From contig NZ_JAGIOS010000002.1 of the NCBI RefSeq assembly GCF_017876815.1, positions 90,001 through 122,000 of the forward strand: a stretch of DNA of 32,000 nucleotides, in the 5' to 3' direction. The position numbers and the translations under genes are program-made. The notes under the pieces were generated by a model. It did no database searches and was not told where the DNA came from. It worked only from the letters and a program-made list of their open reading frames with translations. Origin of the DNA: Sinorhizobium meliloti. Lineage in GTDB: Bacteria; Pseudomonadota; Alphaproteobacteria; Rhizobiales; Rhizobiaceae. This document shows, in pieces, positions 1 through 32,000 of this stretch (positions within the stretch are counted from its first letter, which is position 1; the number at the start of each line of letters is the position of its first letter).

Positions 1-406
1 AGTCCAGCACGTCGGTCAGTTGGGCGCCGGCAAGCTCCGCGAGGACCGTCACGCCCTCGCGAACCGCAAGCGTGCGGGGGCCGAAGATATAGCGCCTGGG
101 GCTACTCTCCTGACCCAGGCGGAGGGTGGTGAGCGGACGATCGGCGTCATTGATGGGCAGCAGCGCCGCGAACCCGTGCGTGGCCGTTGGCGGCTGCAGG
201 GCCAGGCGCCAACCGATGATGGAGGCACTCGTCGCGGTGGCGGGGTCGTCATTGACCTGCGCCGGCACCTGGCCGGCGACAGGCGCGCCCGCGCCTATGA
301 CGAGCAGCAGCGTATCGTCGATCAGGCAGGCGACAACCCTCCCACCCCGCATGATCCTCGCGGCTGTTTGCGACGTTTGAGGAAGCGCCTGTTCTGCTCC
401 GGCCAT
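1..406 (-). CDS. hypothetical protein, N-terminal part only (gene runs off the left edge); occupies the expE6/wgeF position of the galactoglucan cluster
   Basis: Absent from the ORF track because it has no in-window stop. ATG at 406-404 is preceded by GGAG (414-411). The frame is open down to base 2 (135 codons, MAGAEQALPQTSQTAARIMRGGRVVACLIDDTLLLVIGAG...). Third-position GC is high. It starts 8 nt after the stop of the upstream gene. Confidence 0.5.
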   Translation of the reverse strand, partial: MAGAEQALPQTSQTAARIMRGGRVVACLIDDTLLLVIGAGAPVAGQVPAQVNDDPATATSASIIGWRLALQPPTATHGFAALLPINDADRPLTTLRLGQESSPRRYIFGPRTLAVREGVTVLAELAGAQLTDVLD

Positions 407-414
407 GGTACTCC

Positions 415-1119
415 TCATGCTCCGGCGAAAAGCGAGAGGGCGGCGCCGGCGGCAAAGCCCGCGAGAACGAAAAGCAGGAGCAGCAGCGGTTTCAACTCTC
501 CATTCGACCGCTTCTGCAAGGCTCCGAGGTTCTTCTCCATCGCTGCAACCACGCCATCGAGCCGCATCAAGTGGACATCGAGGTCGTTCAGGCGCTGCCC
601 GATCTCGGCGGCGGCGGCAGGCCCCAAGGTCGCGCCTTCGCCGCCCTCGTCATTATGCGTTCGCTGAAGAGATCGCTGCGAGACCTGCAACTGCCGCTGG
701 GCCGCCATGAGGACGTCGAGCTTGTCGAGAACCTTGGCAAGCGGCGCGGCGATGAGGGCTTCGGCCGCCTGCTCGTCCGGGCGCGGAACGCGCAGCTGCT
801 GTTCGGTGCCGCGTGCATCCAGGGCCGTCACCTTGAGATCGGCGGTGCGCGAGGCTGCCGCCTCGGGAAGCGCGATTTCGAAGGCATAGCCGCCGTCGCC
901 GATGCCGTTGCGCTTGAGATCGGGGCGATTGCGGTCGGCGACCGCCTGGGCGATGACGCTGCCGTCCAGATAGACGCGGATGGTGAGGCGCTTGTCGGGT
1001 GCTGCCGGATCGAACGCCCAGCCGAAGATGCGCCCCTGGTCGATCGCGTCGACCCGGCCGCTCATCGGCTTCGTATTATCCTGATCCGGTGCGGCATTTG
1101 ATTTCTCGGCAACAGCCAT
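415..1119 (-). CDS. wgeE: tail-anchored coiled-coil membrane protein of unknown function (expE5/wgeE position)
   Basis: The track ORF 415..1446 overlaps the upstream glycosyltransferase. The internal ATG at 1119 (MAVAEKSNAAPDQ...) lies 11 nt after that gene's stop and has an AGGGGAA RBS. The protein has an N-terminal GWAFDP...RPDL...GYAFEIALP module, a central heptad-like region, and a C-terminal hydrophobic anchor (KPLLLLLFVLAGFAAGAALSLFAGA). Confidence 0.7.
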   Translation of the reverse strand: MAVAEKSNAAPDQDNTKPMSGRVDAIDQGRIFGWAFDPAAPDKRLTIRVYLDGSVIAQAVADRNRPDLKRNGIGDGGYAFEIALPEAAASRTADLKVTALDARGTEQQLRVPRPDEQAAEALIAAPLAKVLDKLDVLMAAQRQLQVSQRSLQRTHNDEGGEGATLGPAAAAEIGQRLNDLDVHLMRLDGVVAAMEKNLGALQKRSNGELKPLLLLLFVLAGFAAGAALSLFAGA

Positions 1120-1130
1120 CGATTTCCCCT

Positions 1131-2393
1131 TTATGCCGCTTCGATACGTGACGGTTCGATCGCTTCGATCAAATCGAGATAGCGTCGTGCGGTGGTGTCG
1201 ATGTTCTCCGGCTCCCGCGCGTGCGCGGAAAGCCGGCGCGCCAAGGCACCGTCTTGCGCGAGGCGGCGCATGGCAGAGGCGAGCGCCCGCGGATCGTTGG
1301 GCGCAACGGTGAGACCGTTTGCGCCATCCTCGATCATCTCGGCCATGCCGCCGATATTGCTGGCTAAGACCGGCCGTCCGAGGGCCTGCGCCTCCTGGAT
1401 GACCAGCGGGGCATTTTCCCACCAGATCGAGGGTACGATCGTGCAATCCACCGCTGCGACGAGGTCAGCAACGTCCTCACGCCGGTAGGGCCCGCGCTGC
1501 TGCACGGTCGGTGCCGTTTCCTCGAACAGGCGTGTGATCTCGTCGATGAAACTCTCGCTCTGGAAGGGTGCGCCGCCGTGAACGCGCAACTCGAACTCCA
1601 GCCCCTCGGCAATGAGCTGCCGTGCCGCCTCGAGTAGTACCGCCACGCCTTTCCAGGGGTTGAGATTGCCGAAATAACCGAAGACCGGGTGGTCCGAGCC
1701 GATCCGGCGGGCCGCTGCCGGCGCGTTGCGAGGCGGTAGCCCGTTGGGAATGACGCTGATCCTGTCTTCCGAGAGCCCCCACTCGACGAAGCGCTGCTTG
1801 AGGAACCGGCTCGGTGATACGAACCGGTCCACCTCGCTCAAGAGGGCCTTCAGATGACGTTCGCGCAATGTGAAACGGTCGAGCGCGATGTCCTTGAAGC
1901 AGGCATGGCACCTGTCCGGGCTCGCCCCGTGGCAAAGTTCCTTGCCGCTCGTTCTCACCATCAGCCCGTCATGGTGACAGATGGGATAATAGTCGTGCAG
2001 CGTCATGACGATCCGGCACTGTGGCAGGGTTCGCCGGACGATATGCGGAAACTCCGCGCCGAGCAGGAGCAGATGGTGGATATGGACGACCTCCGGCCTG
2101 AAGTCGCGCAGCAGCTCCGCAATATCCGGAACGACTCCATAGAGATCGATCTGGCTCATGAAGAGGCGGTCGAAATGTCCGGACCACAACAGCAACTCGT
2201 CCCCTGCGGGCCCGATGCCTTGAAAGCTGGTGCCAGGCCGCGCCTGGCGGTGGATCTGGTTCGTGGCTCCGAGAAAGAGCGCTTCGCAGCCGGCACGCTT
2301 GTAGGCGCCGAACAGGTCGTGGGCGAAGATCTCCGTGCCTCCCGGGTGGAGGGCCGGATGGTTATGAGCCGCAACGAGCACGCGCATGCTCAC
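1131..2393 (-). CDS. wgeD: glycosyltransferase, GT4 / Glycos_transf_1 type (expE4/wgeD position)
   Basis: 420-aa ORF. N-terminus MRVLVAAHNHPALHPGGTE is typical of GT-B enzymes. C-terminal GT4 signature: VPSIWWENAPLVIQEAQALGRPVLASNIGGMAEMIEDGANG (E-x7-E). The start is either GTG 2393 (GTGA overlap with the upstream stop) or ATG 2387. Confidence 0.85.
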   Translation of the reverse strand: MSMRVLVAAHNHPALHPGGTEIFAHDLFGAYKRAGCEALFLGATNQIHRQARPGTSFQGIGPAGDELLLWSGHFDRLFMSQIDLYGVVPDIAELLRDFRPEVVHIHHLLLLGAEFPHIVRRTLPQCRIVMTLHDYYPICHHDGLMVRTSGKELCHGASPDRCHACFKDIALDRFTLRERHLKALLSEVDRFVSPSRFLKQRFVEWGLSEDRISVIPNGLPPRNAPAAARRIGSDHPVFGYFGNLNPWKGVAVLLEAARQLIAEGLEFELRVHGGAPFQSESFIDEITRLFEETAPTVQQRGPYRREDVADLVAAVDCTIVPSIWWENAPLVIQEAQALGRPVLASNIGGMAEMIEDGANGLTVAPNDPRALASAMRRLAQDGALARRLSAHAREPENIDTTARRYLDLIEAIEPSRIEAA

Positions 2394-3235
2394 GCTCCGC
2401 CTCCTCGGCGTTCGGCGACGAAAATGTCCTGATAATGCTCCGCTTCCTTCCCGCGCCAGGCGCCGAGCGCTTTCAGGGTGATTGCGAGACCGGCCCGGTC
2501 GAGGGCCCCGTCAAGAAAGCCGTCGTCGAAGCCGACGGCGGCAAGGCGGGGCATGTCCGGGACGTACCAGCACGGCCCGTCGCCATCGCGGGCGAAGGAA
2601 AGGCGCGCGTCGCGCCGGCCGCTCTCGTTGGCCGCCGCGACGTGATCGACCACGAAGGCGGTCATGAAGAGGCGGCCGCCGGGTTTCAGAAGCCTTCCGA
2701 CCTCTCGCAGATAGACGAGGACTTCGTCCGGCGGCAGATGCGTCACGATCGACGTCATGATCACAAAATCGAAGTGACCGTCGGCATAGGGCAGTTTCAG
2801 CGCATTGCCGCTGATCTTGCCGCTCGGATTATAGAGTTCATGGGCAATATCGACACGCTGGAACGCGAAATTCGGATAGACCGAGGTGATGAAGCGGCGG
2901 CACCAGCCGATGCCGCCCTCGACCGGATCTATCCCGCTGTAGTGTCCCTTCTCGAAATCCAGATACTGGGTGAGCGGAACAGCCATGCGGCCGATGCCGC
3001 AGCCGATATCGAGAACGCGGCTTTCCGGACGCACCCCCCCCAGCCGAATGAAGTGGCCGAGGAATTCGACGCCCACCGCCCTGAAGGAGCCGTCGCCGAC
3101 GAAGACACTGTCGGGATTAGGTTCCGGAAGGAAGCGGTTTCGAAGAATGCTCCCCAGCAGTGCCTCCACGCGTTCGTCGCGGGCGGGCAGTTCCGTTGCA
3201 GCTGTGTTTTCCTGGCGCAGCGCAGTCTCGCTCAT
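2390..3235 (-). CDS. wgeC: class I SAM-dependent methyltransferase (expE3/wgeC position)
   Basis: Motif I VLDIGCGIGRMA and post-I/II elements (GHFDFVIMTSIVTHL, LKPGGRLFMT). Start placed at ATG 3235 (MSETALRQEN...), forming an ATGA overlap with the stop of the upstream gene. The track's longer 346-aa version would overlap that gene by about 200 nt. Confidence 0.85.
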   Translation of the reverse strand: MSETALRQENTAATELPARDERVEALLGSILRNRFLPEPNPDSVFVGDGSFRAVGVEFLGHFIRLGGVRPESRVLDIGCGIGRMAVPLTQYLDFEKGHYSGIDPVEGGIGWCRRFITSVYPNFAFQRVDIAHELYNPSGKISGNALKLPYADGHFDFVIMTSIVTHLPPDEVLVYLREVGRLLKPGGRLFMTAFVVDHVAAANESGRRDARLSFARDGDGPCWYVPDMPRLAAVGFDDGFLDGALDRAGLAITLKALGAWRGKEAEHYQDIFVAERRGGGA

Positions 3236-5481
3236 GCGGCGGTCCTCGTTGCTGCGCCGATCCCGAACAGAGCCGGCATTTGGTCGCGGCCGCCGAGATC
3301 GGTTTTCATCAATTCGGTGATGTCGTCGTTCCAGCGTTCGGTGTGCAGCCACGAATTGTACTGGCTGGCGACCCCGCGCATATAGTCTTCGCTGCGGCGG
3401 ATCGAGCGGCGCTCGAAATGATAGAGACACGCCGACGGCTCGTAGGCGATATCATAGCCGCACCGGCGGATTTTCAGGCACAAATCGCTGTCCTCATAAT
3501 CGCCGATCACATAATCCTCCGTGTATCCGTCCACGAGCTCGTAGATCTCCCGACGCGTCACCAGGCACGCACCGGTGATGCCGGGAACGCTGCGGGCAAG
3601 TTGAGCCGGTGCGTAGTCGCCAGGCATGCCCTTGTGGAAATGATGGTTGAGCCATATGCCGCGCTGGTCGCGAGCGAAGTAGAGTCCCGCGTGCTGGAGC
3701 GATCCGTCCTCGAAGATCAGCTTCGGGCCGATCGCGCCGAGGCTCCTCTGCTCCATCAGCGGCCGGATGAACTTCTGCAGCCAGCCGGGCGCTGACGGAA
3801 CGACGTCCGAGTTCAGCATGACGACGACCGAGCCGCGGGCGAAGCGCGCGCCGGCATTGCACGCCCGCGCGTAGCCGCTGTTGCGGTTCATCACCACAAG
3901 CTTCATCGGCAAGCCGTGGAGGAGATGCAGTCCGCCAAGCAGATGCTCCGTCTCGTCCTGAATCTCCGGCGAATCCAGAACGTAGATGATCTCCGCATTG
4001 CTTGCGAGCCAGCGATCGGTCGCCATGCCGGATAGCTGGAACCGCAGGAAGTCGAGGACACGGTAAAGCGGCACGACGATCGAGACCAAGGGCGCCTTTT
4101 CGGGCAGGTCGTAATCCTTGGTGTAGTCGACCTTGGCCGCTCTTCCCAACCTCTGCTCCACGTCCTGCAGGGCGGGGGCAAGGATCGTCCGGAAAGCCTG
4201 GTCGATCGCGTGCTGCGGCGGGACTGCGCGCAGTATTCGGTTGCGCTGCGCCGAAGCCTCGAAGGGTTGCGGCTTCGGCACGAGCGGTTTCACAGCACCG
4301 GAAGCCAGCCGCATCTGGAACCGCGGCTGGAGCAGGGCGCCCGGCGTGTCGTTCGACGGCAGCCAGGCGACAAAGCCGGTCACGTCGGCTCGCGATTTCT
4401 CGTCCGCTCCGCGTGCCCAGGCGGGAAACTCGTACCAGTTGCCGTCGAGCGGTATCGCCGTGCCGTCCTCCGTGAGGTAGTCGATGCCGGCGAGAGTGGC
4501 CGTCGGATCATGGGTCCACCCCCCGGCAAGCAGACCGCCGGAAAGCGTCAATGCGAGGTCCACCTCCGCTGAAGGATACATTGCGGACCTGCCGATCCGC
4601 CTTTCCGGGAGCGGTGTCCGTAGCTGGAGGTCGACGGCTGTCGCAAGTCCACCCTCGGGTGTCGTCGAGAGCCAGCGGACGACGAATTCGCGAAGCTCCG
4701 GCGTACCGCCCCGTTCCGCCCACCAGGCCTGGAGGTTGGCGCAATGAGGATTGCCGGAGGAGAGTTCGCGCACGGCAACGCCCCTTTTGCCGACAAGCAC
4801 GAAAGACTGGGGGTATCGGGGGGACTCGACGATGAAATGGCAAGGACGAAGATTGTGCTCGCGTTGGGCGCCGATCAGCGCTGGCGACGCCAGTGGCAGG
4901 ATGGCGTTGGCCCCGAGGGCATAGATGGCGCTGATCTCGCCGAAGTCGGGGCTGATCGCGGTCTCGATCAGGTATCGGCCCTGGGCGATCGGGCATGCAA
5001 TCTTGGCGGGCGCCGGCCGCGATGTCAGCGCCTGAAGCGCGTCCTCGACGAGGCCGATGAAGAACGGGTCCCTGGACAGACGGAACGCGCTCCGCCAAAC
5101 GGTCAGCAGATTGTTCAGGAACTTTACGCAGCCCTCCGGCGTAAGTGCGGCAAACAGGTCCTCCACGTCGAGGGGCGGAAGTTCACCGACGGGCCGGAGC
5201 AGAATCGTCTGAACGAAGTCGCTTTCGATGTAAATCTGCCCGCGGCTCGCTTCGGCGCCCGGGCGCATGGCCCAAAGCACGCGCTGGCCACCCTCCGCAA
5301 GAGAAAGGATCGTGCTGACGAGCGGGACGGGTTGCTCCGGCATGACGAGCGTGTGTTTGGCTGCCACCGGCAACTTGGCGCGAACGTCCGAGATCAATAC
5401 TGCCACTTCGGAACCGATCCGAAAGGCCCTCGCGTCCTCGAAAATGCCGCTGGCGCTCCGCGTACGGTCGTCAAACGTCAC
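3232..5481 (-). CDS. wgeB: two-part protein: about 460-aa N-terminal region of unknown function plus a C-terminal family-2 glycosyltransferase (expE2/wgeB position)
   Basis: 749-aa ORF. GTG start at 5481 with GAGGAG RBS at 5493-5488. The GT2 core runs from about residue 464: LVSIVVPLYRVLDFL...YVLDSPE...NSGYARACNAGARFARG..VVMLNSDVVP...DYEDSDLCLKIR. Confidence 0.85.
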   Translation of the reverse strand: MTFDDRTRSASGIFEDARAFRIGSEVAVLISDVRAKLPVAAKHTLVMPEQPVPLVSTILSLAEGGQRVLWAMRPGAEASRGQIYIESDFVQTILLRPVGELPPLDVEDLFAALTPEGCVKFLNNLLTVWRSAFRLSRDPFFIGLVEDALQALTSRPAPAKIACPIAQGRYLIETAISPDFGEISAIYALGANAILPLASPALIGAQREHNLRPCHFIVESPRYPQSFVLVGKRGVAVRELSSGNPHCANLQAWWAERGGTPELREFVVRWLSTTPEGGLATAVDLQLRTPLPERRIGRSAMYPSAEVDLALTLSGGLLAGGWTHDPTATLAGIDYLTEDGTAIPLDGNWYEFPAWARGADEKSRADVTGFVAWLPSNDTPGALLQPRFQMRLASGAVKPLVPKPQPFEASAQRNRILRAVPPQHAIDQAFRTILAPALQDVEQRLGRAAKVDYTKDYDLPEKAPLVSIVVPLYRVLDFLRFQLSGMATDRWLASNAEIIYVLDSPEIQDETEHLLGGLHLLHGLPMKLVVMNRNSGYARACNAGARFARGSVVVMLNSDVVPSAPGWLQKFIRPLMEQRSLGAIGPKLIFEDGSLQHAGLYFARDQRGIWLNHHFHKGMPGDYAPAQLARSVPGITGACLVTRREIYELVDGYTEDYVIGDYEDSDLCLKIRRCGYDIAYEPSACLYHFERRSIRRSEDYMRGVASQYNSWLHTERWNDDITELMKTDLGGRDQMPALFGIGAATRTAA

Positions 5482-5509
5482 ACGCCACTCCTCTGACTAA
5501 TTCTGGGAT

Positions 5510-5542
5510 GGTGCGCCCCACGGGAGGAGGGCAGGGCGCACC
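5510..5542 (-). other. second stem-loop in the wgeA-wgeB spacer (9-bp perfect stem, 15-nt loop)
   Basis: GGTGCGCCC (5510-5518) and GGGCGCACC (5534-5542) are exact complements. The hairpin ends 17 nt upstream of the wgeB RBS. Confidence 0.5.
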
Positions 5543-5553
5543 GTTCGAAGCCA

Positions 5554-5602
5554 ATGCGGGATGATGAAAAGCCGCCTGCGGTTTTCCACCCGCATCCCGC
5601 AT
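5554..5602 (-). terminator. nested hairpin just downstream of wgeA: a 10-bp outer stem enclosing a hairpin followed by a U-run (intrinsic terminator/attenuator candidate)
   Basis: The outer arms 5554-5563 and 5593-5602 are exact complements (ATGCGGGATG/CATCCCGCAT). The inner segment 5567-5585 reads AAAACCGCAGGCGGCUUUU on the minus-strand RNA. Confidence 0.5.
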
Positions 5603-5611
5603 CTCAAACTA

Positions 5612-6271
5612 TCAGTGGACAGTGAAGTAGTTTTCGGGATGGGCCTGAATGTCTTCGGCGTCGGCATTGACCAGCGTCAGCGTGTCGCCGTGGCCGAGGT
5701 CGATGACGACATTGCCGCCGACCTGAGTGATACGCGAAGCGAGATCCTCGGGCGCGGTGACGTCGAGGCCGTTGATACCCTTGGATATCTGCAGGACGTC
5801 TTCGCCGGGGGTAAAGTCGAGGATGACGTCGTTGCCGCCGCCACCGTCGAAAACGAAGATATCGCTGCCCTGACCGCCGGCAAGCAGGTCGGACCCGGCG
5901 CCGCCGTCGATGACGTCGTTGCCGGCGCCGCCGAGCAGCACGTCGTTGCCTCTGCCTCCGAGGAGGAAGTCGCTGCCGGCGCCCCCAAGGAGAATGTCGT
6001 TGCCGTTATCGCCATAGATCAGGTCGTCACCCGATCCGCCGACCAGGATATCGTTGCCATTTTCGCCATAGAGAACGTCGGTGCCTTCGCCGCCGAACAC
6101 GGTGTCGTTTCCGTTGCCGCCGAACAGCAAGTCGTCACCATCGTCGCCGAAGATGATGTCGTCCCCATTGCCTCCGTTGACGAAATCATCACCCCCATGG
6201 GCGCGGATGAAATCGTCAAAGCGGGAGCCAAACAGGGCGTCGTCGTATGCGCCGCCTTCCAAAGTGGCCAT
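5612..6271 (-). CDS. wgeA: secreted RTX-type Ca2+-binding protein (ExpE1/WgeA-like, NodO-like); type I secretion substrate
   Basis: About 13 consecutive GGxGxDxxx nonapeptides (GGNGDDIIF GDDGDDLLF GGNGNDTVF ...), no N-terminal signal peptide, and an acidic C-terminal tail (...VNADAEDIQAHPENYFTVH). ATG at 6271 has an AGGAG RBS 6 nt upstream; the upstream in-frame Met codons lack one. Confidence 0.9.
   Translation of the reverse strand: MATLEGGAYDDALFGSRFDDFIRAHGGDDFVNGGNGDDIIFGDDGDDLLFGGNGNDTVFGGEGTDVLYGENGNDILVGGSGDDLIYGDNGNDILLGGAGSDFLLGGRGNDVLLGGAGNDVIDGGAGSDLLAGGQGSDIFVFDGGGGNDVILDFTPGEDVLQISKGINGLDVTAPEDLASRITQVGGNVVIDLGHGDTLTLVNADAEDIQAHPENYFTVH
5843..6196 (-). repeat. tandem 27-nt-periodic coding repeat (RTX nonapeptide array) inside wgeA
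   Basis: GGC/GAC-rich 27-nt periodicity is visible in the DNA and generates shadow ORFs in several frames on both strands. Confidence 0.85.
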
Positions 6272-6492
6272 CTGCTTCTCCTCTTCGTGGTTTGATGCAT
6301 GCGTCATCGGCACGGAGCCGAGGATTGCGTGCCGGAGTGTGCACTGCAATAATTACGAACGCAACACAGATGCATAAAATAAAACGGCGATATTTTGATA
6401 GAAAGAGGGTGTCAGAAACATATCTCCATGCTGTGCCAATATTGGTACAATATAATTTTAGGAGTAATTCTGACGGAAATGCAGACAAAGCG

Positions 6493-6513
6493 ATTCAAAT
6501 TTTAAAGTAATTT
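6493..6513. promoter_or_regulatory. operator-like imperfect palindrome ATTCAA-att-TTAAAGTAATTT upstream of wgeA
   Basis: It matches the 9879-9905 palindrome core with 2 substitutions and lies about 225-240 nt upstream of the wgeA ATG. A second AGTAATT half-site sits at 6463-6469. Confidence 0.6.
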
Positions 6514-6545
6514 ACGACGAGAAGAGATATCAAGAGTTAAGCAGG

Positions 6546-7967
6546 TCAGTCCTCCCGAAAAGCCCGGTTGAAACTGTCGGAGACTGGGGCGACGAGGTAG
6601 TCGATTGCCGAACGCGATTTGTGCACGATCAGCACTTCCGCGGGCATGCCGGGATAGAGGCGGATGTCCGGGTTGGCGGCGAGCGATTCAGGCGCCACCT
6701 CCGCCCGTGCGACGAAATAGGCGACGTTGGACTTCTCATCCACGGATTGGTCCGCCGCGATATAGGTTACCTTGCCTTCCAGAGGCAGGTGCGAGCGCTG
6801 GTTATAGGCCGTCAGACGGATTTGCGTGCTGGAGCCGATCGTTATGCTGTCGATGTCACGCGTGCTGACATGCATCTCGATAAGCAGCGGTTCGTCCTCG
6901 GGGACGATGTCGAGAAGCGGCTGACCGGGGGTGACGGCACTGCCCGGCGTCCGCAGCTGAATGTTGGCGACGATGCCGGCCTGGGGGGCACGGATTTCCA
7001 GGCGGCGAAGCACGTCCTCGGCGGCGGTGATGCGCTGCTCGACTTCCGCAAGCTCCAGGCGCGCCGTGGTGATCTCTCCGGCGATCTCCGACTGGAAATC
7101 GGATTCGATGCCGATGAGCGCAAGCTCGGCCCCCGCCATCGCCTTTTCCGCCTGCGCCTTGTCGCCCGCGAGCTCACCGCGGGTTGCGGCGAGTTCGCTG
7201 AGCCGTGCGTCGATCTCGATGAGTTTCGAGCGCTGGGCGAAGGCTTTTTCGACAAGGGTCGCTATAGCCGTCCGCTGTTCGTTCATCAGCTCGATCTGCC
7301 TGTCGGTCGCCTGAAGCTGGGCAGTGAGGGACTTCGCCTTCTCCGAATATTCCTCGATCGTCTTGCGCTGGATTGCCAGCCGGCTCTTCTTGGCCTCGCT
7401 TCGCTTCTCGAAGAACGCGTTTTCCGCCGTTACCGCATCCGCGGCAGCCTCGCCTTCGGAGACAAGATCGGACGGGAAGCTCACCGCATGCAAGCCAGCC
7501 CGCTCGGCCCGCAGCCGTGCCAGTTTTGCGATCAGGCCGACACGGCGGCTCTGCAGCGCCTGCAGGTCGGAGCGGGCGCGCGTATCCTCGAGCTTCATTA
7601 GCGGCTGGCCGGGAGCGACATGGTCCCCCTCCTGAACGAGGATCCGGCCGAGCACGCCGCCCTCGAAGTGGCTGACCGTCTTGCGCTTAGAATCGACGAC
7701 GATCGTGCCGCTGGTGACGGAAGCACTGCTGAGCTCCGTCGAGAAGGCCCAGCCGAAGAAACCGCCGAAAGCAACGAGGATCGTCGTCAACCCGGCGATG
7801 ACGAGGCGCCGGATGGGCGAATGCGTGTTGTCCTCCGAAAGGTCCGGCTCTGGCATTGCCGCGGAGAGACGAGCCGGCGCGGCCATCGGCAGGCGGCGTT
7901 CCGGGCTTTCAGTCTTCACGGGCGGCTGCAGGTCGAGGCGAACCGGCAGGATCTTTTCCTTGTTCAT
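6546..7967 (-). CDS. wgdB: type I secretion membrane fusion protein, HlyD/PrsE family (ExpD2/WgdB-like)
   Basis: 473 aa. It has one N-terminal TM segment (RRLVIAGLTTILVAFGGFFGWAF), a long coiled-coil middle region and a C-terminal beta-barrel region (YPGMPAEVLI). ATGA start/stop overlap with the ABC gene at 7964-7967. Confidence 0.9.
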   Translation of the reverse strand: MNKEKILPVRLDLQPPVKTESPERRLPMAAPARLSAAMPEPDLSEDNTHSPIRRLVIAGLTTILVAFGGFFGWAFSTELSSASVTSGTIVVDSKRKTVSHFEGGVLGRILVQEGDHVAPGQPLMKLEDTRARSDLQALQSRRVGLIAKLARLRAERAGLHAVSFPSDLVSEGEAAADAVTAENAFFEKRSEAKKSRLAIQRKTIEEYSEKAKSLTAQLQATDRQIELMNEQRTAIATLVEKAFAQRSKLIEIDARLSELAATRGELAGDKAQAEKAMAGAELALIGIESDFQSEIAGEITTARLELAEVEQRITAAEDVLRRLEIRAPQAGIVANIQLRTPGSAVTPGQPLLDIVPEDEPLLIEMHVSTRDIDSITIGSSTQIRLTAYNQRSHLPLEGKVTYIAADQSVDEKSNVAYFVARAEVAPESLAANPDIRLYPGMPAEVLIVHKSRSAIDYLVAPVSDSFNRAFRED

Positions 7968-9733
7968 GATGCGGTACCTTCGCGTCTTGTTTCGCCCGGC
8001 ATCATGGTCGCCACCACATCCGTTCGCGGGCCGAACTGGCTGATGCGGCCGCCTTCCAGCACGAGCAGCTTATCGGCCACCTGCATGATGGCCGGCCGGT
8101 GGGCAATCAGGATGACGATGGCGCCGTCGCTGCGCGCCTCGTCGATCGCGCGTATGAGGGCGCGCTCGCCGAGGGCATCGAGATTGGCGTTGGGCTCGTC
8201 GAGGACGAGCAGGCGTGGCCGGCCGTAAAGGCAGCGCGCCAGCGCGATGCGCTGCCGCTGCCCGCCGGAAAGCGTCAGATGCCCATCGCCCACCGGCGTA
8301 TCATAGCCGAGCGGCAGTCGTCCGATCATGTCGTGGACGTCGGCGAGCCGCGCCGCCTCGAGCACCTTGTAGGGATCGCTCTCCGCCATTCGGGCGATGT
8401 TTTCACGGATGGTTCCTTCGAGAAGGGAAACCGATTGCGGCAGATAGCCCGCGATCTGTCCGAAAGAGCTCCGTTCCCAGAGGTAGACGTTGTTGCCGTC
8501 GAGGAAGACGCCGCCGGCAGTAGGTTTCAGAATGCCGACCAGAAGCCGCGCCAGCGTGGATTTGCCCGCCGCGGAAGGGCCGACGATACCAAGCACCTCG
8601 CCGGGTGAGAGCGAGAAGTTGATGCCCTTGATGATCGGCACGTCGATGCCCGGTGCCGCGTAGACCAGCTTGTCGACGACCAGGTCGCCTTCGGAGCGCG
8701 GCGTCGGCATGGTCTGGCGAACGGCAAGGTCTTCCTTCAGTGCCGTTTCGACGCGACGCCAGCTTGCGATCGCCAACACCCATTGGCGCCAGTTCTCGAT
8801 GACGGAATCGAACGGCAGCAGAAGGCGGCCGACGAGAATGGTGGTCGCCATCATCGCGCCCGGCGAGATCTCCTGTCTCATCACGAGCAGGGCACCGGTG
8901 CCCAGCGACACCACCTGGATGGCGAAGCGCAGCGAACGGGTGATCGAGGCCATCGCCCTGCTTCTGATCCCGCTGGCCTCCAGCACGCTGAGCGCGTGCA
9001 GTTGCGCTGCGCGCCATTTCTGGGCGAGCGCGGGCAGCATTCCCATGGCTTCGATGGCTTCGGCGTGACGTAATGTCGCACCTATTTTCGACACTGCCTC
9101 AATATTAGCCTGGCTTGCCTCTTTCATGAGCTGGCGCGTCAGGAGGTCGTTGAGAAGGCCGCAGCAGACGAGTACCACGACGGAGATCGCACCGATCAGT
9201 CCGAAGAGGGGGTGCAGCAGGAACAGAACACCCAGAAAGATGGGCGACCAGGCGGCGTCGAGGGGGGCGCTCACCGCCGAAGAGGTGAGGAAGCCGCGCA
9301 GCTCGGTGAGGTCGCGCAGCGACTGCGTCGCGCGCGCAAGTCCCTGATCGGCCGATGCCTGGACGGCGGCGGTCAGGACCGGCAGGTTCAGCCAGCGGAC
9401 CACGGCGCTGCCCATGGCCTGAAAGGTGAGGGCGCGAATGTAGTCGAGCACGCCCAGAACGATCAGCGCGCCCAGGGCGAGAATCGTCAGCATGACGAGC
9501 GTATCCATGCTCTGGCTGTTCAACACCCTGTCATGCACCTGCATCATATAGAGGGGCATGGTGAGCTGCAGGAGGTTGATGCAGGCGCTGAGCAGGGCTG
9601 CATAAAGAAGCGTCACGACGAACACACGCCGGGCCCGCAGAACCAACAGCTTCGGCGCGATTGTTCCGTTTTGCGCCGGTGTTGCCCGGTTGGGCCCCTT
9701 GCTAATCAAAGGATTTCGAACAGTATCACGCAT
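7964..9733 (-). CDS. wgdA: type I secretion ABC transporter, PrtD/PrsD family, no C39 peptidase domain (ExpD1/WgdA-like)
   Basis: 589 aa. N-terminal 6-TM domain. Walker A GPSAAGKST, signature LSGGQRQR, Walker B LLVLDEP. Confidence 0.9.
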   Translation of the reverse strand: MRDTVRNPLISKGPNRATPAQNGTIAPKLLVLRARRVFVVTLLYAALLSACINLLQLTMPLYMMQVHDRVLNSQSMDTLVMLTILALGALIVLGVLDYIRALTFQAMGSAVVRWLNLPVLTAAVQASADQGLARATQSLRDLTELRGFLTSSAVSAPLDAAWSPIFLGVLFLLHPLFGLIGAISVVVLVCCGLLNDLLTRQLMKEASQANIEAVSKIGATLRHAEAIEAMGMLPALAQKWRAAQLHALSVLEASGIRSRAMASITRSLRFAIQVVSLGTGALLVMRQEISPGAMMATTILVGRLLLPFDSVIENWRQWVLAIASWRRVETALKEDLAVRQTMPTPRSEGDLVVDKLVYAAPGIDVPIIKGINFSLSPGEVLGIVGPSAAGKSTLARLLVGILKPTAGGVFLDGNNVYLWERSSFGQIAGYLPQSVSLLEGTIRENIARMAESDPYKVLEAARLADVHDMIGRLPLGYDTPVGDGHLTLSGGQRQRIALARCLYGRPRLLVLDEPNANLDALGERALIRAIDEARSDGAIVILIAHRPAIMQVADKLLVLEGGRISQFGPRTDVVATMMPGETRREGTAS

Positions 9734-9878
9734 GGGGCGATCTTCTAATTAGCGCATTCGCGGGTTTCATGGGGCGATCTGGTCCAGATTCACTCAAATC
9801 ACAGTATTGTTGCGATAAGTGTGACACAATAAACATCGCCAGCTCAAGAGCACGCAATTTCGGGGCAGGGGTGTTATG

Positions 9879-9905
9879 AAATTACTTCAAGTTTTGAAGT
9901 AATTT
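9879..9905. promoter_or_regulatory. 12-bp-arm perfect palindrome AAATTACTTCAA-gtt-TTGAAGTAATTT in the wgdA/wggR divergent promoter region; WggR(ExpG)-operator type
   Basis: Arms at 9879-9890 and 9894-9905 are exact reverse complements. The same core recurs at 6493-6513 and 11912-11926. An extra GAAGTA half-site lies at 9916-9921. Confidence 0.75.
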
Positions 9906-9929
9906 TCCGGAATTGGAAGTACGTTCCCA

Positions 9930-10514
9930 ATGGAGAGAGGGATGAACCACAGGATACTCTATCCGTTCGCAGACTTTGGAGACACTGTTGCAATCCTTCC
10001 CGCGAATGAAACGCAGCGGAAAGGCCTCGATACCCCTGTAGACGATCGTGACGGAGATGATTCGCTCGTCACCTATTTCGAGCTGGCCCGGGTCATGGAG
10101 CGTGCAAGCCGCCGCTTTTCCGGCCTATTGCGTGCGGAACTGACAAAGCTCGGGGTCGAAGATATCGGTCCCGCGCAGGCGATGGTTCTTCTGGCCATCG
10201 GCGAGGCGGAGCTCTCGGTGGGAGAGCTTCTGGACAGGGGCCACTATGTGGGTTCGAACATCTCCTATTATCTGAAGCAGCTTGCCGACGGCGACTACAT
10301 CGACCGGATCGCATCGCAGCGTGACAAGCGTTCGGCCCGCATCCGGCTTTCAGAGAAAGGCAGGCAGCTTTGCGCCGGCCTGCGTCAGGCGGCTAAGGGC
10401 TACGAACGCGCCCTCAGCCATGGCGATCAGGACCGGCGGAATCTGGAGACCGCCTTCCAGACACTGCACCGCCTCGAACTCGTCTGGGGGAATGCCGCAC
10501 GCTACGGCATCTGA
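9930..10514 (+). CDS. wggR: MarR-family transcriptional activator of the galactoglucan genes (ExpG/MucS/WggR-like)
   Basis: Winged-helix MarR core (IGPAQAMVLLAIGEAELSVGELLDRGHYVGSNISYYLKQLADGDYIDRIASQRDKRSARIRLSEKG). It is divergent from wgdA. An alternative start at ATG 9942 has the better RBS (GGAGAGAGGG). Confidence 0.85.
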   Translation: MERGMNHRILYPFADFGDTVAILPANETQRKGLDTPVDDRDGDDSLVTYFELARVMERASRRFSGLLRAELTKLGVEDIGPAQAMVLLAIGEAELSVGELLDRGHYVGSNISYYLKQLADGDYIDRIASQRDKRSARIRLSEKGRQLCAGLRQAAKGYERALSHGDQDRRNLETAFQTLHRLELVWGNAARYGI

Positions 10515-10571
10515 TGCTCCATCTGCATGTTCCTCAAAGCGTAACCGAGCAAGGGCGGTAACATGCAGGAA

Positions 10572-10586
10572 ATCCAAATATTGCAA
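10572..10586. promoter_or_regulatory. degenerate copy of the operator core (ATCCAA-ata-TTGCAA) between wggR and wgcA
   Basis: The N3 spacing is kept, but there are 3 mismatches to CTTCAA-N3-TTGAAG. Weak. Confidence 0.25.
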
Positions 10587-10594
10587 CGAGCTTT

Positions 10595-10614
10595 GCGCGT
10601 CCCTTCGGACGCGC
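10595..10614 (+). terminator. GC-rich hairpin GCGCGTCC-cttc-GGACGCGC after wggR (partial terminator/attenuator candidate, no U-tract)
   Basis: Perfect 8-bp stem with a 4-nt loop, 81 nt after the wggR stop and 38 nt before the wgcA start. Confidence 0.4.
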
Positions 10615-10651
10615 GGCGCTGCAGGTGTGATCGATCACTGACAAGTGGCTT

Positions 10652-11905
10652 ATGAAGATGCATGTAGCATTCGTACACCGCCGTGGGTTCGGCCAGTTCG
10701 CCGCCCTGGCAAGACATCTGGCTGAGGCGGGGAACGAGGTGACGCTGGTGACGGAGACCGTGGACCAGCGGATACCTTCCGTCCGGGTCGTCCGGCATCG
10801 GGCGGAACCCGGTCCGCAACCGAATCCCCACATTGCGCGCCATCTTGGCGTTCCCGACCATCATGTCCGGATCGGACACAGGGTAGCGGAAACCTTCGAC
10901 GCGATGGGCCGCCTTGGACAGAGCCCCGACATCGTTCTTGGTCATATAGGCTGGGGCAGCATGATGTTCGTGAAGGATGTCCTGCCGCGCGTGCCGGCAC
11001 TCGGCTATTGCGAGTTTTTCTATCGGTCGGAAGGGGCGGATGTCGGCTTCGCGCCGGACGACCGTCCCGACTCCGAGACGCGCAAACGCTTGCGCCTCCG
11101 CAACATCGCGCAGCTGCTGTCGCTGGAGGCGATGGATGGCGGTGTCAGCCCGACCAATTGGCAGAAGAGCCTCTATCCAGCCGACGCGCGGCAACGAATC
11201 GCCGTTTGCCATGAGGGAGTGGACACGCGCCGTTTCCGCCCCGACCCGGCGGCTTCGCTGAAGCTGCCGGACGGGCGCGTACTCAAGGCCGGCGATCCCG
11301 TCGTCACTTTCGTGGCACGGGACCTCGAGCCCTACCGGGGCTTTCCCCAGGCGCTGGAGGCGGCGGCGAAGGTCGTCCGGCGGCATCCGGACGCGCTGTT
11401 CGTCTTCGTCGGCGGCGATGGGGTGAGTTACGGCGCGCCGCCCCCTGGCGGGGGATCGTGGAAGGATCATCTGCTTGCGTCTCTGGATGTCCCGCGTGAA
11501 AGGCTCATCTTCCCCGGCGTCGTGCCGCATTCCGTGCTACGTCAGCTTTTTCAGATATCGGCGGCGCATCTCTACCTCACCTATCCCTTCGTGCTTTCCT
11601 GGTCGGTGCTTGAGGCAATGGCCTGCGGCGCTCTTGTCATCGGCTCCGATACCGCGCCGGTTCAGGAAGTCATCCGCTCCGGCCGCAACGGTCTTCTCGT
11701 CCCGTTCTTCGATACCGATGCGCTCGCCGAGACGATCGTCGGGGCATTGAACCGCCCGGACAACTTCCGCGAACTGCGCGGCGCCGCGCGCAGAACGGTC
11801 GAACAGAGGTTCCGGTTGGACGACTGCCTCGCGCGCCAGTTGACGCTGATCGGCAATCTCACCGGTCAAAATGCTGCGCAAGCGAAAGAAACGCAGTTTG
11901 TCTGA
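10652..11905 (+). CDS. wgcA: glycosyltransferase, GT4 type (ExpC/WgcA-like)
   Basis: 417 aa. GT-B fold signature in the C-terminal half: LTYPFVLSWSVLEAMACGALVIGSDTAPVQEVIRSGRNGLLV. Confidence 0.85.
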   Translation: MKMHVAFVHRRGFGQFAALARHLAEAGNEVTLVTETVDQRIPSVRVVRHRAEPGPQPNPHIARHLGVPDHHVRIGHRVAETFDAMGRLGQSPDIVLGHIGWGSMMFVKDVLPRVPALGYCEFFYRSEGADVGFAPDDRPDSETRKRLRLRNIAQLLSLEAMDGGVSPTNWQKSLYPADARQRIAVCHEGVDTRRFRPDPAASLKLPDGRVLKAGDPVVTFVARDLEPYRGFPQALEAAAKVVRRHPDALFVFVGGDGVSYGAPPPGGGSWKDHLLASLDVPRERLIFPGVVPHSVLRQLFQISAAHLYLTYPFVLSWSVLEAMACGALVIGSDTAPVQEVIRSGRNGLLVPFFDTDALAETIVGALNRPDNFRELRGAARRTVEQRFRLDDCLARQLTLIGNLTGQNAAQAKETQFV

Positions 11906-11908
11906 ATA

Positions 11909-11930
11909 TTGCTTCAATTTTTGAAGTATA
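11909..11930. promoter_or_regulatory. operator-like palindrome (G)CTTCAA-ttt-TTGAAG(TA) upstream of wgaA
   Basis: Core arms at 11912-11917 and 11921-11926 are exact reverse complements. It begins 7 nt after the wgcA stop codon and lies about 165 nt before the wgaA start. Confidence 0.6.
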
Positions 11931-12088
11931 AATACCGGGTAAAGCCCCAAGAATCTATTGTTGTGCACTGCGGAATCCACGGATATGGTTTGCTCCATGA
12001 GGTTCTGGACCGCGAATATTCCCGGACCATCATTTTTTCATCTTCTGGATAAATCGATTTATTCTGGGGTCGCTGCGTGCAAGAGTTG

Positions 12089-13561
12089 ATGTCTTCTAAC
12101 GTGAGGCAGTCGCCGGCGAAGCGAAGGCTGGTCGTGGCATCCGGTCTGGACCGGGAAAATTTCGAAGGGAGCGACATCGAGCATCTGGTTCATTTTCTCG
12201 AACCGGATGCAGCTTTGCGATTTCCCCTGCAGAACGCCTTTCCTCTTATCGCGCTTGCCTTCTCGGATGAGGGTGAAGCCGATCTGCGGGAAGGGCTCGC
12301 GTCCATCAATGCTCTTGGTACCATCCCCGAGATACCGCTTCAGCGGATCGACGCGGACGGTAAAGCGGACAGCCTTGCGCTCGTGCGGTCGCTGGTGGAG
12401 GGAGGAGTGGGTCGGCTCTCCCGTTTCACGTCGTCGGTAACCGCCGAGCTCGCCATTCTCCGGCGTGAGCGAGAAACGCTGCTCGAAAATTACCGCGCGC
12501 TGGAGGATGCCTTTCAGGCCCGCAATTGGGAACCGGTCGCGGAGATATTCGCCCACGACCCTTATGCCGACCCGAAGGACGAGGGCATCGGGCAGCTCCT
12601 TGCGACCGGCTGCGTCGAGCAGCTTCTTCCGGTCTCTAGTCTTGGCGTTGCGGGGGTCGCGCTGCACCTTCATTCCGTGCCCAGGGAGGGCGGCGAACTG
12701 GTCGTCATGCTGGGTTATGTCGAGAATGGCGAGGGCGTGGCCGAATGGACCGTGCCCTATGCGCAGCTCGCGGCAAACTGGAATTTCCTCGCCCTGCCGC
12801 GCGCTTGCGGCGGCGCCGCGAGAACGCTGCGGCTTAGAATCTCAACGGCCGGCACGGAGACTGTAGGGCTTTCACTCGGCTATCCGATCGCGAGCGAGCG
12901 GTACACAGCCCGCTCGGAAACCCCGCATCCCGATCTCGATCTCCGGCCCCTGGCGTTCCGCGTCTTTACGGGACTGCCCGGCGTCAAACCGACGCGCATG
13001 CCGAACATGATCGCTCCGACCGCCTTGCTCGAAGGCCACTTCATCGAGGATTATCGTCTGGCGGTCGAATTGCTTAGTCAGATCGTCGACGTTTCGGTCA
13101 CGCCGGTCGTTCCCGAATTCCAGACCGTCCGCTTCCTCGAGCATGAGAACGCGGTCGTTTGCCACCCGCTGCCGAGTGGAATCTCCGCCGGCACGATCGG
13201 CCGCGCAGTGGAACCCGGCACCATCTCCTTCTCCGCAAGCGCGATCATCGATCACCCGAAGGGCGCACCCGCGGCCGTGAGCTTCCTGCTCGCTCCGGCG
13301 AACTCCAATGCGCGCTCGGAAGTGGCGGAACTCGCGCGCAAGGGTGCTGCCAAGCCCTCGGCCTTCTTCAGCGGCTGGCGCGAGGTCACCTCCGAGCAGG
13401 CGGTCAACGTGAACTTTCAACTGGACAAGCCCGTGCGCGAGCCGATGGACCTCATGATTCTCAGCCGCGCGGTGACGGATACGGTCGATTTCTCCTGGCT
13501 CAAGGTCTCCGGCTTCCGATTGGTAAAGCAGTCCGCAGGGGCGTCCAATGTCCGGAAATAA
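12089..13561 (+). CDS. wgaA: protein of unknown function, first gene of the wga operon (ExpA1/WgaA position)
   Basis: Long ORF with strong GC3 bias, no TM segment or signal peptide, and no motif I recognise. ATG 12089 (MSSNVRQSPAKRR...); GTG 12077 is also possible. Confidence 0.75.
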   Translation: MSSNVRQSPAKRRLVVASGLDRENFEGSDIEHLVHFLEPDAALRFPLQNAFPLIALAFSDEGEADLREGLASINALGTIPEIPLQRIDADGKADSLALVRSLVEGGVGRLSRFTSSVTAELAILRRERETLLENYRALEDAFQARNWEPVAEIFAHDPYADPKDEGIGQLLATGCVEQLLPVSSLGVAGVALHLHSVPREGGELVVMLGYVENGEGVAEWTVPYAQLAANWNFLALPRACGGAARTLRLRISTAGTETVGLSLGYPIASERYTARSETPHPDLDLRPLAFRVFTGLPGVKPTRMPNMIAPTALLEGHFIEDYRLAVELLSQIVDVSVTPVVPEFQTVRFLEHENAVVCHPLPSGISAGTIGRAVEPGTISFSASAIIDHPKGAPAAVSFLLAPANSNARSEVAELARKGAAKPSAFFSGWREVTSEQAVNVNFQLDKPVREPMDLMILSRAVTDTVDFSWLKVSGFRLVKQSAGASNVRK

Positions 13562-16229
13562 GGAAAACTCGGACCTGATCGTGGTGGCAATGCCGCTTTA
13601 TGGCCACGCAGCCCTCGTCCTGGAGGCGATCGAGTCCGTGCTCGCTTCGAAGCTTGCCGGGTGCCGGGTGGCAGTGGTGGTGTCCGTCGATGGTGATCCG
13701 CGACAGGAGACATTCGATCAGTTGCTGCTCTATGCGGCGGCCCATCCTGCGGTTCATGTGCTTTTCGGGGCCAATGCCGGGCCGGGCGGGGCGCGCAATC
13801 GCGCGATCGACTACGTGCTCGCGAATCTGCCGGAAGCAGAGGCCGTCTATTTTCTCGATGCCGACAATCGCGTGCTGCCCGGGACCATCGAGACTCTCTA
13901 CCGGCAACTGCGCGCCAGCGGCTGCGGCTGGATCTATACCAATATCGACACGTTTTCGGTGAGCTGGCGCGCCCATTACGGCAATCGCTACTCGCGGCTT
14001 CTGCACTGCATCACGGACAATATCTGCGACACCGGTTCGATGATCTCGATCGACGTTTTCCGGGCGGGGGTCCGCTTCGACGACGACAGGCAGAACGGTT
14101 TCGAGGATTGGGAGTTCTGGCTGTCCTGCATCGAGCACGGCTTCGTGGGGGCGCCGTGCCACGACACGACCTTCGAATACCGGCTGAGGGCGGAAAGCCG
14201 CTTCAAGGAGGCGAACCGCGATCGCGCCGCCTCGGTGAGCTTCCTCAGAAAGCGCCACCGGGCGCTGTTCCAGCGGCCAATGCTGGTCGATTTCGAGCAC
14301 GAGGAATGCCCGCGCTATCTTTTCGCACGGACGGAAGATGCCGCCATTTCGTTCTTTACGGATCCGACCAAGACGCCCAGGCGTCTTCGCCTCGACGATA
14401 TCATTCCAGCCTTCTGGGCGAGCATCGGCGAGCCTGACAACGTTCACTTCCCGCCCTTCCTGATCGCCGGAAGCGGTGCCACGCTCGATCTGCTGCTGCG
14501 CTCCCGGATGCTGCCGAACGTGCTCTCCCATCTGGAGCGCCTGAGCGAGAAGGCCAACGTGGTCTTCGTCCAGCTCGGCAACGATGCGGCTCAGCGCAAG
14601 ATCGAGCCGGTCTTCCTGGAGGCCGGCGCCCAGCACAACGCACCGGCCGACCTCATCTTCCTGTCCACTTCGCTCGTGCGCGACGTCATTCATAACAAGG
14701 CGCTGGACTGGTTTGCCTCCATCGGCAACCAGCAGGTCTGGCCGACATCGGCAATTCTGAAAGTCCGCTTCCCTTTCCCGAGAAGCCTGCCGCGCCGCTC
14801 GCTCATCACGCCCCAGCAGGTGATGATCAATTGCGTCAATGCCATCGCGACCAGTCCGCTGCGGCGGACCGCCGGCAAACGCTGGACCTGGCGTCCGGCA
14901 CGGCTCGTTCCCTATTCCGACCTCCACAAGGCGCTTCGCCACGAGATCGGTGGCTCGCCCGTGTTGCCGCTCGGTCATAGCGAGGGAAGCAGGAAGACCG
15001 CAGCCCTGCTTGTTCCGAATGCATCCTTCGGCGGTGCCGAGAAGGTCGTATATGCGGCCTCGCGCGAGCTGAAGGCCGCCGGCTACGAGACCCATCTCTT
15101 CGTGCTCGGCACATCCAGGATGGATGTGATCGACGAGTTCGATCAGAGCTTCGACTATATTCACTTCTGGGACCAAGGCATTCCCGCCTGGGGCGGCTCC
15201 GGCTCGTTCCTGGGGCAGGACTTCATCGCCGAGGGCCACGACGTCGATTGGGCTGCGCTCAAGGGTCAGCTTTCCGGCTTCGACCTCGTGATCAACAATC
15301 ACGTCATGGCGGTGCATCCGCTTATCGCGCGGTTACGCTCGGAGGGAACGCGCACCGCCTGCTACCTTCACGTGGTCGACAATACCTCCTTCAAAAGGCC
15401 CGCCGGTCAGCCCTTCGCGGCGATTGCCCACGAGCATTGCTACGATGCCTTCCTGACCTGCTCGGAGCAGCTCAAGATCTATCTGCACAGCTTCGGCGTT
15501 CCCTATGAAAAGATCTTCGCCGTCCCCAACGGCGCGAGCTTCTCCGTGCCGCCCAAGGTTCTCGCGGAGGTGCTGTCGGTCAGGCGCATCGAACGCAAGG
15601 ACGATCGGCTTCGGGTCCTCTATATGGGTCGGCTCGATCAGCAGAAGGGGATCGACCGTCTCGCTGCGGCGTTCGCCGAATTGCGGGCTTCGCGCGTGCC
15701 ATTCGATGCCCGGGCGATCGGCGGGGAAATCCTCGCGGATGCCACCTTGTCGTGGACGGATCGCCTGAAGGACCTCGGCGTCGAGGTGCGCCCGCCGGTG
15801 TTCGCAAGCAAGGACCTGATCAAGGCCCTCGGTTGGGCGGATGTCCTTCTGATGCCGTCGCGCTGGGAGGGCGCTCCCTTGATGATCGCCGAGGCGCAGC
15901 AGCTCGGCTGCGTCCCGATCGCGACGGCAGTCGGTGCCGTCGACGAACTCATAACCGACGGCGAGGACGGCATCCTCATCGAGGCCGCCGCCGATCCCCA
16001 GGTGGTCCGGGACATGGCAAAGGCCATCGAGGAGGTGGCCAACAACCGCCAGATGCTCGCGCCCCTCATGGAGGGGTGCCTGAGAACGGCGGCACGCCGC
16101 TCATGGACGTCCTCCTTTTCCGAGTTCCTCGGCTGGTGCGACCGTTCCGTGAACAATTCATCGCTTTCGCGCGCAACGGTCATCCGTGGGCGCGAAGCAT
16201 CCAATCCCGGAGTTGCGGCCGTGGGCTGA
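13548..16229 (+). CDS. wgaB: bifunctional glycosyltransferase: N-terminal GT2 domain plus C-terminal GT4 domain (ExpA23/WgaB-like)
   Basis: 893 aa. GT2 region at residues ~10-230 (IVVAMPLYGH..., DxD in YFLDADN). GT4 region at residues ~485-860 (FGGAEKVV..., MPSRWEGAPLMIAEAQQLGCVPIATAVGAVDELITDGEDG). The ATG overlaps the wgaA 3' end by 14 nt. Confidence 0.85.
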   Translation: MSGNKENSDLIVVAMPLYGHAALVLEAIESVLASKLAGCRVAVVVSVDGDPRQETFDQLLLYAAAHPAVHVLFGANAGPGGARNRAIDYVLANLPEAEAVYFLDADNRVLPGTIETLYRQLRASGCGWIYTNIDTFSVSWRAHYGNRYSRLLHCITDNICDTGSMISIDVFRAGVRFDDDRQNGFEDWEFWLSCIEHGFVGAPCHDTTFEYRLRAESRFKEANRDRAASVSFLRKRHRALFQRPMLVDFEHEECPRYLFARTEDAAISFFTDPTKTPRRLRLDDIIPAFWASIGEPDNVHFPPFLIAGSGATLDLLLRSRMLPNVLSHLERLSEKANVVFVQLGNDAAQRKIEPVFLEAGAQHNAPADLIFLSTSLVRDVIHNKALDWFASIGNQQVWPTSAILKVRFPFPRSLPRRSLITPQQVMINCVNAIATSPLRRTAGKRWTWRPARLVPYSDLHKALRHEIGGSPVLPLGHSEGSRKTAALLVPNASFGGAEKVVYAASRELKAAGYETHLFVLGTSRMDVIDEFDQSFDYIHFWDQGIPAWGGSGSFLGQDFIAEGHDVDWAALKGQLSGFDLVINNHVMAVHPLIARLRSEGTRTACYLHVVDNTSFKRPAGQPFAAIAHEHCYDAFLTCSEQLKIYLHSFGVPYEKIFAVPNGASFSVPPKVLAEVLSVRRIERKDDRLRVLYMGRLDQQKGIDRLAAAFAELRASRVPFDARAIGGEILADATLSWTDRLKDLGVEVRPPVFASKDLIKALGWADVLLMPSRWEGAPLMIAEAQQLGCVPIATAVGAVDELITDGEDGILIEAAADPQVVRDMAKAIEEVANNRQMLAPLMEGCLRTAARRSWTSSFSEFLGWCDRSVNNSSLSRATVIRGREASNPGVAAVG

Positions 16230-16263
16230 GGCCCCGCCGGTTTCAAGAAGAAGGGTCGATTGC

Positions 16264-17442
16264 ATGCGTCCACGGATCCTCGTGACGGGAATTCCTGGTC
16301 ATTACACGCGCCTCGCCAACGGCGCCCAGGGATTATCCGTCTCCTATTCGGAGCGACAGAAACAGCCCGAGACGAAGGAGGAGTTTCTCCAGGAGCTTCG
16401 CAATATCAGCAATACGGGAAATTACCTGATCGGCGAGGGGGCGCTGCGCGCGATTGCCCCCCATGCGAAGCAGGTCCCGTTCTGGCACCTCTATAATTGC
16501 AGCCAGAACGGCGTCGGGCTCGACGAGTTCAACGCCAATTTCGACATCTGCGTCTTCACCTGCGCGAACCTTCTGCGCAAGGGCCTGTCTGCGGATGCCG
16601 AAGCGGAAGTGCTGGGCAAGCTCAAGATGCCGATCGTCATGCTCGGCATCGGCCTGCAGAACCGCCGAGACCTTGAAAACAGCCTGCCGGAGGGCACGAA
16701 GCGGCTTCTGGACGTTCTCAAGGAGCGTGAGCACTATTTCCTGACGCGCGGGTTCGAGACCGCCGGCTTCCTCAAGGACCAAGGCTTCTCCTATGTGCAG
16801 CCGACGGGCTGCCCTTCGATCTATCTGATGCCGCACAACATGCGCACCTCGCTGAAGAAGCTGCCCAATGTACCGGTCGGCAAGGCGCGGACCATCTTCT
16901 CCGGCTATCTGGGTGCCAACCACGATTGCATCGTCGACGCCGCGGCGCTGGCGCCCGAGGGTTCGCGTCCCCAATACGTCATCCAGGACGAGTTCCTCCA
17001 TTTCGACATGAACGTCGAAGCGAACGGCGACGGCCGCGTCTACGACTCCGCCTCCGGCACGATGCTCGGCGAACTGAGCTATCCGGGCACCGAAAGACTG
17101 AAAACGCCCTTCGACGTGCGGACCTTCTTCGATACGAACCAGTGGCGTGCGTGGGCGTCTTCCATGGATTTCAATTTCGGCCGGCGTTTTCACGGCTCGA
17201 TCATCGCGATGCAGGCGGCCGTGCCGAGCCTGATGGTGGCAGTGGACGACCGGATGCGCGAGATGCTCGGTTACACGGGCCTGCCGGCGATCGACGCAGT
17301 CGAGGTCGACAAGGCGGAAAACCGCGCCGAATTCGTCGCCGACCACCTGGCCGGGCTCAATGCGTCCGAACTGGTCGACAGGTATTCCGATCGCGAGCGC
17401 ACGTTCCGCTCGGCGCTCCGGGAGATCGGGATCGGGCAATAA
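16264..17442 (+). CDS. wgaD: polysaccharide pyruvyltransferase-like protein, paralogue 1 (ExpA4/WgaD position)
   Basis: Start placed at ATG 16264 (MRPRILVTGIPG...), after the wgaB stop. The motifs NTGNYLIGEGA and GRRFHGSIIAMQAAVPSLMVAVDDRMREM resemble the N- and C-terminal signatures of the PS_pyruv_trans family. This family call is inference. Confidence 0.7.
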   Translation: MRPRILVTGIPGHYTRLANGAQGLSVSYSERQKQPETKEEFLQELRNISNTGNYLIGEGALRAIAPHAKQVPFWHLYNCSQNGVGLDEFNANFDICVFTCANLLRKGLSADAEAEVLGKLKMPIVMLGIGLQNRRDLENSLPEGTKRLLDVLKEREHYFLTRGFETAGFLKDQGFSYVQPTGCPSIYLMPHNMRTSLKKLPNVPVGKARTIFSGYLGANHDCIVDAAALAPEGSRPQYVIQDEFLHFDMNVEANGDGRVYDSASGTMLGELSYPGTERLKTPFDVRTFFDTNQWRAWASSMDFNFGRRFHGSIIAMQAAVPSLMVAVDDRMREMLGYTGLPAIDAVEVDKAENRAEFVADHLAGLNASELVDRYSDRERTFRSALREIGIGQ

Positions 17443-17484
17443 ATCTCCGCGAGCGTTTGCAGGCTCTAATCTCAGGTGTAATCG

Positions 17485-18657
17485 ATGCGTATCTTGCTTA
17501 CGGGAATCCCGTCCTATCTGCAGCGAACCGTCTCGGGCGTGTCCGGCGCGGAGGTTCGGCACAGGCCCTATTTCGACGAGGTCAGAACCAAGAAGGAACT
17601 GATCGAGCAGGTCAAGAAGATCGCCAATACCGGCAATTATCTGATCGGCGAGGGCGCGGCCCATGCTCTTCGCGGGCATGACGTCACCTATTTGCCCTTC
17701 TGGCATCTCGTCAACAGCAGGAACTCCGACGAGGCTTATGAAAGCCTCAACGAGGAATTCGACATCTGCGTCTTCGCTTCGGCCAACCTCCTGCGCCCGG
17801 GCTACTCGGCGGATCTCGAGGCGGAAGTCTTCGAGAAACTGAAGATGCCGGTGGTGATCATGGGGATCGGTATCCAGCGGAGGGAAGGGCTCAAGGAAAA
17901 CCTGCCTGCCGGCACGCTCAAGTTCCTGGAGGTGCTTAGGAACAAAGAGAGCTTCTTCCTCACGCGCGGTTATTTCACGGCCGAGTTCCTGAGGGAACAG
18001 GGCATGAAGTTCGTGAAGCCGACGGGTTGCCCCTCGCTCTTCTTCGCGCCGGCCGAGATGAAGCGTTCGCTCGCCGCGCTCGCCAATCCGGAGCTCGCTT
18101 CCTCTCAGAAGATCGCCTTCGGAGGCTATCTCGGAAGCGTGGCCGACACGATCGTCGACGCCCACGCGCTGCTGAAACCGGACAGCGTCGCGAGCTACGT
18201 CATCCAGGATGAGGTAGTCGCCTACAATCTCTCCCTTCCCGTGGACGACGACTTGCCCGTCTACGACCGCGCTAGCGGGCGCATCACCGGCCAGACCGCC
18301 TACAAGCATTCGGAGAAATGGCAGCGCAAACACGAGCTCCTGGTGTTCTTCGACACCAATCAATGGCGAAGCTGGGTCTCCGCGCGCGATCTCTGCTTCG
18401 GCCGCCGTTTTCACGGCTGCATCATCGGCATGCAGGCGGGCGTGCCGTCGCTCATGATCGCGGTCGACGATCGCATGCGGGAAATGCTGGAATTCATCGG
18501 CTTCCCCTACATGGAGGCGGCAGTCTGGAACCGGGAGCAGGACAGGAAGGCCTATCTTGCCAGCTTCCTCTCCAAGATCGATGCGCAGGCTGTCATCGAC
18601 CGGTACTCGGCCTGTGAGACCAACTTCCGCAATGCTCTGGCGCATGTCGGGCTCTAG
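17485..18657 (+). CDS. wgaE: polysaccharide pyruvyltransferase-like protein, paralogue 2 (ExpA5/WgaE position)
   Basis: 390 aa and collinear with wgaD over its full length (NTGNYLIGEGA, FDICVF, KMPVVIMGIGIQ, PTGCPS, YVIQDE, FFDTNQWR, GRRFHGCIIGMQAGVPSLMIAVDDRMREM). Confidence 0.7.
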   Translation: MRILLTGIPSYLQRTVSGVSGAEVRHRPYFDEVRTKKELIEQVKKIANTGNYLIGEGAAHALRGHDVTYLPFWHLVNSRNSDEAYESLNEEFDICVFASANLLRPGYSADLEAEVFEKLKMPVVIMGIGIQRREGLKENLPAGTLKFLEVLRNKESFFLTRGYFTAEFLREQGMKFVKPTGCPSLFFAPAEMKRSLAALANPELASSQKIAFGGYLGSVADTIVDAHALLKPDSVASYVIQDEVVAYNLSLPVDDDLPVYDRASGRITGQTAYKHSEKWQRKHELLVFFDTNQWRSWVSARDLCFGRRFHGCIIGMQAGVPSLMIAVDDRMREMLEFIGFPYMEAAVWNREQDRKAYLASFLSKIDAQAVIDRYSACETNFRNALAHVGL

Positions 18658-19816
18658 AGCAATTCCGGGGAAAGTTCGAAGCGGTTTGCGGCCCGGAACT
18701 TCGGCGAAACGAAGAGCGGGAGCATTGCTCCTTGGCGCTTTGCTGACGCTTTCCGCACCCGCGCATGCCGATGAAGCTTCGGCGGCTCGCATTGGGGTCA
18801 ATCGGATGAATCTCGCCTGGCTGTCCCGGGGCGACCAGGAGAGAATTCTGACGGACATCGCCGCCAGCGGCGCGACGGATGTCCGCCTTTCGCTTTCGCG
18901 TCCGGTGGACAAGAGTATAGAGGCGCTGGCAATCGCCCACCGGCTGGGTCTGCGGATCCTTCTCGAGATCCAGCTGGGAAACAAAAGTTACTATCCCCAG
19001 AGCGTAGGACCGAGAACGGGCCATGGCCGCATCTGGGATGTCTATCGACTGTCGGACTTGGATCTCGCCCGGTATCGCAAGGAATTGCAGCAAGCGCTTC
19101 AGCGTATCGATGCCCTCGGCGTTCGTCTTGTAGCGGTCGAGCCGGGAAACGAAATCAACTATGCCGGCTACAACGGCGATCTTGCCGTCTATCCTAAGCC
19201 GGGCGCCCGGACACCGCGCAGCATCGCCGAGCTACGGGAGCGGGCAAGGTTTGAACGCGGCCTCGACAACTACGTCAAGGCGCTGGAGATCAGCCGATCG
19301 GAGCTGCGCAACACCGTGCACAGCCGCGACGCAGCCATCATTTCCGCCGGTCTCTCGGATATGAGCGCGGCAGAAGCCGACAGGCGCGGGATGGAACGGC
19401 TCGATCCCGGCGAATTCGTCGCCCTCCTTCGTCAACGCGGCATCGACAGTCTGGTCGATGCCTATGGCATCCACATTTACCCCGGAAGGAAAGCCGCGCC
19501 CGCCATTTCAGCGCGGGTCAGAAGCCTTCTCGACTTCTGCCGGACCGCGGCAACCGGCAAGTCCTGCTGGGTCACGGAATGGGGGATCGCAAACAAGGCG
19601 CGCTCCTGCCCGGTGGACGATCGATCGCGAGGAGAGGCGATCCGCGTCATGCGCGCGACCTTCGGCGAACTGATCGACGCAGGCCGATTGACCGCTGCCT
19701 ACTATTACGACTGGGACACAGAGCCTTCCTATAGCCTCTGGCGCTGCGGCAAGCTCAGTCCCGCCGGCGCCGCGGCGATCGGACCGGGCGACGGTGCAGG
19801 AGCGCAAGCACGATGA
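18644..19816 (+). CDS. wgaF: exported glycoside-hydrolase-like protein, clan GH-A (TIM barrel) type (ExpA6/WgaF position)
   Basis: Signal peptide with an RR n-region and AXA site ([23 protein letters not shown]). Putative acid/base motif VEPGNEINY and nucleophile motif WVTEWG. The start at ATG 18644 (or 18632) overlaps the wgaE end. Confidence 0.7.
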
Positions 19817-19838
19817 TGACCTCGACCGGAGTGGGCGC

Positions 19839-20720
19839 ATGAAGGGCATCATCCTTGCGGGCGGCCGGGGAACCAGGCTCTACCCGGTTACAATCTCGGT
19901 TTCGAAGCAACTGCTCCCCGTCCATGACAAGCCGATGATCTATTACCCACTCGGCATGCTGATGCTGGCCGGTATTCGCGAGATACTGGTGATCACCATG
20001 CCCCGGGACCGGCCGCTGTTCGAGGAGTTGCTTGGGGACGGCAGCCAGTTCGGCCTCGCGATCTCCTATGCCGAGCAGCCGGAGCCGAACGGGCTCGCCG
20101 AGGCCTTCATCATCGGCCGGGATTTCATCGGCAACAGCTCCGTGGCGCTTATCCTCGGAGACAATATTTTCTACGGCGCCGGCCTGCCCGAGCTTTGCAG
20201 CGATGCAGCGGCCCGGCCGAGCGGTGCCACGATCTTCGCCTATCGTGTGGACGATCCCGAGCGCTACGGCGTCGTCAGTTTCGATGGAGAGACCGGGCGG
20301 GCCGAGACGATCGAGGAGAAACCTGAGCTGGCGAGATCGAGCTGGGCGGTGACCGGTCTTTATTTCTATGAAAACAGCGTGCTTGAGATCGCTTCTTCAA
20401 TAAAACCTTCAGCACGGGGCGAACTGGAAATCACCGATGTCAACCGGGCCTATCTGGAGCGCGGCGACCTTCACGTCTGCCGCCTCGGGCGGGGGTATGC
20501 CTGGCTCGATACGGGCACGCACGACAGCCTGCACGATGCCGCTTCCTTCGTGCGCACGATCGAGCACCGGCAGGGCGTCAAGATCATGTGCCCGGAAGAG
20601 ATCGCCTTAGAGCTCGGCTACGTTTCGGCGGATCAGGTGCTTCAGCGTGCCGACCTGCTCGGTAAAAACGACTATGCGATCTATCTTCGGCGACGGGTCA
20701 GGGAGCTCTCGGATGCTTGA
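19839..20720 (+). CDS. rfbA: glucose-1-phosphate thymidylyltransferase (RmlA/RfbA; ExpA7/WgaG position)
   Basis: [18 protein letters not shown]...[17 protein letters not shown]...LGDNIFYG, the classic RmlA N-terminus. ATG 19839 has a GGAG RBS. The track's 5' extension overlaps wgaF. Confidence 0.95.
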
Positions 20721-21276
20721 AGTCAGGTCCCTGGGCCTCGACGGGGTTCTGGAAATCGTTCCGCGCAGACTCGGCGACGAGCGCGGCTTCTTTTCGGAGA
20801 CCTACAATGCGGAGACCCTCGCCGCCCACGGCGTCGCGGCGATCTTCGTACAGGACAACCATTCCTATTCCGCGGCTGCGGGCACGCTGCGCGGCCTGCA
20901 CTATCAGCTTCCGCCCAAGGCGCAGGCGAAGCTCGTTCGCGTTGTTCGAGGCAGGGTGTTCGATGTCGTGGTCGACATTCGCAAGGGTTCGCCGACCTTC
21001 GCGAAATGGGTCGCTCTCGAACTCTCGGCGGAGAAATGGAACCAGATTCTGGTGCCTGTCGGCTTCGCCCACGGCCTCGTGACGCTCGAGCCGGAAACGG
21101 AAGTTCTCTACAAGGTAAGCGAGCATTACAGCGCTGAGCATGAGCGGTCCATCCGCTACGACGATCCTGAGATCGGCATAGGCTGGCCTGCCGCTACCGA
21201 CCGTCTGCAACTGTCCGCGAAGGACAGGAACGCACCACTGCTCCACGAATCCATTCTTTTCGAGTTCACCGCGTGA
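20713..21276 (+). CDS. rfbC: dTDP-4-dehydrorhamnose 3,5-epimerase (RmlC/RfbC; ExpA8/WgaH position)
   Basis: RmlC cupin motifs: [49 protein letters not shown]. The ATG at 20713 overlaps the rfbA end by 8 nt. Confidence 0.95.
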
Positions 21277-21287
21277 GGGGAGAAACC

Positions 21288-22358
21288 ATGCGAGTTTTGG
21301 TAACGGGTGGCGCGGGTTTCATTGGATCGGCGGTTTGCCGGCACCTGATCCGAAACGGGGCCGAGCGCGTCGTCAATGTCGACAAGCTGACCTATGCCGG
21401 CAGCCTTGCGTCGTTACGGGCGGTGGAAAGCGATCCGCACTATGCTTTCTACCGGGCCGATATCCGCGACGAACAGGTTCTGCTCCAGATCATGCGCCGG
21501 GAGGGGATCGATGCGATCATGCATCTTGCTGCCGAGAGCCATGTCGACCGCTCGATCGAGAGCCCCGACCCATTTATGGAGACCAATGTCCTCGGCACGG
21601 TGCGGTTGCTTAACGCCGCACTGGCCTACTGGTCGGGGCTCGGCACCGAGGAGCGGGGGCGCTTCCGGTTTCACCATGTCTCGACCGACGAAGTTTTCGG
21701 CGACCTTCCGTTCAACCGCGGGATTTTTTCCGAGGAGACTCGCTACGCACCCTCGTCCCCTTACGCGGCTTCTAAAGCAGCGGCGGATCACTTCGCTCGT
21801 GCGTGGTACCACACCTATGGTCTTCCGGTGGTGGTCTCGAACTGCTCCAACAATTACGGCCCGTTCCATTTTCCCGAGAAGCTGATCCCCCTGACGATCA
21901 TCAATGCCATAGAGGAGAAGCCGTTGCCGCTCTACGGCTCGGGAGCGAATGTCCGCGATTGGCTCCATGTCGCCGATCATGCGACTGCGCTGGAACTGGT
22001 CGTCAGCCGGGGCAGGCCAGGGGAGAGCTACAATATAGGCGCCCGTGCCGAGCGCAACAATCTGTCGGTCATGGAATGCATCTGCGATCTGCTCGACGTC
22101 CGGTTGCCGCGAAAGGGCGGTGACAGCTATCGGGACCTCATCACTCTTGTCCCCGACCGGCCCGGCCACGACCGCCGCTATGCGATCGATCCCTCGAAGG
22201 CCGAGCGTGAGCTTGGCTGGAGGCCGAAGCGGAGCTTCGAGGGCGGGTTGAGCGAGACTGTCGACTGGTTTCTCGCAAACAGGTGGTGGTGGGAGCCGAT
22301 CCGGCGCGAGCGCTATTCCGGCGCCCGCATCGGCGGGCAGCATCGGAGCGTTGCGTGA
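21288..22358 (+). CDS. rfbB: dTDP-glucose 4,6-dehydratase (RmlB/RfbB; ExpA9/WgaI position)
   Basis: MRVLVTGGAGFIGS Rossmann motif, HLAAESHVDRS, YAASKAAADH (YxxxK). ATG 21288 with a GGGGAG RBS; the track start at GTG 21273 is less likely. Confidence 0.95.
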   Translation: MRVLVTGGAGFIGSAVCRHLIRNGAERVVNVDKLTYAGSLASLRAVESDPHYAFYRADIRDEQVLLQIMRREGIDAIMHLAAESHVDRSIESPDPFMETNVLGTVRLLNAALAYWSGLGTEERGRFRFHHVSTDEVFGDLPFNRGIFSEETRYAPSSPYAASKAAADHFARAWYHTYGLPVVVSNCSNNYGPFHFPEKLIPLTIINAIEEKPLPLYGSGANVRDWLHVADHATALELVVSRGRPGESYNIGARAERNNLSVMECICDLLDVRLPRKGGDSYRDLITLVPDRPGHDRRYAIDPSKAERELGWRPKRSFEGGLSETVDWFLANRWWWEPIRRERYSGARIGGQHRSVA

Positions 22359-23257
22359 GAATTGCCGTGACCGGCTGCGAGGGCCAATTGGCCCTCGGCC
22401 TCGTGGAACGGTCTCATAGGCGGTCGGGAATGGAGGTCGTTACGATCGGGCGGCCGCACCTCGATCTCACAGAGCCGGCAACGATCCTGCCGGCGATCGA
22501 GCGATGCCGGCCGGACCTCGTCGTCTCGGCGGCAGCTTACACGGCCGTCGACCAGGCCGAAAGCGAGCCGGAGGCGGCTTTCGCGGTCAACGCGTTCGGG
22601 GCTGGCGCGGTCGCTGAGGCGGCCGCCTGCCTCGAAGTGCCCATCGTCCATATTTCGACGGATTATGTCTTCGACGGGAGCAAACCGGGGAGCTATGCAG
22701 AGGGCGACACACCGGCTCCGCTTAGCGTCTACGGCGCTTCCAAGCTTGCCGGAGAAAGCGCGGTTGCCGAGGCAACTCCCCGCCATCTCATCCTGCGCAC
22801 GGGCTGGGTCTACAGCCCCTTCGGGAAGAATTTCGTCAAGACCGTCCTGCGGCTCGCAGAGGAGCGCGAAGATATCGCCGTCGTTGCGGATCAACGGGGA
22901 AATCCGTCATCGGCGATCGACCTTGCGGACGCGATCCTCGATATTTCCGCGCGGCTCACGAAATCCCGTCAGGACGCCGCTTTTGGCCTCTACCACCTCG
23001 CTGGCTCGGGCGTCGTAAGCCGGGCCGATTTCGCGCGGCATGCTCTTGCGGCGAGCCGTGCCGCAGGCGGTCCCTGGGCGCATGTTCGGGACATCGCGAC
23101 GGGTGGGTTTCCGACACCTGCAAGCCGCCCTGCAAACTCGTCGCTGTCGAGCGCCAAATTCAACGCGACCTTCGGCCAGGCCATGCCTGCCTGGCAGGGT
23201 TCCGTGGAGCGAACCGTGAGGCGGCTTGTCGAGAGCATTTCGAGTGAAACCAGTTAG
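22355..23257 (+). CDS. rfbD: dTDP-4-dehydrorhamnose reductase (RmlD/RfbD; ExpA10/WgaJ position)
   Basis: VRIAVTGCEGQLA..., AAYTAVDQAE, ISTDYVFDG, YGASKLAGE (YxxxK). The GTG at 22355 forms a GTGA overlap with the rfbB stop. The track's 5' extension lies inside rfbB. Confidence 0.9.
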   Translation: MRIAVTGCEGQLALGLVERSHRRSGMEVVTIGRPHLDLTEPATILPAIERCRPDLVVSAAAYTAVDQAESEPEAAFAVNAFGAGAVAEAAACLEVPIVHISTDYVFDGSKPGSYAEGDTPAPLSVYGASKLAGESAVAEATPRHLILRTGWVYSPFGKNFVKTVLRLAEEREDIAVVADQRGNPSSAIDLADAILDISARLTKSRQDAAFGLYHLAGSGVVSRADFARHALAASRAAGGPWAHVRDIATGGFPTPASRPANSSLSSAKFNATFGQAMPAWQGSVERTVRRLVESISSETS

Positions 23258-23302
23258 AGCGGGACGCGGACGGAAAGCCGCGCGCACTTTCCTCATCCCG
23301 CC

Positions 23303-24121
23303 CTAGCCGGCGAGTTCGGCGCGAAGACCTTGGATGAAAGCGAGAAGCGCCTGCTGCGGATCCGCGCCTTCGCCGGCGAGAACGGTTACGCCCCAGTTTC
23401 TGAGCACCGCTTCCTGCACGGGATTCGGCCGGTACATGAAGACGTAGGAAGGAGGCCGGTCCTTTTCGTGTCCGGATCTCCGCCAGGTGCTCCAGATGCG
23501 GTGGAGAAGCAGGCGGATGTTCAGGTCCGACATGCTGTAGCCGATGAACAGCACGGTCGCCTCGAGTGCGTCGCTGCGAAAGCGGACGTCCAGCGGAGAG
23601 TCGAAGGACAGCCGGTTGAAATAGTCGGTTTCGGTCAGGATGAGCGTGTCTTCATCGTCGAAGTCGCCGTGATACTTGATGATTCGCGTGACGCCTGCGG
23701 GCGCGGAGGCGATGTCGCGCACGTGGCTGATCTTTGCATAGCGCTTGCCGTAGACCTCGTAGGCGATTTCCAGATTGCTGTCGTAGTTGGTCGTGTAGAT
23801 CACCGGAAAGTCGAGCTCGACGATCAACCGATGCAGTTCCGAACGTTCGATGCGCTCCGGCGAGACGCGCCAGTTTTGCCGCATCCATTCGCACAGCGAG
23901 GTGATGTCCCCGTGTTGCAGGCGATAGCATTCGGCGATCGTCTGATAGGAGATGTCGGGATCGTGCATGACGGAATCGTCCAGGCGCAGCTCGCTCAGAA
24001 TGTGATCGACCAGCGTTTTCCACGACGGCAATCCGACGCTCATCGACACGCCAGCCCCGACAAACAGGACCGCGTGCCGGCGCTCCAGCGCCGAAACGAT
24101 CTCCTTGGTGTGTTTCTTCAT
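23303..24121 (-). CDS. stand-alone SIR2-like (SIR2_2 / ThsA-N-terminal-type) domain protein, putative NAD+-consuming enzyme
   Basis: 272 aa. Motifs: LFVGAGVSMSVGLPSW (res 19-34), TTNYD (110-114), KYHGD (149-153), FIGYSMSD (192-199). AGGAG RBS 6 nt before ATG 24121. Convergent with rfbD. Confidence 0.85.
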   Translation of the reverse strand: MKKHTKEIVSALERRHAVLFVGAGVSMSVGLPSWKTLVDHILSELRLDDSVMHDPDISYQTIAECYRLQHGDITSLCEWMRQNWRVSPERIERSELHRLIVELDFPVIYTTNYDSNLEIAYEVYGKRYAKISHVRDIASAPAGVTRIIKYHGDFDDEDTLILTETDYFNRLSFDSPLDVRFRSDALEATVLFIGYSMSDLNIRLLLHRIWSTWRRSGHEKDRPPSYVFMYRPNPVQEAVLRNWGVTVLAGEGADPQQALLAFIQGLRAELAG

Positions 24122-24180
24122 GGTCGCTCCTGTTCGGAGCGCTCAACACACGAGGCGGGTAGATGTTCCCTTCTGCGCCT

Positions 24181-24351
24181 TTACTGTCTGGCTGCCGCCT
24201 TCTGGGCGTCGGCACGGGCGGGCGGATCGGGCGCAGCCCATTCCACGGCCGCGATGGCGGAGCCGAGCAGGAGGGCGGGCAGAGCGAGCGCTGCGAAAAA
24301 CCGAAGCACGTGACGGCGACGCATGCGCTTCTTATCCTGATCGTAAACCAT
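24181..24351 (-). CDS. small (56 aa) single-pass membrane protein, hypothetical
   Basis: MVYDQDKKRMRRRHVLRFFAALALPALLLGSAIAAVEWAAPDPPARADAQKAAARQ: a basic N-terminus followed by one hydrophobic helix. GC3-rich codons. It lies 60 nt upstream of, and co-directional with, the SIR2 gene. The RBS is weak, and the longer 85-aa version in the track is possible. Confidence 0.45.
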   Translation of the reverse strand: MVYDQDKKRMRRRHVLRFFAALALPALLLGSAIAAVEWAAPDPPARADAQKAAARQ

Positions 24352-24506
24352 CTTCCGCCCCGCCCTGGATAGATTGGAAACAGCCCTCGTGCGATAGAAG
24401 CAGAGAAGCCCCTCAAGGTCGAGTTCCCTGGGTAACACAACTTTGTGTCTGTAACGTCACGTCCGACGGCCGGCTTCCCGGAAAAGCACGATCGCCGCCG
24501 GCTCGA

Positions 24507-24531
24507 TGAACCAAATGCGTTCTCATGAGTT
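24507..24531 (+). promoter_or_regulatory. EcfG/RpoE2-type (general stress sigma) promoter candidate for the CsbD gene: TGAAC-N16-AGTT
   Basis: TGAAC at 24507-24511, a 16-nt spacer, then AGTT at 24528-24531, about 36 nt upstream of the ATG. Confidence 0.45.
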
Positions 24532-24566
24532 CCAACTTCAATGCAATTGAACCAGGAGGACTACTC

Positions 24567-24776
24567 ATGGACTGGAATCGCGTGGAAGGTAACTGGAAGC
24601 AGGTCAAAGGGAAGGTCAAGGAGCAGTGGGGCAAGCTCACCGACGATGACCTAGACCAGATCTCCGGCAGCCGCGAGCAGCTCGAAGGAAAGATCCAGGA
24701 GCGTTACGGAATCGAGAAGGACCGTGTAAGGCGCGACATAGACGATTGGTACGGCCGCCAGACCTGGAATTGGTGA
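24567..24776 (+). CDS. CsbD-family general stress protein
   Basis: MDWNRVEGNWKQVKGKVKEQWGKLTDDDLDQISGSREQLEGKIQERYG is a textbook CsbD sequence. AGGAGG RBS before ATG 24567. Confidence 0.9.
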   Translation: MDWNRVEGNWKQVKGKVKEQWGKLTDDDLDQISGSREQLEGKIQERYGIEKDRVRRDIDDWYGRQTWNW

Positions 24777-24790
24777 TCAGCGAAACGCCG

Positions 24791-24828
24791 ATCGAGACCC
24801 GCCTCGCGGGCCTCGATCGATCGATTTT
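24791..24828 (+). terminator. hairpin plus short T-run downstream of the CsbD gene
   Basis: ATCGAGACCCGC-ctc-GCGGGCCTCGAT (11 of 12 positions paired), followed 7 nt later by TTTT (24825-24828). Confidence 0.45.
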
Positions 24829-24994
24829 CCGCCCAGCGATTGTTCCCCTTGATGGAAGGCGAAGATATTTGCCCGACAAACAGCGGATAGTCGATCTTGG
24901 CTTCCGCCGCCGGAGCTATGCGCCTATGCTCGCGACTGGAGTCCGAAGCCGGTAGGCCGGCACTAACCTGCGTTTCGCTCAGGAGGCCCAGCCC

Positions 24995-25282
24995 ATGACC
25001 ACCGAGAATGAACGGGACAACCGCATTCGTACACGCGCCTATGAGCTGTGGGAAAATGACGGAAGACGTGACGGAGACCATGAGCGGTACTGGCACGAAG
25101 CCGCTCGGCAAATCGACGCGGGGGGTCATTCCGGTCTTGCCTCGGACCTGCAGCCCGGTGGGACGCAGCCCGGCGGCGGACCCGCCAGGGGCGTCGGGAG
25201 CATCGGAAACGAAGGGCCCGAGAAGGCCAAGGCTCCGCCCCGCGGCGCAGGCCCGCGGCGGGGTACGGCGAAGAAGCTATAG
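24995..25282 (+). CDS. DUF2934-family protein (small stress-associated protein)
   Basis: N-terminal IRTRAYELWENDGRRDGDHERYWHEAARQI motif followed by a Gly/Pro-rich basic tail. AGGAGG RBS at 24981-24986. Confidence 0.8.
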   Translation: MTTENERDNRIRTRAYELWENDGRRDGDHERYWHEAARQIDAGGHSGLASDLQPGGTQPGGGPARGVGSIGNEGPEKAKAPPRGAGPRRGTAKKL

Positions 25283-25475
25283 AGAAGAGCAGGCTTCGGC
25301 GCATCCGGGGAATGAGGCCGGGCCCTAAGCCTGTCTGCCCCGGACGGCCCTGCATCGGCGCCTGCTGCCACGTAACCCAATCAGATCGAGTTTCAGCTCT
25401 CCTTCGCAATGGTTGTCCAGGTCGACCGTGCCATCATGGTCGACCCTGCCGTGGCGTCTGACCTTTGGCCGGGGC

Positions 25476-25500
25476 GGAACAACCGGAACCGGGTTTGGTT
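25476..25500 (+). promoter_or_regulatory. EcfG/RpoE2-type promoter candidate for the BON-domain operon: GGAAC-N16-GGTT
   Basis: GGAAC at 25476-25480, a 16-nt spacer, then GGTT at 25497-25500, about 100 nt upstream of ATG 25602. A weaker TGAAC-N17-GTTT lies at 25548-25573. Confidence 0.5.
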
Positions 25501-25601
25501 ACCCAGTGATCGCACCCGCCCTTGGGTCCTATTACCGCAAACCGGATTGAACAAAAGCCAGCCGGTTTTGTTTGACCTCTGCAGAATGAAAGGAGATCGC
25601 A

Positions 25602-26099
25602 ATGAAAGTGCCCCGTAAGGAAAAGGCGCTCTCGCGCGACGAGGACTATCGCGACTATGAGGAGCGCGATCTTCGCGAAGGATGGCCCTACTCGGACGGT
25701 AGCGGCAGTACCTCGCGCAGCCCCGAAAACAGAAGCTATGGCGCTACCGGCGCGAATTTCGATGAGGACCGCGGAAAGGGCTTCATCGTGGATGAGGCCG
25801 GCGCGGACGGTCTTGAGGAAAATCCCGCGGACAATGGTCGTCCTCTGCCGCCGGACCGCATCGACAGCGACGAACTCGAAGCGGTGATCACGGATCTGCT
25901 TGGCCAAAGCGATGAAGCCGAGGCAAACAGCATCGACGTGCGCGCCGATAGAGGCGTCGTGACCCTGGAGGGTGCTGTCGAAACCTTGGCGATGGCGCGC
26001 CGGCTCGCGGCAGCTGTGGAGGCAGTGCCCGGGGTCCTGGAGGTTCGCAACAATCTTCAAACCCTTGGCGTCGATTCGCACATCCCCGACGACGGGTAG
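25602..26099 (+). CDS. BON-domain protein (osmotic/stress-associated)
   Basis: Disordered acidic N-terminal half. C-terminal BON domain: LEAVITDLLGQSDEAEANSIDVRADRGVVTLEGAVETLAMARRLAAAVEAVPGVLEVRNNL. AGGAGA RBS. Confidence 0.85.
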   Translation: MKVPRKEKALSRDEDYRDYEERDLREGWPYSDGSGSTSRSPENRSYGATGANFDEDRGKGFIVDEAGADGLEENPADNGRPLPPDRIDSDELEAVITDLLGQSDEAEANSIDVRADRGVVTLEGAVETLAMARRLAAAVEAVPGVLEVRNNLQTLGVDSHIPDDG

Positions 26100-26153
26100 C
26101 GAGGACGCCTTTGCGGTTGCGGCGCCGCCGCCGGGACATCGATGGAGGGTCCA

Positions 26154-26513
26154 ATGTCAGTGTTCGAGGTATTGGTCGAGCAGGAAGTGGCCGAAGAACT
26201 CGGCGTCGCCGTGGTCATGTTGACCCGGGAGGACAGCCGTGGTCTCCCCCGCAAAGGGATTATGCTCACGCACGAACTCGTCGACGACGCGTTCGAAGGT
26301 GACCGTGAACGTGCGGCTGAAGCGGCACGATCCGGCGTGATCGACCATGAGGCGATGCGCCGGATCGAAGGTCCGGACAGGCTGGTTTATCACCCGCGAG
26401 GCGCAGCCGATCCTGCCGCATGGACGCTTGCCGCATTCAGCCGCGACGATTTGGGACTGTTCGAAGGACCGGTCCGTTCCGGTGGGGCCGGGGCGGGCGG
26501 CATCCAGGTTTAG
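26154..26513 (+). CDS. hypothetical protein (119 aa), probably co-transcribed with the BON gene
   Basis: GC3-rich ORF. GGAGG RBS 6 nt before ATG 26154 (MSVFEVLVEQEV...). No motif recognised. Confidence 0.6.
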   Translation: MSVFEVLVEQEVAEELGVAVVMLTREDSRGLPRKGIMLTHELVDDAFEGDRERAAEAARSGVIDHEAMRRIEGPDRLVYHPRGAADPAAWTLAAFSRDDLGLFEGPVRSGGAGAGGIQV

Positions 26514-26544
26514 ATTACTTCCAACTGTGTAGCGGTTTTCCGTC

Positions 26545-26578
26545 CTAGAGCGTTTCAGTGAAAACTGAAACGCTCTAG
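26545..26578. repeat. perfect 15-bp inverted repeat with a GAAA loop: CTAGAGCGTTTCAGT-gaaa-ACTGAAACGCTCTAG
   Basis: Arms at 26545-26559 and 26564-26578 are exact complements. It lies 32 nt after the stop of the 119-aa ORF. No T-run follows. Confidence 0.7.
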
Positions 26579-26600
26579 CTCTGCACAGGCGGGTTGCCAG

Positions 26601-26625
26601 GGAACAATCCTGTCAATCCGCAGTT
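26601..26625 (+). promoter_or_regulatory. EcfG/RpoE2-type promoter candidate for the DUF1236 gene: GGAAC-N16-AGTT
   Basis: GGAAC at 26601-26605, a 16-nt spacer, then AGTT at 26622-26625, about 37 nt upstream of ATG 26662. Confidence 0.55.
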
Positions 26626-26661
26626 GGCTACCTGAAGGGACGTTCGAATGGAGAACATCCG

Positions 26662-27405
26662 ATGAAGGGTATCCTTATCAAGAGTGCGCTCGCTTTAAGT
26701 CTCGGGGTTGCGTCCACCCCGGTCTTTGCGCAGACGGAACAGCCGGCACAGGGCCAGTCCACCGAATGCCCGGCGGGCACGGAATGTCCGCAAGGCGGCG
26801 CGCAACAGGATCAGCAGCCTGATGCTCAAGGGGGTGCGACACAGGACGGGCAGACGGGCCAGGACCAGCAGCAGCCCACCGATCAGCAGCAACCGGCGGA
26901 TCAAGGTACCGGCCAGCAGCAGGATCAGCAAGATCAACAGAAGCAGCCTGACCAGCAGCAGGACCAGCAAGGCGAAACCGGGACGCAGCAGGATCAAGGC
27001 GGCTCGCAAACCCAGGAGAAGGGGACCGACACGCAGACCGAGCAGCAGGACTCCGAGCAGCAGCCCGCGCAGGGCGAAACCGAGCAGCCCGCTCAAGGCG
27101 AGTCCCAGTCGACCGAGCAGGGTCAGACCTCCGGTTCCTCCGGAAATGTCGACGTGACGGTAGAGCAGAAAACCGAAATCACGCAGGTCATCAAGGAAGA
27201 AAACGTCGAGCCAATCGACGTCGACTTCGATGTATCCGTCGGAGTGGCAGTGCCGGAGACCGTCAAGGTCAAGCTGAGGCCGCTGCCGACCCGCATCGTG
27301 AAGATCGTCCCAAGATACGAAGGCTACCTGTTCTTCGTCCTCGCCGATGGCAGGATCGTCATCGTGGAACCGTCGTCGCTGGAGATCGTGGTGATCCTCG
27401 CCTGA
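26662..27405 (+). CDS. secreted protein: signal peptide, about 135-aa Gln/Asp/Glu/Thr-rich low-complexity region, and a C-terminal DUF1236-like domain
   Basis: Signal peptide MKGILIKSALALSLGVASTPVFA/QT. C-terminus VPETVKVKLRPLPTRIVKIVPRYEGYLFFVLADGRIVIVEPSSLEIVVIL matches the DUF1236 pattern common in Rhizobiales. GGAGAA RBS. Confidence 0.85.
   Translation: MKGILIKSALALSLGVASTPVFAQTEQPAQGQSTECPAGTECPQGGAQQDQQPDAQGGATQDGQTGQDQQQPTDQQQPADQGTGQQQDQQDQQKQPDQQQDQQGETGTQQDQGGSQTQEKGTDTQTEQQDSEQQPAQGETEQPAQGESQSTEQGQTSGSSGNVDVTVEQKTEITQVIKEENVEPIDVDFDVSVGVAVPETVKVKLRPLPTRIVKIVPRYEGYLFFVLADGRIVIVEPSSLEIVVILA
26734..27141 (+). repeat. low-complexity CAG/GAC/CAA-rich coding repeat (Q/D/E/T-rich linker)
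   Basis: Reiterated QQDQQ, QPAQGE(T/S)EQPAQGE and DQQQP units. It produces the spurious antisense ORF 26695..27096. Confidence 0.8.
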
Positions 27406-27422
27406 CTGCTTGCCTCATGAAA

Positions 27423-27457
27423 GGGGCCGCCTGGTTCTCCAGGCGGACCTTTTTTTG
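27423..27457 (+). terminator. rho-independent terminator between the convergent DUF1236 and AI-2E genes
   Basis: CCGCCTGG-ttct-CCAGGCGG stem (27427-27446) followed by a T7 run (27450-27456). Confidence 0.8.
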
Positions 27458-27499
27458 TCCGGCGGTCGTGTGCTGTGGGCTTCGATTTATCCGCAGCGC

Positions 27500-28579
27500 T
27501 CAGGCCTCGGGATTCGAATTATGCCGGCGCCAGATATCCAGGAGCAGCAGCGTTACCGTGAAGGCTACCGGACCGATCACCAGCCCCGCCGACCCGAATA
27601 CGATTATCCCTCCGATCATGCTCATGAAGGCCGTCAGCGTGTGGAGCTTCAGGCGGTCTCCCACGAAAATGGGGTAGAGAAGATTGTCGATGGTCGCAAC
27701 CACTCCGGCACCCCAGGCGACGAGTATGAGCGCCTTTCCCCACTCGCCCCCCAGGGCCAGCGACAGCGCGGCCGGAAGCCAGACGATAAAGGCGCCGAGC
27801 ACCGGCACGACGGCGAGCAAGCCCATGGCGAGACCCCAGACCACAGGCGCCGGCAGACCGAGCAACCAGAACATCAGGCCGCCCATCGCGCCCTGTACGG
27901 CAGCAACGGCCACCGTGCCGAAGACGACGGCCTGCACCGTTTCGTTTACCCGCGTGAACAGCCGGTTCATCTCCTGCGAGCTGAGAGGGGAATATTCCTT
28001 CAGCGCGCCCAGTGCTTGCTGGCCGTCGCGCAGAAAATAGAACAGAAAATAGAATGTCAGGATGGCGTCGACGATCTGGGCAACGGAACCACGTACAAAT
28101 GAGGCGCTGAAGTTGGTCAGCCAACTGGTCGCACTACCAGCGATTCCGGCAAGATCAAGCTGCGTTTCGATCCAGACGACGACCGGCGCAAGGCGTGGAT
28201 AATTGGCGAGCGCATCGCGCCAGGTGCCCGACCTCACCGCTTCCTCGACGATCTGTGCCCCTTTGGCAGCTTCGTTCACCAATCGTTCCGCCATGAAGGT
28301 GAGCGGAACAGCCACGACGAAGGCGGCGATCGCCACGGTCGCCGCGGCCGCGGCTTCCGGGTAGCGGAGCCGTTTTTCGATCCGACGATGCAGCGGCCGG
28401 AACATCACAGTGAGCACGAGCGCCCATGTGAGCGCGGGGAGGAAGGGCACGGCGAGGAAATAGCAGACGACCAATCCCACGACGAGAGCGACAAGGATTG
28501 CCAATGTTCGCGAACGCCGCGGCGTCAGTAGGCGGTCTGGAGCATGCTTTTCCTCACCTACGGAAACACTCTTCGTCAT
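27500..28579 (-). CDS. AI-2E family transporter (PerM/YhhT, UPF0118) permease
   Basis: 359 aa with about 8 TM segments. Characteristic C-terminal half: GLPAPVVWGLAMGLLAVVPVLGAFIVWLPAAL...IDNLLYPIFVGDRLKLHTL..F.S.IGG...FG..GLVIGPV. Confidence 0.85.
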   Translation of the reverse strand: MTKSVSVGEEKHAPDRLLTPRRSRTLAILVALVVGLVVCYFLAVPFLPALTWALVLTVMFRPLHRRIEKRLRYPEAAAAATVAIAAFVVAVPLTFMAERLVNEAAKGAQIVEEAVRSGTWRDALANYPRLAPVVVWIETQLDLAGIAGSATSWLTNFSASFVRGSVAQIVDAILTFYFLFYFLRDGQQALGALKEYSPLSSQEMNRLFTRVNETVQAVVFGTVAVAAVQGAMGGLMFWLLGLPAPVVWGLAMGLLAVVPVLGAFIVWLPAALSLALGGEWGKALILVAWGAGVVATIDNLLYPIFVGDRLKLHTLTAFMSMIGGIIVFGSAGLVIGPVAFTVTLLLLDIWRRHNSNPEA

Positions 28580-28890
28580 CGCGTTTTCTTCGCCCGTTTG
28601 CGGCAGTTTGGGTCCAGTGGGACGGACTTGTCAAAAGATAACGCATCTCAACCGAAAGACGTTGCGACAGCCTGATGTAAACGGGCGCATCATGCGAGGA
28701 ATTGCCCCGGCAGTGCCCGTTGGTCTTGGCTGGTGGGAGCCACTACACAACACTTTGAACATGGTTTGGTAGCGCAATCGGCGTGGATGCTGGACAGTTC
28801 GTGCGGGCGAGAAAGTGGGACCCTTGGGGCATGGCGATGGCGCATGGGCGCCGGCGCGTTTTTGGTTCGGTGGAACAAAGGAAGATAGAT

Positions 28891-29775
28891 ATGTCTTTCA
28901 GGCCGCTTTTCGGTAGTGGGCGAATTCGGACTGCCGGAGAGCAGCCGGCGCAGCCCACGACAGCTTCTTGGGCCGGTTCCTCGGTCGTTTTTGATCGTCG
29001 GCGGTGGACATGCCGGGAAGCCGAACTTCGCTGGACGGCGCCGCATCACGTACTCGTTCTGACGGAGGAAGGCGCCACATCGCAGACCTCCATCCGATCC
29101 GATGGGAAGATGGTTTATGAGGGGCGGGACCGATCCGGTGCGATAACGTTCGTGCCCGCGGGGGTGGAACGACTCGGTGCCTATCGCGACGTCGATCTTA
29201 CCTATTCCGCCCTGTGGATCGATCCCCGGTCTATCTCTCCCGCCAGTGAACACCTGAAGGATTTACCGGTGCTGATAAACAAGAGCGACACTGTGATCAG
29301 CGCGCTGTTGAAATCGCTGAGTAGCGAGATATCCAACGGCCATATCCCCGATTCGGCCTATGTGGATCATCTGATTGCACTCGTCACTTTGCGGATACGT
29401 GGCTTCGCTGATGAGCCCGTCCCGGCTCCCCGCCATGGCTCCCTTGGCAGCCGCGTCGTCAAACGGGTCCGTGATTATGTCGACGCACATTTGGATGGCG
29501 ACATTTCCCTCGGCGATTTGGCCGATGTCGCCGGTGTTGCCTCGGATTCTTTTGCGCGTCGCTTCAAAGTCACGACTGGCTTCGCACCTTACGCCTATGT
29601 GCTCGAGGAACGCATCCGGCGCTCGGAGGCGCTCCTGTGCGAGACCGACACTACGCTGAGCGCGATCGCATTGGCCTGCGGCTTCTCGAGCCAGAGCCAC
29701 TTCACCACGACATTCAAGCGCCTGCGAGGCGTCACCCCGCACGCTTATCGGTCAAAAGTTATTCCGGAATCCTGA
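28891..29775 (+). CDS. AraC/XylS-family transcriptional regulator
   Basis: C-terminal double HTH (ISLGDLADVAGVASDSFARRFKVTTGFAPYAYVLEERIRRSEALL...LSAIALACGFSSQSHFTTTFKRLRGVTPHAYR). ATG 28891 has an AAGGAAG RBS. The track start at 28783 is also possible. Confidence 0.85.
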   Translation: MSFRPLFGSGRIRTAGEQPAQPTTASWAGSSVVFDRRRWTCREAELRWTAPHHVLVLTEEGATSQTSIRSDGKMVYEGRDRSGAITFVPAGVERLGAYRDVDLTYSALWIDPRSISPASEHLKDLPVLINKSDTVISALLKSLSSEISNGHIPDSAYVDHLIALVTLRIRGFADEPVPAPRHGSLGSRVVKRVRDYVDAHLDGDISLGDLADVAGVASDSFARRFKVTTGFAPYAYVLEERIRRSEALLCETDTTLSAIALACGFSSQSHFTTTFKRLRGVTPHAYRSKVIPES

Positions 29776-29901
29776 TAATCCCGCCGATTTCCTGAAAGAA
29801 ACGGCAGGCGCGGGCGGCCATGTTGCGTCGTGTCGATGCGCGCTGCTCGGTGTGTTCCAGGCGGCGTGCAGCCACCTCGCAGTCGAATCCGGAGATGACT
29901 C

Positions 29902-30564
29902 ATGGACGAAACGCAAAAGGACATTGGACCGACGCGAAGAGCCGTGCTCGAGGGCGGTGCAGCCACGACGCTGCTCCTCATCGCCGGCCTGCCTGTCGGG
30001 CGTGCCGCTGCAACCGGTGCTGCCGTTGCCGCACCGCCGGAAACCCCGACGCCCACGCTGCCGGTGCTGCTCAACATCAATTCCAATAACATCGCCGTGG
30101 AACTGGATCCGCGGACCACGCTGCTCGACACCTTGCGCAACCATCTCGTTCTCACCGGTTCGAAAAAGGGTTGCGACCATGGTCAATGCGGAGCCTGCAC
30201 CGTTCTGGTGAACGGACGCCGGATCAATGCCTGTCTGACGCTCGCCGCGATGCATGAAGGGGATGAGATCACCACGATCGAGGGGCTTGCAGGTGAGGAC
30301 GAACTTCACCCGATGCAAGCGGCATTTATCGAACACGACGGCTTTCAGTGCGGCTATTGCACACCCGGACAGATTTGCTCCGCAGTCGGAATGCTGCGGG
30401 AGGTCAGGGAAGGTTGGCCAAGCCACGCAAGCGCGGATGTTGCGGCCGCTCCGACCAATCTCACCGAGGCCGAAATCCGCGAGCGCATGAGCGGCAATAT
30501 CTGCCGTTGCGCCGCTTACCCCAACATCGTAGCCGCCATTCGCGATGCGGCAGAGAGGTCATGA
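29902..30564 (+). CDS. [2Fe-2S]-binding small subunit of a xanthine-dehydrogenase-family molybdoenzyme, with Tat signal (PaoA/YagT-like)
   Basis: Twin-arginine leader (GPTRRAVLEGGAATTLLLIAGLPVGRAAA). Two 2Fe-2S motifs (CDHGQCGACTV and CGYCTPGQ...CRCAAY). Confidence 0.9.
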   Translation: MDETQKDIGPTRRAVLEGGAATTLLLIAGLPVGRAAATGAAVAAPPETPTPTLPVLLNINSNNIAVELDPRTTLLDTLRNHLVLTGSKKGCDHGQCGACTVLVNGRRINACLTLAAMHEGDEITTIEGLAGEDELHPMQAAFIEHDGFQCGYCTPGQICSAVGMLREVREGWPSHASADVAAAPTNLTEAEIRERMSGNICRCAAYPNIVAAIRDAAERS

Positions 30565-30567
30565 AGC

Positions 30568-31554
30568 ATGCAACCCTTCTCCTATCAGCGGGCAGACACA
30601 GTGGAAACGGCCGTTGCGGCTGTGGCGGGCAGGCCGGCGGCACGTTTCATCGCAGGAGGCACCAATCTCCTGGACCTGATGAAGCTGGGCATCGAGCGGC
30701 CGGAGCATCTCGTCGACATCGGCCGTTTGGGACTTGACCGCATCGAGCCGACCGAGGAGGGCGGATTGCATATCGGCGCTCAGGTCCGCAATAGCGATCT
30801 CGCCGCCGATCCGATAGTCAGGTCCCGCTACCCGGCTCTGTCTCAGGCGCTGCTGGCGGGCGCCTCCGGCCAGATACGAAACAAGGCTTCGACAGGCGGC
30901 AACCTTCTCCAACGCACGCGATGCCCCTACTTCTACAACCGCAACATGCCTTGCAACAAGCGAGAACCGGGCGCCGGTTGCGCCGCGCTCAGGGGCTTCA
31001 ACCGGATGCATGCGGTCATCGGAACGAGCCAGGCGTGCATTGCCGTGCATCCCTCAGACATGGCGGTCGCGATGGCGGTGCTCGACGCGAACGTCGAGAC
31101 GGTCTCTCCGGGAGGTGAAACGCGTTCGATCCCGATCGGAGATCTCTACCGGCTGCCCGGCACGACGCCCCACCAGGAGACCGTGCTTGCCCACGGGGAA
31201 ATGATCACCGGCGTTACTCTGCCGCCACCACCCGCGGGCCGGCAGGCATATCGCAAGGTGCGCGACCGTGCCTCCTACGCGTTCGCCCTCGTTTCCGTTG
31301 CAGCAATCATCGAGGTTTCCGGCAATCGGGTGCGAACCGCTCGTGTCGCCTTGGGCGGCGTCGCGCCGAAACCCTGGCGGGCACTGGAAACCGAGAGCAG
31401 GCTCGCGGGCGCGGCACTATCGGACAATGTGCTGACGGACGCGGCGGAGGCCGCCCTGGCGGGAGCCGTCGGACATGGCGGCAACGACTTCAAGATTCCC
31501 TTGGGCAAGCGGACGGTGCGTTACACGCTCTCTTCCGCGGCCGAACAAGCGTGA
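30568..31554 (+). CDS. FAD-binding medium subunit (PaoB/YagS-like) with a Cys-rich FeS insertion
   Basis: [13 protein letters not shown]...[18 protein letters not shown]_binding_5 N-terminus. Cys cluster [22 protein letters not shown]...[10 protein letters not shown], as in PaoB-type subunits. Confidence 0.9.
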
Positions 31555-31576
31555 CCCGAGCAGACTGGTGGAAACA

Positions 31577-32000
31577 ATGACAGATAAGGCGCAGCGACAT
31601 ACCACAAGCGGCGGCAGCCTCATAGGCAGACCCGTCGACCGCGTCGATGGACCGGTCAAGGTTACCGGTACCGCTACCTATGCCTACGAAGTCGCGGAGG
31701 GCCCGCCTTCGGCTTTCGGTTTTGTGCTGGGTGCGGGCATCGCCAAAGGCCGCATTCTGGAAATCGAAACCGGCCTGGCCGAACGAACGCCGGGCGTCCT
31801 TCACGTGATGACGCATCTGAATGCACCGCCCCAACCGGAATTCGGTCCGGCCGTTACGCCGGCCGTGCGCGAGGTTTTCACCCGTGCGCGGCCCGTGCTT
31901 CGCGACGGCCGCATTCGCCACTATGACGAGCCGATCGCACTTGTGGTCGGCGAGACCTTCGAGGCCGCACGCGCCGCTGCGGCCCTCATCCAGGTTCGCT
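31577..32000 (+). CDS. molybdopterin-binding large subunit (PaoC/YagR-like), N-terminal 141 codons only; runs off the right edge
   Basis: Not in the track because it has no stop. ATG 31577, MTDKAQRHTTSGGSLIGRPVDRVDGPVKVTGTATYAYE..., the typical Ald_Xan_dh N-terminal motif. The frame is open to the window end. Confidence 0.85.
   Translation, partial: MTDKAQRHTTSGGSLIGRPVDRVDGPVKVTGTATYAYEVAEGPPSAFGFVLGAGIAKGRILEIETGLAERTPGVLHVMTHLNAPPQPEFGPAVTPAVREVFTRARPVLRDGRIRHYDEPIALVVGETFEAARAAAALIQVR

Follow-up and report, generated by a model that had tools for sequence, protein, structure and literature searches.

The dTDP-L-rhamnose genes of the wga operon

The window analysed here is a stretch of 32,000 nucleotides of Sinorhizobium meliloti DNA that matches S. 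meliloti pSymB at 100% identity (for most of the other listed S. meliloti strains the identity is 99.7-99.9%), so that the four genes at positions 19839-23257 can be recognised as wgaG, wgaH, wgaI and wgaJ (expA7-10). The locus is the S. meliloti exp/wg cluster of pSymB, from which it shows no difference at the sequence level; wgaG-wgaJ correspond to SMb21324-SMb21327, and the gene order wge-wgd-wggR-wgcA-wgaA..J agrees with that of the known S. meliloti galactoglucan cluster. By their sequences, the four are the canonical genes of the dTDP-L-rhamnose pathway, all intact. They lie on the forward strand: wgaG (expA7, 19839..20720) is rmlA, encoding a glucose-1-phosphate thymidylyltransferase of 293 aa, and is annotated rfbA in GenBank CP140937.1; wgaH (expA8, 20713..21276) is rmlC, for a dTDP-4-dehydrorhamnose 3,5-epimerase of 187 aa; wgaI (expA9, 21288..22358) is rmlB, for a dTDP-glucose 4,6-dehydratase of 356 aa; and wgaJ (expA10, 22355..23257), which starts with GTG, is rmlD, for a dTDP-4-dehydrorhamnose reductase of 300 aa.

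Gene identities were judged by the NCBIfam equivalog cut-offs, and catalytic motifs were checked by alignment to solved Rml enzymes. RmlA, for which we looked for a full-length match together with the nucleotide-binding motif GGxGTRLxPxT and the Asp/Lys catalytic residues, scored 453 bits against a cut-off of 361 (TIGR01207) and aligned to Salmonella RmlA 1IIM at E = 2e-122, with GGxGTRL, LGDNIF, EEKP and WLDTG kept. RmlC, expected to have a cupin fold with a catalytic His/Asp dyad, Lys and Tyr, scored 206 bits against 156 (TIGR01221), matched PF00908 of Pfam and aligned to 3RYK at E = 1e-54, the catalytic His, Lys, Tyr and Asp being matched in GLHYQ, the Lys of AKLV, YKV and YDD. RmlB, an extended SDR defined by GxxGxxG, a Thr-Asp-Glu triad and YxxxK, reached 453 bits against 365 (TIGR01181) and aligned to Salmonella RmlB 1G1A at E = 5e-136, keeping GGAGFIG, STDEV and YxxxK (YAASK). 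RmlD, defined by a substrate-binding domain with the catalytic Thr and YxxxK, reached 302 bits against 224 (TIGR01214), matched PF04321 at 3e-94, and aligned to 8CTR (E = 5e-60) and 1KBZ (E = 1e-58) with STDYVF and YGxSK (YGASK) kept. The four matches have E-values from 1e-61 to 1e-136, which excludes chance, and the original prediction that all four genes are intact and carry their catalytic motifs is thus confirmed for each of them. From orthology, RmlA is predicted to convert glucose-1-phosphate and dTTP to dTDP-glucose, RmlB to convert this to dTDP-4-keto-6-deoxy-glucose, RmlC to epimerise the latter to dTDP-4-keto-L-rhamnose, and RmlD to yield dTDP-L-rhamnose.

The upstream part of the operon (12089..19816, forward strand, all gaps at most 67 nt) was read from a Pfam scan and from the annotation of CP140937.1, mapped onto the window with a shift of 162 nt. 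It comprises wgaA (DUF6212, 12089-13561), wgaB (GT2+GT4, 893 aa, 13548-16229), wgaD and wgaE (both of the pyruvyl-transferase family, 16264-17442 and 17485-18657) and wgaF (annotated as a glycoside hydrolase, 18725-19816). The rml genes had been placed at the 3' end of this operon, and they are indeed packed on the same strand right behind wgaA-F, with 22 nt between the wgaF stop and the rmlA start and internal junctions of -8, +11 and -4 nt, spacings too short for a separate promoter or terminator. The 3' end is bounded by a convergent gene for a SIR2_2-domain protein (23303..24121, reverse strand; PF13289 at 4e-26; annotated as SIR2 family protein), which begins 45 nt past rmlD and lies outside the rhamnose pathway. 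A promoter and terminator scan of the region, made with a consensus unsuited to rhizobial promoters, gave nothing above the shuffled expectation; the wgeH-wgaJ region has been reported to be co-induced as a whole.

The tight coupling claimed for the rml genes holds at two of the three junctions, rmlA/rmlC, which overlap by 8 nt (ATGCTTGA), and rmlB/rmlD, where the rmlB stop and the rmlD GTG start share the four nucleotides GTGA. It does not extend to rmlC/rmlB, which are separated by an 11-nt spacer with a GGGGAGA ribosome-binding site if rmlB starts at the ATG at 21288. This ATG is the start in the GenBank annotation and coincides with residue 1 of Salmonella RmlB; the GTG at 21273, which would create a third overlap, is probably not the real start.

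Glycosyltransferases and export genes of the cluster

EPS II (galactoglucan) is described as a repeating Glc-Gal disaccharide that bears acetyl and pyruvyl substituents, and the only sugars reported in it are Glc and Gal, in a 1:1 ratio. The mismatch between a complete rhamnose pathway and a polymer reported to be free of rhamnose, on which the original prediction turned, stands, but it is not new: the gene set (expA7-10) and the mismatch have been known since 1997. In the literature wgaG-J are treated as makers of both dTDP-Glc and dTDP-Rha, the rhamnose branch being left unexplained, and dTDP-glucose is the proposed glucose donor of EPS II in two reviews citing Becker et al. 1997. Searches by gene name and locus tag returned no mutant data for wgaG-J from the searchable literature, nor was any biochemical test of the donor specificity of EPS II synthesis found there.

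Besides six GT domains, the wg cluster encodes a methyltransferase and additional paralogues of the pyruvyl transferases. The polymer in question has two linkages, and methyl groups have not been reported in it. A recognisable rhamnosyltransferase, which would mark a rhamnose-containing polysaccharide cluster, was not detected in it at threshold; the best match was the GT2 domain of WgeB (TIGR01556, 30 bits against 200.55), which ranks below its matches to other GT2 families and is of a kind from which donor specificity cannot be read. Neither an initiating phosphoglycosyl transferase nor Wzx/Wzy is present in the cluster. Its sole ABC system (7964-9733; ABC_membrane and ABC_tran domains) has as neighbours an HlyD adaptor and a calcium-binding RTX protein and, judged from these domains and neighbours, belongs with the type I protein-secretion systems, while a polysaccharide ABC exporter of the Wzm/Wzt type, as in O-antigen-type pathways, is absent from the cluster. 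The likeness to the adaptor and terminator chemistry of ABC-type O-antigen pathways that had been proposed is accordingly weak.

Distribution and ancestry of the rml block

We compared about 80 related wga operons; the cluster is carried by plasmids and by chromids and occurs in several genera and two families. In 23 of them, the window included, rmlACBD directly follows wgaF, and a variant operon of S. americanum keeps the rml block although its wgaA-F have been replaced by a distant module. The hosts of linked rml genes belong to Sinorhizobium, Neorhizobium, Pararhizobium, Rhizobium, Mycoplana and Mesorhizobium/Pseudaminobacter, and the translational-coupling junctions of the block are conserved. 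In a tree of RmlA+C+B, the linked proteins form one clade apart from the unlinked rml sets, and its three subclades mirror the branching of the WgaB+D+E tree, which suggests that the block entered the ancestor of the operon once and was then co-inherited across three clades.

On the other hand, the linked rml genes are absent from about 45 of the 80 operons, and at least six carry rml pseudogene debris that points to independent decay, all glycosyltransferases being retained in both groups; the wg cluster can be kept without the block. One further locus (L051) has frameshifts in every gene, probably an assembly artefact, and was excluded from the decay count. None of the roughly 80 operons retains rmlA alone, decay of the block takes rmlA too, and no glycosyltransferase of the cluster co-varies with rml among them. 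All four strains checked with an rml-less cluster (L005, H174, H179 and H37) have another rml set elsewhere, a complementarity that carries little weight, since rml genes are frequently found in the Rhizobiaceae. In the S. terangae clade, rmlD is gone and rmlACB is kept under purifying selection, which fits poorly with a simple requirement for dTDP-L-rhamnose, unless a trans-acting reductase stands in. The terminal nucleotidyltransferase of the DUF6212 cluster of Paracoccus yeei was considered as a parallel to rmlA and rejected, as it is GlgC-like and adjoins glgX.

In strains 1021 and 2011, for which pSymB was covered, that replicon has a single RmlD-like gene, wgaJ. A second RmlC-like gene on pSymB lies in a CDP-glucose pathway context; it was located with a query of the CDP-pathway type and missed by queries of the S. 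fredii and E. adhaerens types. At another site on pSymB, a second rmlACBD or RmlD-like gene is present in some strains of S. medicae and S. meliloti.

Selection on the rml genes

Pairwise dN/dS values among the related operons were 0.06-0.09 for rmlA, 0.09-0.19 for rmlC, 0.08-0.16 for rmlB and 0.15-0.26 for rmlD, compared with 0.04-0.14 for the wga genes; values above 1 obtained for wgaF in several pairs are alignment or frame artefacts of differing HSP starts and were left out. For rmlB, rmlC and rmlD, purifying selection holds over dS > 1. Selection on all four genes, together with the lack of any lineage with rmlA alone, argues for use of dTDP-L-rhamnose and not only of dTDP-glucose. In some pairs of loci, dS is far higher for rml than for wga, an indication that rml alleles have been exchanged. 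To the long-known gene set, the comparison of about 80 operons adds a single origin, purifying selection on all four genes and repeated loss, and these sharpen the question of what the rml genes do.

Possible uses of dTDP-L-rhamnose

Our preferred reading, which we hold tentatively, is that the rml block is a complete, selected, cluster-borne supply module whose product is used by a surplus glycosyltransferase of the cluster for sub-stoichiometric addition of rhamnose. As the comparative genomics suggests, the block would be selected as a whole pathway, and dTDP-L-rhamnose would be consumed whenever the wga operon is expressed. More tentatively still, the consumer may be one of the surplus enzymes, six GT domains being available for two linkages, and it might add rhamnose as a primer, a cap or a rare decoration. 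Such a sub-stoichiometric residue would be missed by bulk composition analysis, and the module would be expendable wherever the precursor can come from another rml locus, so that its repeated loss would be accounted for.

That the block is a neutral passenger, sitting by chance behind the last wga gene of the operon, seems very improbable. It is often lost, and the excess of rml over wga dS in some pairs of loci would suit a passenger; however, 23 operons (the window included) and the S. americanum variant hold all four genes in intact form, dN/dS of these genes stays at 0.06-0.26 and their junctions are conserved, and where the block is truly unselected it decays visibly to pseudogene debris. 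The view that tight integration argues against a passenger is supported by a single rml clade, co-inherited with the operon, that mirrors the wga tree. The textbook reading, given in the two reviews that cite Becker et al. 1997, is that dTDP-glucose made by WgaG serves as the donor for the beta-glucosyltransferases of EPS II, rmlB, rmlC and rmlD having been inherited along in an rfb block. Precursor supply would fit the finding that related clusters often hold a single nucleotide-sugar supply gene instead, such as a galU-like gene in E. canadensis (321 bits, just below the cut-off of 326.8) or galE in Phyllobacterium, yet we regard this reading as distinctly unlikely, given the purifying selection on rmlB, rmlC and rmlD over dS > 1, the loss of the whole block including rmlA at relaxed loci, and the drain that RmlB would impose on dTDP-Glc. 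Moreover, dTDP-rhamnose is known from established enzymology as a feedback inhibitor of RmlA.

A different consumer is less improbable, although we still consider it rather doubtful: dTDP-L-rhamnose might serve a glycoconjugate encoded elsewhere, such as the LPS O-chain or core, the K-antigen or an uncharacterised pSymB polysaccharide, and its placement in wga would then reflect only co-regulation (ExpR/Sin, MucR, PhoB), the surface being remodelled when EPS II is made. This would account for a cluster that repeatedly loses the block, survives, and has no rhamnosyltransferase recognisable at threshold, and the second rmlACBD or RmlD-like genes on pSymB of some strains imply rhamnose-type glycans in S. 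medicae and S. meliloti. In addition, rml mutations in relatives act through LPS, with pleiotropic effects on other polysaccharides: loss of rml in A. tumefaciens disturbs the rhamnose-free UPP-GalN polysaccharide, and in Azorhizobium (oac2) it reportedly disturbs another surface polysaccharide. Both organisms have LPS-linked rml genes, and LPS and envelope defects have been held responsible for the effects, as opposed to rhamnose in the disturbed polymer. Against such an outside consumer, the linked rml genes are monophyletic and have diverged together with a cluster with which the consumer would not travel, and in S. americanum the block has outlived the replacement of wgaA-F. Nor is any rhamnose-containing glycan known to have been described for S. 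meliloti 1021. Should the pathway nevertheless serve another glycan, it would reveal a hitherto uncharacterised rhamnose-containing surface molecule co-regulated with EPS II.

Within the supply-module reading, a more specific and unlikely version is that wg polymers including EPS II carry one rhamnose per chain, at a lipid-linked reducing end or as a non-reducing cap, which primes the chain or sets its length. The residue would come from a surplus glycosyltransferase of the cluster, might be O-methylated by WgeC, and would thereby control the ratio of HMW to LMW EPS II, of which only the LMW fraction has been reported to be symbiotically active. If rml indeed feeds a primer or terminator, a puzzle of nearly 30 years would be solved, and the control of chain length could be approached in a model symbiosis.

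Comparison with known systems

The wga block shares its enzymes, motifs and translational coupling with the rfb/rml operons of O-antigen synthesis (rfbBDAC in Salmonella and E. coli, rfbCBDA in A. tumefaciens). It differs from them in its order A-C-B-D, in lying inside an exopolysaccharide operon whose product is reported to lack 6-deoxyhexose, and in having no rhamnosyltransferase, Wzx/Wzy or Wzm/Wzt adjacent. A conceptual precedent for the primer idea may be seen in the linker of mycobacterial arabinogalactan, decaprenyl-P-P-GlcNAc-Rha (WbbL), in which a full rml pathway serves one rhamnose per chain that primes the galactan built by bifunctional GTs; the wg cluster, in contrast, encodes no WbbL-like enzyme at threshold and no GlcNAc-1-P transferase. 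E. coli O8/O9a (WbdA-D) exemplifies an ABC-transporter-dependent O-antigen pathway with adaptor and terminator chemistry. No WbdD-like kinase or coiled-coil methyltransferase was identified in the wg cluster, whose ABC protein is paired with HlyD and an RTX protein instead of Wzm/Wzt; what the two systems have in common are large multi-domain glycosyltransferases, a cluster-encoded methyltransferase and the absence of Wzy.

The rml genes of the galactoglucan operon

The window is part of the S. meliloti megaplasmid pSymB; over the queried 3.4 kb it matches NZ_CP021795.1 with 100% identity and most of the other listed S. meliloti strains with 99.7-99.9%. It contains rmlA (19839-20720), rmlC (20713-21276), rmlB (21288-22358) and rmlD (22355-23257), all on the forward strand and annotated as rfbA, rfbC, rfbB and rfbD, respectively, in the GenBank annotation of strain ml21. 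All four encoded proteins score above the curated equivalog cut-offs of NCBIfam, contain the Pfam domains expected of them, and align over their full length with solved Rml enzymes with intact catalytic motifs. The gene coordinates, the 8-nt overlap and the GTGA overlap of the original prediction were all confirmed; the rmlC/rmlB junction, on the other hand, is an 11-nt gap rather than an overlap if rmlB starts at its annotated ATG (21288), which aligns with residue 1 of Salmonella RmlB and leaves a ribosome-binding site in the spacer.

Five same-strand genes with gaps of no more than 67 nt precede rmlA, i.e. wgaA (DUF6212), wgaB (GT2+GT4, 893 aa), the pyruvyl-transferase paralogues wgaD and wgaE, and wgaF (an annotated glycoside hydrolase); farther upstream are wgcA, wggR, the type I secretion pair wgdAB, the RTX protein gene wgeA, and wgeB-D. 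Given their place behind wgaA-F in the wg cluster, rmlA-C-B-D are wgaG-J (formerly expA7-10, SMb21324-21327), and this naming was confirmed. The operon ends 45 nt past rmlD at a convergent gene for a SIR2_2-domain protein (23303-24121, reverse strand). Small general-stress-type genes (CsbD, DUF2934, BON domain) lie beyond the latter, and together they may form a defence or stress island flanking the exp cluster.

According to two reviews citing Becker et al. 1997, ExpA7-10/WgaG-J make dTDP-glucose and dTDP-rhamnose, of which dTDP-glucose is the presumed source of glucose for galactoglucan (EPS II). Published descriptions of EPS II give Glc:Gal at 1:1 plus acetyl and pyruvyl groups; therefore, both the rml block in this operon and its mismatch with a rhamnose-free polymer are already known. 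No mutant or biochemical data on wgaG-J were found in the searchable literature.

Distribution of the linked rml genes

Related operons were collected with WgaE as the query (one locus per species, 77 species) and supplemented with loci from complete plasmids, and were mapped by tblastn, giving about 80 evaluable loci. The core wgcA-wgaA-B-D-E-F is conserved in Sinorhizobium, Ensifer, Rhizobium, Neorhizobium, Pararhizobium, Mycoplana, Mesorhizobium, Pseudaminobacter, Aminobacter, Kaistia and Bosea. An intact rmlACBD is located directly 3' of wgaF in 23 loci including the window, six of which, of the Mesorhizobium/Pseudaminobacter type, have ~1.2 kb of extra sequence in between, while about 45 loci have no linked rml at all. 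Four loci, the S. terangae clade, have rmlACB with rmlD deleted: it is cut to its first 53 codons in L017 (14954-15112, coordinates being local to each compared locus) and was not detected in L018, L020 and L089. The rmlA, rmlC and rmlB genes of this clade are intact and under purifying selection (dN/dS 0.05-0.27), and no obvious replacement reductase lies downstream. Six further loci have rml pseudogene debris directly after wgaF (~12400-14900 in L047, L056, L057, L071 and L084; 27805-28669 in L010), and the deletion pattern differs in each, which is direct evidence for independent decay.

S. americanum CCGM7 is one additional rmlACBD case: it retains the block although a distant module (DUF6212, GT2/GT4, one pyruvyl transferase and GH16; L002, 13358-19897) replaces wgaA-F. 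Phyllobacterium zundukense has this variant operon (L094, 13659-20163) but no rmlACBD behind it. The variant proteins are only 23-38% identical to those of S. meliloti, and their operon adjoins conserved wge/wgd genes, to which wggR and wgcA are added in S. americanum. Clusters without rml have another nucleotide-sugar gene at the distal end of the wge operon, either a galU-like gene (E. canadensis, L006, 2837-3724; 321 bits, just below the cut-off of 326.8) or galE (Phyllobacterium, L011, 2379-3398, and L094, 12197-13216), suggesting that nucleotide-sugar supply genes are accessory to this cluster family and can replace one another.

Every cluster glycosyltransferase is kept without the rml block in E. 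canadensis, E. adhaerens, Pararhizobium A13 and Phyllobacterium A18/5-2, and the block is thus expendable to the cluster. All four strains have an rml set elsewhere, which fits replacement in trans, though this complementarity is weak evidence, since many members of the family possess rml genes.

Origin and selection

In a neighbour-joining tree calculated from WgaB+D+E without bootstrap, the loci with rml are scattered; read by inspection, this pattern implies that the block was lost on about eight or more separate occasions. The linked RmlA+C+B proteins group in one clade to which the unlinked sets do not belong, with three subclades mirroring the wga tree, which indicates that the block was recruited once and then co-inherited with the operon. 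By the Nei-Gojobori method, dN/dS is 0.06-0.09 for rmlA, 0.09-0.19 for rmlC, 0.08-0.16 for rmlB and 0.15-0.26 for rmlD, and 0.04-0.14 for the wga genes. In some pairs (L023 vs L030, L043 vs L050), rml dS is 0.6-2.5 vs 0.25-0.4 for the adjacent wga genes, suggesting that members of the linked clade have occasionally recombined and replaced their rml alleles.

Possible roles of the pathway

Since rml copies free of selection visibly decay while intact ones are under purifying selection, the block is, as originally argued, not a passenger, and neutral carriage is very improbable. The textbook reading that it serves only to supply dTDP-glucose as the donor is improbable as well, because selection has maintained rmlB, rmlC and rmlD, and rmlA is never the only gene kept in a lineage. 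The need for the complete dTDP-L-rhamnose pathway holds, and the original interpretation is partly supported.

That the module feeds the wg cluster's own product is a real possibility, to which we give somewhat less than an even chance. The cluster encodes six GT domains, one methyltransferase (the SAM-dependent WgeC) and extra pyruvyl-transferase paralogues (window 2390-3430, reverse strand, and 16264-18657, forward strand; L012, 7683-8660), whereas the polymer has two linkages, no reported methyl group and one pyruvyl group per repeat; the two pyruvyl transferases are 47% identical, and Pfam finds nothing in WgeE or WgeF. The polymer could accommodate a minor residue that has gone unreported. 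Co-variation with rml is seen for no GT among the compared loci, and none in the cluster reaches the rhamnosyltransferase threshold (30 bits for the WgeB GT2 domain vs a cut-off of 200). Supply of another glycan under shared regulation with EPS II is rather unlikely, and the specific proposal of a rhamnose-containing primer or cap is more doubtful still. The cluster has no recognisable initiating phosphoglycosyl transferase, Wzx/Wzy or Wzm/Wzt, and its ABC system is of the protein-secretion type, unlike Wzm/Wzt, so the analogy drawn with ABC-type O-antigen pathways is loose.

Other rml-like genes on pSymB

One RmlD-like gene is present on pSymB in strains 1021 and 2011, and two in about half of the S. 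meliloti strains, the window's own included. At a distance of ~86 kb from its exp cluster, the pSymB of S. medicae ml20 carries a second rmlA-C-B-D block (L095, 7482-10867), which shares 55-71% identity with the wga-linked one and has rmlB split into two frames. A second RmlC-like epimerase gene on S. meliloti pSymB (L091, 1637-4710 and 12690-15516; CP140937.1, ~374.6-388.5 kb) is accompanied by rfbF, rfbG, methyltransferases, an SDR epimerase and an acyltransferase, without RmlA, RmlB or RmlD; with its CDP-glucose pathway context, this region looks like an uncharacterised CDP-6-deoxyhexose pathway.

What the first reader, a model, noticed from the sequence alone, without database searches (positions are those of the whole stretch)
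23303..24351. Sensor-less ThsA-like SIR2 gene paired with a 56-aa membrane ORF, between the EPS cluster and a stress island
The 272-aa ORF carries the full SIR2_2 signature: GAGxS Rossmann loop at res 22-26, TTNYD with Asn112, KYHGD with His151, and GYSxxD. These are the residues that form the NAD+-cleaving site in ThsA-type SIR2 defence effectors. The protein is only the catalytic domain. It has no fused SLOG, TIR, HerA, pAgo, helicase or Macro sensor, and none is encoded within about 5 kb on either side. The only co-directional neighbour is a small single-TM ORF 60 nt upstream. Known SIR2 defence effectors (Thoeris, DSR, SIR2-HerA, SPARSA) need a sensor or partner to stay off, so a bare SIR2 raises the question of what controls it. 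Options are the tiny membrane protein (a minimal two-gene module), a trans-encoded signal, or a non-defence role in stress-linked NAD metabolism or deacylation. Codon usage looks native and no mobile-element genes flank it, which is unusual for a defence gene.
Basis: partly seen in the sequence, partly recalled or inferred. Interest (0 to 1): 0.72.

Follow-up and report, generated by a model that had tools for sequence, protein, structure and literature searches.

The report
Stress-controlled orphan Kongming-type SIR2 enzyme
This Sinorhizobium meliloti gene encodes the NAD-destroying enzyme of the Kongming anti-phage system without its usual sensor partner, and in rhizobia and their relatives it sits behind a general-stress-response promoter, which suggests an immune effector was taken over for stress physiology.

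Summary
The ORF is real.

It is not best described as ThsA-like. Its closest characterised relative is KomC, the SIR2 NADase of the Kongming defence system (E 2e-77, 46% identity, TM 0.89-0.93).

KomC normally sits directly after its sensor KomB (78 of 80 control loci). Here KomA and KomB are absent from the window, from pSymB, and from within 8 kb in 80 alphaproteobacterial relatives. These orphans form one clade nested inside the KomB-linked KomCs. They keep the catalytic Asn, His and Asp. The KomB-contact residues have become variable.

No neighbouring gene is conserved across the clade, and no defence genes flank it.

What is conserved is a promoter. An EcfG/RpoE2 motif (GGAAC-N18-19-TT) lies 24-48 nt upstream of the ATG. 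The same motif is upstream in 65 of 81 orphan loci, against 9% for other genes in those loci. Published array data show SMb21328 rising about 16-fold when rpoE2 is overexpressed.

The 56-aa ORF is a real gene, SMb21329, induced by Clr/cAMP. It is restricted to the S. meliloti/S. medicae lineage and survives intact in strains where the SIR2 gene is missing. It is therefore not the SIR2's partner.

Verdict: a new variant of a known kind. Enzymatic activity and control of the protein itself are untested.

The parts
23303..24121 (-). SMb21328: a 272-aa single-domain SIR2_2 protein in the orphan (KomB-less) clade of the KomC family. Catalytic residues are Asn112, His151 and Asp199.
   Evidence: ORF and motifs. 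Pfam. KomC is the best solved relative. The locus tag comes from NC_003078 997274-998092. dN/dS is 0.12-0.18.
24145..24169 (-). EcfG/RpoE2-type general-stress promoter motif GGAACATCTACCCGCCTCGTGTGTT. It lies 24-48 nt upstream of the SIR2 ATG, inside the 59-nt spacer.
   Evidence: Motif match. Consensus taken from PMC3738161 and PMC4914127. Same motif upstream of 65 of 81 orphan SIR2 genes. SMb21328 log ratio 4.02 on rpoE2 overexpression.
24124..24144 (-). Leader hairpin (GAGCGCUCC - loop - GGAGCG). Its 3' arm contains the Shine-Dalgarno GGAG of the SIR2 gene. It starts immediately after the -10 TT of the promoter motif.
   Evidence: Fold of 24100-24200(-): -32.3 kcal/mol, z = -2.9. The stems are invariant and the loops variable in S. 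medicae, USDA 6670, E. aridi, S. saheli and Ensifer LCM 4579. Its function is inferred only.
24181..24351 (-). SMb21329: a 56-aa 'hypothetical exported peptide' with a basic N-terminus and one hydrophobic segment. It is a separate, lineage-specific gene and not a conserved partner of the SIR2.
   Evidence: ORF. In-frame dN/dS is 0.17 and 0.07, against 1.6-2.0 out of frame. It is identified with smb21329 through the Clr-box distance of 71 nt. It is present without the SIR2 gene in L167 and L168.
24422..24437 (-). Clr (cAMP receptor-like regulator) box TGTTACCCAGGGAACT, 71 nt upstream of the SMb21329 ATG.
   Evidence: Exact match to the sequence listed for smb21329 in supplementary file 3 of PMC5498481. 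smb21329 is Clr-induced.

Best explanation
SMb21328 is a stand-alone descendant of KomC, the SIR2 NAD+ glycohydrolase that acts as effector in the Kongming anti-phage system.

**Origin (shown by comparison).** The lineage lost the dITP-sensing partner KomB and the signal-making KomA. It has since been inherited largely vertically in Hyphomicrobiales and a few other Alphaproteobacteria.

**Control of expression (shown by motif conservation, plus published array data for S. meliloti).** Expression is set transcriptionally by the general stress sigma factor EcfG, called RpoE2 in S. meliloti. The promoter sits directly upstream of the gene. The protein therefore accumulates on heat, salt, starvation or entry into stationary phase.

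**Activity (inferred).** The protein probably assembles into a KomC-like homo-tetramer or filament and cleaves NAD+ to nicotinamide and ADP-ribose. This rests on three observations:
- The catalytic Asn, His and NADase-specific Asp are invariant.
- The residues that form salt bridges only in the active KomC tetramer are retained.
- The helix that swings onto the NAD+ site in KomC carries clade-specific invariant substitutions (H207, W210, S216, G217, R222). These could replace KomB-driven activation with a self-contained or differently triggered switch.

**The small ORF.** SMb21329 upstream is an unrelated, Clr/cAMP-controlled gene.
For: **KomC identity**
- phmmer against PDB sequences: 8zsf KomC at E 2e-77, covering residues 8-264 of 272.
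- AlphaFold2 model with pLDDT 90.7.
- Foldseek TM 0.89-0.93 to KomC; the next hits are a divergent KomBC, then ThsA and DSR2.

**Orphan status**
- No KomA or KomB in the window.
- None within 8 kb on either side in 80 genome loci.
- No KomB on pSymB or other rhizobial plasmids that carry the SIR2 gene.
- Control: komC starts 0-32 nt after komB in 78 of 80 KomB loci.

**Single derived clade**
- The orphan / KomB-linked split has 40 of 40 bootstraps.
- Rooted on the divergent KomC of 9v0g, orphans are monophyletic in 35 of 40 bootstraps and nested among KomB-linked sequences.
- Bradyrhizobium (26/26), Rhizobium (7/7) and Sinorhizobium (10/10) are each monophyletic in the SIR2 tree.

**Selection**
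- dN/dS is 0.12-0.18.
- N112, H151 and D199 are invariant in 57 of 57 orphans.
- E164 and R203 are invariant in 57 of 57; R182 is retained in 54 of 57.
- KomB contacts are relaxed. Ser245 is kept in 26 of 30 KomB-linked sequences and 2 of 57 orphans. Asp248 is kept in 24 of 30 and 14 of 57.
- Clade-specific invariant residues are enriched in the switch segment (p = 0.006).

**General stress control**
- The motif is at 24145-24169.
- 65 of 81 orphan loci carry it, and 9 more carry a GAAAC variant. Random windows give 2.6% and other genes in the same loci 9.3% (odds ratio 39, p = 5e-44).
- 15 of 17 genus-level groups have it. Upstream of komC in KomB-linked loci the count is 0 of 80.
- SMb21328 has a signal log ratio of 4.02 +/- 0.78 on rpoE2 overexpression (PMC3616915 Table S18).

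**Context**
- Neighbouring genes are metabolic or stress genes. No PADLOC defence systems are adjacent.
Against: - **No biochemistry.** Nothing has been measured for any member of the orphan clade.
- **The reference enzyme needs KomB.** E. coli KomC alone had no NADase activity in vitro (bioRxiv 10.1101/2024.12.20.629578). An orphan might be inactive, need an unknown activator, or have another substrate.
- **Not a runaway NADase.** The rpoE2-overexpressing cultures, in which SMb21328 rose about 16-fold, were grown and profiled. This argues against a constitutively strong NADase.
- **No mapped start site.** No transcription start site was recorded for SMb21328 in the RNA-seq study. Direct RpoE2 dependence rests on the motif plus the array result.
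- **Altered filament contacts.** Four contacts described for KomC are substituted in the Sinorhizobium subclade (C77, E78, R81, Q82).
- **Phylogeny is modest.** It is neighbour-joining with a single distant outgroup.
- **A distant KomB is not excluded.** The S. meliloti chromosome could not be searched for a KomB encoded elsewhere.
Confidence: 0.55

Rival explanations
1. It is still an anti-phage abortive-infection effector. The orphan KomC is kept inactive and switched on during infection by a signal or partner encoded elsewhere, or by a phage product directly. The general stress response only raises its level.
For: - The closest characterised relatives are all defence NADases: KomC, ThsA and DSR2.
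- The NADase-specific Asp is conserved.
- A 16-fold induction was tolerated, which suggests the protein is held off after translation.
- The gene is present or absent among Sinorhizobium strains, as accessory defence genes often are.
Against: - No defence or mobile-element neighbours in the 150 flanking genes scanned.
- Sequences group by genus, unlike the horizontally mobile KomBC described by Zeng et al..
- The conserved feature across genera is a stress promoter, not a partner gene.
- KomB-contact residues are relaxed.
Confidence: 0.2
2. It is not a bulk NADase. It modifies proteins or small molecules instead, as a deacylase (the NCBI name) or an ADP-ribosyltransferase acting on particular stress-response targets.
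For: - Source annotations call it 'SIR2 family NAD-dependent protein deacylase'.
- KomC alone is inactive as an NADase.
- Induction without reported toxicity fits a specific modifier.
Against: - It does not match the canonical sirtuin model. CobB NF040867 scores 10.8 bits against a cut-off of 320.
- The protein has only two cysteines (C65, C77), so it lacks the four-cysteine zinc module of sirtuins (sequence).
- Asp199 is the residue reported as conserved in immune NADases and absent from deacetylases (PMC13454610).
Confidence: 0.15
3. It works with a HAM1 protein encoded elsewhere in the genome. That partner would be a distant KomB-like gene or the housekeeping RdgB, so the Kongming-type nucleotide sensing is kept but the genes are unlinked.
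For: - KomC needs KomB for activity.
- Rhizobial chromosomes encode a housekeeping HAM1 with about 31% identity to KomB (hit H103).
Against: - KomB and KomC are adjacent in 78 of 80 control loci. Zeng et al. report tight association and co-evolution.
- No KomB lies within 8 kb in 80 orphan loci or on pSymB.
- Residues shown to be needed for KomB binding are not conserved in orphans.
Confidence: 0.05
4. One reading: the 56-aa membrane or exported peptide SMb21329 controls or partners the SIR2.
For: - It is co-directional and 59 nt upstream, with no intrinsic terminator detected between the two genes.
- The small ORF is a real gene under purifying selection.
Against: - It is present only in S. 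meliloti, USDA 6670 and S. medicae: the window plus 2 of the 80 related loci.
- It is intact next to a precise absence of the SIR2 gene in LMB1 pA and K101.
- The two genes belong to different regulons: a Clr box for the small ORF and an RpoE2 motif for the SIR2.
Confidence: 0.03

Closest known systems
KomC, the SIR2 NADase effector of the Kongming (KomABC) anti-phage system (E. coli NCTC13216; PDB 8zsf, 8zsi, 9xvc)
   Same: - Same length and single-domain architecture.
- 46% identity over the full length (E 2e-77) and TM 0.89-0.93.
- Catalytic Asn, His and Asp are identical.
- Active-state tetramer salt-bridge residues are retained.
   Different: - No KomB or KomA next to it or within 8 kb on either side.
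- KomB-contact residues are relaxed.
- Clade-specific invariant residues sit in the activation helix.
- Sequences group by genus, and the flanking genes are not defence genes.
- A general-stress promoter lies upstream.
ThsA of Thoeris (SIR2-SLOG)
   Same: SIR2_2 fold with the same catalytic motifs. It is the best PADLOC 2023 hit (E 7e-31), but that library predates Kongming.
   Different: - No SLOG domain and no ThsB/TIR neighbour.
- Much weaker match than KomC: 68 against 263 bits, and TM 0.73-0.78.
DSR2 / DSR1 defence-associated sirtuins
   Same: The N-terminal SIR2_2 NADase domain is similar (TM about 0.8).
   Different: DSR proteins are about 1000-1200 aa and have a large sensor region that binds phage tail tube protein. 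This protein is 272 aa with nothing fused.
Canonical sirtuin deacylases (CobB / Sir2, PF02146)
   Same: Rossmann-type NAD+-binding GAGxS loop and a catalytic His.
   Different: - Fails the CobB model: 10.8 bits against a cut-off of 320.
- No four-cysteine zinc module.
- Carries the Asp reported as specific to immune NADases.
EcfG/RpoE2 general stress regulon genes of Alphaproteobacteria (CsbD, BON/OsmY-like, DUF2934 and others)
   Same: - GGAAC-N18-19-TT promoter.
- Induced on rpoE2 overexpression.
- Sits physically among such genes in S. meliloti.
   Different: In the papers searched (main text only), no NAD+-cleaving immune-type enzyme is discussed as a conserved member of this regulon.

Membership tests
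KomC clade of SIR2_2 proteins (sequence and structure family) | Full-length homology to characterised KomC, closer than to any other SIR2 effector | tested here: met
   E 2e-77 and 263 bits over residues 8-264, against 68 bits for ThsA. Foldseek TM 0.89-0.93.
KomC clade of SIR2_2 proteins (sequence and structure family) | Catalytic Asn, His and NADase-specific Asp (E. coli N107, H146, D194) | tested here: met
   N112, H151 and D199 are invariant in 57 of 57 orphans and 30 of 30 KomB-linked sequences.
KomC clade of SIR2_2 proteins (sequence and structure family) | Phylogenetic placement within KomB-associated KomCs | tested here: met
   The orphan clade is nested among KomB-linked KomCs when rooted on the divergent KomC of 9v0g (35 of 40 bootstraps; neighbour-joining only).
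Kongming defence system (KomABC / KomBC) | Adjacent KomB (catalytically dead HAM1, PF01725) forming the effector complex | tested here: not met
   No KomB in the window, on pSymB, or within 8 kb in 80 relatives. Control: 78 of 80 KomB loci have komC 0-32 nt downstream.
Kongming defence system (KomABC / KomBC) | Adjacent KomA adenosine deaminase or another nucleotide-modifying signal generator | tested here: not met
   tblastn with KomA finds nothing in the window or the 80 loci. The neighbour census shows no such enzyme recurring.
Kongming defence system (KomABC / KomBC) | Conserved KomB-binding surface on KomC (E. coli D44, S245, E246, D248) | tested here: not met
   S245: 26 of 30 in KomB-linked, 2 of 57 in orphans. 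D248: 24 of 30 against 14 of 57. The window protein has G250 and A253 at these positions.
Kongming defence system (KomABC / KomBC) | Defence-island, plasmid or prophage context | tested here: not met
   150 flanking genes scanned against PADLOC gave only incidental hits. Pfam shows metabolic and stress genes.
Kongming defence system (KomABC / KomBC) | dITP-activated NAD+ depletion and phage protection | not testable with these tools
   Needs biochemistry and plaque assays.
Thoeris ThsA | C-terminal SLOG (gcADPR-binding) domain and an adjacent ThsB TIR gene | tested here: not met
   The protein is 272 aa with SIR2_2 as its only domain. No TIR among called genes within 10 kb on each side.
Canonical sirtuin deacylases (CobB / Sir2) | Match to the sirtuin model and a four-cysteine zinc module | tested here: not met
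   NF040867 scores 10.8 bits against a cut-off of 320. The sequence has only two cysteines.
EcfG/RpoE2 general stress regulon | GGAAC-N18-19-TT promoter at a suitable distance upstream of the gene | tested here: met
   Window 24145-24169(-). 65 of 81 orphan loci carry it, in 15 of 17 genus-level groups, against a 9.3% background.
EcfG/RpoE2 general stress regulon | Transcript level depends on the sigma factor | not tested
   Taken from the literature, not tested here. SMb21328 has log ratio 4.02 +/- 0.78 on rpoE2 overexpression (PMC3616915 Table S18). No start site was mapped, and there are no data for other species.

The most novel reading that the evidence does not exclude
A Kongming immune effector has been domesticated. 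A KomC-type NADase that shed its nucleotide sensor became a conserved output of the alphaproteobacterial general stress response. There it would deliberately lower NAD+, or produce ADP-ribose and nicotinamide, to enforce or tune dormancy and survival in stressed or stationary cells. It would be activated by an intrinsic switch in the remodelled helix rather than by a partner protein.
Probability: 0.3. Interest if true: 0.8.

Novelty: new variant of a known kind. Interest (0 to 1): 0.62.

Why it matters
Kongming was described only in 2024-2025. Its SIR2 effector has been reported as always paired with KomB and inactive without it.

A large, vertically inherited clade of KomB-less KomCs under a stress sigma factor raises two questions:
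- How is such an NADase switched on without its sensor?
- What is an NAD+-cleaving immune enzyme doing in the general stress response of rhizobia?

Both can be tested directly in S. meliloti. The species has good genetics, rpoE2 tools already exist, and natural SIR2-less strains are available for comparison.

The result would bear on how immune effectors are recruited into core physiology, or the reverse. It would also bear on NAD+ economy during dormancy and symbiosis.

Tried and rejected
- **Partner genes.** tblastn with KomA and KomB against the window and 80 loci found nothing.
- **Conserved neighbours.** All-against-all clustering of ORFs within 5 kb in 80 loci found no neighbour family in more than 15 loci. 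The largest had no fixed position or strand.
- **Defence context.** PADLOC on 150 flanking genes gave only incidental hits.
- **RNA families.** Rfam on the whole window gave no match.
- **Standard signals.** The sigma-70 promoter scan found none. The terminator scan found no site between the two genes.
- **Literature on 9v0g.** Searching the PDB codes found nothing. Foldseek later showed 9v0g is a second, divergent KomBC.
- **Literature on locus tags.** SMb21328 and SMb21330-34 do not appear in any main text. The Sauviac 2007 RpoE2 paper is not held. The EuGene-P supplement is not held. No paper links Sir2 with EcfG.
- **Hairpin as insulator.** I considered that the SD-sequestering hairpin shields the SIR2 gene from read-through from the small ORF. 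The hairpin also occurs in Sinorhizobium species that lack the small ORF, so it is a leader feature of the SIR2 gene itself.
- **NUDIX as partner.** A NUDIX gene as conserved partner holds for only 3-4 of 80 loci.
- **Fold state.** The model matches KomC-alone and dITP-bound KomC structures equally well, so it does not indicate an active or inactive conformation.
- **Another species.** I looked for an R. etli CFN42 orthologue to test the stress link independently. It was not among the listed plasmid hits.
Full report
**1. What is in the sequence**

The window is from Sinorhizobium meliloti pSymB. It is 100% identical to several pSymB records and 99.6% identical to strain 1021, NC_003078 997274-998410.

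ORF 23303-24121 (-) encodes 272 aa. Pfam finds a single SIR2_2 domain at E 4e-26. [quoted passage not shown]

On one side is the end of the galactoglucan (EPS II) wga cluster, whose last gene is wgaJ = SMb21327. On the other side are CsbD, DUF2934, BON, a protein with no family match, DUF1236 and an AI-2E transporter. GC3 of the SIR2 gene is 0.80, against 0.71-0.77 for its neighbours.

**2. What the protein is**

PADLOC (2023) ranks ThsA first, but that library predates Kongming. Against PDB sequences the best hit by far is KomC, the SIR2 NADase of the Kongming system:

| Comparison | KomC | ThsA | DSR2 |
|---|---|---|---|
| phmmer vs PDB | E 2e-77, 263 bits, residues 8-264 | 68 bits | 58 bits |
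| Foldseek TM-score | 0.89-0.93 | 0.73-0.78 | about 0.8 |

An AlphaFold2 model (pLDDT 90.7) was used for the Foldseek comparison. A second, divergent KomBC structure (9v0g) matches at TM 0.86-0.88. Identity to E. coli KomC is 46% over the trimmed alignment.

In Kongming, KomA together with a phage nucleotide kinase makes dITP. KomB, a catalytically dead HAM1 protein, binds the dITP. KomB then remodels a KomBC filament so that KomC hydrolyses NAD+. KomC alone is inactive in vitro.

**3. The partner is missing, and this is a clade property**

- KomA and KomB from a Vibrio KomABC locus, and KomB from a Pantoea KomBC locus, find nothing in the 32-kb window.
- On plasmids, 202 records encode a KomC-like protein. 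KomB-like proteins appear only in Pantoea, Vibrio, Acinetobacter and a few others. They do not appear on pSymB or other rhizobial replicons.
- A scan of one genome per species returned 80 alphaproteobacterial loci at 54-93% identity. None has KomA or KomB within 8 kb on either side.
- As a control, 80 metagenomic loci were fetched using KomB as the query. In 78 of them komC starts 0-32 nt downstream of komB. The other two contigs are truncated.

In a neighbour-joining tree of sequences dereplicated at 90%, the 57 orphans and the 30 KomB-linked KomCs split cleanly (40 of 40 bootstraps). Rooted on the 9v0g KomC, the orphans are monophyletic in 35 of 40 bootstraps and nested among KomB-linked sequences. 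The parsimonious reading is a single loss of KomB.

Within the orphan clade, Bradyrhizobium (26/26), Rhizobium (7/7) and Sinorhizobium (10/10) are each monophyletic. Part of the synteny is kept within Sinorhizobium. This fits largely vertical descent. Zeng et al. report the opposite for KomBC, which spreads horizontally.

**4. What is conserved in the protein**

- dN/dS between S. meliloti and S. medicae or USDA 6670 is 0.12-0.18.
- The catalytic Asn, His and Asp are invariant. The Asp is the residue Li et al. report as essential and specific to immune NADases.
- E164 and R203 are invariant, and R182 is retained in 54 of 57 orphans. Their E. coli equivalents form salt bridges only in the active KomC tetramer.
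- Residues that contact KomB have become variable in the orphans. Ser245 is kept in 26 of 30 KomB-linked sequences and 2 of 57 orphans. Asp248 is kept in 24 of 30 and 14 of 57.
- The orphans have their own invariant signature: N116, D166, H207, W210, S216, G217, R222.
- Eight of the 27 clade-specific conserved positions fall in the segment equivalent to E. coli 188-217. In KomC that segment swings onto the NAD+ site on activation (p = 0.006).
- Filament contacts R72, S73, D76 and R77 are kept in most orphans but substituted in the Sinorhizobium subclade.

**5. What is conserved around the gene**

No neighbouring protein family occurs in more than 15 of 80 loci, and that one has no fixed position. 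The 150 immediately flanking genes are a mix of patatin, NUDIX, short-chain dehydrogenases, PQQ dehydrogenases, Fe-S assembly, LysE, LigD, DUF892 and others. PADLOC finds no defence system among them.

The conserved element is a promoter. GGAACATCTACCCGCCTCGTGTGTT lies at 24145-24169 (-), 24-48 nt upstream of the ATG. It matches the S. meliloti RpoE2 (EcfG) consensus, given as GGAAC-N18-19-TT or GGAAC-N15/16-gcgTTt.

| Set tested (150 nt upstream unless noted) | With GGAAC-N18-19-TT |
|---|---|
| Orphan SIR2 genes | 65 of 81 |
| Orphan SIR2 genes, GAAAC variant at the same place (all 7 Rhizobium loci, 2 Mesorhizobium) | 9 more |
| Random 150-nt windows in the same loci | 2.6% |
| Other genes in the same loci | 9.3% (80 of 857) |
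| komC in KomB-linked loci (G[GA]AAC variant also allowed) | 0 of 80 |
| komB in KomB-linked loci (G[GA]AAC variant also allowed) | 1 of 78 |

The enrichment over other genes has odds ratio 39 and p = 5e-44. The base before the TT is a purine in 62 of 65 cases, which the search pattern did not require. The motif is present in 15 of 17 genus-level groups, including Phenylobacterium and Inquilinus outside the Hyphomicrobiales.

Published arrays give independent support for S. meliloti. SMb21328 has a signal log ratio of 4.02 +/- 0.78 when rpoE2 is overexpressed, similar to the neighbouring CsbD gene SMb21330 at 4.26. No start site was mapped for SMb21328 (PMC3616915 Table S18).

I found no paper that discusses a SIR2 gene as part of the EcfG regulon, or that describes KomB-less KomC homologues.

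**6. The small ORF**

The 56-aa ORF (24181-24351, -) is SMb21329, 'hypothetical exported peptide'. The Clr box listed for smb21329, TGTTACCCAGGGAACT at 71 nt from the ATG, is exactly window 24422-24437 (-). The gene is Clr/cAMP-induced (PMC5498481).

Its in-frame dN/dS is 0.17 and 0.07, against 1.6-2.0 out of frame, so it is a real coding gene.

It is not the SIR2's partner:
- It occurs next to the SIR2 gene only in S. meliloti, USDA 6670 and S. medicae.
- In S. meliloti LMB1 pA and Sinorhizobium sp. K101 the region is collinear with the window, but about 890 bp carrying the SIR2 gene and its promoter are absent. The small ORF and its Clr box remain intact.
- SMb21329 does not appear in the stored part of the RpoE2 table, which was truncated in storage. 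Likewise, smb21328 appears nowhere in the Clr paper or its supplements.

A hairpin that pairs with the SIR2 Shine-Dalgarno sequence starts right after the -10 TT (24124-24144). Its stems are conserved and its loops vary in several Sinorhizobium species, with or without the small ORF. Its role is unknown.

**7. Most likely mechanism and its limits**

- **Shown:** membership of the KomC family, absence of KomB and KomA, a derived monophyletic clade, purifying selection on the catalytic and active-state residues, and a conserved EcfG-type promoter.
- **From the literature:** rpoE2-dependent expression in S. meliloti.
- **Inferred:** the protein is a homo-oligomeric NAD+ glycohydrolase made under general stress, and its activation no longer depends on KomB.

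Two facts argue against a constitutively strong NADase. E. coli KomC is inactive without KomB. The rpoE2-overexpressing cultures could be grown and profiled. A post-translational trigger probably still exists, and it is unknown.

The rival readings cannot be excluded without experiments. They are a stress-primed anti-phage effector with an activator encoded elsewhere, a specific modifier of proteins or small molecules, and a HAM1 partner encoded elsewhere in the genome.

**8. Verdict**

This is a new variant of a known kind: a KomC-type SIR2 effector without its sensor, wired into the alphaproteobacterial general stress response. Interest is moderate to high. The result is unexpected for both the defence and the stress-response fields, and it is directly testable in a model rhizobium.

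Noticed in passing
window 23293-24182, compared with L167 (S. meliloti LMB1 pA) and L168 (Sinorhizobium sp. K101): There is a natural presence/absence polymorphism. These replicons are collinear with the window at 91-93% identity, but the roughly 890 bp holding the SIR2 gene and its RpoE2-type promoter are missing. Only a short unrelated junction is left. Four plasmid records show this pattern.
   Followed up: partly
window 25476-25500 (+) and 26601-26625 (+): Further GGAAC-N18-19-TT motifs lie 102 nt upstream of the BON gene (25602) and 37 nt upstream of the DUF1236 gene (26662). This fits the island being an RpoE2 regulon cluster. A third motif at 24509-24533 (-) lies about 160 nt upstream of the small ORF and overlaps the CsbD upstream region.
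   Followed up: no
window 17984-17999: A palindromic match to the proposed Clr-box consensus (AGTTCCTGAGGGAACA) lies inside the pyruvyl-transferase gene of the galactoglucan cluster. The window has 3 strand matches at 2 sites, against 0.21 expected by chance.
   Followed up: no
L037 7349-7936, L058 7335-7904, L061 7233-7913 (all + strand); L055 4073-4678: A NUDIX hydrolase of the YffH/AdpP family (ADP-ribose or NDP-sugar pyrophosphatase) lies immediately upstream of the orphan SIR2 gene, on the same strand, in three loci from different taxa. It lies downstream in a fourth. ADP-ribose is the expected product of a SIR2 NADase. Two other loci have a nicotinate phosphoribosyltransferase as a neighbour.
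   Followed up: partly
window protein residues 77, 78, 81, 82 (Sinorhizobium subclade): The KomC filament contacts R72, S73, D76 and R77 are replaced by C, E, R and Q in Sinorhizobium, while most other orphans keep them. The D-to-R and S-to-E changes could be a charge swap that preserves an interface, or a loss of filament formation.
   Followed up: no
L006 and 95 Pantoea plasmid records: Pantoea large plasmids carry a conserved KomB-KomC pair. In the one locus inspected (P. ananatis PA13) no KomA is adjacent, and the pair sits next to fhuE and a YebG-family gene rather than in an obvious defence island.
   Followed up: no
L115, L139, L155 (metagenome contigs): The KomB-linked KomCs closest to the orphan clade have, in place of a co-directional KomA, a gene on the opposite strand upstream that shares only 24-28% identity with KomA.
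   Followed up: no
L018 and L020 (Mesorhizobium sp. AaZ16, chromosome and plasmid); L065 and L066 (Bradyrhizobium sp. 164): Some genomes carry two copies of the orphan SIR2 gene, each with its own upstream GGAAC-N18-19-TT motif.
   Followed up: no
(protein representatives P0125, P0141, P0144 and others): Relatives at 35-42% identity include proteins of about 460-490 aa with a roughly 200-aa N-terminal extension. These may be the KomB-KomC fusions mentioned by Zeng et al. A large group of about 520-560 aa has a C-terminal extension of unknown nature.
   Followed up: no
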